The notes under the pieces are model-generated. The model was given only the letters and a program-made list of their open reading frames with translations, was not told the origin of the DNA and did no database searches. Below are positions 1 to 64,000 of a DNA stretch of 64,000 nt, in pieces (position 1 is the first letter of the stretch; each line of letters starts with the position of its first letter). Location: NCBI GenBank assembly GCA_963796455.1, contig CAWCLO010000004.1, positions 1,152,001 through 1,216,000 on the forward strand. The letters run 5' to 3'. The DNA is from Candidatus Sulfomarinibacteraceae bacterium (GTDB taxonomy: Bacteria; Acidobacteriota; Thermoanaerobaculia; Thermoanaerobaculales; Sulfomarinibacteraceae). The position numbers were made by a program, and so were the translations under genes.

Positions 1-3000
1 AGTGGAAAACGATGAACCGAGTGGGTTCGTTGCCGGCCAATGGCGTCATAACCGAACTCTTCCCAGGCCCAGAGTTTCTCGGCCTCTTCGAGCCCGGTTT
101 TCAACTCGCGATCAAAGAGCCGTCCGTCGGGTGAGAAAGTGAGAACCTCGCGCACACCCGTCAGATCACTGCGACCCGTTTGGCGCCCGAGCCTGTCGTA
201 TTGGTTCGTCCATACCTTGCCACCCGGCGTGGTCGTGGTCAGAAGCCGACCGGAACCCGGCTCGTAGCCATACCCGGTCACCAGCTCAAAAGTCGTGCCG
301 CCGGCATCATCTTCGGTCCATCTCTCGGTCCGGGTGTCCGTCCTGCCCGCGCTGTCATAGAGGTATGCCGTCTCGACGCCGGCCTTCGTGCTCGTCCACA
401 GGCGTCCTGCATCGTCGTAGGACATGCCGTTGCTTTCGGTGACACCGTTCTGACTGCGGGTGATGCTCGAGATCATTCCCGCCGAGGTGTATCCCGGAAC
501 CGTAGTCGTTGCTCCACCTCCACCCGTCCCGCTGGATATTGACTGGATGCGGCCGGCGGTGTCATAAGCGGTGCGGGTCTCTGTCTCGCCGCTCGTTGTC
601 CGAAGCGTCCACCCGAGATCGTTGCTCTGGGTCGTCGTGCTTCGTGGCAACGGTTGGGTGCCGCCATCATTCGTCGTCTGGAAGGTATAGCTCGACTCGG
701 CATGCCCGAGCAGGTTCCTGCCGATCCTTGTCGTCGCCGTGCCAACGGTTGACGTTGAAATGGATAGCTCAAGCTCTCCACTGCCGTGCATCGTGTCGTC
801 GAAATCGAGAGTATTGGAGGCCCCGGTCGAGCTGGTCTGGGTCGAGACACGGCCCACCTGATCCAGGTATCTCGTGGTCTGGGTTCCATCGGGCGCCCTC
901 GTAATGACTGTTTGAGGATCAGGGCGTTGGATACTGGTGGTGATGGGACCAGACGGTCCTGGGCTTCGTTCGATCAGTGAGATTTGGCCATCAACATAGT
1001 CGTAGCGTGTCATCAGCGTACTGACAGGGCTCTCGTCGCCAACTGTTCCTGGCGTCGTCGTCACTATCTCCGGAAGGAACGAGTAGCGTCGATGCCCGTC
1101 GTAATAAACTGTCGTCGTCGAAATCCCTGCTGGGTCGCGAACCGATCGAAGGCGTCCATCCTTGTCAATCTGCGTGCTCGTCGTAAGAACACCTCCGACC
1201 GTGACGGTGCCATCCCAGCCATCGCTCCCGTTTTCAACCAGGCTGATCTGGGTCAGGGTCGGGGGGCCGGCCGGGGTCACACCCTCGACAATCGTCCACT
1301 GGGTTTCGGAGTCTTCGGTGATGGTGGTGTCGATCGCCGGTCCCGTCGCATCGTCTCGGCCGCGGGTCACCTTCTGGACGCGACCCTCCTCCCAGTCGAC
1401 GTCAATCAGCACGTTGCCCTTCGAATCTTCGATCATCTTGATTTGATCGCCACGCTCGAGATCCATCGGTAGTACCGAACTCTTCGCAGACGCGTCTTTG
1501 GTATAGGTTTCGATCACATCGCCAGGCGATCCCTCATAGGCGAGCTGGACACCTTTGATTCCCGCTTTCTGCATCCGACCGGAGTCATCGTAGGCGTAGA
1601 GATACGTTCGACCGGCCGAATCCTCCACCGACGTCACCAAACCCGGCGGTGAATTCCCGTCTCCGAGCTCCGAATCCTCATCTTCGTAGTTGAAGATCAT
1701 CGTTCGCGGTTTGAGTTCGGTTGATCGTGTCCCGTTCGACTGAACAATTTGCGCCAGGGTCCCGTCGGCGTACCAGAGGAGCTTGAGTTCGGAGCCGGCT
1801 TCCTCGTTTTTTCGGTAGCGGTCACGAACTCTGGTGGGCAGGCCCTCGGCGGAGTACTCGGTGTAGCCTCCATCGGGGGTCAGCATCAACCATCCCCCGC
1901 CGGCCCTGCGCTTCAACTCGCCGGGATGGGCCCAAGCCGTCAAGGGGTTCCCTGCAGCGGTTGGATGACCGGACGCCGATTTGCCGAATACATACCGATC
2001 CCCAGAAGATGTAAAGAGATCCACGGTCCCGTCCGGGTTGGGCCGCAGCCGATCCAGGCCCGACAATTCCCATCCCCAGCCGAAGAGACCGAAGAGAATC
2101 CCTGCCGACGAGTACTGGCGGCCGACCACCACATCCATTCCGGGAGCCGGCAGCGCCAGGTCGGTTCGGGCGAGCGTCAGCGCACCCGTGGACAATTCGA
2201 CCTCCGGCACCATCGCCCCGCGAGCCTCGATGCCAGGATCTCGACCGACCGGCGGCGACGGCATCCACGGCAGGGTGACGGCCTCGTCAGTGGGCACGAG
2301 ACCGGCTTCAACGTAGCCTTGCAGCCAGCTGGAGCTTGTTTCGTCGATTTTCAAGGACACACGAATTCGATAGGCAGATGCGAGCTCGATCGGCTCGATG
2401 CCTTCCGGAATGATCAGATCGTCGCGATCGCAGTTTCGGCACACTGCGTAATGACCAGTGCCATCAACCTGTTCCTCGAGTTGGTTTCGTAGATCTCCGT
2501 TCTCCGGGATCTTCGTCCAATAGTCCGCCCGTGCGCGTTCATCGGCGATCAGCAGAATGGGCTGCGCAGCGATGAAATTGTGGCGCGCCGGGTCGTCCAG
2601 ACGCAGACCGGTCTGGCGGCGCAGCTCGACCTCGGTGCTCGACGGGAGGAATGGTTCAGGACGATCCGGAACCACGCCCCCTCCGGGAGCCAGGCCTTCG
2701 ACTCGGACCTTGATGCTGTTTTGGTGATCCGGAATACCCACGATGCGGGCTGTGACCCACGCCAAATAGGGAGCCTTCTCGCCGGTTTCAGCCTCGGGAG
2801 CCTCTGGGGCGCCCAGGGGTTGCAGGTACTCGATGCGCTCGCGAATACCATCACCATCAGTGTCTGGACCCACCATCTCGATCACAGGCGGTTTGTATTG
2901 AACGGGCGCCGAGCCAGTGACCGCAATTCCATGGGTCGGATTGATCACGAGCGGGCCCATGCCGGAGCCCGACGGCAATTTGATATCCGCCACCAGATCG

Positions 3001-4952
3001 ACTGACCACGACGTTGGATCTTCAGTGCCGTCGAGCGAGAAAACCGCAAGGCGACTGTCGCTGTCGCGGACCACGATGAGGCGATCGATAGGATCGATGG
3101 CGACGTGGCTCGCACTCCATCCCAGCGCGTATCCGCGACCCCAGTCCACCTTGCCGTCGACACCAACTTCACCGTAATTGAGTGTCCGGTGACCGACCAC
3201 CCCAACAACGGTCTTCTCTTCCCATTGACCGTCGACGTTAAAAGAAAGTCGGGCCACATCGATGTCGGTAAGATCGGAACCGGAAGACGAGCGGACGCAA
3301 TCGATCCAATCGGGCTTCAGGGTGCCGCCGCTTCTTCTGATCCCCCACACACCCTCATAGCGCGATGCGGCCAACAGCGTCGGATCGCCGTCTTCAGGCC
3401 GACTCACAGCGATCCTCCCGAGATAAACCGAATCCGCGGAACCGAGTTCGCGGCACGGTACATTCGGGTTGTCGGGATGCCTGAACCACCCCAGAAGATC
3501 TTCGTTTTGGGCGACGCTCACGAGGGCGAAATTGTGGCCGCCCCCTGAAAAGTCGAGAGCGGACAACGCCGTAGCACCCGCTGAGGCGTGAGCCCAGACC
3601 AAGGTGTCGGTGTGAGCCCGCAAACGGATGGGATAGTTCAACGGCAGCACTTCATCGCCATCGAGTTCGAGATTTGCGTATTCGACGACGAGCGGGCCAC
3701 TTGCCGGCGCAACCCGGCGGCGGAGAACCCGTCCCGTCACGGCATCGTGGAGGATCACCGGGTGGTACGGCTTCATGAGATTCTCGGGGATGGTCATCTC
3801 GGTCCACCCATCCTCAGTCCCATTCAATGTCGCCGAAATGCCCTGGGCTGACTCGAGACCATCAACGGCATCCTGAGCCGTGAAGTTCACCTGATTCGAA
3901 AAGACCTCGATTCTCAGATCGCCCGGGCCGACGCTGGTCAATGGTCTCGAAAGCTCCTGAACGGCCAGAACCGGCGCCGGATCGACCGGGTCATCACCCT
4001 CGGGGGCCAAATCCTCGAAGCGATAGAGACGGAGAGCGACGTGCTGGTTGACCTTGCCTTCGAGAGAGATGACATGTCCGAAACCATCACTTGCGACGCC
4101 GGCGACTGCGATCTCTGTTTCAGCCCGGCCGAGTTCTGCAGGATCCTCGGGGTTTGAAATGTCCCATGCGGTCAGACCCTGATCCCGCCCCGCGACCAGC
4201 AGCACATCCCCTTCGAGGGCAACGTCCGCCACGAGGCCGTCGATCATCGGATTACCGGACACGGCGTCGGCCACCTTGAACGGCAGAACGATCGGATGGG
4301 CCTTTTCTGCACCAAGGTTTTCAAACGCACTGGCCAGGAGTGTCAGTTCGTAGCTCGCTCCGGCACGCCAGGCAGTCTCGGGCTCGATGAAAACAATGTC
4401 TCCCGAGACATCAAGCCGGGGAGTCAGGCTCCCTTGGGATGGATCGGTCTGATTGAGCTGGACGTCAGCTTCGGTGAGTCTGTCCTGGAGAAACGTCGGC
4501 GGGTCCTTCTCGACGCGGCGGTCGAAGGTCATTGCGAGAATCTGGCTACCTGATGAAAGCACCGGCTCGACGATCAAAAGCATGCGATCGCCAACTTTGG
4601 CGGGAATCGACAGACCGAGATCCGAGTCGCTCGAAGAGACGCCCTTTCGCAAAATGCCTGTCTTCAGGTTGTAGAGATGGACCGTACGACCGGCAGGTAG
4701 CGAGCCCGCAGCGATCGTGCAGTTGAGGGCCGAGGCGTAGCTGTCCTTGCTGGCCTCGATCAAATGGCTCAGTGGCGACCGACCTACCGCCGCGTCAAAG
4801 CTGAAGAACATGAAGGGGTCCGCTTCCAGCAGCCGAGGCTCTTTTTCATAGCCCGGGGCATCTTCGACTGGGATGTCGATCCAGCCATCGGATCCCGGCG
4901 CCGGATAGCCGCGCTCGGAGTATGTGAAGCCGGTGTCGGGATCGGTCACGTG
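1..4952 (-). CDS. C-terminal continuation of the giant Rhs/YD-repeat protein (Ig-like and propeller-like segments, DUF6531-like region, YD repeats); partial, runs off the window start
   Basis: Hand-translated segments in one minus frame read HVTDPDTGFTYSERGYPAPG..., LARTDLALPAPGMDVVVGRQYSSAGILFGLFGWGW (~2060-2220, DUF6531-like), GRTYLYAYDDSGRM, YDDAGRLWTSTKAGVETAY and EFGYDAIGRQ (positions 3-60). The ORF track lists no stop-terminated ORF in this frame. Removing one C at 4953-4954 joins it to 4846..12369. Confidence 0.85.
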
Positions 4953-7900
4953 CCAGCACGAAGTCGTCGTCCGGGCGAATTGGGACCGTGGCACCCGTTC
5001 CGGTGGTCAAGGTTTCGAGTTTCCCGAGATAGGCGTAGCCCGAGATTTCCGACGCGTCGCTCGGCCCGGAACCGCCATAGTCAAAGGCCACCAGCGCGGC
5101 CGACGAGGGAGCGAAGTGGGTGAAGGCGTACACCACATCCGCGGCTGAATCCATGAACATCGCCTTGACCTGAACGTCGCCCTCGACGGTCCCCTTGGCG
5201 ACGAAGAGTCTACCGACGAGATCGGCGTTCTTGGTCTTCTTGGCGTCCGAAACAATCGGTTCGAGGATGACCACGTCCATGGACTGACGGATACCGGGCA
5301 GCAACGGGTCGGGATTTCCTTCGGCGGCGGCCTTTGCCAGAGCCTTGGCGGCGTCTTCCGGCAAGATGTCTTCTGCCGGCGATGTGATGTAGGCCTGGGC
5401 GGTCGCATCCCACGTGGCGGTCCGCATCAACATCGGGTGCGGTTTTCCCGCGACTTCGATCCGCATGCAGGCGTGGAAGGTGGCATCCGTGTCCGAAGGC
5501 GCGTCGCCCGGGATCACCAGCTGCAGCGTTCGGGCGGCCTCGACCGTCAGATCGAGGCGGGCCGCAGCCCGGGCCTCGGCAAAAGAGGGCCAGCTGCTTA
5601 GCGGCAGGACGTCGGCGTGCTTGAGCAGGCCGGCTCTGACCGTCGCGGTGTCGGGGAACGCGGCCCAGGGCGCGGTCACTCCGATTCCCTCGGTTGTGAC
5701 AAACGTGCCCCCGTCCACATTGAAGTAGGCCGCGAGGCCGTCAGGGGTCAGCCACGGCAATAGCGGGATGACGTAGAGGTCGTTTTCTTGATTATTCGAG
5801 TCGGAGAGATGCAGCAGCAGAGTGTCGCCGATTTCGAACAGGAAATCGTCTGCCGGGTCAATGAGATACCTGAAGGCACCGTTTCCGTCTGCCTGGAAGG
5901 AATCTCCTCCCTGACCGGGATATTCGATCCGCATCCAGATATTTGAAGGTACGGCGCCCTCTTCGCCCTCGATGACGACCGCGGTCGGGTTGGCAGAATC
6001 ACGCCCAGGCATGAAAATCCTGATCTTCGATTCGTCCACATCCTCATTCCCGATATACCGTTCAACACCAAAAACGAATCGGTTGTCCTCGATATCGAGG
6101 GCGTAACCCTGGAGGTCGTGGAGATTGACGTCCACGGTAACGACAACCTGCGCCGCCGACGGGAAGCTCGAGACCGGCGTCCAGGTGAGACGAGTTCGGG
6201 ATTCTGACAGGTCGAGGGTTCCTTCTTTGGGCGTATTGGTCTCGCCCGCCACGATCAGGACATCGATACCCCAGGGATTTTCCGGATCAATACCGAGCGG
6301 CTCGGAGAAATCCACCGTGATGGTGGTGGCGGTAGAGACACGATCCGCGCCGTTTGCCGGCGAGGTCGCGATGATTCGCGGCCGGACGACCTCGATCAGG
6401 ATATCGAGGCCCTCACTCACATCGCCGGCGGTCGCGGTCGCCGTCAGCTGACCCGAATTCCGGGAAACCAGCTGTTCTGCAGAAAGGTCGACCGTGCCAG
6501 CAGGTGCCGCCAGCGCGTAGATGCCGTTGTCGGCGAGTTGGACGAGGCCTCCGGTCGCGGTCACGAGACAGTTCGCGGTTGCGGGGTCGCCGTCGACATC
6601 GAATATGGCGCCGGTCAGGAGGCCCCAATCTTCGGTCGTCGATCTCGCCAGGACATACAACGAAGTCCGCGAAACGCCGGGGGCCGGGAAGCCGGCCAGC
6701 TGATCGGGGCCGCACACGATCCGGTCTCCCTCGAGCGCTCCAAGGCCCACCAGTCGCCAGGAAGAAACGCCATCCGCCTCAACCGGACTCAACAGCAGAT
6801 ACTGGCGATCGGGCTCCCCGGCTCCGGGGAAGCTGAGCGTTGCCGGTACCGAGAACGTCGAATCGCCAATTCCGAGATTTGCTGCGGACACCGCTTCGAG
6901 CCCAGCCGGCAACACCAGTGGCAGAGCGTCCAGAGATTGACCAGCCAACTCGATGCCGATGACCCGATCGAGTGCTCCCGGCGGCACGACGAGACCGATG
7001 CCGTCCGGGCTCGACAGCCCGGCACCGTCGGGACCGACCAGATCCTGGGTGCGGACCTCGTCGGGGAGGGTGCGGATGTTGATCGTTTTCACACCGGCAT
7101 CCAGAGCGATTCGGCGTGCGGTCTCGGAAGCACCAAGACCAAACGTGGCGGCCAGAGTGTCATCCGGTTGGCGGTAGAGGAAAAGATCGATCGCAACCGG
7201 TGGCGCCACCAGCACTCCCCCATCGACCACGTGCAGAACCTCATCAAGGCGGGCCTCTACCGGGTGGCCTGAAGGGGTGATCGTCTCCGGGTCGGCAACA
7301 ACCGTGGCCAAAGAGGTCTCCATCGGCAGGATGACCGGCGGGTCGAGCGTCAGGGTGGCGGTCATGGGGCTGGGTTCGAGGGGGTCAGCCGTCGGCAGAA
7401 CCGATCCGATGGCGACCACACCGGGGCTGGTCGGATCGGGGTCGGCTGCGAGCAGGACGAATATTCCGGCCTGGGCAACATCGAGAGTCCCACCGAGATT
7501 CTCAGAGATCCAGGCATGACTGCCTTCGTCGTATCGTGCGATCACGGCGTCGGGCGGCACCACAGCGGTGAACTCGAGGACCGCCGGTGGATCGAGGGCT
7601 ACATCCTCAGGCAGACCGACGTGTGCGGCGGCGAGGGGTCTCCAACCGAGGGGCAAAAGATCCGGCAGACCTTGTTCTGAAACCGGACTGAATTCGAGTT
7701 CGACGCCGCCTGTGGGCAGTGATGCGGATGAGATGGTGAGTCGGGCAGAATCAACCTCGACCTGCGTCGAGTCCTCAATCAACACCAGATCGGAGCGTTC
7801 GCTCAAGCGAACATCGAAAAGCAGCGTCGCAGTGTTCGGGATCGGTACCGAACGCCGCCATGTCGGCAGATATCCGTCGGCCTCGATCCGCACGACGACC

Positions 7901-10900
7901 GGCGACGAGACGACTGGCAACTGGAACCGGCCGCGTCCGTCGGCCGTCACCACAGGCGGGTCGCCAACGATCGGCGCACCATCCTGTTCAAGCACGATAC
8001 GAGCACCTGGCAGTTCGAGGCTGTTTTTATCCGAAAAGACCTCACCGGCAATAAAGGTCGTTGCCGACGGATCGGCAAAGAGCTGTGAGTACGGAGTCGC
8101 CGGGTTGCCTGCAAGATCGGTGATCTCTGAGCTCAACTCGAGAACCAGAGGCAGATCGCCCACCTGAGGCGGCGTCACGAGTTCGATCAACAGCTCAGCG
8201 CCGGACATACTTACCGTGAAGGTGAGCGGACCCAACTGGCCATCCACGACGACTGAAGTTCCCACCGCAACCGTGGCCTCGTCCAAAGCTTCGTTGAATC
8301 GAACACTGATGGTCGTATCACCATCCCAGTTCGAACTCACAACATGGGGAGGTGAGCAATCGAGCTCCACGACGACGTAGCTCGGGGTCGACTGATTGCC
8401 CGATGGGTCTTCGGCGGTCACTTCGATTTCGACCGCACCCTCCCCCACCGCTGCTTCGAGCCGAAGCGTGAAGGAACCGTCAGCTTCAACATCGACAGAG
8501 GCGGGATGCACGTCACCCGCGGCAATGACCCGAGAACCGGCCTCGGCCAGACCGGTGACTTCGAGCGTATCGAAACATGCGGGACTCACCACCGCATCGA
8601 CGATCGGCGGTTGCGGCGGCGTTGAGTCGAGGGTGGAGAATGTCGCCGTCCGGCCCGCCTCGAGGGGGTGGCCGGCACGATCGGTGGCGGCTGCGTCGAC
8701 TTCGAGCAGGTATTCGGTGTCGTCCGCAAGGCCCTCAACCGGCACCACATCGATTTCGGATCCGTCGCCGACGGCCGAAAGTGCGACTTCGAGGGTCGCG
8801 CCGCCGGCGATCAGGCGGATGCGACCGTTCAGAGAATCAAAATCCATCGCTTCGGAAAAACGAATCCGCGGTCTGGCGCTGACGGGGACTCCGGTTGCGC
8901 CGTCGGCCGGAATGGTGGCCACAACGCTCGGGGCAACTGTGTCGACCTCGACATCGATCGAACGGGTGCCGGTATTTCCGGCATCGTCCCACGCCCGCGC
9001 AAGGATCGTGTTGGGGCCTTCATTGAGTTCGAGATCGGCCAGGGTGAAGCTTCCCGACTCGCCGAGGACGGCATCCTGTCCGTTGACCGTCACCCGATCC
9101 GTGCCACCCACGTCACTGACCGTTCCGGTCACGGTCACGGAAGAGGTTGCCAAAACGTCGCCCGCAGCCGGCGAAGTGATTCGAAGCTCCGGTGCCGAAA
9201 GATCGATCCTGATTTCCCGATTGACCGAGGCCGCGTTGCCGACCTCGTCCCGTGCCTCGACCGCGACCGAACGGCTTCCTTCTCCGAGCTGAAGATCAGT
9301 GTTGAAACTGCCATCGGGCCCGACCGTCACGTTTTGCGAATTCACGGTCACCGTCAGCTGATGGGCATCGCTTGCCGAACCGGACACTGCCACCGCCGAC
9401 GAGCCAAGGATCGCCGATGCTCCGGGTTCCTCGACGACCAGAACAGGTGCAGTGGTGTCCCGCTCGACCGTGAGAACCAACTCGCTGGTGTTGCCGGCGC
9501 GATCAACCCCCGCCACCGTCAGAACATTGGCCCCTTCCTGAGACAGGGCAACCTGAGCCTGGAAGCTCGAACCAGCAAGGGATGCGCTGCGGCCCGCAAC
9601 CGTCACGCTCTCGAGGTGGGGGTCGTCTGCGGTTCCGGTCACCGTCACCGTGGTGTCGCCGACCAGATCACCATCGGCGGGTGCGGTCACCGACAGGGTC
9701 GGCCCGGCACTGTCGAGAGTCACCGTGATCGTCGCAGTGCTCTCGTTGCCGACATCGTCGGTCGCAGTGATCGAGATGATATTCGCGCCTTCAGAGAGCG
9801 CCAGACCGGCAAAGCTGAAGGTCCCGGCCGTGATGGTCGCAGGCTGACCGTCGACCGTGACAGCCACCGCGTCGTCGCAGGCGCCGGTCAGAAGAGGCGA
9901 CGGCACCGAAATGACCGACCCATCGACCAGGGAGAGACCGCTGATCGCCGGCGGGGTGACATCGATCCTGAAGCCGAGCTCGAGCGACGAGGTGTTGCCG
10001 GCCGCGTCTTCAGCGGCGACAACGAGAACATAGCTTCCCTCGTCGGCGATCGGTGTGCCCGAAGCAAACGGGGCCCCGTTGAGGGTGATGGTCAGGGTCA
10101 CGGCCGTATCGTCTGCGGCATCGATCACCGGGGCGACCGGCTGGTTCGAGACCAGGCCGTCGACCAGGGCGGATCCTCCGTTCGTCACCGAGATGACGGG
10201 CGGCGCGGAGTCGAGGACTACGTTTCGGACGATCGTCGTTTCTTGAAAAACGGAATCCGCCGCAACAACTGTGATCGTATTGGCGCCCTCGACCAGAATC
10301 ACCTGGGACGAGAAAGAACCGTCAGACCCAAAGGCGGCCGGTGTTCCGTTGACGGTCAGGCGATCGAGATTCGCGTCGATCGCCGTTCCGGTGACAGTCA
10401 GGTTTTCAAATCGCGTTACGGCGCCCTCGACCGGCGCGGTCAGGGTGAGCTCCGGGGCCAGGGTGTCACGGTAATACGAGAGATCGAACTCGGTCGTGTT
10501 TCCCGCACCGTCAATTGCTCGCAGCGGCAACAGGTTCAGACCTTCTTGTTCGAGGGGGATTCCCGAGACGCTCCAACCGATGTAATTGGTGCCCTGCTGG
10601 ACAAATGTCGCCAAAATACCGGCCACTGTGACCTCGACGGCATCGTCGTCGACCCTGCCCGCCACGATGATCGTCGTCGATTTGACGACGGTGCCCGGGA
10701 AAGGTGAGAGGTCGTCGATAAGCGGTGGATTGGTATCGATTGAAAAAGCGCGGTTCGCCGAACTCGTGTTGCCCGCCTGATCCACCGCATTGACCGCGAA
10801 TACGTGGGAACCCGAGGCGGCGAAGGGCGCACCAAGGAGATAACTCTCGCCGTCGATCGTGGCTGTGAGATCAACTTCTGTCGCATCAGCGGCGATCACC

Positions 10901-12369
10901 GTGATGACGGCCGGCCGGCCGAGCAGGAGATCGTCCGTCCACTCCGCCCCGGACTCGAAGACGGTGAGGATTGGTGGGGTGGTATCGAGAACCACCGAAA
11001 TCGTCGTCTGAGTGGTGTTCCCAAGCGCGTCGACGGCAACCGCAACAACCTGGTTCGTTCCCTCGACAAGAACTATCGAGGCCGTGAAACTGCCGCCACC
11101 AACCGTCGCGGGCACACCATTGACCGAGACGCTCGCGAGGTTCGGATCGACCACTGTCCCGGAGACCGAGAGCTGTGTCTGATCGGTCACGAATCCATCG
11201 ACTGGCGAGGTGATGGCGATTTCGGGCGAAAGACTGTCGACGATCAGAACATGATTCCGGTCGGTTGTTCGGCCCGCCCCGTCCTCGGCGTGGAGGATCA
11301 ACGTGTTGACACCCTCGATCAAGTTCAAACCTGCGGAAAAGCTCCGCCAGTCCCCTGATGGATCACCCAAAGAAGCCGGCACGCCTGAAACGGTCACCGA
11401 GACCGCGTCCGCCGACACCTGACCGGAAAGTGTCAGCACATTGATTCCAAGAACCGTATTGTTGGGAGGCTGGACATCGTAGAAATCCGGCGCCGAGAAA
11501 TCGATCGAAAAGGTCGACGTAGCAGAAGCCGTCTCGGTCCCCGTCGTGGCCGTCACTTCGATCGTGTGAAAACCCTCGGAACCGAATGAACTGCCAAGGG
11601 CATAGGCCGCGCCATCAATCGCGGCCGACAGTTGCGGCGAACCCGAGCCGCCCTCGACCGCGGCCGTGAGCACCACCGCACGATCAAAAAGCTGCCCGTC
11701 TTCGAGCGGCGTGCCGCTCTCGAGGATCGTGATCGAAAGCGGTTCGTCGACCGCAGCAAAGAGCCGATAGATCACCGTGCCCTGCCGGTGGCGGCCGACG
11801 ACAGCGCTTCCCCAGACCTGTCCGTCCCGCTCCTTGATATAGCCGGCGATGGCCTCACCACCCGAATCGACCGCTGCAAAAAGGGTGGTGACACGCGAAG
11901 ACCGCCGCGTCCGCAACCGCACGATCGCCGCCCGCACATCGGTCATGTCCACCGCGCCCAGCCGATTGTCGACCGAGTGCCAGTCGAGCCGCCGTTCCAC
12001 ATACCACGGCCGGTCCGCCCGGCCATCACAATTTCGATCAACCGGCGGCAGTCCGAGGCTGGCGTGCGAGGCCGGGTCGACCGGAGCGTAACCCGCATAA
12101 CGATTCATATACGGATCGCAGCCGCCGCTCTTGATCAACGACCGGCTCCGCTCCTTGGCCCGGATATTGACTTCGGCCGGCGGTTCCTCAAAAGAAAGCT
12201 CCAGGCGTTCGCCATCGGGAAGTGTGACCACCATCCCGTCATCGGTGGAAGTGATCTTCGGCAGATCTGCCTCGGACGCCGACTGGGACGCTGGGGTCTG
12301 TGCGCCTGCAGGCAGCGGAATGGCGAGCGCTACAACGGCAATGGCTATAAAACGACGAAGTCGAGTCAT
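4846..12369 (-). CDS. N-terminal part of a giant secreted Ig-like-repeat Rhs protein (signal peptide, about 10 tandem ~85-aa Ig-like repeats, SbsA/Big_5-like domains); frameshifted near 4953
   Basis: 2507-aa ORF with Sec-type signal MTRLRRFIAIAVVALAIPLPAGA-Q and repeated L.EG.N.I.V.A.D.AGN...D..PP units. ATG overlaps the upstream stop (ATGA). The last ~35 aa look out of frame. Confidence 0.85.
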   Translation of the reverse strand: MTRLRRFIAIAVVALAIPLPAGAQTPASQSASEADLPKITSTDDGMVVTLPDGERLELSFEEPPAEVNIRAKERSRSLIKSGGCDPYMNRYAGYAPVDPASHASLGLPPVDRNCDGRADRPWYVERRLDWHSVDNRLGAVDMTDVRAAIVRLRTRRSSRVTTLFAAVDSGGEAIAGYIKERDGQVWGSAVVGRHRQGTVIYRLFAAVDEPLSITILESGTPLEDGQLFDRAVVLTAAVEGGSGSPQLSAAIDGAAYALGSSFGSEGFHTIEVTATTGTETASATSTFSIDFSAPDFYDVQPPNNTVLGINVLTLSGQVSADAVSVTVSGVPASLGDPSGDWRSFSAGLNLIEGVNTLILHAEDGAGRTTDRNHVLIVDSLSPEIAITSPVDGFVTDQTQLSVSGTVVDPNLASVSVNGVPATVGGGSFTASIVLVEGTNQVVAVAVDALGNTTQTTISVVLDTTPPILTVFESGAEWTDDLLLGRPAVITVIAADATEVDLTATIDGESYLLGAPFAASGSHVFAVNAVDQAGNTSSANRAFSIDTNPPLIDDLSPFPGTVVKSTTIIVAGRVDDDAVEVTVAGILATFVQQGTNYIGWSVSGIPLEQEGLNLLPLRAIDGAGNTTEFDLSYYRDTLAPELTLTAPVEGAVTRFENLTVTGTAIDANLDRLTVNGTPAAFGSDGSFSSQVILVEGANTITVVAADSVFQETTIVRNVVLDSAPPVISVTNGGSALVDGLVSNQPVAPVIDAADDTAVTLTITLNGAPFASGTPIADEGSYVLVVAAEDAAGNTSSLELGFRIDVTPPAISGLSLVDGSVISVPSPLLTGACDDAVAVTVDGQPATITAGTFSFAGLALSEGANIISITATDDVGNESTATITVTLDSAGPTLSVTAPADGDLVGDTTVTVTGTADDPHLESVTVAGRSASLAGSSFQAQVALSQEGANVLTVAGVDRAGNTSELVLTVERDTTAPVLVVEEPGASAILGSSAVAVSGSASDAHQLTVTVNSQNVTVGPDGSFNTDLQLGEGSRSVAVEARDEVGNAASVNREIRIDLSAPELRITSPAAGDVLATSSVTVTGTVSDVGGTDRVTVNGQDAVLGESGSFTLADLELNEGPNTILARAWDDAGNTGTRSIDVEVDTVAPSVVATIPADGATGVPVSARPRIRFSEAMDFDSLNGRIRLIAGGATLEVALSAVGDGSEIDVVPVEGLADDTEYLLEVDAAATDRAGHPLEAGRTATFSTLDSTPPQPPIVDAVVSPACFDTLEVTGLAEAGSRVIAAGDVHPASVDVEADGSFTLRLEAAVGEGAVEIEVTAEDPSGNQSTPSYVVVELDCSPPHVVSSNWDGDTTISVRFNEALDEATVAVGTSVVVDGQLGPLTFTVSMSGAELLIELVTPPQVGDLPLVLELSSEITDLAGNPATPYSQLFADPSATTFIAGEVFSDKNSLELPGARIVLEQDGAPIVGDPPVVTADGRGRFQLPVVSSPVVVRIEADGYLPTWRRSVPIPNTATLLFDVRLSERSDLVLIEDSTQVEVDSARLTISSASLPTGGVELEFSPVSEQGLPDLLPLGWRPLAAAHVGLPEDVALDPPAVLEFTAVVPPDAVIARYDEGSHAWISENLGGTLDVAQAGIFVLLAADPDPTSPGVVAIGSVLPTADPLEPSPMTATLTLDPPVILPMETSLATVVADPETITPSGHPVEARLDEVLHVVDGGVLVAPPVAIDLFLYRQPDDTLAATFGLGASETARRIALDAGVKTINIRTLPDEVRTQDLVGPDGAGLSSPDGIGLVVPPGALDRVIGIELAGQSLDALPLVLPAGLEAVSAANLGIGDSTFSVPATLSFPGAGEPDRQYLLLSPVEADGVSSWRLVGLGALEGDRIVCGPDQLAGFPAPGVSRTSLYVLARSTTEDWGLLTGAIFDVDGDPATANCLVTATGGLVQLADNGIYALAAPAGTVDLSAEQLVSRNSGQLTATATAGDVSEGLDILIEVVRPRIIATSPANGADRVSTATTITVDFSEPLGIDPENPWGIDVLIVAGETNTPKEGTLDLSESRTRLTWTPVSSFPSAAQVVVTVDVNLHDLQGYALDIEDNRFVFGVERYIGNEDVDESKIRIFMPGRDSANPTAVVIEGEEGAVPSNIWMRIEYPGQGGDSFQADGNGAFRYLIDPADDFLFEIGDTLLLHLSDSNNQENDLYVIPLLPWLTPDGLAAYFNVDGGTFVTTEGIGVTAPWAAFPDTATVRAGLLKHADVLPLSSWPSFAEARAAARLDLTVEAARTLQLVIPGDAPSDTDATFHACMRIEVAGKPHPMLMRTATWDATAQAYITSPAEDILPEDAAKALAKAAAEGNPDPLLPGIRQSMDVVILEPIVSDAKKTKNADLVGRLFVAKGTVEGDVQVKAMFMDSAADVVYAFTHFAPSSAALVAFDYGGSGPSDASEISGYAYLGKLETLTTGTGATVPIRPDDDFVLARDRSRHRLHILRARLSGAGIRWLDRHPSRRCPGL

Positions 12370-15300
12370 GGCGCGCCTCCATCGTCATCGAGAATTCGGA
12401 CGTAGCCGACTGATGGCACCCCAGGTTCTGCGCCTTCAAACCCGCCCGGCCTCAAAATGAAAAATTCGTCATTCTCCCGGTAGGAGTCGTCAAAAATAAG
12501 GAATTCGATGTCGGCGTGGGTGGCGCCACTCTCAAAGACTGTATTCTGTTCGGGCCATTCACCCTCCGGCACGCCATAGTCGAGGGTATATCGGGTTGAC
12601 CGGTCGAACACAGCCCACCCTGCCATCACGTCCTCTTCGCTGAACCTGGAAAGATCAAGACCCACAGTGACAACAGCGCCATCTTCAGGTACATCGATCA
12701 ATGTGCTGGACAAACTAACTCTGGGTGGTGGCGCGCCCTCGCGAATGGTCATGCCAAATCCGGTTACAGCAAGGCGGGCTCCGGAAGGATTGAATAGTTC
12801 GATCGAAAAGTCTTCGAACTCATCTCCCAGCCCGTCGTTCACCAGGGGAACATGAACGATCTTTAGATACTCGCCCGGCTCGAAAATCAGACGCCCTTCT
12901 GTTCGGATGAAATCTTCCCCTTCGAGAGCACTCCCGCTGAATGTCTTGAATCGGACTGTGACCTCGGTTTTTGCCGGTTCGGAGAGCAACACCTGCGCCT
13001 GCGCCGCGCCTTCGGTCTCCCACCATTGATATGGACCACCTTCGAAGCCTACCGTAAGCCCGGCGGACTGATCGGCACCTATATCCCATGAGCCGACTCT
13101 TTGGCGACGATCCATATCGGCCGCAAACGGATGATCCAGATACTCTGACAAATCTACGCCCTGGCCACAGGCCGTGTTCAGCCCCTCGAGCCACCAGTCG
13201 ACCAAATGGACATACTGTTGAGATTGCTCCTGCCCGGTGGTTCTCCAGACGGTCAGGCGGATCACTTTGAATTCAACAGGAGCCTCGAAATCAACTCCAG
13301 TGGCCATGCGCTCGGTATTGTCAGCGTCTCTTCGGTCGACAAGTTCGATATATGAACCGGATGGAGGATCGAGATCCTCGAGCCTCATGGCAGCTTCAAC
13401 CATCCAGTCATGAGAATCCGCGTTGCTCAACCGGATTCCCGTCCCAGCAATCATCCTTGGTTGGCTGAACTCGACCGTGATGACTGCGGGATTGATCGCC
13501 TCAGTCACGGCGAGGGTGTCCGCATTGTTATCGAATACCATGGCGACGTCATACGGATTAAAATTGTGAACCATCATCGCTTCGCCGGCCTGGACCAGAT
13601 CCCAGGCAGTGCACGCGAGGTGATAGTCCGCATCAACCGTTGGTGTGCCGTTCAAAAAAGCCACCGGACCGAAATCCCCCGCCGGTGGATTGGGTGCGGA
13701 ACCGTCGGTAGCGATGTTGTTTGCCGATCCGGCGACAAATTCACCAACAAAGCACGGCCCGCATCCGACCGCCAGGTTGTTGATGGCGGTGATGCTTCCA
13801 TCACGGGAATTGAACCCGTAGCCGGCACCTACGACGGTGTTGTTGAGGGCGAAGAAGTTCAAATCCACACCCGTGACGTCAACTGCGAAAACTTGCGAGT
13901 TTGAAACGCCATCGGTCACATGGATCACGGAATTGCGTAAGACGAGGTCGGCAACGGCAGCGGTACTGACGACAACACCGTTTCTCATTCCATAACTCGT
14001 CTCTCCTCCTTCGATCTGTATGAGCAGACCGTTGAGATCGACGGTTCCGTCCAGCGAGTCCAGAAAGATCCCGGTGGCAGACGTCTGCGAATCCCCCTGC
14101 ACACGGAACTGAAGCCCTTCAATGGTGACGTTGCCGACCGAGCACCAAATGGCGCGATAGCCGAAGACTGAGAGACGATACGCCGAATCCGACCACCGCC
14201 CTTCGTGCCGCTGGCTGACGCCGCGAATCTCGCCCGAATCCGGGGCTGCGATTCGGATGTCGTGAGTCGGTGATGTCACCCAGTTCTCGATTCGAACCGG
14301 GGTCACGTCTGGCGCTCCCCCATAGCAGAGAATTTCAAGGGATCTGCCAACGGACACCAGATCGTAGGTTCCGAGATGTTCGTTGTCAGCCGAAACCCAC
14401 ATCGCAGCTTCAAGAGACCCGAACGCAGGGGCAATTGCCGTCGCGGTGACACCGGCTATATCGGCAGGCGGTCGACCCAAAGCGTCGTGGACGCGACACC
14501 TGGTATCGGATTCGCAATCACCGATAAAGAGCGCCTCGAGACCGTCGATGAAAACTTGATCGCCCACGTCCGGTCCGTCGGGTAGCGGCGTCTCAAACAC
14601 CGCTTGACCGTGAACGATGCTCAAATCGATCGGTTCTACCAAGAAATTGTAGGGATCGACCCCAACCGAATACGTGACTCGAACCGGCGGCGCATCCACA
14701 TCAGTGATTACGACCTCTGCTTCGATCGGTTCGCGGACCTCGATCCCGGGAGCCGAAAGAAGTTCGACCCTGAACGATTGCGAACCTTCGGTGACATCGT
14801 CGTCTACCAACCGGATGACGATGTCCCCCCGTTGCCGTCCGGGTTCGAAAAGTAACGTTCCTTCCGTGGCCTCGAAATCGGCGCCACCCTCAGCCGTACC
14901 ATCAATCGTCCGATACTGGACTTCCACCGCTTCGGTCGGGATCTCGGACAGCTCGATCGTCATCCGGACACCGCCTGCCGATTCGGCGATTTCGTAGATG
15001 GCTGAGTCAAACGACGCGAATATCGACCCGGGTTCGGGTAGCGCGCCGAGGTTGACCGTGGTGGTCATGCCTACCGAGTCGAACGCGCGGAGGATCACGA
15101 GATCGCCCTGCAGCCCACCCGGCAGCAGAATATCGGTGGCGTTGCCCGAGAGGATCGTCGCGGCGGTTTCGCCCACTTCAACCCAACCACCCGGCAGAGC
15201 TCTCCAGAGCGAAACAAAGAGGTCGACCGGGCCATCCGGATCGATCACTCCGCCCGCAGGAATCCGGAGACGGTAGTCGCCGTCGAGGTAGATCAGATTC

Positions 15301-18300
15301 TCCTCGGAAAGGGTTATCGACGGCGATCCGTCAGCCTGCGGCAGGGCCCAGATGATCTGTTCCGATTCGGTCGACTGCGGATGTTGGTCGCCGACAACCA
15401 GCCAGATTTCGTCCCCGACCGCACCCTGAATCGAAGCCCCTTCAAAACCGTAGATGAAGGTCCCGCAATCCCAGGTACACGACGCCTCTTCAAGGACCAG
15501 ATCCACGTCCTCGAAAATTGCAGTCGTTCTGTTTTCGAGGCGGGCGAAAGAGACTCCGTCGAAGCTTTCCAACGGGAAACCACAGGGATCTTCCGAAGAG
15601 CAGCTCCCGATGCTGCCAACCACGTACTCCGTCCCGTTGGCCGTCAATGACAGATACTCGTCGCGGACCATCGGCGGTTCGAAGTTTTGCGGAAGTGGTT
15701 CGGGAATCGGCACTCTGGACTCGTTGCCAAACTCGTCTCGAGCAACAATCTCGAGGACTGCACCCGTGCGATCAGAAACCGGGCTGAGATCGATTCCGCC
15801 GTCGGTCCGCAGCTGGAGTGGATAGACATTCTCCGGCTGCTCGGGATCGATCGCGAAGACCACGTCGATTTCGGAATCATCAAAGATAACCGGTTCCTCG
15901 CTGACGAGCCAATATCCAAAGTCAAAGGCCAGCACACCGATTCCAGCAGCATCGATGCCAGGAGGCAAGAAATCGGGCATGCCTCCGAGATCGAGAACCG
16001 AGGTCTTCGGCTCGGGGTGTTGGTCGGTCGCTTCCAGAAGCAGCGTCTCTCCCGGTTCGGCGTCGAAACCAATCGAGAAATTGCCGACCGATGAGATCTC
16101 CTGGCTCCACGAGATCCCGGCCGTCACATTTCTGACCGTGACATCCACTCTCCAGTTTTCGTCGGTGATCGCACCGGGAAGTCCGTCCACCCGATAGCGG
16201 TACTCGAGTCCTTGCCCATCTTGATTGACGATACTCACCAAGGAAGGATCGATGGTCGGAGCGTCGTCGTTCGCAGGTAATGTGCCGACCAAAGCTTCAC
16301 CCACAAACGGATCGTAGTGGCTGTCTGTCGCCTCCAGCCGGATTTCGTCACCCGAAGCCCCACTGATGTCTCGCCTGAAAAAGGAACCGTTGGGTTCAAG
16401 ATAATAGGTAACGTCCGTGCCCGCAGTGTCATTTACCACGGTGACCCTGTTGACCCCATCGGGATCGGTAACGGCTCCCGCGAACCCTTCGATCCAGAAC
16501 TTTCTGGCGAAGGCACTCAGAACGATCGTTTCGGGGTTGATCGAGGGTGCCTCGTCATTTGGTTCCTCGAGGATGGAGCGATATTCCACATCCACCGATC
16601 CGAAATCGTCGTGGTCATAAAAACGCACTCTTGCTTCGCCGCGAACGGTCACCGAGTCGAATCGATAGACACCCCGCCAGAGATCACCCGCGATGATTTC
16701 CGGATCTCCATCCAGAGTCAGCGTAAACCCGTCCACCGAAGCGACGCGCCATTTGCCCTTCGATTCGTTTTCGTCGCTGTCCAGGACCTCGACCCAATGG
16801 CCGACGAAGTACTGTGGAACGACCTGGTCGCGATCGGTCACGAGAGTCTGTCCGCCGCTACCGGCGAGCACCGATCCGCTGCCCAGGGTCGGAGGCAAGG
16901 TGTATCGCCCGCGATATCCCGCGTTGTCGACCACGAGATCGCCGAAGATCGAATCCGGTCCTTGGAGGTAGACGGTACCGGCTCCTCCCGCTCTCCAGTA
17001 GTACCCACCATCCGCTCTGATAGCGCCTACGATTTCGTCATCGATTTCGCCGTACTCCAGAGCGACCGCTCCTCCACCTGCGCTCGTCCGGTCGCGATTG
17101 TTCGCGTTGCCGCCGCGTGCCTCGATGACACCTTCGCCGGTGATGGTTCCGGCGGTGATCCAGATCGATCCGCCGGCGGCGCCGTGTTGGTACGTCTCGG
17201 TCGCCGTTGACCCGTTCGCCGAAATCGCTGCGCGGTCGGCAATTCTCACCGAATCGGCCAGGATCCGGACCACGCCTCCCCCGGGCAATCCTGAATCGGG
17301 ATTGCGGCTCCCACCACCGAATTCCTGTGGGCGATACACACTTCCATAGGTTGAGCCCGGGGTGCCGTACGAAGAACCCTCGCCGAGATGGGAGCCGGCA
17401 CTTCGGGCATCATCAGCGAGCGTCGCGGAAGGATGAGTTTCGCCGCCCGAATATCCGAGACCGGTCACATCGATTGCTCCACCGCATCGAATGTCCAGGA
17501 CGCCCAAATCAGTGAGAATCAGACTCTCCGCTTGCCGGGAGATAAGGGTCGCACCCTGCAAAAGGGTCAGATTTTGCGGCCGGAGGGCGGTGGCAGCCGT
17601 ATGGGTTCCCGGGCCCAAGATCAGATCCTCGCCGAGATGGTCGACAAGCAGCTCCCGTTCACCGGTGAGCACGGTCCCATACGGCACCGTGAGAATTGCG
17701 GAGGCCGAGCCCTCGTTGCCGTTCCAATCACGTGCGACGATACGAATGACGAAATCATCGCCTGCCGTCGCGTCCGCGGGCGGAGTCCAAAGGAACTCGC
17801 CCATCCAGGAGGTTTCACCGAGAGGCACTTCCTCGAGAACCGGTTCGCCATCGACAAGGATGGAGTAGTACTGGACCTCATCATCGTCATCGATCGCAAA
17901 GGTGAAGACCACCTCACTATCCGGCAGGCAATAGTCGCCGGATCTCGGACAGAGGAACGACACCACCGGGTCATCGGGCCCCTGCGCGGGAATGACCGAT
18001 AGTGTTCCTTCCAGGGTGCCCGTGTTGCCCGCCGGATCGACGGCCGACAGGGTCCAAGGAACCGTGCGAGCTTCGTCGGTTTCGCTCACAGTCCAGATCG
18101 CGGCGGCCGCCGCGGTCCACCCCGGTCCAGGAAGCACAGGGTCGGCGATTTCGACCGCGACCGTCTGACCGTCGATTTCCAGTGAAGCCGATTCAACGGC
18201 GACCTCGTCCTCGAGCTCGAACTGGAACTCGATCTGCTGGCCGCTCCGATAGTTCAAATCAAAATCAGGAGCAGTGACCGAAAGGGTTGGTGACGCGGTA

Positions 18301-21300
18301 TCACCCGCCACCGTGATGACCAGCGGCGTCAACGAGCTGCGCTGCTCGAGGGTGTCCTCGACTTCGCACGACACCAGCAGTTGTTCGCCAGCGACCGCGT
18401 CGAATGGGATGCGGTATTCCCGGGAATCGGAACCCGTCGTTCCAGAAAGCACAACAGTCCACTCCTGCTCGATGACCCCGGTTGTCGAAACATAGGCGGA
18501 GGCCAAACCGTGGTCATCCGCGAAATCAATCGTGACCGTCAGCAGGTGATTCGGCAAAACCTCGTTGGACGGCTCGGATCCGATCGTTCCGGTCGGAAGC
18601 CGATCATCCACAACCATGAGTTCGCGCGACGCGATCTCCGAGACATTCCCGGAAACATCTTCGGCCGCTGCGCCGAGCACCACCGAAGGCACGTCCACCG
18701 GCATCATCGCGGTTCCGCGGAACCGGCCGGGGATTGCGTCCGGAGAAACCATCAACGGCACCCCGTCGACTGTGAGCACAACCGAACGAAGTGAGTCATT
18801 TGAGGTCACTGCTGCCAGGACCGTGATCTCGCGGCCCTCCAAAGCAGTCCAGACCCCTCCCTGATCCATCGCCCCTTCCGGAAGCAGCAAGGTGATGACC
18901 GGTGCCTCGATATCACGGACTCTGAAGGTGAAGCTGTAGGCCTCAGCGAGGGCGAGTCCGGCGGCATCGGTAACACCATCGATGATGACGGTGTAGAAGG
19001 TGTCGAGTTCGAGAGCGGTGGCCGGTCGGATTCGAATGTCGAAACCGTCGCGCTGGAGGTCGAGGACCGCCTCGACCGGCTGACCACCCGCATCGAGTAG
19101 GCGGACCGTCGTTGCACTCAGCGACTCGGGATCCATCGACTCGGAACAGCTGATGATCGGCACCACGTCCGGTCCGACCGGTTGATCGCCGTCGGGGTCA
19201 TCGACCGGGACCGCGCCGAGCACCGAAGGCGGGATGGTGTCCCGGGTACGGAAGGTCGAATGCAGATCGAAGGATGGTCTTCGTCCCGCGAGGTCTTCCA
19301 CGTCGTCCAGAACGTCGATCAGATACAGCGTTTCACTCACCAGAGGACCATGGGCCAAGGTGACGCGGGTAAATGCTTCGAGCGGGCCGTCGCCGTCCGG
19401 ATCTGGTTCTTCGGAGAAGCTCCTTGTGAAAGGAACAGAACTTCCGGAACCCTGTTGCCTCAGCGAGATGTTCCCGCCAACCAAGGTCGCCAGGCGCATC
19501 CGCTCCGAAAAGTCGATGATGATGTCCGCGGTCGGATCGGCGTCCTGTCCACCGTTGACCGGCTCGATCGAGGCGACCCAGGGATTCGTCTCGTCGAGCA
19601 CCAGATCCGCGAGAATCAGGTGATCGGTGGCGACGACGATATCGCGCAGCGAGTGTCTGCCCAACCCGTTCGCGGCATAGGCCTCGAGCTGGTAGGTCTG
19701 ATTGGCCGCGAGCGACGGGAAGGTAAACCATCCCGTTTCGTCCGAGACGGCTTGGAACGTGCGATTGCTGAAAATCATCTTGACGAGCGCGCCGGCTGCC
19801 GGTTGCCCCATGGGATCGAGCGTCCGACCCTCGGCCGAAGCCGAGAGCTCGATTGCCATCTCGACCGATATGGTGCCGCTGTGATCTTCCTGCGATATCT
19901 CGATCTCGCGGGAACCGCCCAACAGCGCGCCGGTCGGGTCCGTCAGAGCCGCGGTCACGGTGTAGGTTCCGACGCCGAGTCCGCTGACCGGAATAATCGA
20001 GCCGTCATCGCCGGTCTGGGTCGTCACGTCGCGTCTGCCGTAGAAGCCGCTCCCGGTTATCCGAACCTTCGCCCCGACAACCGGCTCCCCTCCTTGAGTC
20101 ACCGCCACCGCGATTGCCGCCCGACCCATCAGCTCGAGTTCGACGACCTGATCACTCGGTGGATTCGACATCCAGCTCTCCGAGACGGCACCCAGCGCCG
20201 TCGTGAACTTGCGGCCGAGTATCTGCTCGACACCGGCGCTTTCACATGCACCGAGACACGCACCAACCTTGAATCTGCCCGACACCACATTTTCGAAGAC
20301 CGGTGCGACATCCATTGAAAGGTGCTGGACAGTTGGTGATGAACCACTTGGCTCGCGGAAGAAGTCATGACTGGATTGCTGGAACGCAACCGAAGGCACC
20401 TCGTCTGCAAGCGCCACACCGAAAGGATCGAGGACCCGGACCGCGATTTCAGCAGTTTCCGGTAACTCGAGTTCGATCGTGGTGGTCGGCGAGGTGACCG
20501 GGTTGATCGAAACCGTCGCCTCGACAAAAAGCGGAGAATCCGGATCGAAAGCCGTGATCACGGCCGTACCGGCCGATACGCCCTCAAAAACAAAGCCACC
20601 GTCGGCACCGGTGAACGCAGTCCATTCCCGCTGGTGCTGCTGGACCTGGCCGTTCTGGTTGAGAACCACCGATGTCCGGAGTTTGATCTGGCCGCCTTCA
20701 ACAGGTTCTTGATATTGATCCCGGAGGATCCCTTCAAGCCTTCCCATAGGCGACAGCGAAACGTCGAGCACCGCGTCGCGGACGCAGGTGGTGCCGAATC
20801 CAGAATTCGAGCTGTCACACAGCGACACGGTGGCGGAAATTCCTCCACGATTGCTGGCTGTATGGAAGGCGCGAACCTGATAATCGCGCCCCACCGGGAC
20901 GCTCGAAAAGAGGTATGTCCCGTCAGCAGCCGTGCTCTCGGTGGTCAGAATCTCGTAGTAGTAGCTCACCCGGCGGAAGAGCTGAACCGTCACCGACTCG
21001 ACCGGTTCTCCATTTTCGGGAAGGGTCACGGTGCCGCCGACCGTGCCGGTCGGGTGGAGGCACACGGGCTCAGCGAGAAGAGTCGTTTCTCCCGCCGGAC
21101 CAAGGCCTACGGTTTCGTAGGCGGATCCGTGAAGCGCCGAGGTTGCGGAGAGGGTCCAGGTCCCGACCATCTGCCCGGCAAACATGAACGATGCACGATC
21201 GTCCTCATCGAGCTCGAGATCGAGCACCCGATTTTCGATCTCCCCGATTTCGAGATTGGAGATAAACGGTTTCGGCACCCCATTGGGCCACATGCTGATC

Positions 21301-24300
21301 CGGACCGAGGACCCCGCCTTGGCGGATTTCTTGTCGAAACACAATGCCACCTGGCCCTCGGTCGCGGCTCGTCCGCGCAACGAGAGCACGAGATCGTCGA
21401 TCACCTGCCCCGAACCCATGTTGCCGTTGAGCCATGCGATGCCATGGCCCGGATGGTAGACGCGAATGCTGTACGCCCCTCGCGGTACGAGTCCGAAGTT
21501 GAAGGTACCGTCCTGTTGGGAAGGTTGCTTGTGCAGCGCGATGAGGTTGCCTCCCGTACCGGTGATCCACAGCTCGACGGTGGCTTCCGCCACCGCGATC
21601 GGGCCCTCCGGGCCGGGGCGAACCACCGTGCCGCCGACAATTCCCGGTGCCTGGAAGTTGATGACCAGTTCCCGACCGTCAACTCCATCGATAAACATCG
21701 AAGCGGAGACGGGACCGTAAAAACCACTCGACGCGACGGCGACAAGGGATCCGACATTGGTCGGCAGATCTTCGACCAGACAAACGCCTTCCGGGTCGAG
21801 TTCGCATTCGGTCCAACCTTCATCCGGAACCTGTCCGATCCTGCCGGTGGATGTCACGCCGGGCACCCGATAACTGATGGGTGTGATCGGAGCCACCTCA
21901 CCACCACCGACCGTATCCGCCTCGACACGAATGGTGGCGCTGACCAATCCGCCGAGAATGAGATTTGTCGCGGCAGAGTGCCCCGGATAGAGCACTTTCA
22001 CTTTACCTCGTGCGAGTCTTTGGCCGAGCCGGACCAGGACATCATGTTCTCCAGGCGGTACGTCTTCGATCCGGATGCTTCCGTCGCCGCCGGTCCTGCC
22101 CCCATACCCACTTCCGAAATGGGCGAGCGCCACCTCGGCACCGAACTCGGGAGATCCGGAGCCATTGGCTACATTGACCGTCACCGAACCCAGACCCTGG
22201 TCCTCTCGCAATACGAAGTCGAGGACCAGGACCTGGCCGTCGGCCGTCAGATCGACCGTCTTGGTCGTCGAGGCCGCGGTCACCGGATCCCAGACCTCGA
22301 GATCGATCTGCCCGAGCGGCAGATTCGAAAGATCGTAGAGTCCGCCCTCATCCGCAAGAGCGAAGAGCCCCTGTTGACGGGCAACCACATAAGCTCCGGC
22401 CACCGGCGTTTCGACTCCACCCGAAAGCAGGGTCACCTTCCCGGTGATCGTGCCGGTCGCGCTCGCCCGGACCACCAGTTCCGCTGTGTTCATGGCATCG
22501 CCCAGCAGATCGACCACCACCTCACCGACGTAGCGGCCGAGAGTCGGGCTCCAGGCTTTGAAACGGGCGATTCCGGGGGGCACATCTTCCATCGAGAAGA
22601 GACCGTTCGAGTCGGTTCTCGCGGCATGGGTGGCACCCTGGTAACCGGCGGGAATCACATAGACATCGAGATCGGGAATCGGTTGCGCGGTCTCACCATC
22701 AATCACAGATCCCTCAACCTGCGCCAAGGGCTGGGCGAAATCGTGCAGCACCAACTCGATGGCCGCTTCGGCTCCCGGAGCAGTGATTTGTGCCGTTCCG
22801 GAGGTATAGGTCGGGCCGTCCTTGGCTACCACCTGAACCGGGCCTACCGGAAGATCCTCGAGACGGAAGCTGCCCGAGGCGTCGGGCTCCGTCTGGCGTC
22901 CTTCCCAGGGGTTTGTGATCGAGCGGGCGATGACCACCGGATTGACAAGGGCTGATCCATCGGCCTTCCGAAGAGTCCCCACGACATCACCGCGACCAAC
23001 CATCGCCAGCGTCAGAGTGCGCACCTGATTGTCGCCGGGCAAACGCCCCACCAACCGGGTGTCGCGTCCGTTTTCGGGATCAACGGCTCTTACTGTAAAG
23101 GCGGCATGTTGGCTCGGAATGGCTTCATCGCGATACCTGACGGCATCAAAAAGGAACCCACCCGAGGCATCTGCCCGGACGCGATCGGAGAGGCCCGGAT
23201 ACCAATTGCAGCCGTCTATCGGGTGACAGATCTCGAAGAGTTCGTAGAGCTCGAGCTCGGCATGAGGCAGTGGACCACCATCCGGACCGAGAACAACCCC
23301 ACGAACGACTCCGCTTTCGAGCCCTTCCCCCACATCGATCAAGAAATCGGAAATGTCGAGCTCTCCCCCACCGACCATGGGCAGTGGCGCCGACCCACTT
23401 GAAAGCTTCAGTTCAGCATGAGGGTTGAGAGGTTCGCTGAAAGTCACCACAAGGATGCGCGGATCGAGTTGAACACGGAACGAACGCCCATGTCTGGACC
23501 GCGAAAAGGATTCCACCGATCCCTGACCATCATCGATATCGAGGACGGAGTCGATCAGCCATTCCTCTGCTTCGATCTCTGCAACGGCATCGCCATCCAC
23601 AGGCTGGCTGAGCAACAGAACGACGTTGCGGTATCCACCGCTTCGAACCGGATTGACGGTTTGGCTGAAGCCCGCACGAATCACCCTGGGTGCCGGTGCT
23701 CCGCGATCGACCGCCACGATTTCTTCCCACCAATCCCGCAGTGAATCGCCATTGGAGTCGCTTTCGATCCAGGTGCTCTCCAGCAACGGCCCGATGTTGA
23801 AAAATGCCAGACTGCCATTCCCGGTATCAACTTCCTGTGATGGAGCAAACCGGCGTGTGCTGCCGTCCGGCATGACGAGAATCGCCTCGATGTCCACCGC
23901 TCCCGACCGGGTGCCCCAGAGTTGGACCTGATAGCTCTCCTCGAACCACGATCCGTCTTTTTCAACCGGCACGGCAACGATCCCGATCTCGCCGGACCAC
24001 GCATCCGAGTCGAGTCCAAGGATTGATCCGCCTTCGAGATCGCGGGTAAAGAACTCGACATCCGACCGTTGCCCGACAACGGTACGCCCAGAGGAGTTCC
24101 CCACCATCGCCAATCGAGCCCCACCCTCAAAACCAGCACCCTCAGCGCTAACCAGAACCATCGGTCTGCCGGAAATCGCGAGCTCTTCGAGTTCCGCCAG
24201 GGCTTCCGAGGCACCGAGTTCTTCCATCCGTGCCCCGAGATAACTGGCGGTGGCGTTCTCGAGCTGATGACCGCGGCGCGATTGGCGCCTCAATACATCA

Positions 24301-26099
24301 AAGCTCGGACTCCAACGGGTCGAACCCATCCACTCGAGACCGAAGCCGACCACCGAACGGGCTAGGGGTTCGCCAAAAGCGAGCCGTTGACCGGCAGCGG
24401 CGAGTTCGGTGCCCCGCAACATGACGATCGCCTCGCCTACCGGCGGCAGATCGACCTCGACGCCGTTCGGCGCATTGGCGAGCGAGTGCGCAAGCCCGAG
24501 GAGTTCGATAGCGGGCTCGAGGACTGCTTTCGGCAAAGCGTCGACCACCGGTGGCAGGACGATGGACTCCGGCGAAAGAGGGATACCAAGTTCGCCGACG
24601 CCGATTTCGAAGACAAATCTGGCGTCGATTGCGTTCGACGAATTGAATGCGCTTGCAACCACCCTCCCGGTTCGAAGTGAATTGAGTTTCCACTTGACCA
24701 TCGCGGTTGTCCCCGGCAACAACTCCGCCACCCGTTGAATCGGGTTGTTGTCACCGTCCTCTATCTCGTCATAGAGGTCGTCGTTGGCACCAACAAGCCG
24801 GGCACCGGAGATCGCGTTCGTCGGCAGCTCCAAAGACAAATCGTAGACGGGAGTCGTCGAGACATTGGTTACTGCTACGCGGAAATCATAGAACTCTCCG
24901 GTGCGTACGACGTTCGGATGGAAGAAGGTCATCGCAAAACGCGGGTCGCGCACCACCACGACACCGGGAATCTTGCCTTCCACGGAAGCCGTCCGACCCG
25001 AGGTCAGACCATGGATCTCCCCTGTCAGGTGGGCTGTCAGGCGGTGCTGGCCTTCCCGTAAACCCTCAACCAGCCACGTTGCCTGTCCGCGAGCCTGGGC
25101 GACGATGAAGATCAGATCATCACTGGTTCCGGGTTCGCCGTCTGGCCCGGGATCCATAACCGGTACCGGCTCGCCGGGGATCGTCGGCGGGTCGGTTTCA
25201 GCTTGTCTGAGGCCGTCACTCGACAACTCGAGCACGCCCGTCAGGTTGCGCAATTCGAGACCGCTGTCGGCGAGTGCGCCGTTTTGCACCACCATGATGA
25301 CTGAAAAGAACTGATTGAGAAACGCCATATCGGTCGGGATGATGATGAAGCCTGGAATTGGTGTGGCTTCGATGGCCTCGGTGTCGATATCCGGCAGATC
25401 CAACAAGGTCCTCGGAATCGGTTCGAGACCGCCGGTATTGACGGTTGGCACCGGGATCTCGGGGAGCTCCGGCCCGATCGGCAGGGAGTAGGACTCCGGA
25501 GCCTCGAGCAATGTCATGCCCTGCGGTCCAAGCATCACGTCAAACGGGATTTCAACGGTCCCACCTTCGACCTGGAAACCCACCGTGTAGTGCCAGGCCG
25601 TGTAGTTGTCCGCATCGATGACGATGCCGTAGGCATCCATCTCATCGGGTGTCAAAGCTCTCGACGTGATCGACGAGATGACCAGCCGGTGAACCAGGAT
25701 CTCGGCGGTATCCGGTTCGGCCGACGAAATCGTCCGGTTTCCCTCCACCAGCCGAATTCCGGAGAGCGTGTAGGTTCCTTCGCGATTCAGTCCCGGAATT
25801 CGAAATGCATCGCCGGGAGAGGTCGTCAGCCGAAGCGGCTCGTCGAATCCGGGACCGCTGAGGTCGCCCTCGACCCGCAGCCCGGGGGGAATTTGATCAG
25901 GACGCAGTTCTCCCAAAGATGTAAATACAACAGTGGCTAAACCTGGCGCGACTTCTTGAAATGCGGGTGAAACCCTGAGGACCGCCCCGCGGATCTCGAG
26001 TTGGCCGGTTGCCAGTTCTTCGCCCCAAGCCCCGGCTGCCGCACTCACGATTAGTAGTAGAATCGCGATCCGCCTCGCATGCGGCGCCGGGTGAGACAT
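12366..26099 (-). CDS. Giant secreted multi-domain surface protein (~4577 aa): carboxypeptidase-regulatory-like repeats, Big_5/Ig-like domains, Gly-rich GGG domain, beta-helix segment, three Calx-beta domains
   Basis: Single uninterrupted ORF with AGGAGGAG before the ATG at 26099 and an N-terminal signal peptide. Motifs include repeated G.V.G.V...G.P...A.V...D..G.F.F..VP.G, GGGVVRI..SANG..GAAGGSIWI, DMDRRQRVGSWDIGADQ and Calx-beta GTAEGGADF..GTL.FEPG. Confidence 0.9.
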   Translation of the reverse strand: MSHPAPHARRIAILLLIVSAAAGAWGEELATGQLEIRGAVLRVSPAFQEVAPGLATVVFTSLGELRPDQIPPGLRVEGDLSGPGFDEPLRLTTSPGDAFRIPGLNREGTYTLSGIRLVEGNRTISSAEPDTAEILVHRLVISSITSRALTPDEMDAYGIVIDADNYTAWHYTVGFQVEGGTVEIPFDVMLGPQGMTLLEAPESYSLPIGPELPEIPVPTVNTGGLEPIPRTLLDLPDIDTEAIEATPIPGFIIIPTDMAFLNQFFSVIMVVQNGALADSGLELRNLTGVLELSSDGLRQAETDPPTIPGEPVPVMDPGPDGEPGTSDDLIFIVAQARGQATWLVEGLREGQHRLTAHLTGEIHGLTSGRTASVEGKIPGVVVVRDPRFAMTFFHPNVVRTGEFYDFRVAVTNVSTTPVYDLSLELPTNAISGARLVGANDDLYDEIEDGDNNPIQRVAELLPGTTAMVKWKLNSLRTGRVVASAFNSSNAIDARFVFEIGVGELGIPLSPESIVLPPVVDALPKAVLEPAIELLGLAHSLANAPNGVEVDLPPVGEAIVMLRGTELAAAGQRLAFGEPLARSVVGFGLEWMGSTRWSPSFDVLRRQSRRGHQLENATASYLGARMEELGASEALAELEELAISGRPMVLVSAEGAGFEGGARLAMVGNSSGRTVVGQRSDVEFFTRDLEGGSILGLDSDAWSGEIGIVAVPVEKDGSWFEESYQVQLWGTRSGAVDIEAILVMPDGSTRRFAPSQEVDTGNGSLAFFNIGPLLESTWIESDSNGDSLRDWWEEIVAVDRGAPAPRVIRAGFSQTVNPVRSGGYRNVVLLLSQPVDGDAVAEIEAEEWLIDSVLDIDDGQGSVESFSRSRHGRSFRVQLDPRILVVTFSEPLNPHAELKLSSGSAPLPMVGGGELDISDFLIDVGEGLESGVVRGVVLGPDGGPLPHAELELYELFEICHPIDGCNWYPGLSDRVRADASGGFLFDAVRYRDEAIPSQHAAFTVRAVDPENGRDTRLVGRLPGDNQVRTLTLAMVGRGDVVGTLRKADGSALVNPVVIARSITNPWEGRQTEPDASGSFRLEDLPVGPVQVVAKDGPTYTSGTAQITAPGAEAAIELVLHDFAQPLAQVEGSVIDGETAQPIPDLDVYVIPAGYQGATHAARTDSNGLFSMEDVPPGIARFKAWSPTLGRYVGEVVVDLLGDAMNTAELVVRASATGTITGKVTLLSGGVETPVAGAYVVARQQGLFALADEGGLYDLSNLPLGQIDLEVWDPVTAASTTKTVDLTADGQVLVLDFVLREDQGLGSVTVNVANGSGSPEFGAEVALAHFGSGYGGRTGGDGSIRIEDVPPGEHDVLVRLGQRLARGKVKVLYPGHSAATNLILGGLVSATIRVEADTVGGGEVAPITPISYRVPGVTSTGRIGQVPDEGWTECELDPEGVCLVEDLPTNVGSLVAVASSGFYGPVSASMFIDGVDGRELVINFQAPGIVGGTVVRPGPEGPIAVAEATVELWITGTGGNLIALHKQPSQQDGTFNFGLVPRGAYSIRVYHPGHGIAWLNGNMGSGQVIDDLVLSLRGRAATEGQVALCFDKKSAKAGSSVRISMWPNGVPKPFISNLEIGEIENRVLDLELDEDDRASFMFAGQMVGTWTLSATSALHGSAYETVGLGPAGETTLLAEPVCLHPTGTVGGTVTLPENGEPVESVTVQLFRRVSYYYEILTTESTAADGTYLFSSVPVGRDYQVRAFHTASNRGGISATVSLCDSSNSGFGTTCVRDAVLDVSLSPMGRLEGILRDQYQEPVEGGQIKLRTSVVLNQNGQVQQHQREWTAFTGADGGFVFEGVSAGTAVITAFDPDSPLFVEATVSINPVTSPTTTIELELPETAEIAVRVLDPFGVALADEVPSVAFQQSSHDFFREPSGSSPTVQHLSMDVAPVFENVVSGRFKVGACLGACESAGVEQILGRKFTTALGAVSESWMSNPPSDQVVELELMGRAAIAVAVTQGGEPVVGAKVRITGSGFYGRRDVTTQTGDDGSIIPVSGLGVGTYTVTAALTDPTGALLGGSREIEISQEDHSGTISVEMAIELSASAEGRTLDPMGQPAAGALVKMIFSNRTFQAVSDETGWFTFPSLAANQTYQLEAYAANGLGRHSLRDIVVATDHLILADLVLDETNPWVASIEPVNGGQDADPTADIIIDFSERMRLATLVGGNISLRQQGSGSSVPFTRSFSEEPDPDGDGPLEAFTRVTLAHGPLVSETLYLIDVLDDVEDLAGRRPSFDLHSTFRTRDTIPPSVLGAVPVDDPDGDQPVGPDVVPIISCSESMDPESLSATTVRLLDAGGQPVEAVLDLQRDGFDIRIRPATALELDTFYTVIIDGVTDAAGLALAEAYSFTFRVRDIEAPVITLLLPEGAMDQGGVWTALEGREITVLAAVTSNDSLRSVVLTVDGVPLMVSPDAIPGRFRGTAMMPVDVPSVVLGAAAEDVSGNVSEIASRELMVVDDRLPTGTIGSEPSNEVLPNHLLTVTIDFADDHGLASAYVSTTGVIEQEWTVVLSGTTGSDSREYRIPFDAVAGEQLLVSCEVEDTLEQRSSLTPLVITVAGDTASPTLSVTAPDFDLNYRSGQQIEFQFELEDEVAVESASLEIDGQTVAVEIADPVLPGPGWTAAAAAIWTVSETDEARTVPWTLSAVDPAGNTGTLEGTLSVIPAQGPDDPVVSFLCPRSGDYCLPDSEVVFTFAIDDDDEVQYYSILVDGEPVLEEVPLGETSWMGEFLWTPPADATAGDDFVIRIVARDWNGNEGSASAILTVPYGTVLTGERELLVDHLGEDLILGPGTHTAATALRPQNLTLLQGATLISRQAESLILTDLGVLDIRCGGAIDVTGLGYSGGETHPSATLADDARSAGSHLGEGSSYGTPGSTYGSVYRPQEFGGGSRNPDSGLPGGGVVRILADSVRIADRAAISANGSTATETYQHGAAGGSIWITAGTITGEGVIEARGGNANNRDRTSAGGGAVALEYGEIDDEIVGAIRADGGYYWRAGGAGTVYLQGPDSIFGDLVVDNAGYRGRYTLPPTLGSGSVLAGSGGQTLVTDRDQVVPQYFVGHWVEVLDSDENESKGKWRVASVDGFTLTLDGDPEIIAGDLWRGVYRFDSVTVRGEARVRFYDHDDFGSVDVEYRSILEEPNDEAPSINPETIVLSAFARKFWIEGFAGAVTDPDGVNRVTVVNDTAGTDVTYYLEPNGSFFRRDISGASGDEIRLEATDSHYDPFVGEALVGTLPANDDAPTIDPSLVSIVNQDGQGLEYRYRVDGLPGAITDENWRVDVTVRNVTAGISWSQEISSVGNFSIGFDAEPGETLLLEATDQHPEPKTSVLDLGGMPDFLPPGIDAAGIGVLAFDFGYWLVSEEPVIFDDSEIDVVFAIDPEQPENVYPLQLRTDGGIDLSPVSDRTGAVLEIVARDEFGNESRVPIPEPLPQNFEPPMVRDEYLSLTANGTEYVVGSIGSCSSEDPCGFPLESFDGVSFARLENRTTAIFEDVDLVLEEASCTWDCGTFIYGFEGASIQGAVGDEIWLVVGDQHPQSTESEQIIWALPQADGSPSITLSEENLIYLDGDYRLRIPAGGVIDPDGPVDLFVSLWRALPGGWVEVGETAATILSGNATDILLPGGLQGDLVILRAFDSVGMTTTVNLGALPEPGSIFASFDSAIYEIAESAGGVRMTIELSEIPTEAVEVQYRTIDGTAEGGADFEATEGTLLFEPGRQRGDIVIRLVDDDVTEGSQSFRVELLSAPGIEVREPIEAEVVITDVDAPPVRVTYSVGVDPYNFLVEPIDLSIVHGQAVFETPLPDGPDVGDQVFIDGLEALFIGDCESDTRCRVHDALGRPPADIAGVTATAIAPAFGSLEAAMWVSADNEHLGTYDLVSVGRSLEILCYGGAPDVTPVRIENWVTSPTHDIRIAAPDSGEIRGVSQRHEGRWSDSAYRLSVFGYRAIWCSVGNVTIEGLQFRVQGDSQTSATGIFLDSLDGTVDLNGLLIQIEGGETSYGMRNGVVVSTAAVADLVLRNSVIHVTDGVSNSQVFAVDVTGVDLNFFALNNTVVGAGYGFNSRDGSITAINNLAVGCGPCFVGEFVAGSANNIATDGSAPNPPAGDFGPVAFLNGTPTVDADYHLACTAWDLVQAGEAMMVHNFNPYDVAMVFDNNADTLAVTEAINPAVITVEFSQPRMIAGTGIRLSNADSHDWMVEAAMRLEDLDPPSGSYIELVDRRDADNTERMATGVDFEAPVEFKVIRLTVWRTTGQEQSQQYVHLVDWWLEGLNTACGQGVDLSEYLDHPFAADMDRRQRVGSWDIGADQSAGLTVGFEGGPYQWWETEGAAQAQVLLSEPAKTEVTVRFKTFSGSALEGEDFIRTEGRLIFEPGEYLKIVHVPLVNDGLGDEFEDFSIELFNPSGARLAVTGFGMTIREGAPPPRVSLSSTLIDVPEDGAVVTVGLDLSRFSEEDVMAGWAVFDRSTRYTLDYGVPEGEWPEQNTVFESGATHADIEFLIFDDSYRENDEFFILRPGGFEGAEPGVPSVGYVRILDDDGGAP

Positions 26100-26186
26100 C
26101 ACTCCTCCTATATGCCGTGAAAATCCGGAGGATACCTTGCTGGTTTTGCCTTCATGGTGAACGGAGAACCCCTTTCACCGAAACGA

Positions 26187-26262
26187 AATCGCCCTCACTC
26201 AATACGATATGGCCCGGCTCGTCCAGCCGCAATGGTCCGATTGAATGGTTTTTCTCATCAAA
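26187..26262 (-). promoter_or_regulatory. Copy 1 of a duplicated 76-bp promoter element upstream of the giant-protein operon
   Basis: 72/76 identical to 29628-29703. Minus strand reads TTGCGG (26232-26227)-N17-TATCGT (26209-26204), a sigma70-like spacing. Confidence 0.7.
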
Positions 26263-26311
26263 TCTGGTGGTTTTGGGACGCGAATCGTTCAATTCGCGAT
26301 CAGATCGCTTC

Positions 26312-27937
26312 TCAATCGCCTACCGGGGTCCACCATGAAGTGTCTCCGCTTTCGAATCCGTCGCCATAGATGATCGTCGGGTCGATCAGGACCACGGCGG
26401 TCTCCTCACATGGGCCGGGACTCGTCACGGTGACCCAGTAGTTGGTGGCGGACTCTGGCGCAACCGAAATCGTGTCCGTCGTTTCCCCGGTACTCCAGGT
26501 GTGGCTGTCGTAAGCCCCGCCGACCGAGAGTTGATAAGGACGGCCGAACGGGGGATCGACGACAATTTCCGGAGCGGCGCACCCAAGATCGGAGGTCATC
26601 GCCGTCACCGATTCGCTCAGATTACTGGCGACGAGGTTCAGGTTGTCTTCGTGTGGGTTGGTATAGGCCGCAACTGCAAGGTCGAAGGATTCCCCCGAAT
26701 CAAGACCCGTGACCGGAAACAAAAGTGTCGCCTTGCCCGAGGTGAAGCCGGCCCGGATCCAGTCGTTCATCCCGATCTCGGAGTAGAAAACCGTATAGCC
26801 TCCTTCGTCCTCCGTGTAAGGGATCGAATCCCAGCTCACCCACACCGTGTGATCGCTCACCGAATCCACCACGAGGTTTAACGGAGCCACGGTCTGGGTA
26901 CCCTCGAATTCGTAATCGGGACGATGAGTCTCGTCGACGAAGGCCTGCACTGCCGGGTCATCAACAAACAGAGCATTCCAGGAAAGAATCATCCCGGTGG
27001 CGCCCGGTGCTGCCAGCTGTGTATTCGTGATCTCGATCGGAATCGCACCGCTGAACAGGTTTCCCCGAACGCTGAGCTTCCGGAGTCCAGTCAGATTTCC
27101 TATCTCAGGCGGAATGGACCCCGAGAAACTGTTGTCGTCCAGGACAATCGTATGCAATCTTGAAAATGTCCCGATTTCCGGTGGGATCGGCCCGGAGAAC
27201 TGATTGTACGAAAGAAGAAGCTGGGAAAGGGAAGAAAGATATTGAATCGACCACGGAATGGGTCCCGTCATCTGGTTGGATCGAAGATCGAGCGAACTCA
27301 GCGAATCCATATCTCCTATCTCGAGCGGGATCGAGCCCGAAAACCGATTCCAGCCGAGTTCGAGAAAAGCGAGTTTTCGCATCTGGCTCAATTCCACCGG
27401 CAACGGCCCGCTGAAATCGTTGGACGACAGATCGAGGGACCAGAGGATCGGCAATGAAATGAGTTCGACTGGGAAACCTCCAGTCAGACCGCAGTCACGG
27501 AGAACCAGAGTCGTCAAACTTGAAACGGAACCGAGATGAGCGAAAACGGCCCCCGCCAGGGTATTCTCCGAGAGATTGAGAAAACGGAGTTCGGTCAGGT
27601 TGGCGAGTTCGGCGGGGATGGACCCGCTCAAGTTGTTTCGCGCCAGATTGATCGACCGAACATGCTTTGGTTCGTAATTGAAGCAGGAAACGCCGTACCA
27701 TCCGCACTCGGTTCCAGGAGGGTTGAAATCGGAGTCGATGGAGTTTCTCCAGTTCGTCCTGTTGGTCCAGTTCTCCCCATCGGTTGCGTTGTACAGTGCG
27801 ATGAGCGCCTCACGTTCAATCTCCGGGACCTGAGCAATCGCTGTCGAACAGATCGGCGCGAGGAACAAAAGGCACCGCAAAATTCGTCGGTTGATTCCGC
27901 GATTGAATAACGACCAGATCGAGTTTTTCAAAATCAT
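26312..27937 (-). CDS. Secreted plant-like leucine-rich-repeat protein with FN3-like domain and C-terminal DGFESGD tag (541 aa)
   Basis: EREALIALYNATDGENW cap, about nine 24-aa LxxLxLxxNxFSGxIP repeats, an FN3-like segment and the terminus IIYGDGFESGDTSWW. Start placed at ATG 27937, which overlaps the upstream TGA. Confidence 0.9.
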   Translation of the reverse strand: MILKNSIWSLFNRGINRRILRCLLFLAPICSTAIAQVPEIEREALIALYNATDGENWTNRTNWRNSIDSDFNPPGTECGWYGVSCFNYEPKHVRSINLARNNLSGSIPAELANLTELRFLNLSENTLAGAVFAHLGSVSSLTTLVLRDCGLTGGFPVELISLPILWSLDLSSNDFSGPLPVELSQMRKLAFLELGWNRFSGSIPLEIGDMDSLSSLDLRSNQMTGPIPWSIQYLSSLSQLLLSYNQFSGPIPPEIGTFSRLHTIVLDDNSFSGSIPPEIGNLTGLRKLSVRGNLFSGAIPIEITNTQLAAPGATGMILSWNALFVDDPAVQAFVDETHRPDYEFEGTQTVAPLNLVVDSVSDHTVWVSWDSIPYTEDEGGYTVFYSEIGMNDWIRAGFTSGKATLLFPVTGLDSGESFDLAVAAYTNPHEDNLNLVASNLSESVTAMTSDLGCAAPEIVVDPPFGRPYQLSVGGAYDSHTWSTGETTDTISVAPESATNYWVTVTSPGPCEETAVVLIDPTIIYGDGFESGDTSWWTPVGD

Positions 27938-29502
27938 GACCCCATGCTCGGAGCTGTCGGCGTTGGCGTTGGCGTCGGTGGGGGAAATGTCGGTGTCCGC
28001 GTTACGGTCGGTGTTCTGGTCGGCGTGACGGTGCCAGTCGGCGTGCGCGTCGGCAGCGTCGAGGTCCAGGTCTCGGAGGTACAGATTTCGCTGCAAGTGA
28101 AATCTGTGCCGACGACCCGGAGGTCGAGACACACCTCGAAGGTACCGTTCCAATGCTCAGGCGTGATGTAGGTGCCGTCGAAATCCACATACCAGAGGGT
28201 CGAGGAGCCTGGCTCAACGACCGCGAATTCGGGCTGCTGGGTTTCGACATCTATCGGTGAATAGCCGTTGCCGTCCCAATAGGCTGAAAAATGCGAATCT
28301 TCGGAAACGGCGAAGTAATCGACATACATGGTCGAGTCGGGAGCCCACAGCGGATAGGTGAATTGGGTCCGGGTGATCTCCACCTCCACCTCGAGATCAC
28401 TCGTGACCGTCGCGATCTGGCTGTTGCCACCTTCCCTCAGGTCGTCAATTGTCAGAAGTTCGCAGTCCACCCAACCCTCGGGTGGAAAGTAGCTGGACCA
28501 CACGGTCATATCGCCCGATTCGAAGCCATCGCTGAAAATGTCGTCCCCACCCACGCCGAAGACCTCGAAAAGGCTGAAGTCACTCATGACGAAGGCGAAA
28601 CCAGAGGCGGCAACGACACCCGTTGCCCGGCCGCGGGTCTCCATCTGCCCTGCGGATGGAACGAGCCTGCCGGAGTTCCTCTCATGGAGGTGAAGGCCAT
28701 CGTCCGCAACGGCCACGAGAAGATGTTTACCCGAAAGTTCTACGGAAAGCGCCTCTATGGAGAGGTCCCCGTCGAGCTCGACCGGATTCGATGGCTGCGA
28801 GATATCGACCACCCGCAAGCCGCCTTGTCCACCGGCCACGAAAACACGGGTGCGATCTACTGCCACGTCGAGGGCACTCGCGCCCGGCAGGAAACAGGAA
28901 GCCACTTCCACCGGAGCCGTGGGATCGCTGATGTCGATGATGCGGAGACCATAGTCCCCCGCGGCTACAAAAACCCTCGAATCACGAATCGCGATGGCTT
29001 GCGCCTCTCCCGGCATGGCAATGTGGCCCACCTCGACGGAGGTGCGGAGGTCGATGACTCGTACACCTCCCCTGCCGGCCGCCACAAAAGCCATGCGACG
29101 CTTTGTGACCACATCTCGTGCTTCCCCGGGAATCGAAATCCTTTCGACTTCCTGGGGATTGAAGGGATCAGAAATATCCACTAGTTTGAGCCCAGCCTCG
29201 CCGCCAGCGATGACCAGGTGCTGACCGGAAACAGACAGCGCATTGGCCGCAGTGCCGGGGAGGTCGAGCCTCGCGACCGGACCAAGCTCCGCCGGTTTTC
29301 GCAGATCGAAGACATGGAGGGCCTTCCCGTCCACTGCCGCAAAGGCGAACGGTCCAACGATCGCGATCGCCGTGGCCGGGCCGGGAAGATCGATCACCGC
29401 CACCGGTTCGACGCGATGATCTGCTGGGAGAAGAAAAGTCAGAGAGCCGAGCAACAGCACACCGACAATGACGAGATCAGCTCGAGGTGGTCGAATGCTC
29501 AA
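27934..29502 (-). CDS. LVIVD-repeat (beta-propeller) protein with internal DGFESGD motif, extra C-terminal domain and Pro/Thr tail
   Basis: Repeats of the form AFVAAG.GGLR.IDISDP..P.EV, internal IFSDGFESGDMTVW, tail TPTRTPTVTRTPTFPPPTPTPTP. TTG start preceded by AAGGAGG. Confidence 0.85.
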   Translation of the reverse strand: MSIRPPRADLVIVGVLLLGSLTFLLPADHRVEPVAVIDLPGPATAIAIVGPFAFAAVDGKALHVFDLRKPAELGPVARLDLPGTAANALSVSGQHLVIAGGEAGLKLVDISDPFNPQEVERISIPGEARDVVTKRRMAFVAAGRGGVRVIDLRTSVEVGHIAMPGEAQAIAIRDSRVFVAAGDYGLRIIDISDPTAPVEVASCFLPGASALDVAVDRTRVFVAGGQGGLRVVDISQPSNPVELDGDLSIEALSVELSGKHLLVAVADDGLHLHERNSGRLVPSAGQMETRGRATGVVAASGFAFVMSDFSLFEVFGVGGDDIFSDGFESGDMTVWSSYFPPEGWVDCELLTIDDLREGGNSQIATVTSDLEVEVEITRTQFTYPLWAPDSTMYVDYFAVSEDSHFSAYWDGNGYSPIDVETQQPEFAVVEPGSSTLWYVDFDGTYITPEHWNGTFEVCLDLRVVGTDFTCSEICTSETWTSTLPTRTPTGTVTPTRTPTVTRTPTFPPPTPTPTPTAPSMGS

Positions 29503-29627
29503 CGTGGCCCTCCTTGTCCTGCGACCGGACAGTTTCGAAGGTCAAATACGCCGTCCCGTCCAACTGTATTCCTCGACCAGCGGTTCGTTGCCGCCATGAT
29601 CCATTGATCAACCTCTTCAGGTAGCGG

Positions 29628-29703
29628 AATCGCCCTCATTGAATACGATATGGCCCGGCTCGTCCAACCGCAATGGTCCGATTGCATGGTTTTTCTCATC
29701 AAA
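29628..29703 (-). promoter_or_regulatory. Copy 2 of the duplicated 76-bp promoter element, upstream of the LVIVD/LRR operon
   Basis: 72/76 identical to 26187-26262, with the same TTGCGG-N17-TATCGT and the same orientation relative to downstream minus-strand genes. Confidence 0.7.
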
Positions 29704-29743
29704 GTGAGTGATTTTGCTCAACTCTTCGTCTGATTCTTGGACA

Positions 29744-30943
29744 TCAATCGAGCAAACGGGCTTGTTGCTCCAGCGCCGTACGTGCCTGGGTTTGAAGGGC
29801 CAAAGCATGATCGGTCAGAACCGCGCGGTCAACCTCGAGCACATCGACGGCACGATCGGCAATTGAATCGATCGGAGTCGCGCCTTCGGGATTTGTGGGA
29901 TCCCAGGTCTTGAGCATCAGATCGAGCTTGCGGACCCGGCTGCCGAACCCGACGTGCGGTACGCCATAAACGAGGGCGGTCTGGTTGGCGTGGAGGGAGC
30001 TGCCGACGACCAGGCGGGCGCCAGCTATCGCGGCCAGAATATCGGTCACATCCGGCGACGGCAGTAGAGTGACCGGGAGATCATCGAGAAGCTTCGCGAT
30101 CCGCCGGAGTGGCCCCTGGTCCTCGTGACCCGGCGCCTGCCCGAGAGGCAGCAAAAGGCACGACAGACCGGCCCGGTCGTGGATCTTCCGGATCTGATCC
30201 GCCAGATCCTCGGTCACCCCCCACGAAGGATAGCGACCGACCTGAAACACGAAGTACTGTTCCCTCATCCCGGAGAGAAGATCTCGGGTTTCGGGAGATG
30301 CCGCCGAAAACGCCTCGTCGCGAGGGAATATCTCGGAGATCAACACCGCCGGATCCGGGGTCAGGTGAATATCGAGCGGGAGATTCAATTCTTCCAGTGC
30401 GCTCTTTGTTTCGGTGTCACGGACCCCAAGATAGCCCGCCCGGGCGAGCCTGGTCCGAGCGGCGTCGCGAAAGCTCTCGGGCAAGGAGCCGAGACCGATC
30501 CCGCCCACACCGTTGCAGGTGACCGGCGCGTCGAGGCCGAGATCGACTGCATCGAGTACCCACGGCTGCGGGCGATCGCCGGAAAGTAGTCGGCGGCAGA
30601 GGCCATCGACGGGTCCCGCTCCGACGAACTTTGCGAGGATTTTGACGGCCAGCGTTCGACGGGGACCGGCAAGACCTGAATACGCGTCCGACCAACGGGC
30701 CGAAAGCAATTCACCACCCGCAAGCACGACGAGCCGCGCTCGAGGATGGCCTTCCCTCAGCTCGGTTATCGGTCGCGTCTTGACGCCTCCCCGTTCACGC
30801 AGATCGGAACCTCGGATCGAGTAGAACCGATAGTCGGCCTCGACGCCCATCCCGGAGAGGGTCTGTTGGACGACGATCGGGAAAAGCAGGTCGCCGAAGT
30901 TGAAACGATCAAAAGCGCCGACGACTGCGATCACCGGTTTCAC
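29744..30943 (-). CDS. Polysaccharide pyruvyl transferase family protein
   Basis: GAFDRFNFGDLLFP, GVRD..T, PDPAVL and GSSLH...ALVYGVPH motifs; GTGA overlap with the flippase gene. Confidence 0.85.
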   Translation of the reverse strand: MKPVIAVVGAFDRFNFGDLLFPIVVQQTLSGMGVEADYRFYSIRGSDLRERGGVKTRPITELREGHPRARLVVLAGGELLSARWSDAYSGLAGPRRTLAVKILAKFVGAGPVDGLCRRLLSGDRPQPWVLDAVDLGLDAPVTCNGVGGIGLGSLPESFRDAARTRLARAGYLGVRDTETKSALEELNLPLDIHLTPDPAVLISEIFPRDEAFSAASPETRDLLSGMREQYFVFQVGRYPSWGVTEDLADQIRKIHDRAGLSCLLLPLGQAPGHEDQGPLRRIAKLLDDLPVTLLPSPDVTDILAAIAGARLVVGSSLHANQTALVYGVPHVGFGSRVRKLDLMLKTWDPTNPEGATPIDSIADRAVDVLEVDRAVLTDHALALQTQARTALEQQARLLD

Positions 30944-32244
30944 ACTGTCACCTCATGGCGGTTGATGTCCGCCAGCACAAATCGATGCGCAAGCCAGGTC
31001 TGGGCGAGCAGCGAGACCGCGACCCGAATCAACCAGGCCGTCGCGGTCCCTTCGATTCCGAATCGCAGCGTCAGAGCGATCAGGTAAACGAAGTAGAGCG
31101 GCGTCTCCACGAGTTGGAAGACGGCGGGCACATCGGGCCGCCCCGCCGCCTGGAGGAGGTGGAAGGATGGCTGGATGAGCCCGTGAATCAGCATGCCGAC
31201 CGCCAGGATCGACGCCACCCCGGCGCTCTGGGCAGCGGCTTCCGGTCCGAGCCAGAGAGCGAGCAGTGGCCGGGAGAAGACCGCGATCACGATCACCGGC
31301 GGCGCGAGCATGGCCGCAATAAAGCCCAGCGAACGGCGATAAACGGTGTTGAGTCCGGCGCCACCCGACCCGATGAGTTGGCTGTAGGCCGGAAAGATGA
31401 CTCCCATCACGGCGGCTGGAATCACCGACAGGCGGTTGATGACTTCGAAGGGGGCTGCATAGTAGGCCACCGCCGCGATCGAAAGCAGCGCGCCGATGGC
31501 GAAGCGGTCTGCGTAGAGCATCAGCGAGGCCAGAACAGCGCTCACGGTCATCCAACCTCCCACCCGCGCCAACTGCGGGATTTCTCGGAAATTGAAAGAC
31601 CATCTCTCCGACGCCGCCTGCCGGGCGAGCACCAGAAAGGCGGCCAACGCCGCCCAGCGAATGCCGACAAATACCCACATGATCGGTATCAGGGTCGGCG
31701 CCACCCGAAGGGCGACGACGGGTCCCAACAAGAGCGCCGTTCCAAAAACCGTCCGCAGCAAGGTCAGCCGACCGAAGAGTTGGCGGGCTTCGAGGACACC
31801 GCGAAGACAGTTGCCGACAAGCACCGCCGGCACGGCAAACGCGAGGATCCGGACGGACGCCACCGCTTCCTCCTGCAACCATGCAGGAATCTCGAGCACC
31901 CGAAAAACGACGACCGGGGCGAGTCGAAAAAGCAGACCGGCCAGCACCAGACCGAGCACCGCGGTGATTCCAGCGGCGGTTCCAACAAGGCTCCCGATCC
32001 GTCCTTCCTCACCCTTGCCGATCTGTTCTGCCACGGCTCTGGTCATGGCCCGGCCGAACCCGAGATCGAGCACCCCGATCAGTGCGACCAGAGTCCACGC
32101 GAGGGCGACGACACCGAATCGCTCCGGTCCAAGTGCCTGCAACAAAATGGGGACCGCGATCACTGCCGCCACAAGCGGCAGGCCGTAACCGATCAGGTTG
32201 AGGAAGATGTTGCGCCGGAGACCGGCAATGGAGAGGCTTTGCAT
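30940..32244 (-). CDS. Wzx-type oligosaccharide flippase
   Basis: About 12 hydrophobic segments, LGPERFG..DLGFG and DRFAIGALLS..AVAYY motifs of the MATE/Wzx family. Confidence 0.9.
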   Translation of the reverse strand: MQSLSIAGLRRNIFLNLIGYGLPLVAAVIAVPILLQALGPERFGVVALAWTLVALIGVLDLGFGRAMTRAVAEQIGKGEEGRIGSLVGTAAGITAVLGLVLAGLLFRLAPVVVFRVLEIPAWLQEEAVASVRILAFAVPAVLVGNCLRGVLEARQLFGRLTLLRTVFGTALLLGPVVALRVAPTLIPIMWVFVGIRWAALAAFLVLARQAASERWSFNFREIPQLARVGGWMTVSAVLASLMLYADRFAIGALLSIAAVAYYAAPFEVINRLSVIPAAVMGVIFPAYSQLIGSGGAGLNTVYRRSLGFIAAMLAPPVIVIAVFSRPLLALWLGPEAAAQSAGVASILAVGMLIHGLIQPSFHLLQAAGRPDVPAVFQLVETPLYFVYLIALTLRFGIEGTATAWLIRVAVSLLAQTWLAHRFVLADINRHEVTV

Positions 32245-32283
32245 CGGCGAGATTCTACCCGCAACCGGAAGCGCGCGATCCGG

Positions 32284-32970
32284 TCACTCGATATGCTCGG
32301 CCAGGGCGCTCAAAAGGTCCGGCCGAAGGATCGTCACGTGGTGCGGTGCCGCGGTCAGAATTCCATCCTCCTCGAGGCGGCGGAAGGTTCGCGAAAGGAC
32401 CTCCGGTGCGGTGCCGCACTGGGCGGCTATCAGATTTCGAGGCTCGGCCAGCTCCACCGAATCACCGGGCGCGATCTCGCGTGCGCCCGCTCTCCCGAGC
32501 ACATAGATCGCCAACCGTTCTTCGACCCGCCGTTGCGTCAGGAGCTCGAGCTTCGTGGCCAGCTTCCGGGTCCACAGGGAGATCGACCCGAGCATCGCGA
32601 GACCGAGCTCTGGAGATATTCGCAACAGATCGAGCAGTGCCGCCTGCGGAAGACACCACAACCGGCTCGCCTCCATGGCCTCGGCAGTGGCCGGATAGGT
32701 CCCAGCCGCAAAGAGCGCCGCCTCGGCAAAGGTCTGGCCGGGATGCACGAGGTGCAGCAGGAGCTCTTTCCCCTGCGGCGAATACCGAACCAACTTGAGC
32801 CGGCCGTCAACCACGGCAAAGAGAGCCTCTGCCGGCTGGTCCTCGTGGAACAGGATTTCGCCACGCTCGATGGTGCGTTCGTGGCCGGCGCTCAAGACCT
32901 TGGTCCGCTGCTCCACCGTCAGCTGCCGCAACAGCGGCAATTGGTCGAGCGATTCTGTGCTTTTCGTCAT
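32284..32970 (-). CDS. Crp/Fnr-family transcriptional regulator, Dnr/HcpR-like (no N-terminal Cys cluster)
   Basis: cNMP-binding fold (GEILFHED..., PGQTFAEAALF..YPATAEA) and HTH GTAPEVLSR with the E..SR recognition motif. Confidence 0.9.
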   Translation of the reverse strand: MTKSTESLDQLPLLRQLTVEQRTKVLSAGHERTIERGEILFHEDQPAEALFAVVDGRLKLVRYSPQGKELLLHLVHPGQTFAEAALFAAGTYPATAEAMEASRLWCLPQAALLDLLRISPELGLAMLGSISLWTRKLATKLELLTQRRVEERLAIYVLGRAGAREIAPGDSVELAEPRNLIAAQCGTAPEVLSRTFRRLEEDGILTAAPHHVTILRPDLLSALAEHIE

Positions 32971-33118
32971 CCGCAGATTCTATCCCGGCCGAGCCCCGGC
33001 TCGAAACTTTTGCTGGCAGGATCATCGAGGCAGCCGGCACAGGATCTTCAAGCCGAAGTCAGAGCCACACCCTGTCCCGAAGGGCAGCACCACGTGGGGC
33101 CGCCTTTTTTCACCCGGG

Positions 33119-34150
33119 TCAGTCGGACTCCTCCGTCATCGCCGTGCCGCCGACGTGGGTATAGAGCGGTGAGTTGAGTTCCTGGAGGCGCCGGTGAAAC
33201 TCCTCCTCGGTAACGCTTGTGTGCCAATGCCCCGCCGCCTGGAAACCGACGATGACGGCGAGATAAAGCCCCACCGCCACCATGGTCGCGGTCACCGGGC
33301 GGAGCCACATCGAACGACCGACCGGCTTCGGGGGTCGAACCGAAAGACATGATTCCACCGGACACGAGACGACACAATCCTGGCACGAAGTGCATTCGAT
33401 GGATCGGACCCGCTGCATGGTGTGGACCTGCAACCGCGCCGGGCAAACTGCTGTGCACGATTGACAATCCGTGCAGATTTCGGGATCGCGAGTCACCTTG
33501 AGAGGTGCGAGAAACCCGAGCAGACCAACCAGAGCGCCATATGGACAGAGGTAACGACACCACAAATCTCTGACAAAGACGGAACCGACCACCAACACTC
33601 CCAGAACCGCGATCGTCACCCGGCTCGGAGGTGCAAAAAAGAGCCACATTTTTGCGTCCACAACCTTGGCGTAGGGACTCGACAGAAAGGCCTCCACTGC
33701 GCGCGGATCCATCGCAAACCAGATCGCCCAGGCAAAGAAACCGAGCAGCAGAAACTTGAGGCCGCGCAGCGGAATATCAAGCCATTTCGGAGGCGTCAGC
33801 GTTCGTCCGACCAATCGGATCCCGAACCGGCCCAGCAGCTCCGACAGAAGGCCGACCGGGCAGATATGCGAACAGAAGGACTTGGCGACAATCAGCGACA
33901 TCAGGCAGATGCCGATGAAGATCGCGAGCCCCGCGGGGTGGATAGCGTCGACGGTGCCGGTGAGCAGAAGATGGCGGAGCCCGAGCATGGCGTCGATGGG
34001 CAGAAAGGCCTCGACTCCCGGCGGTCTCGAGACCGACGGCCAGCGGCCGGCCATGTGGGGCATGACCCACAGCGTGAACTGAATACCGATCACCACAACG
34101 ACGGCGGCCATGACCCACTGAATTACTCGACGGAGCTTCAAAATTTTCAC
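33119..34150 (-). CDS. Membrane 4Fe-4S-binding protein (NapH/MauN/YccM-like)
   Basis: FCSHICPVG and WCRYLCPYG motifs, ferredoxin motifs CTDCQSCTAVCP and CTSCQDCVVSCP, several TM helices. Start chosen at GTG 34150 (uncertain). Confidence 0.85.
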   Translation of the reverse strand: MKILKLRRVIQWVMAAVVVVIGIQFTLWVMPHMAGRWPSVSRPPGVEAFLPIDAMLGLRHLLLTGTVDAIHPAGLAIFIGICLMSLIVAKSFCSHICPVGLLSELLGRFGIRLVGRTLTPPKWLDIPLRGLKFLLLGFFAWAIWFAMDPRAVEAFLSSPYAKVVDAKMWLFFAPPSRVTIAVLGVLVVGSVFVRDLWCRYLCPYGALVGLLGFLAPLKVTRDPEICTDCQSCTAVCPARLQVHTMQRVRSIECTSCQDCVVSCPVESCLSVRPPKPVGRSMWLRPVTATMVAVGLYLAVIVGFQAAGHWHTSVTEEEFHRRLQELNSPLYTHVGGTAMTEESD

Positions 34151-34184
34151 AGCCGAAGATTGTCTCAGATCTCTGGAGACCGCA

Positions 34185-34198
34185 TTGACCGGAGTCAA
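34185..34198. promoter_or_regulatory. Fnr/Dnr-type box TTGAC-CGGA-GTCAA
   Basis: Perfect TTGAC-N4-GTCAA palindrome centred 41.5 bp upstream of GTG 34150; a second copy lies at 37834. Confidence 0.7.
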
Positions 34199-34381
34199 AT
34201 CAAGTGTCACATCATTGTCATATCGGGAATCGCCGAATGGGCTGAAAGCAGGCGGCCGCGAGGATTCTTGTGTTGCGGACACCCTTGTCCAAGACAGCAT
34301 CTTGTGCAGCTTTCAGGGACAGCGTCAGTGTTCCGCCAGCAGCGGCAGCGAACAGCGCTCACTTCTTCGGGGCTCCGGCCT

Positions 34382-34436
34382 TTGTGGTGCGGCCGTCTCG
34401 GCCGCACGGTGTGCAGGCGAGACGCCTACACCACAA
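34382..34436. repeat. REP-like inverted doublet
   Basis: TTGTGGTGCGGCCGTCTCGGCCGCAC faces GTGCAGGCGAGACGCCTACACCACAA. Each half is itself a hairpin and the two halves are inverted. Confidence 0.65.
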
Positions 34437-34462
34437 CGGCCGTTCCTTCCGTTGAACGACCC

Positions 34463-34708
34463 GGAGGTGGCTATTTCGCCGCCTGGACTCCTGACCGCTG
34501 CCGCTGAACACTGATCGCTGTTCTCTGTCGCTGTCCCTGTTTGCTGTTGCCTGTCGCTGACGCTGGACACTGTCGCTGCCACTGCAATTCGGGATCGGGA
34601 TCGGGTTCGTGCCAACCGCGAACCGGAAATGCCTATAACCAACCCGAAAACCCCGAGTGGTCAAGTGGGAAACTTCATGACGATCTGTTTTGGACAACGT
34701 TGTGTTCC
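34463..34708 (+). repeat. Dispersed non-coding repeat, copy 1 (with internal CGCTG(A/C/T) hexamer expansion)
   Basis: Shares collinear blocks with 39596-39782: GGAGGTG..TTCGCCG.CTGGACTCCTGACCGCTGCCGCTGA.CACTG, TCGCTGCC.CTGCAATTCGG, ATGCC.A.AACCAACCCG.AAACC, CATGACGAT.TGT and TGTGTTCC. Confidence 0.8.
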
Positions 34709-34744
34709 GAGCGTCTCCCCCACACGTGCATCTGCCTGATGCGC

Positions 34745-35860
34745 TTAGATTCCCATAGCCTCGAATATCAACTGGGCGGCGTTTTCTCCCCGCTCCTCCA
34801 TATCGATCACCACCGCATCGGATGCTTCGAGGGCATCCAGCAACGATGGCACCAGGGACCGCCTCACCACAACGACGAGAGCTGCGAGATCATCGGTTTC
34901 GAGCGCCCGGCGAACGGCCGGCATGTGGCCTCCACCCCGCAGCTCGACCGGTCCGAGTTCATCCACGATCACCACGCCGCCGGGCCGGGCTCGCATCAGC
35001 GCCTTTTTGCCCAGGGCAAATCCTTCGTCCGAAAAGACGAAGCGGGTACCGAAATCTCCGCGGTCGCGATCTGCAAGGGTCGCAATCGGCGCGGTCTCAC
35101 CGGTTTCCAGATCACGCAGCGTGAAACCGACTTTCTTCTCCTCGCGCCATACCCCGAGTTGAGCGAAACCTGCGAAGGAGACCCCGTTCGCGCGAAACCT
35201 GCCGACGAGATCGGTCATCGCGGCGGTCTTGCCGCTATTGAAGGGCCCTGTGACCACTACCGTTCGGACCGGTCGCGTCGGTGCGAGGTCGGGCCGGGTC
35301 AGGGCCGAATGTCCCCGCAAGGACGCCGCCGCAGCGGCCTCGTCGGCGATACGCGCCGTATGGGCAAGGAGGACCTCTCCAAGCCCGGCGATGCGACGAG
35401 TTCGGTCGAGGACGCCCCGGCTGCGCATCGAGGCAGCGATCCACACTTCCGACGAAGCCTCGACGATTCTCGGCAGGCTGTTGAGGGCCAGACCGAGAAC
35501 CAGACCGAGCCGTTTGAGCCCTACCCGCTCGGCTACCACCAGGAGAGCATCTGCATCGATCCTCCGAACCAGCACCGCGGCGGCGGTTGTCAAGACCAGC
35601 AGACGCAGCAGGACCAAGGTGCCGTTTTCGATGCCCTTGCCGGCGCCCTCGGCCCACGAAACAACCGCCCCGGTGATGGCACCGGCAAAGACCATCGCGA
35701 GCACGATTCCCACACGCAGGGTCGACCGCACGGCCCGGCTGTCGAGCAGCAAACCAGAGGCCACGGCCACCGCCGCCGCAACCGCGGCGATGCGCAGATC
35801 GCCCGTCACGGCGACCACCACCACCGAGCCCGCAAGCACAAAGCCCGCTGCGATCTTCAC
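34745..35860 (-). CDS. ECF-transporter T-like (EcfT/CbiQ) membrane domain fused to a C-terminal NTPase_1/DUF2478-type P-loop domain
   Basis: N-terminal TM region with LALNSLPRI and two x-R-G motifs (SRG, LRG); C-terminal GPFNSGKT Walker A and VVIVDELGPVEL Walker B. Confidence 0.75.
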   Translation of the reverse strand: MKIAAGFVLAGSVVVVAVTGDLRIAAVAAAVAVASGLLLDSRAVRSTLRVGIVLAMVFAGAITGAVVSWAEGAGKGIENGTLVLLRLLVLTTAAAVLVRRIDADALLVVAERVGLKRLGLVLGLALNSLPRIVEASSEVWIAASMRSRGVLDRTRRIAGLGEVLLAHTARIADEAAAAASLRGHSALTRPDLAPTRPVRTVVVTGPFNSGKTAAMTDLVGRFRANGVSFAGFAQLGVWREEKKVGFTLRDLETGETAPIATLADRDRGDFGTRFVFSDEGFALGKKALMRARPGGVVIVDELGPVELRGGGHMPAVRRALETDDLAALVVVVRRSLVPSLLDALEASDAVVIDMEERGENAAQLIFEAMGI

Positions 35861-36441
35861 GAGCGATCACCAAGGCGCTCGGTGACCCGTCCGGCAACCC
35901 ACCACGTCCACAGGCCTCCGAAAAATCCGACAACGGCGGCGAAGACGACCACGCCGCCGAAGACGAGCTCCGGCTGGAGATCTTTCAGACCCACTGCCTC
36001 CGCCGCCTCACGGAGCAGCTTGAAATAGGAGCGCACCGCGGTGGTCCCGGCCACCACCCACATCATGGCCAGCTTCTGTAGTGGGTTGGTTGCCAGAGTC
36101 AAAGCACCTCCGACGGCGGCGCCGATGGCTCGTCCTCCGGTGGCCGTCAACGCCACCTCGACAACCAGGGCCTGAATCGTTATCCCGATGATCGGTCCGG
36201 GGTAGATTCCGCCGAGGGTAAAGATCTTGAGAAAGATCGCCACGACCCCTGCCAGAAGACAGACACCGGGGCGCGGTTGCAGGCGACGCAGACAAACCAG
36301 ACACAAAAGCCCGGCGAGACCCATCATCGTTCCGCGCATCGGGATCTTTCCGAGGTAAAGCGCCGTTCCGAGCGTCGCTTCGAGGGCACCCCACAACCCG
36401 CCGAAGAGTGCGGCCGAGGTCCATGGGCGGGCATCCATCAT
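35857..36441 (-). CDS. Integral membrane protein, probable ECF S (substrate-binding) component
   Basis: 194 aa, about 6 TM helices, AALFGGLWGALEATLG start; translationally coupled between the ATPase and T-like genes. Confidence 0.6.
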   Translation of the reverse strand: MMDARPWTSAALFGGLWGALEATLGTALYLGKIPMRGTMMGLAGLLCLVCLRRLQPRPGVCLLAGVVAIFLKIFTLGGIYPGPIIGITIQALVVEVALTATGGRAIGAAVGGALTLATNPLQKLAMMWVVAGTTAVRSYFKLLREAAEAVGLKDLQPELVFGGVVVFAAVVGFFGGLWTWWVAGRVTERLGDRS

Positions 36442-37769
36442 GGCCCCACCTCCTCGAGCCGCCGTTCAACGATTCTCAGGTGACGGTGGGCCGCTCCCGC
36501 CAACTCGAGCCGGTGCGAGATGACCAGATAGGCCCTCCCCTTCTCGGCGCGCCGCTGGATCAGATCGACAAAGGATTCGAGATCCGCGGGGTCCAGCCCC
36601 TGCCCCGGTTCGTCGACGATCATCACATCCGGGCGCATCAGATCGAGCGCCGAATGCACAAGGCGCTGCTGTTCACCTCGTGACAGAGTCCACGGTGCGC
36701 GTGCTGCGAGATGATCCAGCCGATGGCGCCGAAGCACCCGCGCTGACTCTTCGTGAGAACGCCCGCGAGAGGAAACTTCGGAGGCGACTGTACGTTCGAA
36801 GAGCTGGAGTTGGGATGACGGCAACATGAGCGTGATGTCGCCAGAACATTCGATGCGACCATCCTCCGGTCGCCTGATACCGGCGAGAGTCTGAGCGAGC
36901 GTCGACTTCCCAGCGCCGTTCTGACCCGTGAGCAAGACGATCTCACCCGCTCGAAGCACAAGATCGATATCGTCGATCAGATCCCTTCCGCCCCGCCGCA
37001 CATTCAGACCTCGAGCGGCCAGAACCACCTCCTCACCGCAGGCGAACGGAGGGCTGAATCGCGGTTCGGATGGTTGATTGCAGGGCCCGATCGATCCATC
37101 AGCTATCTTCAACCAATCCCCGATCGAGGAGCCGAAGCGCCAACCGGCCTGCTCGTTGATCAGCAGCGAACCTTCGTTCCCGGCGATACGCCGCACCAGT
37201 TCTTGGAGCATCACGACGCCGTCCGAATCAAGGTGGGCCGTCGGTTCGTCGAGGACGACCGGACGCGGACATGCAGCCAATGCAACTGCCAGCGCGACCC
37301 GTTGACGTTGCCCCGACGAGAGCTCGGAAATCCTCCGATGCTCGAGACAATTCACGCCGAGCGCTTCATTTACGAATTCGGAAAAATCATCACCGCCGTA
37401 AAGAGAACGGGCAGCGGCAAGCTCCTGCTCGACCATCGGCAGAAAAAGCTGTGCGTCGGGCCGGTCCAGACAGGTCCCCATCAAGTGCGCGCGTTGGCCG
37501 GGATCGAGTTCGTCGAGAGGCTCACCCGAAAGCATGATGCGACCACTGACGGCAGCCGGGCGAAACCACGGAACGAGCCCTGCGATCGCGTGCAGCAGGG
37601 TTGTTTTTCCGGCACCTGAGCGTCCACAGATTCCAAGTACATCGCCACGGTCCAATTCGATTTCGAGCCGGTCGAGAACCGGCTTCGATTCTCCCGGCAA
37701 ACGGACCGTCAGACCCGAGATCGCGAGGGATCCCGAATCGCCGTTCACGCGGTGGGCATGGAATGACAC
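36438..37769 (-). CDS. Double ABC ATPase (fused EcfA/A'-type)
   Basis: Two NBDs: GRSGAGKT/LSSGQRQR/LDEPT and GQNGAGKS/LSRGEQQR/VDEPG. PDAQLF and QLF Q-loop segments typical of ECF ATPases. Start uncertain. Confidence 0.85.
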   Translation of the reverse strand: MSFHAHRVNGDSGSLAISGLTVRLPGESKPVLDRLEIELDRGDVLGICGRSGAGKTTLLHAIAGLVPWFRPAAVSGRIMLSGEPLDELDPGQRAHLMGTCLDRPDAQLFLPMVEQELAAARSLYGGDDFSEFVNEALGVNCLEHRRISELSSGQRQRVALAVALAACPRPVVLDEPTAHLDSDGVVMLQELVRRIAGNEGSLLINEQAGWRFGSSIGDWLKIADGSIGPCNQPSEPRFSPPFACGEEVVLAARGLNVRRGGRDLIDDIDLVLRAGEIVLLTGQNGAGKSTLAQTLAGIRRPEDGRIECSGDITLMLPSSQLQLFERTVASEVSSRGRSHEESARVLRRHRLDHLAARAPWTLSRGEQQRLVHSALDLMRPDVMIVDEPGQGLDPADLESFVDLIQRRAEKGRAYLVISHRLELAGAAHRHLRIVERRLEEVGP

Positions 37770-37831
37770 CCGACCTCAGTACCCCGGCCCATCAACGAAG
37801 TCAATCGGCAATCATCCGGAGGCGGATGAAT

Positions 37832-37849
37832 CCTTGACTCAGGTCAAGG
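37832..37849. promoter_or_regulatory. Fnr/Dnr-type box CCTTGAC-TCAG-GTCAAGG
   Basis: Palindrome in the divergent spacer. GAAAAT at 37870-37875 falls at -12..-7 if the box is centred at -41.5 for the cytochrome gene. Confidence 0.75.
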
Positions 37850-37929
37850 TAGGCGTGACACTTCGGGTGGAAAATCGACCCGTGAGTCACAGAACTGTCA
37901 TCCGCTTTTTTGATCGAAGGAGGACCCTG

Positions 37930-39159
37930 ATGAAGAGAATCGCGTTGTTCGGCGCCTTCGCGGCGATCGTCCTTTTGGCCGGCGCCACGCCGGTTGCTGC
38001 GGTCGAGTCCGACTGCGAAACCTGTCACAAACAACTGACACCGATGCTTGTCAAAGACTTCAACCGGGGGGTGATGTCGGAGACCATGGGATGTGCCGAC
38101 TGCCACGGGGATGCCCACACAGGCATGGACGACGCCGACCAGGCCAAGCTCCCTACCATCGCCACCTGCCAGGCCTGCCATGAAGACCAGGCCGAACAAT
38201 ATCTTGCCGGTAAGCACGCCAAGGGTCTGCTGGCTGTCCAGGCGCTCCCCTTCTCCCACGGCCAACCCGACGCGTTTGTCGCCGGTCAGAAAGGCTGTGG
38301 GGGTTGTCACACCATGGGTCTCGCGACCGAGGAAGACCGGATGACGGAAGCGCGCCAGTACTACAAGTACGGGATGGACTGCCAGAATTGTCATACCCGC
38401 CACGCATTTTCGGTCGCTGAGGCGCGTGAACCAGAAGCCTGCCAGACCTGCCACCAGGGTTTTGACCACCCGCAGTGGGAAATGTGGTCCACCTCGAAGC
38501 ACGGCGTGGCCTACCTCCTGGATCGTGAGGCCCATCGCGGCCCCACCTGCCAGGACTGCCACATGGCCGGTGGTGACCATCGGGTTCGCACCCCGTGGGG
38601 CTTTCTCGGCGTCCGCCTTCCCGAGGCCGACGAGGAGTGGATGGGATACCGCGCCACGATCCTGATGGGTCTCGGCGTGCTCGATGCCGAGGGCCAGCCG
38701 ACGGCGCTGCTCGATGTCGTCGTCGCGGGCGATATCGCGAGGCTCGACACCGAGACCTTTGATGCGGAGCGCAAACGCATCACCGACACCTGCGGCAAAT
38801 GCCACACCAAGAGCTTCTGGCAAGCCAATATCGAATCGGCAGACAAGATGCTGAAAGAAGCAGACAAGATCTTCGCCGAAGCCATCAACATCGTCGCCTC
38901 GTTGCGACGCGACGGGATCATCGAAGTTGGCGAAGGCGAAGGCGTCTACCCACAGCTTCTCGCCTTCTACGATGTCGATACGTCGGTGGAGCAGCACCTG
39001 TATGACATGTTCATGGATTACCGGATGAAGACCTTCCAGGGCGCGTTCCACATCAATGCCGACTACACGACCTGGTACGGCTACGCCAAAATGAAGCAGG
39101 CCCTGTCCGAGATCAAAGAGCTCGACAAACAGATGCGGAAGGAAGCAGCGAGCAGCTGA
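37930..39159 (+). CDS. Periplasmic octaheme cytochrome c, hydroxylamine oxidoreductase (HAO)-like
   Basis: AGGAGGA RBS, signal peptide, 8 CxxCH motifs, HTRHAFS..EAREPEACQTCH.G.DHPQWEMW..SKHG core and GAFHINADYTTWYG. Confidence 0.9.
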   Translation: MKRIALFGAFAAIVLLAGATPVAAVESDCETCHKQLTPMLVKDFNRGVMSETMGCADCHGDAHTGMDDADQAKLPTIATCQACHEDQAEQYLAGKHAKGLLAVQALPFSHGQPDAFVAGQKGCGGCHTMGLATEEDRMTEARQYYKYGMDCQNCHTRHAFSVAEAREPEACQTCHQGFDHPQWEMWSTSKHGVAYLLDREAHRGPTCQDCHMAGGDHRVRTPWGFLGVRLPEADEEWMGYRATILMGLGVLDAEGQPTALLDVVVAGDIARLDTETFDAERKRITDTCGKCHTKSFWQANIESADKMLKEADKIFAEAINIVASLRRDGIIEVGEGEGVYPQLLAFYDVDTSVEQHLYDMFMDYRMKTFQGAFHINADYTTWYGYAKMKQALSEIKELDKQMRKEAASS

Positions 39160-39185
39160 AAACCCTTCGAAACATGATCGACTTC

Positions 39186-39215
39186 AAAGGCCCCCAAATG
39201 CGGGGGCCTTTTTTT
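39186..39215 (+). terminator. Intrinsic terminator after the octaheme cytochrome gene
   Basis: AAAGGCCCCC-AAATGC-GGGGGCCTTT followed by a T run. Confidence 0.85.
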
Positions 39216-39382
39216 GATTCTGGATCCTGGACCACTCTGTTCCATGACAGCGCCTCGGACAACAATCAGGGGCAGCAATTGGGAACAGCAGACCCTCGAT
39301 GGCGGAGAACACCCGTCATGGATCCTCGCTCTCCTGGTGACATCTAGCTGCGGAGACTCTTGAGCTGGTTGAATACGTTCAA

Positions 39383-39505
39383 GATGTCATCCTGAGCGGA
39401 GCCCCCACAGGGGCGTAGTCGAAGGATCTATGAGATGAAACGGAAAGAAAGCCGGCCGCAGATCCTTCGACTGCGCGCCGAAGGCGCTGCGCTCAGGATG
39501 ACATC
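39383..39505. repeat. 123-bp palindromic REP/MITE-like element (GTCATCCTGAGCG...GAAGGATCT / AGATCCTTC...CGCTCAGGATGAC type)
   Basis: Perfect 16-bp terminal inverted repeats GATGTCATCCTGAGCG / CGCTCAGGATGACATC plus inner AGTCGAAGGATCT / AGATCCTTCGACT arms. Confidence 0.8.
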
Positions 39506-39595
39506 GGGAGGCGACAATCCTATGGGTGCGGAATCGGTGCCGGGTTGCTCTCCCTTTCGCCCGTTCTCCCTCCGGATACCGGAACGGAGAGTGAT

Positions 39596-39782
39596 GGAGG
39601 TGCCCAATTCGCCGACTGGACTCCTGACCGCTGCCGCTGAGCACTGTCGCTGCCGCTGCAATTCGGACACGGACGCGGACGTGGGGTAATCCCGAACGGG
39701 TTATGCCAAAAACCAACCCGTAAACCACATGATGTCGATCGGGCAACTCAACATGACGATTTGTCTCGGAATGCTGTGTTCC
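39596..39782 (+). repeat. Dispersed non-coding repeat, copy 2
   Basis: Collinear homologue of 34463-34708 lacking the hexamer expansion. Confidence 0.8.
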
Positions 39783-39807
39783 AGAATCCAGCATCCAGCA
39801 TCCAGTA
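39780..39807 (+). repeat. Heptamer tandem repeat (TCCAG(A/C/T)A) x4
   Basis: TCCAGAA TCCAGCA TCCAGCA TCCAGTA. Confidence 0.8.
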
Positions 39808-39869
39808 TCGACCTTGGGCCGGGTCGCGTATCATGCCCCGAAGACAATTGGGCCTGATTGGAGACCCCG

Positions 39870-40667
39870 ATGCTCGACCTTCTTCTCGATCCCGGATTCT
39901 GGGCGGCACTTTTTTCAGTCACTCTGGTGCAGATCGCCCTCGGTGCCGACAATCTCATCATCATCACCATCCTCGCCGGCAAACTACCTCCCGCGGAACA
40001 AAAAAAAGCGGTTCGCTGGGGGCTGATCCTGGCAATGGCTTTCAGGCTCATTCTTCTCGGGATGGTGAGCTGGGTGCTCCGATTCGCCGGGGAGCCCTTC
40101 CGTCACTTCGACACCACCATCCTCGGAATCCATTTCCAGGGCGCCATCAGCATCAAAGCCCTCGTGCTGGTGGGCGGCGGATTGTTCCTGATCTGGTCCG
40201 GCGTCAAGGAGCTCCGGCACAAAATCAAGGGCGCCGAGCACGAGGTCGAGGGCGCCGCCAGTTTTGGCAAGGTCCTGACCACCATCGTCGGTCTCAACCT
40301 TCTGTTCTCGGTCGATTCGATTCTCACCGTGGTCGGGATGACCGACATCTACCTCGTGATGGCCGGTTCGGTGGTGATCTCGGTTGTGTTGATGTTGGTC
40401 TTTGCCGATCCTATCGCCAAGTTCATGCGGGAAAATCCGGACTTCGAGATCCTTGGGCTCTTTGTTCTGCTGTTGATCGGCTTCGTGCTCTTTCTCGAGG
40501 GTGGCCACGTCGCCCACATGACGGTTAACGGCAGCGAGTTCCCATATATCCCACAGTGGATCACGATCTTTATCCTGCTTCTGATGTTCTCGGTCGATTT
40601 CTACCAGAACTGGCTCGAGCGCAAACGCGAGAAGGCGCCCGTCGAACTGCGCCGACGGAAGAAATAG
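39870..40667 (+). CDS. TerC family membrane protein
   Basis: IALGADNLIII, GGLFLIW...EL, FSVDSILTVVG and LLLIGFVLFLEG motifs. Confidence 0.9.
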   Translation: MLDLLLDPGFWAALFSVTLVQIALGADNLIIITILAGKLPPAEQKKAVRWGLILAMAFRLILLGMVSWVLRFAGEPFRHFDTTILGIHFQGAISIKALVLVGGGLFLIWSGVKELRHKIKGAEHEVEGAASFGKVLTTIVGLNLLFSVDSILTVVGMTDIYLVMAGSVVISVVLMLVFADPIAKFMRENPDFEILGLFVLLLIGFVLFLEGGHVAHMTVNGSEFPYIPQWITIFILLLMFSVDFYQNWLERKREKAPVELRRRKK

Positions 40668-40687
40668 AACCAAAACGGAGGTCCGTG

Positions 40688-41188
40688 ATGAGGGAATTGA
40701 AATGCGGTCGGTTTGTATTGTTATTTGCCGTGATCGTTGCCACTGCCTGTGGTGGCGCCGGGACCGCAGACTCCAAATTGGTCGCGCAGGAGGCGCCGCA
40801 ACCGGAACAACCTGTGGATCATTCGGATCCGGCAGCTACTGCGTCATTGCCGGCCGAACTGTTGGGGCGTTGGAAGCTGGTGGCCATTGATGGTGAAGCA
40901 ATTGCCGAGGTCGGCACGACCCCGTTTGTCCTTTTTGCCGAGGACGGCACCGTCGGCGGTGTCGGCGGCATCAATCGATTCAACACCAAGGTGACCGTCG
41001 CCGAAGGCAAGCTGTCTTTCAGCCCTGCCGCAATGACGAAAATGGCCGGTCCGCCGGAGGCCATGGATCTCGAAGACACCTTCATGAACCGACTCATGTC
41101 AGCCTCCTCGTATGCAGTCGACGGTGACAACCTCCTCATGTGGGCCGGCGACAACGAGGCGCTAAAATTCGCGCGCAATACGCCTTGA
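40688..41188 (+). CDS. META-domain (HslJ-like) lipoprotein
   Basis: Lipobox VATA-C, WKLVAIDG, GVGGINRF and AMTKMAGPPEAMDLEDTF. Confidence 0.85.
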   Translation: MRELKCGRFVLLFAVIVATACGGAGTADSKLVAQEAPQPEQPVDHSDPAATASLPAELLGRWKLVAIDGEAIAEVGTTPFVLFAEDGTVGGVGGINRFNTKVTVAEGKLSFSPAAMTKMAGPPEAMDLEDTFMNRLMSASSYAVDGDNLLMWAGDNEALKFARNTP

Positions 41189-41898
41189 TTCACCGGCAGA
41201 TTCCGGCTGCGAGGCTGTGCTGCTTATTCTGGCTGGCCGGTATTGCGGCGACAGCCGCCGGCCACGCCGTTCCCGAGCCTCTCGGAAAACTCCCGGCAAC
41301 CTTCGAGGGCGAGCTTCCCTGCGCCGACTGTCCGGGCATCTTCTATCACCTGGATCTGCTCCCCAATGACGTGGTCTTTCTCCGAAAAACCTTTCTCGGC
41401 CGTGGAACGGGCGCCATCCGTGACCAGCTCGGATCGTGGCGCGCCACCGGCGGCACCATTCACATCGCGCTTGCGGGCGACGGACCATCCGACTTCCTCA
41501 TCAAGGATCGAGACACACTGATGGTGCTGGATGGCACCGGCCCGAACATCGAAGCCTCCCTCGGCCACGATCTTCGACGCAGAGATTTCATGGGAACCAT
41601 CACGCCCCGGCTGGCGATCCGCGGCATCTTTGACCGGCGCGGCGAGGGTTGGTTGATCGACCAGTGTTCCTCGAAGCTGAGCTTCAACGTTTCTTCCGGT
41701 CGATATCTCGAAGACCTGCAGCGGGCCCTTACTGATTCCCAGCCGCACATCGGATCAGGGCTTCTGATCGAGATCGAGGGCGCCATCTCCTACCAATTGC
41801 AGCCGAAAAATGGCGGTGCAATGCTCACCATACGCCCCGAGAAGATTATCGACATGTGGCCGGGCAAAGAGTGCCCGGCCGAGACCATGCAGGACTGA
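41185..41898 (+). CDS. NlpE/CutF N-terminal-domain protein
   Basis: FEGELPCADCPGI motif after a signal-like segment; TTG start overlaps the upstream TGA. Confidence 0.75.
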   Translation: MIHRQIPAARLCCLFWLAGIAATAAGHAVPEPLGKLPATFEGELPCADCPGIFYHLDLLPNDVVFLRKTFLGRGTGAIRDQLGSWRATGGTIHIALAGDGPSDFLIKDRDTLMVLDGTGPNIEASLGHDLRRRDFMGTITPRLAIRGIFDRRGEGWLIDQCSSKLSFNVSSGRYLEDLQRALTDSQPHIGSGLLIEIEGAISYQLQPKNGGAMLTIRPEKIIDMWPGKECPAETMQD

Positions 41899-41915
41899 TT
41901 GGATATCATGCCGTC

Positions 41916-42428
41916 ATGGAAAACTCACTGAGCTCACCGGACCCGACAACCGTCCTTCGTTTTGCAACCGAAGATGACACCGCGCAAATCCTCGACTTCA
42001 TCCGCCAGCTCGCGGTGTACGAGAAGATGGAAGACGAGGTGGTGGCGGATGAAAACCGCATCCGCGAAACACTCTTCGGTGAGCGCCGCTCCGCCGAGGT
42101 CGTCATCGCTTCACACGACGGCGAGCCCGCCGGTTTCGCGCTCTTCTTTCACAACTACTCGACCTTCCTCGGCCGCCCTGGCGTTTATCTCGAAGATCTT
42201 TTTGTCATACCGAAGCTGCGGGGGCGGGGTATCGGCAAGATCCTGCTCGCCACCCTCGCGCGGATCGCCGTAGAGCGCGGCTGCGGTCGACTCGAGTGGT
42301 CGGTCCTCGATTGGAATGAACCGGCGATTCGTTTCTACCGCCGCCTCGGTGCCAAACCGATGGATGGGTGGACGGTCTTTCGCGTCACAGGTGAGACACT
42401 CGAAGAACTTGCCGGTGGATCGAGCTGA
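41916..42428 (+). CDS. GNAT N-acetyltransferase (spermidine/diamine acetyltransferase-like)
   Basis: NYSTFLGRPGVYLEDLFV..RGRGIG and RLEWSVLDWNEPAIRFY. Confidence 0.9.
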   Translation: MENSLSSPDPTTVLRFATEDDTAQILDFIRQLAVYEKMEDEVVADENRIRETLFGERRSAEVVIASHDGEPAGFALFFHNYSTFLGRPGVYLEDLFVIPKLRGRGIGKILLATLARIAVERGCGRLEWSVLDWNEPAIRFYRRLGAKPMDGWTVFRVTGETLEELAGGSS

Positions 42429-42503
42429 TCGCCACTGTTGCTCGCGATCGACAGCGCACACAACGTCCCGGATCGAAAGCGATACCGAGCGCAATGGTCT
42501 TCT

Positions 42504-43058
42504 TCAGCTCCACACCACCACGACGAGGTAGACAATCGGAATCACCAACCCGGCGATCAGCAACCACCGCCCGCGCCCTCCGAGACCCTTCTTGCCCGTG
42601 ATGATGAATATCCCGGTGCACGCGAGCACCAGGAGTCCGACCGCATAGAGGTCGGCAAACCATGTCCAAAACCCCTTGCCATGGTTGAGATGGAGGTAGT
42701 TGACCTCGAAGAAGGCGAATCGGCGGCGTGCGTGTTCGTCGACGACCCGGCCTCCGGGCAGGCCCACAGTCAAGGTCCGTTGTTCGAGAAAGACCTTGAT
42801 CTGATCGGGCCCCATCCGGGCCACGGACCGCGGCTCATCAGAAATCTGCATCCTGTCCAGGACTTCGGATGCCACTTCCAGCCGGGCCCCATCCGGCAGC
42901 GAACCGATTTCGACCACTTCCCGACGGATGACGTAACTCGGGTTCCAGTCGTCGATGTGGTTGACCGCCACTCCTGAGATGGCGTAGATCACCGTCAGCC
43001 CGGCAAAGAAATAGCCGACATCGCGATGGGTCGCGATGATCAGCTTGCGCAGCTTCAT
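42504..43058 (-). CDS. PepSY-associated TM helix domain protein
   Basis: HRDVGYF...YAISGVAVNH and YLHLN...WTWFADLYA...TG. Confidence 0.8.
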   Translation of the reverse strand: MKLRKLIIATHRDVGYFFAGLTVIYAISGVAVNHIDDWNPSYVIRREVVEIGSLPDGARLEVASEVLDRMQISDEPRSVARMGPDQIKVFLEQRTLTVGLPGGRVVDEHARRRFAFFEVNYLHLNHGKGFWTWFADLYAVGLLVLACTGIFIITGKKGLGGRGRWLLIAGLVIPIVYLVVVVWS

Positions 43059-43065
43059 GAACTGC

Positions 43066-43566
43066 TCAGCCTTTGATGACTGCTCCGGTACCGCGAATCA
43101 TGTAGACGTATTCATCCACAACAGGTGCATCGCAACCAGCACCCTCGCCCTCGCCGGAACCGCCTTCCTTGTCGCAGCTCTCACCTTCTTCGTGCTGGTG
43201 CGCCGCCGCCTTGCGCGCTTCGATCTGCTCGGGTGTCAACTTGATGGCCTCGAAGACGCCCTGTGCCGAAGCTTCGTTCCCCATCGACTCGTAGGGAAAG
43301 ACGATCACGCCGTCCTCGACCTTGATGCGGACGCCGTTGCCGCTTTCGGGATCGGTGACCTGCATCCAGCATCCGCGCTTTTTGCAGACACCGGTGATCA
43401 CGCCGTCAATCCGCACATCCTTGCCGACGTAGTCGTTCGGGTTTTCGAGCAGGGTGTCGATTGCGACCGCTTTTTCGATCGTGACTCCATCGCCGTAGGA
43501 ATCACCGGCAAGCGCCGGGCCGGCTACCAGACCTACGAGGGCGATGAGAATGAGAAGTCGTTTCAT
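43066..43566 (-). CDS. DUF4920-like secreted OB-fold protein
   Basis: Signal peptide, G.I..VCKKRGCWM motif, AGGAGG-like RBS (GGAGGT). Confidence 0.75.
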   Translation of the reverse strand: MKRLLILIALVGLVAGPALAGDSYGDGVTIEKAVAIDTLLENPNDYVGKDVRIDGVITGVCKKRGCWMQVTDPESGNGVRIKVEDGVIVFPYESMGNEASAQGVFEAIKLTPEQIEARKAAAHQHEEGESCDKEGGSGEGEGAGCDAPVVDEYVYMIRGTGAVIKG

Positions 43567-43626
43567 TTGAGTACCTCCGGTACGTTTTGGCTCCAGATGG
43601 CATCCTCTCTCCTAAGCTTTCTGGTG

Positions 43627-44316
43627 TCAAGCAAAGAGGTCGGATCGGGCCGAACGAAGTGAGAGCCACCGGTTGTCGGCGACGATCAGATGATCGTGGA
43701 CCGAGACACCGACAACTTGACCCCCCTTGACCATTCTTCGGGTGAGTTCCAGGTCGTCTCGGCTCGGCTCCAAATCGCCCGACGGGTGATTGTGGAAGAG
43801 GAGAACTCCTGCTGCACGATCATGCAGCGCGAGCCTGAAGAGCTCAGCGCCGTCAACCGGTGCCTGAGTTCGGGTACCGAGGCTGAGCTCATGGATGGCG
43901 AGAAAACGATGGCGTCCGTCAAGGCTCAGGAACCCGAAAACTTCTCGATGCTCGCGGCGCAGACGATGGACGAGATACGCCCCCGCAATCTCGGGTTGAT
44001 CGAGTCTTTCAGCAGTCTGAAGTTTGGCGGTGGCTATTCTCAAACCGATTTCGATGGCCGCCAGCAGAGATGCGGCCTTGGCGGGCCCAAATCCAGGCCG
44101 GTCGATCAACTCAGCGAGATCGAGGCGTGAAACTCCTGCCAGGCCCCCCGCATCGACAATCAATGCGTGTCCTTCGGCGACCGCTCCGTGCCCTCGCCGG
44201 CCGGTTCTCATCAGCACCGCCAGCAACTCCGCATCCGACAGAGATCGCGCGCCATATTCGAGCAGACGTTCACGGGGCCGTTGCGACGGCTCCATATCGC
44301 GAATGAACTGGGTCAT
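43627..44316 (-). CDS. radC: RadC (UPF0758, HhH plus JAB/MPN domain) protein
   Basis: RPRERLLEYGARSLSDAELLA, GFGPAKA, HNHPSGDLEPSRDD and HDHLIV. Confidence 0.93.
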   Translation of the reverse strand: MTQFIRDMEPSQRPRERLLEYGARSLSDAELLAVLMRTGRRGHGAVAEGHALIVDAGGLAGVSRLDLAELIDRPGFGPAKAASLLAAIEIGLRIATAKLQTAERLDQPEIAGAYLVHRLRREHREVFGFLSLDGRHRFLAIHELSLGTRTQAPVDGAELFRLALHDRAAGVLLFHNHPSGDLEPSRDDLELTRRMVKGGQVVGVSVHDHLIVADNRWLSLRSARSDLFA

Positions 44317-44489
44317 TGAATTCTCCCGGGAATTCGTTCCCGGCGTGGAAGGGATTGCGAGGATGATAGCACGCACAGAACCAGCGATTTCAGGCCCAAT
44401 ATCAGGAACGATAACGAGAACTACCCTCGACGCGGCTCAATCTTTGTGGTACAAAAACTTAGGAGAAACTCCTGCGATTGGGGGGCACG

Positions 44490-44894
44490 ATGAAGCAACG
44501 TCCACGGACCCGCGAAACAAGACAACGCAGAATCGTCTACGAGACAGTCAAAAACACTTACTCCCACCCCACCGCCGATTGGGTTTTCGAACAGGTTCGT
44601 CAAACCCTGCCCAAGGTTTCACTCGGAACGGTCTATCGAAACCTCAATGTCTTGAAAGATGAAGGTCGGGTTCGAGAGATACACGGCAATGATCGCCGTG
44701 CCCACTACGACGCCGATATTTCACCGCACGGACACTTCATCTGCGAAGAGTGCGATCAGATCATCGACGTTCGCGGTATCGAAAAGATCGACTGGCGTCC
44801 TCTGAAGGACCTTGTGGGCTGCGAAGTCACCGAACAGAAGGTCGTTTTCGGCGGTCGTTGTGCGGGCTGCCAGCAGGATTTGAAGCAGGCCTGA
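44490..44894 (+). CDS. Fur family transcriptional repressor (PerR-like)
   Basis: HPTAD, SLGTVYRNL, HGHFICEEC and C-terminal CAGC. Confidence 0.9.
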   Translation: MKQRPRTRETRQRRIVYETVKNTYSHPTADWVFEQVRQTLPKVSLGTVYRNLNVLKDEGRVREIHGNDRRAHYDADISPHGHFICEECDQIIDVRGIEKIDWRPLKDLVGCEVTEQKVVFGGRCAGCQQDLKQA

Positions 44895-44901
44895 CGACGA
44901 A

Positions 44902-44936
44902 CTCGGAGTAATGAGTTCGGAATTCGGAGTTCGGAT
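44902..44936 (+). repeat. Degenerate heptamer tandem repeat (TTCGGA(G/A/T)) x5
   Basis: CTCGGAG TAATGAG TTCGGAA TTCGGAG TTCGGAT immediately after the Fur-family stop codon. Confidence 0.65.
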
Positions 44937-45014
44937 TTCCAGAGGCTCGCAGGAGAGTCTTCAAACTATTGAATCGGTTGCGCTTATCTAAGTGGAATCT
45001 AATGTGTGAAAGGG

Positions 45015-45263
45015 CTATTCGGCGACGACTTCGGTGATCTCCGGCGCGTAGAGCTTGATTCGCTCCGCCACAAAATCAGACAGCGTCGATTGTGCCATCG
45101 CACATCCGCGACAGGCGCCGTGGAGACTGACGCGAACGATTCCGAGCTCGACACTCACAAGGTTGACATCGCCACCATCCGCCTGGATTGCGGGTCGAAC
45201 CTCCTCGATGGCAAATGCGACCCGATCCTCGACATTTCCTTGCGGCCAACTCGCCATATCCAC
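45015..45263 (-). CDS. NifU-like (Nfu) Fe-S scaffold domain protein
   Basis: VRPAIQADGGDV...LHGACRGC; GGAGG 6 nt before the GTG. Confidence 0.9.
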   Translation of the reverse strand: MDMASWPQGNVEDRVAFAIEEVRPAIQADGGDVNLVSVELGIVRVSLHGACRGCAMAQSTLSDFVAERIKLYAPEITEVVAE

Positions 45264-45370
45264 CCCATTCCTCCGTCAGAACGCTGCAACCAACAAAAGG
45301 TGGCGTATCATTCCCACATGAGTTCGCCATCCGAAATCGAGGAAATTCACCATCGCCGTCTCCAGTCGGC

Positions 45371-45396
45371 GAACCTTTCTCGCCGCACCTCCGTTT
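45371..45396 (+). promoter_or_regulatory. Putative autoregulatory ECF-sigma promoter GAAC-N17-CGTT
   Basis: GAACCT at 45371 and CGTTT at 45392, directly upstream of the ECF sigma ATG at 45410. Confidence 0.55.
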
Positions 45397-45409
45397 GTAG
45401 GGGTGAGTA

Positions 45410-45997
45410 ATGGATATGGCGGAACTCGAAACCACTGTCGAGCGCTGTCGCAAAGGCGACGAGGACGCATGGAGCGCGCTGGTGAGCACCACCTTGCGCC
45501 CTCTCTACCGTCTGTGCGCCAGTTACGCCCCTTCGGCGGCCGAGGCCGAGGAGCTGTGCCAGGAGGTGTACTTCAAACTGTGGGAGAACCTTCACCGCTA
45601 TAAGACGGGCTCCAATTTCATGGCCTGGGCATGGCGGGTGGCAAAAAACCTCATCATCGATTCCTACCGGCGAAGCCGCAGAGAACGTGAGGCGGCCTGG
45701 CTCGACCCGGAGATCATCAATCACCTGCCATCCTCCGATGATCCCCACGAGCAGACCGAACGGCGGCAGAGACTCCGGCTGATCGCCACCAGCCTGCAGC
45801 AGATTTCGGAAGAGCTTGCAACACTGGTCTTGATGCGCGATTTCGCCGGCATGTCCTACCAGGAAATCGCGGAGGCGACCGAGCTGCCGCTGGGAACCGT
45901 CAAGTCCCGTCTCAACCGGGCTCGTCTGGAGCTCGCCACATCCGTCCGCCGCCGCGTCCAGATTCGCGCCGTTCCGCCGGTCGAGGGACTTGCGTGA
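45410..45997 (+). CDS. ECF sigma-70 factor (RpoE/SigW-like)
   Basis: AEELCQEVYFKLW..L, F.AW..RVAKN..ID and region 4 MSYQEIAE..LPLGTVKSRLNRAR. Confidence 0.93.
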   Translation: MDMAELETTVERCRKGDEDAWSALVSTTLRPLYRLCASYAPSAAEAEELCQEVYFKLWENLHRYKTGSNFMAWAWRVAKNLIIDSYRRSRREREAAWLDPEIINHLPSSDDPHEQTERRQRLRLIATSLQQISEELATLVLMRDFAGMSYQEIAEATELPLGTVKSRLNRARLELATSVRRRVQIRAVPPVEGLA

Positions 45998-46740
45998 TGG
46001 CAACGTGCACCGAGATCCGTGAGCTGTTCAGCCTCCACCTCGACGGCGAGCTGGAAGCACAGCAACAGGTGCTCATTCAAGACCATCTCGATGGATGTGA
46101 CGAGTGTCGTTCGCTCCTGGAGACGATGCAGGAGATCGTCGGCGCCGGGGCCATGATGGAGAGTCTGCAACCACCACAGGGCCTTGACGAGGACCTCTCG
46201 TCGTCGCCTTGTCGCCTGTGGCTCGGTCTGCTCTTTCAGGCCGTGGACCGCGAGATCTCACAGCACAACCTCGAGCGGCTCCTGACCCACCTCGAGTCGT
46301 GCGAGGGCTGCCGAACGGCGTGGCAGGATCTGACCCTGATCCATCAGGTCGGCGACGCGATGGTGCCGCCGCGGCATCTGCTGCAACAGTGCATCAAGGC
46401 CCGCGACAAACCCGTTGCTGCTCGTCCGCTGTTAAATCGTCGCCTTGCAACCGTCGCCGCCTACTTCCTGGCCGTGTTCACATCGCTGGTCGTCGGCAAC
46501 CCGGTCTCTCTCGCGCGCAGCGAGGCGGGGACCGCTGTCGGACGCGTCGCCGAACGGGTCAGCGAAGAAGTGACCGGTGTGGCCGAACAGGGACGCGGAG
46601 AGGTCCGCGTCATGGTCTGGCGCGCCTGGAAATGGGGCGAGCGCAAGGTCGAGGCCGTTCGAAATTTTGTCGCCAAAGACAACACCACCAATGACCCCGG
46701 GACCGAGACTCCCGCCACGACCGAAGGAGAAAGTTCATGA
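45994..46740 (+). CDS. Anti-sigma factor with two zinc-finger (zf-HC2/ZAS) domains and one TM helix
   Basis: HLDGCDECR and HLESCEGCR motifs, TM segment VAAYFLAVFTSLVV; coupled to the sigma gene. Confidence 0.85.
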   Translation: MMATCTEIRELFSLHLDGELEAQQQVLIQDHLDGCDECRSLLETMQEIVGAGAMMESLQPPQGLDEDLSSSPCRLWLGLLFQAVDREISQHNLERLLTHLESCEGCRTAWQDLTLIHQVGDAMVPPRHLLQQCIKARDKPVAARPLLNRRLATVAAYFLAVFTSLVVGNPVSLARSEAGTAVGRVAERVSEEVTGVAEQGRGEVRVMVWRAWKWGERKVEAVRNFVAKDNTTNDPGTETPATTEGESS

Positions 46741-47336
46741 ACGATACGCCCGAAATCGAAGATGTCGAGGTTCCGGAAAAACCGACTCCTCCAGCCCCAC
46801 CCGCTCCTGGGGAAGCCCCGCCGCCGCCTCCGGCCAAGGTTGTAGTCCCCACCTACGACCCCGGTCCGAGCCCGCCGAAGTCCCCTCCCCTGGCGGCCTT
46901 TCTCTCGGTGCTCTTTCCAGGAGTAGGTCACCTCTACACGTGGGCATACGAACGCGCCTTCATGATCTGGGCGACGATCGCGTTGTGTATCGCCCTGTTG
47001 ATTCAGGGTCTCTGGCCGTTTTCGTTTCTGATTGCTTTCGTGTATTTCTTCTCTATCTTTGACTCGTACCGGGAGGCGCAGTTCTTCAACATTCGCGCCG
47101 AAGGCGAGGAGCTTCCGAAGATCAAGGCCGATAGCAACGGTCGTTTGATGTTCGGCGTTTTTCTGGCGGTCGCGGCCGCCGTGGTTCTGGCCGACAAATT
47201 CAATCTGTTCGACATGGGCTGGTTGTACGACTGGTGGCCGGTTCCGGTCTTTCTCCTGGGTCTGTATTTCATCGCGGCGGCAATCTGGGATCGATTCAAG
47301 AGTAAACAACCGCGCGACGAGGACAACGAGTACTGA
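46737..47336 (+). CDS. Membrane protein with Pro-rich N-terminus (TM2-like plus LiaI/LiaF-like TM segments)
   Basis: KSPPLAAFLSVLFPGVGHLY and WWPVPVFLLGLY; third gene of the sigma operon. Confidence 0.7.
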   Translation: MNDTPEIEDVEVPEKPTPPAPPAPGEAPPPPPAKVVVPTYDPGPSPPKSPPLAAFLSVLFPGVGHLYTWAYERAFMIWATIALCIALLIQGLWPFSFLIAFVYFFSIFDSYREAQFFNIRAEGEELPKIKADSNGRLMFGVFLAVAAAVVLADKFNLFDMGWLYDWWPVPVFLLGLYFIAAAIWDRFKSKQPRDEDNEY

Positions 47337-47364
47337 CACGAACATCCACATCAACTGAATGAGC

Positions 47365-47395
47365 AGGGGGCGCGAGCTATCGCGCCCCCTTTTTT
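47365..47395 (+). terminator. Intrinsic terminator of the ECF sigma operon
   Basis: AGGGGGCGCGA-GCTA-TCGCGCCCCCT followed by a T run. Confidence 0.85.
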
Positions 47396-47492
47396 GTTGC
47401 GTTCTATTAAAACGAGAATAATACGCAGTATAATAATCAATACGTTTCAATGCGCGAAAGTTCAATCAGTGCCAGCCAGAAAGGAAATGGCC

Positions 47493-48683
47493 ATGGAGAA
47501 TTTTGTGAATCGACCTGGTATTCCTCGACAAGACGTGGACAATCCACCCTCCAGACACGATCGGCTAGGCAACAATCGATTCGTCGCCGGCATTGCTGCA
47601 ACGGTCATGCTTCTGGCAACTCTGCCGGCCGGGGCACAGCTTGCCACCAAGGACCGGGGTGAAATGGCAAAACCGGTTCAGGTTCGGCTGAAAAGCATGA
47701 AGGCACCACGAATCGAGATCCGGGCCAAGGACGCCGTCGCACACACCTTCGTGCCTCGAAAGGCACCCACCAACGGGATGTTCGTCGAAAAATCGGCAAC
47801 CTTCGCCGTCACCTACATAGGCTTCTCCCCCGCCGCAGAGGCCGCATTCCAGTACGCGGTCGATATCTGGTCACAGCTCATAACTTCTGCAGTCACCATC
47901 AACATCAATGCGACGTGGGGCCCTCTTGGCGAAGGCGTCCTCGGTTCAGCCGGTGCCAATCAGTATTGGTATTACGGTCCGCAGCAATATATTTTTCCGG
48001 ACGCCCTGGTTGACGCCCTCGTCGGAGCCGACCAGGGGGGCGGGGCCGCAGATATCGTGGCTACGTTCAACAGCAACTTCGGCGATTGGTATCTCGGAAC
48101 CGACGGCAATCCGCCGGCCGGCAAATACGATCTTGTCAGCGTCGTCCTTCACGAAATCGGGCATGGGCTCGGATTCCTGGGTCTGCCCATAGTCGATGAC
48201 GGGGCAGATGACGCGGAATGCAACGGGACGGCAGGTATCGGGTGCTGGTTGGCGGGCCCGACGAACCCGGGTATTTTCGACATATTTACCGAGGACAACC
48301 TCGGTAATGCGCTTTTGAACCAGGGGCTTTTTCCTGACAACTCATTCCAGTTGGGCAACGTTCTTACCGGAATGAACGTCTTCTTTGACGGAACCGGCGC
48401 CAGGGCGGGCAACGGCGGGAACCCTCCGGAGCTCTACGCTCCCGGAACGTGGGACGGCGGATCGAGTTACGCTCACCTCGATGAAGCAGTGTTTCCGGCC
48501 GGGAATCCGAACTCACTGATGACGCCCTTTCTCGCTTCGGCGGAAGCGATCCACAACCCCGGTTTGATCACCCTCGGCATCTTCAGCGACATGGGGTGGA
48601 CCGTCGCCGATCCACCGATCTTCAGCGACGGATTTGAGTCAGGAGGCACCGGCAATTGGACCTCGACGGTCGGCGGATTGTGA
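47493..48683 (+). CDS. Secreted zinc metalloprotease-like protein with C-terminal DGFESG tag
   Basis: Signal-like segment, YDLVSVVLHEIGHGLGF (HExxH), GSSYAHLDE...LMTP and terminus IFSDGFESGGTGNWTSTVGGL. Confidence 0.8.
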   Translation: MENFVNRPGIPRQDVDNPPSRHDRLGNNRFVAGIAATVMLLATLPAGAQLATKDRGEMAKPVQVRLKSMKAPRIEIRAKDAVAHTFVPRKAPTNGMFVEKSATFAVTYIGFSPAAEAAFQYAVDIWSQLITSAVTININATWGPLGEGVLGSAGANQYWYYGPQQYIFPDALVDALVGADQGGGAADIVATFNSNFGDWYLGTDGNPPAGKYDLVSVVLHEIGHGLGFLGLPIVDDGADDAECNGTAGIGCWLAGPTNPGIFDIFTEDNLGNALLNQGLFPDNSFQLGNVLTGMNVFFDGTGARAGNGGNPPELYAPGTWDGGSSYAHLDEAVFPAGNPNSLMTPFLASAEAIHNPGLITLGIFSDMGWTVADPPIFSDGFESGGTGNWTSTVGGL

Positions 48684-48857
48684 TCGGCGGGATCAGGATC
48701 TCGCCCCGACTGAACCGATATAACCACCTCGAATTTTCGAAAGGTCAAAAAATCCAAGGTTTCCCCGTTACCTCAGCGACGATTGCGCGTCCTGAAACCA
48801 GAAGCGGAATTGAATATTTGCGTTCCAACGATTGAACGACTCACAGGAGGCACCCAA

Positions 48858-49562
48858 ATGAAGCAAGTCGCGACCCTCGCAATCCTCGTCCTCGGCCTGG
48901 CGATGCTGCCGGCAGCAGCTGACGCCGCAAACTCGGTTACCGTAACTGAAGCTGCTGCAATGCAAGGTACTTATGGTCTCAACCTACACCTTGACGATCC
49001 CGCATCAACCGCCTCGACACAGGCCTATCTCTGGCTGGCCCGGACAAGGGCTTCAGCAACGAATCGACCCTCAATGGTTCGTTCTTCATCAATCCTCAGA
49101 ACATCACCGCCAGCCAGACCCTGGGCCAGAGCCACTTTCAGCTCATGCGTTTTCTACGAGCACTTCAACGATGCCAGCGGCGTCAAGCTGATTTTCTTCC
49201 TCCATCGCGACGAGGTCAGCGGCAATTGGTTCATCACCGTGTGGCACTACGACGATGTCTTCGGCAACTACGTTTTTACCGGCAACGGTTTCTTCGCTCT
49301 CTACGGGAACGCCCTCTTTGATGAAAACAAGATTGATTGGGAGTGGACCGCCGGCAATCCGGGAACCCTCACCATGTACCGGACCCTCTATGTCGACGGC
49401 GTTCCGGACGCCTCTGGCAAGATCCAGATGTTCACCGCACCGACCCCCGGAATGGCCACGGCCGGCATCAACAACGTGTTTGTCGGAATGCTCAATACTT
49501 TGAGCCACAACAACGGAACCGTGGGTGATCTCCACCTCGACGAGTTCGTTTTCACACGCTAA
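48858..49562 (+). CDS. Small secreted beta-rich protein with a compensating pair of indels at ~49031 and ~49150; candidate acceptor for the DGFESG strand
   Basis: AGGAGG RBS, signal peptide MKQVATLAILVLGLAMLPAAADAA and a terminator immediately downstream. Between the indels the alternative frame reads (V)AGPDKGFSNESTLNGSFFINPQNITASQTLGQSHFQLMR. Confidence 0.75.
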   Translation: MKQVATLAILVLGLAMLPAAADAANSVTVTEAAAMQGTYGLNLHLDDPASTASTQAYLWLARTRASATNRPSMVRSSSILRTSPPARPWARATFSSCVFYEHFNDASGVKLIFFLHRDEVSGNWFITVWHYDDVFGNYVFTGNGFFALYGNALFDENKIDWEWTAGNPGTLTMYRTLYVDGVPDASGKIQMFTAPTPGMATAGINNVFVGMLNTLSHNNGTVGDLHLDEFVFTR

Positions 49563-49584
49563 GTACGACGATTTCAAACGTCAG

Positions 49585-49618
49585 GAACTCCCATGCAGTG
49601 CATGGGAGTTCTTTTTTT
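49585..49618 (+). terminator. Intrinsic terminator
   Basis: GAACTCCCATGCA-G-TGCATGGGAGTTC followed by T7. Confidence 0.85.
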
Positions 49619-49661
49619 GACGACGCAGGCGTCGCTCGATGGGAGGCCGCCCCTCCCCCGC

Positions 49662-50564
49662 TCAGGGTGCCCGTTTGCGAGCGCTGAAGATGAGTTGGTG
49701 CGGCCCCAGATAGCCAAGGGGCCTGGACCAGTACGCATGAACGCCCACGTCGCGGAATCCGCAACCCCGCAACGACGACAGCAGATCCCACCCGAAGTGG
49801 TAGAACGCCAGGCATCCTTCACCGGTCAGTGGGTCGCCGTGGAACTCCGGCGGGAGGTGGTGCACGATCTCTCCCTGGGGATCCACCTCCGCTCGGACCA
49901 GAGTATCGGGCCGATCCGGTAGAAAAGGAACCGAGAAATAGAAGAGCCCACCATCTCCGAGCACCCGAGCACATTCGGTAAAAGCCTTGAGATAGCCCGG
50001 TACGTGCTCGAACACGTCAAAGGAAAGCACCGCGTCAAACGATGCGTCGGGAAAACTCAGCTCCGTCACATCCTCATGACGCACGCCGGCCGGGTTGATT
50101 GCGCCGCCCTCCGTTCCGTCTCGAAGAAACTCGCTGCCGACGAGTTTGGGAAATCGTTTTTTCAACTCGGCGTGGAGCGGTGTGACCATCTCGGTCACGA
50201 AAACTCTGGCGTCCGCCTCCAACGCGAACACCTTTTCGAGGATGTGAATGGTGGCTCGCATGCGGTTGTTCAGGCCGCAAGCCTGACAACGCAGATGCTC
50301 CCTCCAGTTCGGCATCCGGATTCCATCGACTTCCCATGAGTATTCTTCGGTCACCAGGAACTCGGATTCTCCGGAACACAGATAACACCATCCCGGCACC
50401 TGAAATTCGAGCCCGTCAGCCATCAGAGATCTTTCCAGAGTTTCTCGTTGTGCGAGAACCGCCGAATCGGATTCGATCTTCGTCCGGTACTCGTCGAAGG
50501 AGCGGAGCGTCATGAGTTCCAGACTGTTTTCCGCCAATCGTCGCTTACGTTGGAAAAACCACAT
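49662..50564 (-). CDS. Class I SAM-dependent methyltransferase with CxxC pairs (glycan-cluster type)
   Basis: CYLC...WREHLRCQACGLNNRMR, HEDVTELSFPDASFD..SFDVFEHV and ARVL..GG. Confidence 0.85.
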   Translation of the reverse strand: MWFFQRKRRLAENSLELMTLRSFDEYRTKIESDSAVLAQRETLERSLMADGLEFQVPGWCYLCSGESEFLVTEEYSWEVDGIRMPNWREHLRCQACGLNNRMRATIHILEKVFALEADARVFVTEMVTPLHAELKKRFPKLVGSEFLRDGTEGGAINPAGVRHEDVTELSFPDASFDAVLSFDVFEHVPGYLKAFTECARVLGDGGLFYFSVPFLPDRPDTLVRAEVDPQGEIVHHLPPEFHGDPLTGEGCLAFYHFGWDLLSSLRGCGFRDVGVHAYWSRPLGYLGPHQLIFSARKRAP

Positions 50565-50744
50565 GAAACCAAACTTAGCGCGCCTCGACCCTTCAGTCCA
50601 TGTACGGGCTCGACTGGTACGACGGCCGCCACGGTTTTCTCGAGACGATCAGTTATCATCGCCAGAGAATTCGAAGGTTCGACAGCGTCAACGCCGTCAG
50701 CAAATATCAACCCGCATCGAAACCCTGGAAATCTGGAGCCGAGA

Positions 50745-51500
50745 ATGAAGGAAACGATTCTGAAGATCGGGGAGCGATTCCTTCCCCCGATCATTCAGGC
50801 GAAATTCAGGTACCGGATGACCGAGGACAGAAATCGGTACTACGATGACCTGACCTCGTGCATCATCCACAAGGACCTGAAACCGACCTCCTGTGCTGTT
50901 GATGTCGGATGCCATATCGGTACGATTCTCGACATCATGATCGAGAGCGCTCCACAGGGAACGTTTTTTGCCTTTGAACCGATCCCGATGCTCTTCGAGA
51001 TGTTGCAGGAGAAATACGGGAATGATTCGAGGGTCCGTCTCTCGCCCCTTGCTCTGAGCGATTCCCCGGGTGAAAGAACCTTTCATTGGGTCACCTCGAA
51101 CCCCGGATACAGCGGCTTTCGCGAGCGCCGCTACGATCGGCCCAGCGAAGAGATTTCAATCATCGAGGTCACGACCCAACTCCTCGACACCGTCATCGCA
51201 CCCGACTGCCACATCGACCTGATCAAAATCGACGTCGAAGGGGCGGAACTCGAGGTTCTGCAGGGGGCGCAAAGGATCCTCGCAAAGGACCATCCGGTGG
51301 TCATCTTCGAACACGGGCTCGGTGCGGCCGATTATTATGAGACGACACCGGAGAAGATCTACGAACTGCTGAACGGCAAATGCGGCCTCAATGTCTCCCT
51401 GCTCGATGGATATCTTCGAAACAAGAAGCCCATGACCTGCGAGGAGTTTCGCAAGAGGTTCTCGGTTGACTACGATTACTATTACGTGGCTCACCCATGA
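50745..51500 (+). CDS. FkbM family methyltransferase
   Basis: VDVGCHIG, FAFEPIP and IKIDVEGAELEVLQGA. Confidence 0.9.
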   Translation: MKETILKIGERFLPPIIQAKFRYRMTEDRNRYYDDLTSCIIHKDLKPTSCAVDVGCHIGTILDIMIESAPQGTFFAFEPIPMLFEMLQEKYGNDSRVRLSPLALSDSPGERTFHWVTSNPGYSGFRERRYDRPSEEISIIEVTTQLLDTVIAPDCHIDLIKIDVEGAELEVLQGAQRILAKDHPVVIFEHGLGAADYYETTPEKIYELLNGKCGLNVSLLDGYLRNKKPMTCEEFRKRFSVDYDYYYVAHP

Positions 51501-51574
51501 GCCTTGGTGAAGAGAAATTCGAATGGATCAATTGATTTCAAAAAACACCAAAAAGACCGGCCGGAGCGAAATCG

Positions 51575-52333
51575 ATGCCGAGTATTGAAGACAACCTCAA
51601 AACCTGGAATCAGTATTACGACTGGCCTGAAGGCGGGCACGAGTGGTCGAGCTTCTGGGGTGGAACCGATGTCTTGTGGGGAGGTTCCCTGTCTCCTCGA
51701 ATTCGATCATTTCTCCCAACCTCTTCGTTGCTGGAAATTGCACCCGGATTCGGAAGGATCACTTCCTACCTGGTGGAACGATGTGAAAAGTACATTGGTG
51801 TAGATCTGGCTGAGAAATGCGTCACCGAGTGCCGCAGCAAATTCTCGGCTTTCGAACATGCAGCCTTTTTTGTGACCGACGGCTACTCATTGAACGACGT
51901 CCCGGACAAATCGGTCGATTTCGCCTTTTCCTTCGACTCGCTCGTTCATGTCGAGGCGGATGTCATGCAGGCCTACGCACGCGAGCTGGCGAGAACACTC
52001 AAGCCCGGCGGTCGCGCGTTTCTGCATCATTCGAATGTCGGGGCCTTTCTCGACTCGTCGACCGGAGAGATCACCATCAGCAACGACCATTGGCGAGGCA
52101 CAACCATGAGCGCCCAGCTCATGAGGGAATTCGCAGCCTCATCCGGCATCCATTGTGCGGTTCAGGAAATCATCAACTGGGGCGGCACGGATCTCAGCGA
52201 TTGTTTTTCGCTTCTGGTGGCTCAATCGCCATCCGATGCAGACGAAACTCTGGTGGTTGAAAACCCCCGATTCATGGATCAGGCCGTAGCGCTCGGGCAG
52301 GCCGCAGAGGTTTTTGCGCGTGCCTCCAAGTAG
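51575..52333 (+). CDS. Class I SAM-dependent methyltransferase
   Basis: LLEIAPGFGR, FSFDSLVH and RTLKPGG. Confidence 0.88.
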   Translation: MPSIEDNLKTWNQYYDWPEGGHEWSSFWGGTDVLWGGSLSPRIRSFLPTSSLLEIAPGFGRITSYLVERCEKYIGVDLAEKCVTECRSKFSAFEHAAFFVTDGYSLNDVPDKSVDFAFSFDSLVHVEADVMQAYARELARTLKPGGRAFLHHSNVGAFLDSSTGEITISNDHWRGTTMSAQLMREFAASSGIHCAVQEIINWGGTDLSDCFSLLVAQSPSDADETLVVENPRFMDQAVALGQAAEVFARASK

Positions 52334-55214
52334 TGAAGACTTCGACCGTCTGAAACTGGGATCGTCTGCGGACGATCCAGCCGGCTCCAGGTCGTCCGAT
52401 GTCGATCCGGTTCTCGAGCAGATCTACCGGATCTCCGACGAACGTGATGGTTATTACAGCGAGTGGAAAAACAGCCAGAACCAGATACGGCAGGTTCGAA
52501 CATCCCTGATGTGGCGCGTGGCAAAGGCGTCACTCGCCATCCGCCGCCTTTTTCACCGGCCCGAACCCAAATGGCTCACGGAATCACTCTTCGATGCCAT
52601 CGAGGCAACACCACCGGACGGCAACAAATTCGAAAAGGCCCCAGACCCCGGGGCGGGTCGCTCCACTCTGCGCAGAAAGCCCATCAGAATGGCCGATCGA
52701 GACTCTCATCTCGAACGGGTCACCTTCGAGCGAAACGGGTACTACGGCGAGTGGCGTCACACCGAAAACCGACTCGAGACCATTCACTGCTCGGATCTTT
52801 GGCTTCATTGGGAGCCTTTCCGGAGATTCAAAACCCGTCTGGGTTTTGCCCTCTATCTCCTGAAGGTCATTCGTGGGCTCACCATATCGATCGTCCTTGC
52901 ACCATTCCGTGCCGTCATCCTGGCAGCAAAAAGCATTACCAAACTTCCTGGGGTCGTGTATACGCTCTGCTGGACAGCGGCGACTTCCTTGCGCGCGGTA
53001 TTTCGCGATGGCAGAACCATCGAGGCGAAGGTTCAAGCAGCGGACAACCCGAATCAATCTGAGAGCTTCCGGCCGAGGATTCTCATCGTCTCTCCCTACC
53101 ACCTCCATCCGCCAAACCACGGATCGGGCGTCCGACTGCTCAATCTCGTGCGTGAGCTCGCGTCATCCTGCGACGTTTTTCTACTCGTTTTTTCGCCTAC
53201 CGGAGAAAATCCTGAAGAGCGAAAAGCTCTCGAGGCGCTGTGTCGTCGGGTCGACTACCACCGATGGTTACCCCATCTCAAACCAAATCCGTTTGGCCTC
53301 ACACCGGCCGTGGCCGAGGTCTTCCGATCCGACCGCGTGACCGAAAAAATCCGTGACATCGTGATCGCCAACGATATTGACATCGTGCAACTCGAGCACG
53401 CCGAGTTGGGTCAGTACCGGCACGCCGTCCCGAAGGGCATTCCAGTGGTGTTGAGTGAGATCGACATTGCTTTCAGGACGCACCAGCGCAGGCGCAAGCT
53501 CAGTTTCCACACCCGCTTCGACGAAGCCCAGATCCTCCATACAACTACGATGGATGTCCTGCGTCTTTTCCGCTACGAGGTGCAGAATTGCAAGCACGTT
53601 CAGCAGATCCACACGATGTCGGAAATCGATGCAGCCTATCTGGCCCGCTTCCTGGCAGACGGAGCATCCCGGATACGCGTCATCCCGAATGGGGTCGACA
53701 CCGATGCCTTCCGTCCAACCCAACCCGCGGGACAACGAAACGATGTGCTTTTCGTCGGTAACTTCAACCACCTGCCGAATGTCGATGCGCTCGATTTCTT
53801 GCTCAAGGACGTCTGGCCCTTGCTTCGACTTCGAGTACCCGACGCGCGGCTGAACGTCGTCGGCGCAAGTCCCTCGGACCGAGTCACAGCCTTGACCGAC
53901 TGTCCCGGTGTCACGCTCATCGGCGAAGTGCCCGATCCGAGATTGTATTACCACCGGCACCGCGTCATGGTGGCTCCGATTCGTGCCGGTTCCGGCACCC
54001 GCCTCAAGATTCTCGAGTCCTTTGCGGCCGGCATACCCGTCGTATCGACATCGCTTGGGGCGGAGGGCATCGAGGCGGAGAACGACAAGCATCTCATTCT
54101 CGCCGATCGCGCGATGGACTTTGCAGATGGCATCGAACGAGTCCTGACCGATGACGCACTTTTCGAGTCCTTAGCGGAGGCCGCATCGTCCCTGGTCCGG
54201 CAAAAATACGATTGGCGATTCGTGGCACAACGAATGCACGAGGGCTTCCTCGATCTGATTCCCGAGAAGAAGCGGATTGAGATGGAAGCTGTTCGGAACG
54301 CCAAATCGGAAAAGCAGCAGCAGATCTCCTTGGTAGAACAGGGACCATTGCCCTTGGTGTCGATCGTGATACCGACCTTTCGCGGCGGCGCGGACCTCGA
54401 ACGGTGTCTGTCGTCGATCAGAAAGCAGCAGGTCGATTTTGACTACGAAATCCTGTGCGTCGATTCAGGTTCGGATGCCAGTGACATCGAAATCATGCAA
54501 CGATTTGGCGCGCGGGTCATCGGTATCGCCCAGAAGGAATTCAATCACGGCCTGACCCGGGACTTTGGCGCAACCTGTGCGCGTGGCGAATACCTCGTCT
54601 TGATGAGCCAGGATGCCGTGCCGATCCGGAACGACTGGCTCGACCGGCTGACCGAGCCCCTCCGGGTGGACAGCACCGGGACGTTGGCGGCCGTCCAAGG
54701 GGGCAGCATAGATGTTGTCGATACCGAGAGACGATTCTTCTGGGGCACATCCGGTGAACGTTTCTATTTCACCAGCGAATCACATCGTTGGATCGAACGG
54801 TTCGGCGGTGTCGGTTTTTCGACCACGAATTGTGCGATCCGCCGGATCGTCTGGGATCAATACCGGTTTGGCGAGGCCTCGATTCTCGAAGACAAAAAGT
54901 GGCAACGGCAGATTCTCGATGCAGGTTATGAAATCTGCGCTCTGCCGGAGGTGAAGGTCTTTCACTCTCACGACTACGATCTTCGAACATTACTTCGCCG
55001 TTGCTCGAGCGAGGGCTTCGGCTGGAGGTCTCTCGGTGAACGCTATAGCCTGATCGACGCAGTATCCGACGTGTTTTCACCGTCGGTATGGCGAGAGCTA
55101 CTTTTTGGTTTACAACAGAAATCAGTGCGCACCAGCGCAGAGATCGGTTTTCCGCTGCTGCGGCCCTTTGCTCTGTGGTGGGGAAATCGCTTCTCCCGCC
55201 GGGTTCTGCACTGA
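52314..55214 (+). CDS. Bifunctional glycosyltransferase (GT4 plus GT2) with duplicated N-terminal helical module
   Basis: GT4 motifs IPNGVD, FVGNFNHLPN, GSGTRLKILE and PVVSTSLGAEG; GT2 motifs VSIVIPT, VDSGS, FNHGLTR and SQDAVP. Start uncertain. Confidence 0.88.
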   Translation: MRVPPSSEDFDRLKLGSSADDPAGSRSSDVDPVLEQIYRISDERDGYYSEWKNSQNQIRQVRTSLMWRVAKASLAIRRLFHRPEPKWLTESLFDAIEATPPDGNKFEKAPDPGAGRSTLRRKPIRMADRDSHLERVTFERNGYYGEWRHTENRLETIHCSDLWLHWEPFRRFKTRLGFALYLLKVIRGLTISIVLAPFRAVILAAKSITKLPGVVYTLCWTAATSLRAVFRDGRTIEAKVQAADNPNQSESFRPRILIVSPYHLHPPNHGSGVRLLNLVRELASSCDVFLLVFSPTGENPEERKALEALCRRVDYHRWLPHLKPNPFGLTPAVAEVFRSDRVTEKIRDIVIANDIDIVQLEHAELGQYRHAVPKGIPVVLSEIDIAFRTHQRRRKLSFHTRFDEAQILHTTTMDVLRLFRYEVQNCKHVQQIHTMSEIDAAYLARFLADGASRIRVIPNGVDTDAFRPTQPAGQRNDVLFVGNFNHLPNVDALDFLLKDVWPLLRLRVPDARLNVVGASPSDRVTALTDCPGVTLIGEVPDPRLYYHRHRVMVAPIRAGSGTRLKILESFAAGIPVVSTSLGAEGIEAENDKHLILADRAMDFADGIERVLTDDALFESLAEAASSLVRQKYDWRFVAQRMHEGFLDLIPEKKRIEMEAVRNAKSEKQQQISLVEQGPLPLVSIVIPTFRGGADLERCLSSIRKQQVDFDYEILCVDSGSDASDIEIMQRFGARVIGIAQKEFNHGLTRDFGATCARGEYLVLMSQDAVPIRNDWLDRLTEPLRVDSTGTLAAVQGGSIDVVDTERRFFWGTSGERFYFTSESHRWIERFGGVGFSTTNCAIRRIVWDQYRFGEASILEDKKWQRQILDAGYEICALPEVKVFHSHDYDLRTLLRRCSSEGFGWRSLGERYSLIDAVSDVFSPSVWRELLFGLQQKSVRTSAEIGFPLLRPFALWWGNRFSRRVLH

Positions 55215-55262
55215 GTTGGGTCGGCTCCCACCGTTGAGCAAAAAGCGTCGGCGCAATCCGGG

Positions 55263-56235
55263 CTAGGTCATGGGCAACCACGCCTTTGCGGTCGTCTCCG
55301 CGGGCCACCGCCAACGATCAACGGTGAAAACGGTTGGAAGTACGGCTCGCATGTATCCGCGCAATGATCGCCGCTGGCAGCGGACGATCAGGTCATCGCC
55401 GTGGTTGCTCTGGCTCGACGCCTCACGGACCCGTTTTGAAATGGTTCGCCGGCCTTTCATCAAACCGATCAAACCGCCGTGGCGCCAGTTGATCACCGCC
55501 TCCGACCTTCCCTGGGCTTCAAAGCGTTTTTTCAGCCATTCCGGCGACAGCCGCTCGATGTTGACCTTGTGGCGCACCCTCGCCTCCGGCACATAGGCAA
55601 TCTCTCCGCCCAATCTTTCGATCCTCAGACACAACTCGATCTCTTCGCAGGACAGCAGATTGTTTCCCTTCCGGCCGAGGTCGGTACAGAAGCCACCGAC
55701 GGAATCGAAGACTTCGCGCCGGAAGGCGACATTCGCGCCGCGCGGATATTCGTCGTAGTGGAGCCTTCGCGCCGAATCACCCAGGTCCCACACCGAAAGA
55801 TACGGCAGAAATCTGCCAAGAAACCAGTCCGGTAATTCACCCTGAAAGACAGGTTCGATCGGGCCCCCAGCGCACTGGATCCCGTCGATGAGGAGCGCAT
55901 CGATGATCGCCTGAAGCCATCCCCGCGCCGGAAAAGCATCATCGTCCAGAAAGGCAATGAAATCACCCTTCGCATTGCGCACGCCGGTATTCCGGGCGGC
56001 AGAAAGACCCAGCTCGGTCTCCTGCAGCACCCGGACCTGGTCGGGGAAATCGTTCTCGACCGAGCGCGCCACATCGAGGGTGTCGTCGGTCGAACAATTG
56101 TCGATGATCAGAAACTCCCACCGCATGCCGCCGGACAGACCTCTGTTGCAGGGCGTCACGACAGCACTCCCCCAGGAGAGACGACCGGTTTCGAGTACAG
56201 ACGACCACCGTCACATCGGGAGAAGATTTCACCAT
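55263..56235 (-). CDS. GT2 glycosyltransferase, one frameshift near 56145
   Basis: MVKSSPDVTVVVCTRNR in one frame continues as WEFLIIDNCSTD...GLSAARN...FLDDDA...GANVAFRR in another. Confidence 0.8.
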
Positions 56236-56390
56236 CGCTCCATATAGTACCGAGTCCTCGGTGTTGCGGCCCCTCAATTCGAAGAAGTTTGGAACGACCG
56301 CTTCTCCGCGAAGGCTATCGAGCCTCTGCGAAACCCCTGCCCTGGTGTATCGTTGTGCCATCACGAAGCCGAACGAGGTGTGAAGACCCA

Positions 56391-58241
56391 TTGGAAATCA
56401 AGAAAATCGCCCGCAGTGCCCTCGAGGCCGTCTCCCGGAGGCTGAAAAACCATCGCTATGCCCGCGACACTGTTGATGGAAAGCCTGCCGGTACCTTTGC
56501 GTATCAATTTGCCGGTGACGGCCCGACGGGACACCTGCCTCTGACCCTTTGGTGCCGAGCCGTTGACTCGAGACTGCCGACTCGAGCCGAGGCCAAAGCC
56601 TGGATCGACCAACAAACCCTGCCCGAACTCGTGATTATCGGGCTGAGCGGCGCGGGAGACGAATTGTGGCGTGTCTCGCGACACTCCGCACCAAAGCACG
56701 CAGACAGTTCCTTCTGGTTTGCAGCGCCCGGGAAGCTCCCCGATCTCCTTCCCAACCACCTCGAATCATCTTTCCTCGTCGCCGCGGCTGAGGACGTCGA
56801 TGCCGTACTTCTCTTCGAAGGCTCCGGCCCATACCCCGAACTCCCAGCCCACGTCCCGGGAGTCGAGTGCGCATCACCCTATCGCGAGCGGGCACTCTAC
56901 CGCTCGGATGCCTATGCCTACCATGCAGCCACCGACGAAGTCCGTCCGGTGAAAGAGCAACGAATCATCAAGCTCATCGATCCCCGCGACGCCGAAGCGA
57001 CCGAAGCGACCGCGCGGCTCTTCAATCGATTCCGCCGGGGCCCCTATCTCAGTACGACGGAATTGACTGAAAAGTTGATCGTGCCCGTCCGCGATGCCGG
57101 CTTGGTCGAGCGAGACGCATCGCAAAACCACCTCCCGGCGGTTCTGATCATGGTGCCCTTTCTGGCCCGCGGCGGCGTCGAGCAGACCCTCTACGCCACC
57201 ATGGGCGCGCTGTCGGATCGTTTTGATTTTTCCATCGCCACCCTGGCGCCGCATCGAGAGGCCCTCGGCGACCGGCGCGACGATTTCCGGACCATCACCG
57301 ACCGCATCTATTGTCTCGGCGATCTCGTCCATCCGGATGTCATGATCGGGATCATCGAATCCATACTCGATTCAACCGGTGCCGAGATCATTTACAACGC
57401 CAACGGCACGACGCTTTTTTACGACTTCGCGGCGAGACTGAAAGAAAACCGGCCATCACTCCGAATCATCGATCACCTCTATGACCACGAGGTGGCCTAT
57501 ATCGATCGCTACAACGACGATCTGCTGGCCGCGGTCGACGTATGCGTGGCGGAGAACCATTTGATTGCCGACGAGCTCACCCGGCGCAGGTCCTGGCCCG
57601 CCGAACGCGTGCCCGTGATCTGGCCCTGTGGGCGACCGCAGGACGAGCTTCCCGAGCCCGCCGACCGGCCCAGAATCCGGACTGCGCTGAGGGGCGAGCT
57701 CGATCTCGCCGAGAGTGACGTGGTCGTGATCACGGCAGCGAGAATGAACCACCAGAAACGGCCCCTCGACCTGGTTCGATTGGCCGAACGCGTCCACGAT
57801 CTCGAGCACCTTCAATTCCTGGTTGTCGGCGGCGGCGATCTCGAGATGGAGATGGATCGGGAAATCGCCGGCAATCCTGAACTGCATATTCGCCGCCTGC
57901 CGTTTCGACCCGACATCCCCGAACTCATCCTCGCTGCCGATGCCGGCTGTCTGGTGTCCGAATTCGAGGGGCTGCCGGTCTTCATGCTCGAATGTCTTCA
58001 ACTCGGCAGGCCCTTCCTGGGTACCCGAGTCGGAGATCTGGGGAGAGTCCTGGACCAGACCGGCGCCGGGATCGTGGTGGATCAACCCGGCGACCTCGAC
58101 GCTCTGGAAGCGGCGGTCCGGCGCTTGGCTGACAGCAGTTTTCGCGCTGAACTCGCGCAAAAGGCCGTCGAGGCCGCCCCGAGGTTTTCCGTCGAAAGAT
58201 GCGCAGACGCCTACTCGGCAGCCTTTCTCGGAGACGATTGA
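56391..58241 (+). CDS. GT4 glycosyltransferase with N-terminal accessory domain
   Basis: PFLARGGVE, ARMNHQKRP, SEFEGLPVFMLE and TRVGD. Start uncertain (TTG 56391 chosen). Confidence 0.82.
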   Translation: MEIKKIARSALEAVSRRLKNHRYARDTVDGKPAGTFAYQFAGDGPTGHLPLTLWCRAVDSRLPTRAEAKAWIDQQTLPELVIIGLSGAGDELWRVSRHSAPKHADSSFWFAAPGKLPDLLPNHLESSFLVAAAEDVDAVLLFEGSGPYPELPAHVPGVECASPYRERALYRSDAYAYHAATDEVRPVKEQRIIKLIDPRDAEATEATARLFNRFRRGPYLSTTELTEKLIVPVRDAGLVERDASQNHLPAVLIMVPFLARGGVEQTLYATMGALSDRFDFSIATLAPHREALGDRRDDFRTITDRIYCLGDLVHPDVMIGIIESILDSTGAEIIYNANGTTLFYDFAARLKENRPSLRIIDHLYDHEVAYIDRYNDDLLAAVDVCVAENHLIADELTRRRSWPAERVPVIWPCGRPQDELPEPADRPRIRTALRGELDLAESDVVVITAARMNHQKRPLDLVRLAERVHDLEHLQFLVVGGGDLEMEMDREIAGNPELHIRRLPFRPDIPELILAADAGCLVSEFEGLPVFMLECLQLGRPFLGTRVGDLGRVLDQTGAGIVVDQPGDLDALEAAVRRLADSSFRAELAQKAVEAAPRFSVERCADAYSAAFLGDD

Positions 58242-58242
58242 G

Positions 58243-60074
58243 TTGTCCGGACCGTCGTTCCACCACCGTGCCCAGGCCCTTTTCTGGGAACACAACCGGC
58301 CGCTTCGAGCGTTGGCCCGCCGGATACGCAGAACGCTCTCCCTGATCTTGTATCGACTCCGAGGCCGAGTCGTCGATGCGCAACCTCCCCGGGTGGTGGC
58401 CAAACCCAGCCCCAACCTGGACCAAACCATCCCCCATCCGGCCATCGCTGTAGAAATCGGGAATAGTGTTTCACGGCAGGGAGTGGAGGCCTTTCTCGAC
58501 GGCCAGACTGAGCGTTCGGTTGTTCAGGTATCAGAATCGGCGTCCGACCCCAGCTTTGTCATCACGGTCGGAACGGGATGCAGTCTTCTGCCGCCGACCC
58601 ATCTCGAATCGCTTCTGATGGCGGCCTGCGCAGAGGACCTCGATTGGACGATCGGAGGATGGGCAGGACCGGCCCCGGGGCGATTCGGGCCCACCGGCCG
58701 GACCGCTCGCGATGACCGCGTCGATCCGGCCTCGTATGTCCTCGTCAGACTCCCGCACGACGGTCGCTGCATCCGGCGCAAGCTCACCGGACGATCGGTT
58801 CCTCACATCTGTGACATCGCGCACCTCGAGCAACCGGTGCCGACCGCCGAACCGTTTTCGATCCGATCCGGAGCTCACCGCCTTCACCACCGCATCTCCT
58901 CTGGCAGCATTACAGAGACCCCGGTTTACGACATTGACAGCGTCATGGCCCATGTTCCACCGGTGGATGGACCAAGAACTGTCCTGTTCCTCCTCCCCTA
59001 TCTTGCGGTAGGTGGTGCGGAGGCTCTGCTTCAGACCCTCGTCCGAGGCTTTGGTGACCGCTATCGCGTGATCATCGCGACCACCGACCCCCATCTGCAG
59101 GCCCTCGGTCAAACCGTTGACCGTTTTCGGGAACTGTCGCCACAGGTGTACACCCTGGGCGACTGGTTGCCGAAGGAGGCGATTCCGTCAGCCATCCGCC
59201 ATCTGTTGCGGCGGTGGCAAGTTGAGAGCCTGGTGTGCTGGAACGGCAATGTCTTTTTTTATGATCATGTGGACTCGATCAAGCGCCATTTCCCGTCAAT
59301 CCGGACCATCAACCAGCTCTACAACCATCGTGGCGGTTGGATCGAACACTATTGCCCCACCATCGTGAAGGCCACCGATCTCCACATCGCCGTCAACAGT
59401 CCGATTGCCAGAGCACTGGCGGAGGAACGGGCGGTTCCCGAACCGTCGATCAATACCATCTTCCACGGTGTGGAAATCCCCGATCTGGCGGACAACGAGG
59501 AGCGTGACCGGAAGAAGGCTCGACTTCGTCTCGAACTGGGTCTCCCGAATGACGCGCTCGTGGTTGGATCGTTCATCCGCATGCATGCACAAAAACGGCC
59601 TCTCGACATCATCCGGGTGGCACGAAAAATGGTGGACGAAGGCATTCATTTTCTGCTCGTCGGTGGCGGGTCACTGGACCGGGAGGTGGACAAAGAAATC
59701 CAGATCAACGGCCCACCGAATCTCACCCGCTTGCCGATGAGGGAGGACGCCCGGGATCTCTACGACGCGATCGATATCTGCCTGATGACGTCTTCGTTCG
59801 AGGGGCTTCCGGTGTTCCTGCTCGACGGTCTCGCCCGGGCGCTCCCTTGTGTCGCTCCGGGAGTCGGAGACATCCCCCTTCTCCTCGGCAAGGGCGGTGG
59901 CGTCGTCACCGAGAGACCGGGTGACATCGACGCCCTGGTCGCCGGAATCCGGAAGCTCAAAGACCCTGGACTGCGCCGCGAAGAGGGCTCCGCGGGCGCT
60001 CCACGGTGATCTCCAACTACGGCAACGACAAATTTGTGTCGAACTACGAAACTGCTATCTTTCCTGCACCATGA
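58243..60074 (+). CDS. GT4 glycosyltransferase, paralog of the upstream gene; frameshift near 59988
   Basis: PYLAVGGAE, RMHAQKRPLD and SSFEGLPVF. Adding one base near 59988 gives ..RGRSTVISNYGNDKFVSNYETAIFPAP* whose TGA overlaps the next ATG (60071-60074). Confidence 0.8.
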
Positions 60075-61041
60075 ATGCACCAACGGTCAGCGTGCTCGTA
60101 CCCTCGTACAACCACGATCGCTTTATCGGCGAAGCAATCGCCAGCGCCCTCGCCACGGATCTGACAGCGTCGAAATCGTGATCGTGGACGACGGCTCGAC
60201 AGACGATCAACCAGGGACGTGCTCCAGCGCCTTTTCCCAGGATGACCGGGTTCGAGTCTTCGATCAGGAGAACCGGGGCGCCCACGCGGCACTCAACCGA
60301 TGCCTCGAACTCGCACGGGGTGAGTACCTCTTCATTCTCAACTCGGACGATGTCTATCCGCCGCAGCGGATTCCCCGTCTGGTCGCAGGAGCTGCAGGAA
60401 CACCCGGAAGCGGCGCTCGCCACGTCCTGGATCCAGATCATCGACGACGATGGCAAAGAGCTCGGGATCAAGGAGGCTGGCACAATCTGCCGCCGTGGGA
60501 GCCGCCCACGGAGGGCCCCTATCTTTCCGCCATTGGGGACCCGAAGCTTGCCATGCTCGAGACCAATTTTGTCTCAACGACCTCGAATCTCGCCTTCCGC
60601 CGTTCCCTGATCGAGAATCAGGGTCTCAGGTTTCAAGCCTCTGCGCTACGCCCACGACTGGGATTTCATCCTATCGGCCTGCCATCACGGAGATCTTCGG
60701 GTGGTCACGGACCCGTTGATCTCTACCGCGTCCATTCGACGAACACGATCAAGGAAGGTGCCGACTCCGGAGTCGGGCCGATGCGTTTCGAGATTCAGTG
60801 GGTGGTCGCCCGCCACGCCTATCGGCTGCTCAAATCAGCGGCCGGACCAAGGGACACGATTGACGACCTCATTCAACTCGCCTGGAACTCGATGCCGAGC
60901 TTCGGTTGTGACGGAATCCTCGACCGCCTCCTCGTGCTCCGGGGTGAAACGGACACTCCGCCGGCTACCTATGACGCGCTCATCGATCCCGACCATCCCC
61001 TGCACCGATCCGCGGTTGTCACCCTCGCCGCTGCGGATTAG
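60071..61041 (+). CDS. GT2 glycosyltransferase broken by several single-base indels (sequencing error or pseudogene)
   Basis: Segments VSVLVPSYNH, VEIVIVDDGSTD, ENRGAHAALN..LNSDD, ALATSWIQIID and LRYAHDWDF..YRVH are spread over three frames. Confidence 0.75.
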
Positions 61042-62226
61042 TCGGCCACCAATTCGTCGAAACTCCGCAGAGTCCTGGCGTCAACGGTGAGTTCCTGCCG
61101 CTTCAATTCTTCCAGAAAAGCACTGCAGCCCGTTGCCCACGAGATTGGTGAACCAGAAGGCGCATAGACGTCTGGCCGCCTTGTCGTTCTCACTGGCCGA
61201 AGCCATCCCCTTGAGGTATCCATATTGAAAGAGCTTGTGCAGCAGCGGATCAACGACCGAGGTCGCAGGCAAATCAAATTCGGCTGCGAGTTCCAGAACG
61301 CCCTCTTCCAAGGCCTCGAGCTTGTCTTCAACCGCGAGAACCCGCCGGCGCCTCGCCCCAAAGATGAGCTTTTCACGAATCCGGGAGCGCCGGATCTGCT
61401 GCGCTCCGATGTCGCGTCGGGTTTTCGGCCATTTCTCGATCAACACCGAGCCCATCTTGCCGCACGACATCTGGCGGGCGAAAAATGACGGCGCATCATA
61501 GGCGTGGTGGTGCCAGGCGCGGGCTGAGGCCCGATACACGATTCGCATCCCCCGACGCCGTAGCCGATACGAAAACTCGGCATCTTCGAATGCCGCGGCG
61601 GGGAAATCCTTGCTGAAACCGGTGAACTCCTCTTCGAGAAGCTTTCTGGAAGCCGAGACATTGCTTGTGTAAAAATGGCGATAGTCGTACTCGTCGCCAT
61701 CGGTCATGTAGTGAAAGCTGAACTGCTGGGCGCCGACACCGTCGACATGACGCATTGTGGACGTGAGTTCGAGATCAGGAGACCAGGAGATGTTGCCCAA
61801 AACGGCCCAGCGATCACTGATCATCCCTTTCCGGGCATCGAGATGGCTCTTGAGCAGATCCGGTGACGGCTCGATATCGTCACCGGTATAAAGGACCCAC
61901 TCCCCAGTAGCGGCCGCCAGGCCGTAGTTGCGCGCCACCGCGGGCCCCTGATTCTCCTGGCGGAGAACGACCAGCGAATACCTCGTGGGCTTTGTGGCGG
62001 CGAGCAGTTCGGATGTGCGATCACCAGATCCGTCGTCCACGACCACGATCTCAAAGGGGAGATCGTTGGGGGTCTGTCGTTCCCACGCCCGCAGCATCTT
62101 CTCCAATGTCGCGGCACGATTCCATGTGGGGATGATGACCGAAAACTTCGGAAGGGTGCTTTCACCATGCACTGAGTTGTGACTCCGATCACGCGTCGTG
62201 GTAACTGTCGCCGATTTCGTGTCCAT
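61038..62226 (-). CDS. GT2 glycosyltransferase; probable extra base near 61123
   Basis: FSVIIPTWNR, VVDDGS, NQGPAVARN, GDDIEP and FED.EFSYRL. The shifted tail AFLEELKRQELTVDARTLRSFDELVAD* ends at a TAA overlapping the convergent TAG. Uncorrected, the ORF ends at 61081. Confidence 0.82.
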
Positions 62227-62331
62227 CCTAACCCCAACCGCACTCCGGCACCAGGGTTTGCCGGATACTCTGTTTTCGACAAATGAGCGGAAGTCCTGAT
62301 ATGATAGTTCTGAGGGCGCTAGGAATTCAAT

Positions 62332-64000
62332 ATGTCAAAAATTGCCTATATTTCAAAAAATCCGCAGGTCGTCGCGTTCGCCGTCACCATACTGCTGGCG
62401 GCCGCCTCGATTGCCGATTGTGAGACCGTCATCACCGTTCCTGGTGACTACTCGACATTGAGCGCAGCGGTTGCCGCTGTGCCCCATGGTGGAGTCATCG
62501 AAATAGCTGCCGGCAGTTACTCCGGTGGGTTCAGCTACAACAACCTCGGCAAGGCCTTCACGATCAGAGCTGTTTCCCCGAACACGGTTTTTCTGGATGG
62601 CGGCGGCACCCAACCGGTTTTCCGCCTGCAGAACACGACGGTCTCGGCCGGTGGTCCCATCGTCTTTAAAAACCTCGTCTTTCGAAACGGAAGATCGACA
62701 ACCAGCGGCGTCGGCGGTGGCGTGACCTTGAGCCGGGCCGACGCCACCTTCATCGATTGTTCGTTTCTCGACAACACCTCAAACGCGATCACCGGCGGCG
62801 GAGGCGTCGCGGTGGTGACGGATTCCGCGGCCTATTTTGTGCGCTGCCTGTGGCAGGACAACGTAGCGACTCACGAGGGCGCCGGGCTCAGGGTCAACGA
62901 CGACGCGCTGGCTGTGGTGCATGATTCGAGGTTCATCGACAACTCGGCCAACCCCCCGAATCACCGCAACACGGCGGCCGGGGGCGGCGTTCACGTCGGG
63001 AACAGCATGTTTCGCGTGAGCGACAGTCGATTCGAGGGCAACACGGCGGGCTATGTGGGTGGCGGAATCTACGCCATCGGCAACTGGCAGGAGCCGGTCA
63101 CGACACCTCGATCCGTGGTCGTGGTGGCAAACTGCACGCTTGAAGACAATGCGGCAATTGCAGACGGTTCCGTTGACACGCCGACCCCACCCGAAGCCGG
63201 CGGGATCCATGTGGAGGATCAAAGCGCGGTCGCAATCTATGGTTCGCGCTTCGTTTTCAACACGGCCGAGAGGGGCGGAGCGGTCAACTCTTATCGCGCC
63301 GGAATCATCATTGAAGATTCGATCTTCCGCGGCAACTGGGTCGACGGAAGCAGCCCCTCAACCGGTTTTGGCGGCGCTATCGCGGTCACCTCAAGCGACA
63401 CCACGATCGATGGTTCGACCAATCGGCCCAATGGCACGCTGACAGTCTCCAACACCTTGATCCACGGCCGTTTTGATCCGGTGGGTGCTGTCGCCCAGGC
63501 CGGCGGCGGCGTCTACGTCGCGGGTGATGTCAACCGCGAATATGGTTTTGGAGGTGTCTCCAAGCTCGGTCCGACCTCGGTCAACCGCTCACCCGTGGTT
63601 CTCGATAATGTGGTCTTCTATGAGTGTGACGTCAACGATCCGCTAACCGCCAACAAGGGCCTCGGCGGCGGCATGAGCTTCGAACTCGGGCAGTTAACCG
63701 GCTCCGACCTCCTCGTCATTGACTCGGATGCAACCGGCGTCGAGAGCACCGGCGGGGCACTACGATTCGTCATTGAGTCTGCAGGTACCGTTGCAACGAG
63801 CACATTTGCGGCGAACTCTGCCGTTCGTTTCGGGGGCGCAGTCTTTGGTCAGGGAAGCGATCTCGATTTCAACCAATGCACTTTTCTCGAGAACGAAATC
63901 AGCCCGGGAACAAGTGAGACCGTGGGAGTGTCTTACGGTGCAGCGTTGTTCCTCGGTCCGATCGTGGGATATGCCGGTGTCGATATGCCGATGGATGGTG
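62332..64000 (+). CDS. Secreted right-handed beta-helix / polymorphic-membrane-protein-like repeat protein; partial, runs off the window end
   Basis: AGGA RBS then MSKIAYISKNPQVVAFAVTILLAAASIA..ITVPGDYSTLSAAV, followed by repeated F..N...GG(A/G)(I/V) motifs (FLDN..GGGGV, FEGN..GGGI, FRGN..FGGAI). The ORF track lists no stop-terminated ORF in this frame. Confidence 0.85.
   Translation, partial: MSKIAYISKNPQVVAFAVTILLAAASIADCETVITVPGDYSTLSAAVAAVPHGGVIEIAAGSYSGGFSYNNLGKAFTIRAVSPNTVFLDGGGTQPVFRLQNTTVSAGGPIVFKNLVFRNGRSTTSGVGGGVTLSRADATFIDCSFLDNTSNAITGGGGVAVVTDSAAYFVRCLWQDNVATHEGAGLRVNDDALAVVHDSRFIDNSANPPNHRNTAAGGGVHVGNSMFRVSDSRFEGNTAGYVGGGIYAIGNWQEPVTTPRSVVVVANCTLEDNAAIADGSVDTPTPPEAGGIHVEDQSAVAIYGSRFVFNTAERGGAVNSYRAGIIIEDSIFRGNWVDGSSPSTGFGGAIAVTSSDTTIDGSTNRPNGTLTVSNTLIHGRFDPVGAVAQAGGGVYVAGDVNREYGFGGVSKLGPTSVNRSPVVLDNVVFYECDVNDPLTANKGLGGGMSFELGQLTGSDLLVIDSDATGVESTGGALRFVIESAGTVATSTFAANSAVRFGGAVFGQGSDLDFNQCTFLENEISPGTSETVGVSYGAALFLGPIVGYAGVDMPMDG

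Follow-up and report, generated by a model that had tools for sequence, protein, structure and literature searches.

Does the short tail that closes a secreted protease in this acidobacterial genome represent a missing piece of the small secreted protein encoded next to it? In the window (by which we mean the whole stretch of 64,000 nucleotides from a Candidatus Sulfomarinibacteraceae bacterium that was analysed here), a gene for a predicted zinc metalloprotease is followed after 174 bp by a second gene, with its ATG at 48858 and its stop at 49560-49562, whose product we call the acceptor (Table 1). A sequence-only reading had proposed that a beta-sandwich domain is cut in two at this locus, with its first strand placed on cargo proteins as a DGFESG tag and the remainder exported as a free, "headless" protein.

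Table 1. Features of the protease-acceptor locus and its surroundings, with further tags in the window.
Feature	Position	Strand	Basis
C-terminal tag on LRR-containing secreted protein (26315-28096)	26327..26395	-	tag profile; Pfam
Internal tag in 535-codon open frame upstream of LRR gene	28492..28539	-	tag profile
Intrinsic-terminator-like hairpin, end of upstream ECF sigma/anti-sigma/LiaF-like operon	47365..47400	+	11 pairs and T run; Pfam
Sigma-70-like promoter match 5' of protease	47407..47434	+	10/12, consensus match only
Predicted secreted zinc metalloprotease, tagged cargo	47493..48683	+	sequence and ORF list; HExxHxxGF (HEIGHGLGF) at 48150-48176; family matches below cut-off
C-terminal docking tag IFxDGFESG..W.. 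of protease (predicted)	48618..48680	+	profile; strand 1, Ca2+ loop and strand 2 of jelly-roll (Cip1 numbering, PMC3764139)
RBS AGGAGG of acceptor	48845..48850	+	sequence
Predicted signal peptide of acceptor	48858..48929	+	by eye; equivalent layout in 128 homologues (hydropathy rule)
Headless ConA-like jelly-roll acceptor, mature chain	48930..49562	+	invariant Glu69, Gly210, Asp228, Arg234
Out-of-frame segment between two compensating single-base indels	49031..49150	+	alternative-frame match; X3 contig
Intrinsic-terminator-like hairpin 3' of acceptor	49583..49620	+	14 pairs and T run
Methyltransferase/glycosyltransferase cluster (surface-glycan locus) adjoining acceptor	49662..62106		Pfam

The protease does end in the proposed tag: IFSDGFESGGTGNW is read at 48618-48659 on the plus strand, and seven residues remain before the stop. 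Its matches to Peptidase_M10 in Pfam (E 0.018) and to NF038122 in NCBIfam (76.9 bits, cut-off 80) fall short of the cut-offs. Upstream, at 45410-47336, lie genes for an ECF sigma factor, a zf-HC2 anti-sigma factor and a LiaF-like membrane protein. The identical triple stands directly upstream of the acceptor in a related genome (G226, locus L088), and in another (G008, L095) the anti-sigma and membrane genes of the triple are one gene from it, so that the protease appears to have been inserted between the triple and the acceptor; control of the acceptor by envelope stress is possible in this context. We also considered the acceptor as a private partner of this protease and rejected it, since its closest orthologues (G008 and G005) have different neighbours. 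The adjacency is thus not conserved, and the acceptor is better regarded as a partner for the whole genome than as this protease's own.

The view that the acceptor gene is an independent unit was borne out by a ribosome-binding site, a hydrophobic leader that by eye ends in an AxA-type site, and a 14-pair stem-loop with a T run. Its frame is open from 48858 to 49562, yet about 40 codons (approximately 59 to 98) are out of frame. The alternative frame of these codons matches a database protein, P0002, which is nearly identical otherwise, and one contig from run X3 (depth 2.7) contains one extra base behind 49030, which bears on the first indel only and not on the second, near 49145. As the alternative frame matches P0002 and the contig restores the base near 49030, a genuine frameshifted allele is less likely than assembly error, and the two compensating indels are probably errors of the latter kind; the corrected chain proposed earlier agrees with P0002. 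Neither the acceptor nor the tag has a family in Pfam or NCBIfam, no Pfam family was found for P0002, P0058 or P0133, and neither the tag nor the fused profile gave a significant sequence match in the PDB. One homologue comes from Thermoanaerobaculales, and it and the nearest Atlas clusters indicate Acidobacteriota. The genome encodes two headless proteins (the window acceptor and a paralogue at C4:342585-343259) and one fused copy of the domain, inside a frame of 3,740 codons.

The tag itself is spread across the genome. A profile built from 40 regex seeds gave 59 matches of at least 12 bits in the six frames (58 matches at E<=0.01), against a best score of 10.8 bits on reversed translations, which argues that the tag is not a product of chance. 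Among the 59 matches, 48 are C-terminal, 4 are N-terminal after a leader and 7 are internal, and by a crude rule 37 of the tagged frames have a recognisable leader. All 39 C-terminal regex tags of the genome continue for 7 to 23 residues past FE, and no transmembrane helix or basic tail was seen in these extensions. Further tags had been expected within the window, and two are present on the minus strand (Table 1). Several tags in the genome are found in frames of 51 to 130 codons that have no start, suggesting frequent single-base errors in the assembly. The window also encodes, at 4849-25748 on the minus strand, two very large Ig-like/Calx-beta surface proteins of 2,384 and 4,460 codons.

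Homologues bear on the proposed cut. When 1.84 billion representatives were searched with a domain profile, 841 matched, and we classified 177 proteins, namely the best 150 of the 841 and earlier matches, a sample that leans toward the headless query; 17 domain matches that were partial or cut at the N terminus were excluded. In this sample, 128 homologues consist of a signal peptide and a headless domain with no tag, while the internal domains that could be classified, 79 in 40 long proteins, all have a tag about 16 residues upstream, and none of the 177 proteins combines the signal-peptide-headless layout with a tag. The fused homologues that the sequence-only reading described exist, and so does the cut that it proposed. 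The window acceptor is without the first ~22 residues of the jelly-roll, and a search for longer forms of the acceptor gave only 5 proteins. One headless subfamily (L051, L103, L105, L108, L110 and L111) has an insertion of ~85 residues after the second strand; it is present in several copies per genome in G011, G161, G245, G263 and G267, and one tag-fused version of it was seen (L109).

Structure models place the missing segment more exactly. The acceptor (124 sequences, pLDDT 95) is modelled as a ConA-like jelly-roll, whose alignment with Cip1 begins at residue 23 (Z 12.7, rmsd 3.0, 167 aligned residues) and with the glucuronan lyase 2ZZJ at residue 19 (Z 14.2, rmsd 3.0, 184 aligned). A natural tag-fused domain from G055 (pLDDT 92, with 71-78 over its first 20 residues) aligns with 2ZZJ from residue 2 (Z 20.0, rmsd 2.5, 195 aligned) and with Cip1 from residue 1 (Z 17.7, rmsd 2.8, 183 aligned). 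The aligned ranges weigh more here than the gain in Z, because the headless and fused models represent different sequences. In Cip1, strand 1 comprises Ile2-Asp4, a loop extends from Phe6 to Trp15, and strand 2 comprises Pro16-Ser18, with Asp5 O, Glu7, Ser37, Asn40 and Asp206 as the Ca2+ ligands, as given in PMC3764139. Taken with the aligned ranges, this structure equates the tag with the first two strands of the fold and the Ca2+ loop that joins them. The acceptor model is without exactly the tag segment (it aligns from Cip1 residue 23 onward), in line with the open slot that had been anticipated. The idea of the tag as a fold-completing beta-strand stands as far as the missing segment is concerned, and has to be revised in that the tag is not a single strand but spans two strands and the loop between them.

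The mapping also predicts a shared metal site. Asp228, which we equate with Asp206 of Cip1 by the ends of the aligned ranges and not residue by residue, is present without exception in the headless (126/126) and the fused domains (79/79), 205/205 in all. By this mapping, the tag would provide one Ca2+ ligand, the Glu of FE, and the acceptor the invariant Asp, so that the Ca2+ site would be completed in trans by the two chains, and docking is predicted to depend on Ca2+. The headless chain may also be stable alone, as the model reaches pLDDT 95 without the tag. This raises the possibility that the headless protein is self-sufficient and lectin- or lyase-like, having lost its first strands, and that the tags do not interact with it, being either a remnant or a sorting signal of unrelated kind. 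The confident fold fits this, as do the fold neighbours of the acceptor, which are polysaccharide lyases and lectins, and the glycan-locus context described below; no Pfam match of the acceptor to a polysaccharide lyase family was found, and the Atlas lead for it is PF21340 (0.95), carried by 48% of members. A protein acting alone leaves unexplained the strict dichotomy of tag or signal peptide, and why an invariant Ca2+ Asp should be kept without its Glu partner.

Across the class, tags and domain occur together. In 251 genomes, searched with equal settings for tag and domain (the samples being taken as identical) and with 11 candidates per genome scored for the domain, a headless or fused domain was found in 46 of the 51 tag-rich genomes (7 or more tags) and in 7 of the 200 others, counts that are inflated by the kinship of the genomes and do not represent independent trials. 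Of the 46 positives, a signal peptide followed by a headless domain was read in 43 and is suggested by coordinates in 2 more, G074 being the remaining one. The exceptions run in both directions, as a self-sufficient acceptor would allow. Among the 7 tag-poor positives, four are fused and three (G061, G089 and G225) are headless, no more than 2 tags having been detected in each, and no headless match was found in five of the 51 tag-rich genomes (G017, G018, G025, G036 and G192; 180-740 contigs, 91-95% complete) or, among 61 relatives, in tag-rich G012 and G019-G022. All of these tag-rich genomes are incomplete MAGs, although G021, with 57 tags, is in only 50 contigs (86% complete). Extra profiles gave no headless gene in G017, G018, G021, G025 and G192 (A5 and A7) or in G012, G019, G020, G022 and G036 (A5); G019 and G036 have degenerate fused copies only. 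In G061 (2.0 Mb, 97% complete) a bare acceptor lies among genes for sulfatase-fold proteins (L305:7986-8624), but the tag matches are only two and weak, perhaps because the tags of this genome have diverged.

The same two parts are found in a second phylum, with the cut at another position. A scan for the tag followed immediately by a stop gave at least 123 loci, and the 80 matches listed are mostly from Dokdonella, Rudaea, Marinicella and other Gammaproteobacteria. Five short-tag gammaproteobacterial genomes have 56-167 tag-pattern matches each, compared with 1-7 in controls, and each of the five harbors one acceptor homologue. In five gammaproteobacterial genomes 26-75 tags end within two codons of GFE/D, a count in which some entries are doubled or out of frame, and long Trp-type tags number 0-1. 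All 30 of the gammaproteobacterial acceptors inspected begin with a signal peptide, a Cys, a few residues and a Trp, with the FE motif absent, and when their profile is aligned with the fused domain (probability 99.8), the match starts at residue 7 of the latter and pairs Trp with Trp. The tags end at GFE and the acceptors retain the Trp segment, so that the split point has shifted in both halves; the acceptor in each lineage is without just the part that its tags supply. This shift, which had not been foreseen earlier, strengthens the case for a split domain, and complementary split points are difficult to explain if tag and acceptor are unrelated. In 201 genomes of the gammaproteobacterial order, acceptor matches were found in 110 of 121 genomes with at least 15 pattern matches (leaving 11 tag-rich genomes with none), in 9 of 17 with 7-14 and in 8 of 63 with at most 6, counted with two profiles after two dockerin-only matches were dropped, most matches of the second profile being counted uninspected. 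The expected association of tag expansions with acceptor genes thus holds in two phyla, with a minority of tag-rich MAGs in which no match was found. Small secreted proteins encoded right 3' of gammaproteobacterial acceptors end in a second common tail, LPVxLQxFxV (L296:2802-5875, L297:5418-5915, L300:6801-7277 and L301:6562-7041), which is possibly another strand-donor or sorting tag.

Tag and domain have also been recombined. The acceptors of G034 carry a tag at their own C terminus, and in G239 the acceptor is located among four tagged genes. Eight cargo-tag-domain fusions lie nested within the headless genes; seven of the eight belong to the subfamily of the window protein, and a single fused clade is rejected (AU p 2.8e-54; three changes; 39-row subset, midpoint root only). 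Neither the self-tagged acceptors nor these re-fusions are explained by a headless protein that acts alone, and we consider that possibility the least probable of those weighed here.

Other fusions point to the cell surface. SLH repeats are joined to the acceptor in G010, G023, G099 and G175, as they are in G014 if a frame break is bridged; in G099 the gene after the SLH-fused acceptor encodes a polysaccharide pyruvyl transferase domain. G089 has an acceptor-dockerin fusion above the Pfam cut-off. In that genome (L306:2-6525, L113:1851-2798), where one tag was detected, the fusion gene stands directly after a gene for a 1,577-residue protein that seems to end in a dockerin-like repeat too. One gammaproteobacterial acceptor subfamily has a dockerin-like tail (weak Pfam matches below cut-off in 4 of 8 scanned), and downstream of these genes lie a small cohesin-like gene, a call that rests on one Atlas lead (0.93, family in 14% of members), and a gene ending in IPTL-CTERM, a call made from 2 Pfam matches and otherwise by eye. 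That one headless domain bears such varied anchors suggests that it serves as an adaptor in displaying proteins at the surface. The window acceptor has no anchor domain, and a simple regex found no SLH-type motif in its genome; polysaccharide pyruvyl transferase and flippase genes are nevertheless present at 29747-32244.

A different role for the same binding would be that of a transient periplasmic escort or chaperone, with which tagged cargos are exported (e.g., by a type II system) and which is then recycled. One or two acceptor genes for ~60 cargos here, and for up to ~160 pattern matches in Gammaproteobacteria, would suit such a role, as would the mostly C-terminal position of the tag (48/59) and the lack of an anchor domain in most acceptors, the window's included. 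The SLH and dockerin-type fusions fit a fixed surface position instead, and the fused forms hold the domain on the cargo permanently. Moreover, no secretion genes lie within three genes of the acceptor in 20 acidobacterial loci, and none were seen by eye around gammaproteobacterial acceptors (20 loci of 6-13 kb, with 30 proteins scanned against Pfam). We therefore regard an escort as unlikely, and surface docking remains the preferred reading.

The neighbourhood points to surface glycans. In 17 of 20 acidobacterial loci, which were hand-chosen as well assembled and high scoring and for which the figure stands without a background rate, genes for sulfatase-fold proteins, sulfotransferases, glycosyltransferases or methyltransferases occur within three genes on either side of the acceptor, and the surroundings of the window acceptor agree with this glycan-modification context. 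The acceptor could accordingly be read as a major, probably glycosylated, subunit of a surface layer or fibre in which tagged proteins occupy a fraction of the slots. Besides the glycan loci, its own RBS and terminator and its usually single copy are compatible with this, and a codon usage that resembles that of ribosomal protein genes (89th percentile among 2754 genes; the paralogue is at the 16th) favours it weakly. The SLH- and dockerin-anchored acceptors resemble adaptors, and a lattice is not in evidence. Genera listed with an NpdA S-layer in Table 3 of PMC10765051 (Dokdonella, Rudaea, Wenzhouxiangella and Sedimenticola) overlap the short-tag lineages. According to that source npdA adjoins gsp genes, which were not seen by eye in the 20 gammaproteobacterial acceptor loci, and a subunit role seems slightly less likely still than that of an escort.

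We propose instead that a ConA-like jelly-roll is split into a plug of ~20 residues on many exported cargos and a socket of ~210 residues that is secreted separately. After export, the plug would enter the vacant N-terminal slot of the socket and restore strands 1-2; its insertion would complete the Ca2+ site (Glu of the tag FE and Asp228 of the socket) and so dock the cargo. The socket would act as an adaptor to the cell surface, tied by SLH repeats in some lineages and by a dockerin-like tail with cohesin-like and IPTL-CTERM genes in others. The bare socket found here would most likely bind the modified surface glycan of the adjoining gene cluster or pack into a surface layer, a choice between glycan binding and layer self-assembly that we offer tentatively. 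The split architecture, the fold, the residue mapping, the co-occurrence, the complementary split points and the anchor fusions are computed; physical complementation of tag and acceptor is very probable on these sequences and models, and surface docking by the split jelly-roll is likely the best explanation overall. With somewhat less assurance, we think it probable that Acidobacteriota and Gammaproteobacteria (Dokdonella, Pseudofulvimonas, Marinicella and kin) share a widespread surface-display system that is a natural tag and catcher derived from a split Ca2+-binding jelly-roll, in which lineage-specific split points give orthogonal pairs and one catcher recruits 50-160 enzymes and adhesins, with SLH repeats, dockerin-cohesin-IPTL-CTERM or glycan as the link to the envelope. 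If true, this would represent a new anchoring principle, fold completion, as opposed to enzymatic sorting or the pairing of two complete modules, and would account for one of the most frequent unannotated tails that exported proteins of these lineages carry; a tag of 9-20 residues, probably Ca2+-switchable and with natural orthogonal variants, would be a useful tool for protein engineering. Docking is directly testable, since a single acceptor gene and 56-167 tag-pattern matches are present in cultured members of the Gammaproteobacteria. At the level of listings of the open-access literature, we found no description of the tag or of the acceptor.

How does the proposed system compare with known ones? 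In C-terminal sorting signals (PEP-CTERM, IPTL-CTERM, LPXTG and the T9SS CTD), as here, a common C-terminal signature is present on many unrelated secreted proteins of a lineage. Unlike them, our tag has no transmembrane helix or basic tail and occurs also at N-terminal (4) and internal (7) positions, and its partner is a secreted fold fragment and not a processing enzyme or translocon. SpyTag/SpyCatcher is an engineered pair of peptide tag and catcher obtained from one split beta-sandwich, whereas the pair described here is natural, genome-wide, presumably non-covalent and predicted to be Ca2+-assisted. Cellulosomes are built by cohesin-dockerin docking, with anchoring scaffoldins that bear SLH repeats. 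As in that system, a small Ca2+-linked module would be carried by many unrelated enzymes and received by one surface-tied partner, and some acceptors bear SLH repeats or a dockerin-like tail as scaffoldins do. Cohesin and dockerin are two complete folds, whereas the tag is a fragment of 9-20 residues of its partner's own fold. The tagged protease has no match to Dockerin_1 in Pfam, so the cargo module is not the duplicated EF-hand-like dockerin, and the receiver, with its ConA-like fold and no Pfam family for P0002, P0058 or P0133, is not a cohesin.

Donor-strand complementation and exchange are known from chaperone-usher pili, in which a peptide of another chain fills out an incomplete beta-sandwich in trans, as is predicted here from architecture and covariation. 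The WxL Elr pilus is a donor-strand system with a constant attachment module and variable payloads (bioRxiv 10.64898/2026.10.17.759780). Those systems use a pilin or WxL fold, whereas the fold here is a ConA-like jelly-roll with a predicted metal site in the interface; the donors here are dozens of cargos across the genome, with no chaperone or usher gene among 120 acceptor neighbours, and a head-to-tail polymer is not expected because none of the 128 standalone acceptors carries a tag (the self-tagged acceptors of G034 being the exception). The closest structural relatives, Cip1 (PDB 3ZYP) and the PL20 glucuronan lyase (PDB 2ZZJ), share the fold, the N-terminal strand-loop and the Ca2+ site with its C-terminal Asp, as described in PMC3764139. 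They are single-chain proteins of 10-16% identity, whereas the window protein is without residues 1-22 of the fold. By analogy, the system would work like cohesin-dockerin on the principle of donor-strand complementation, while belonging to neither class.
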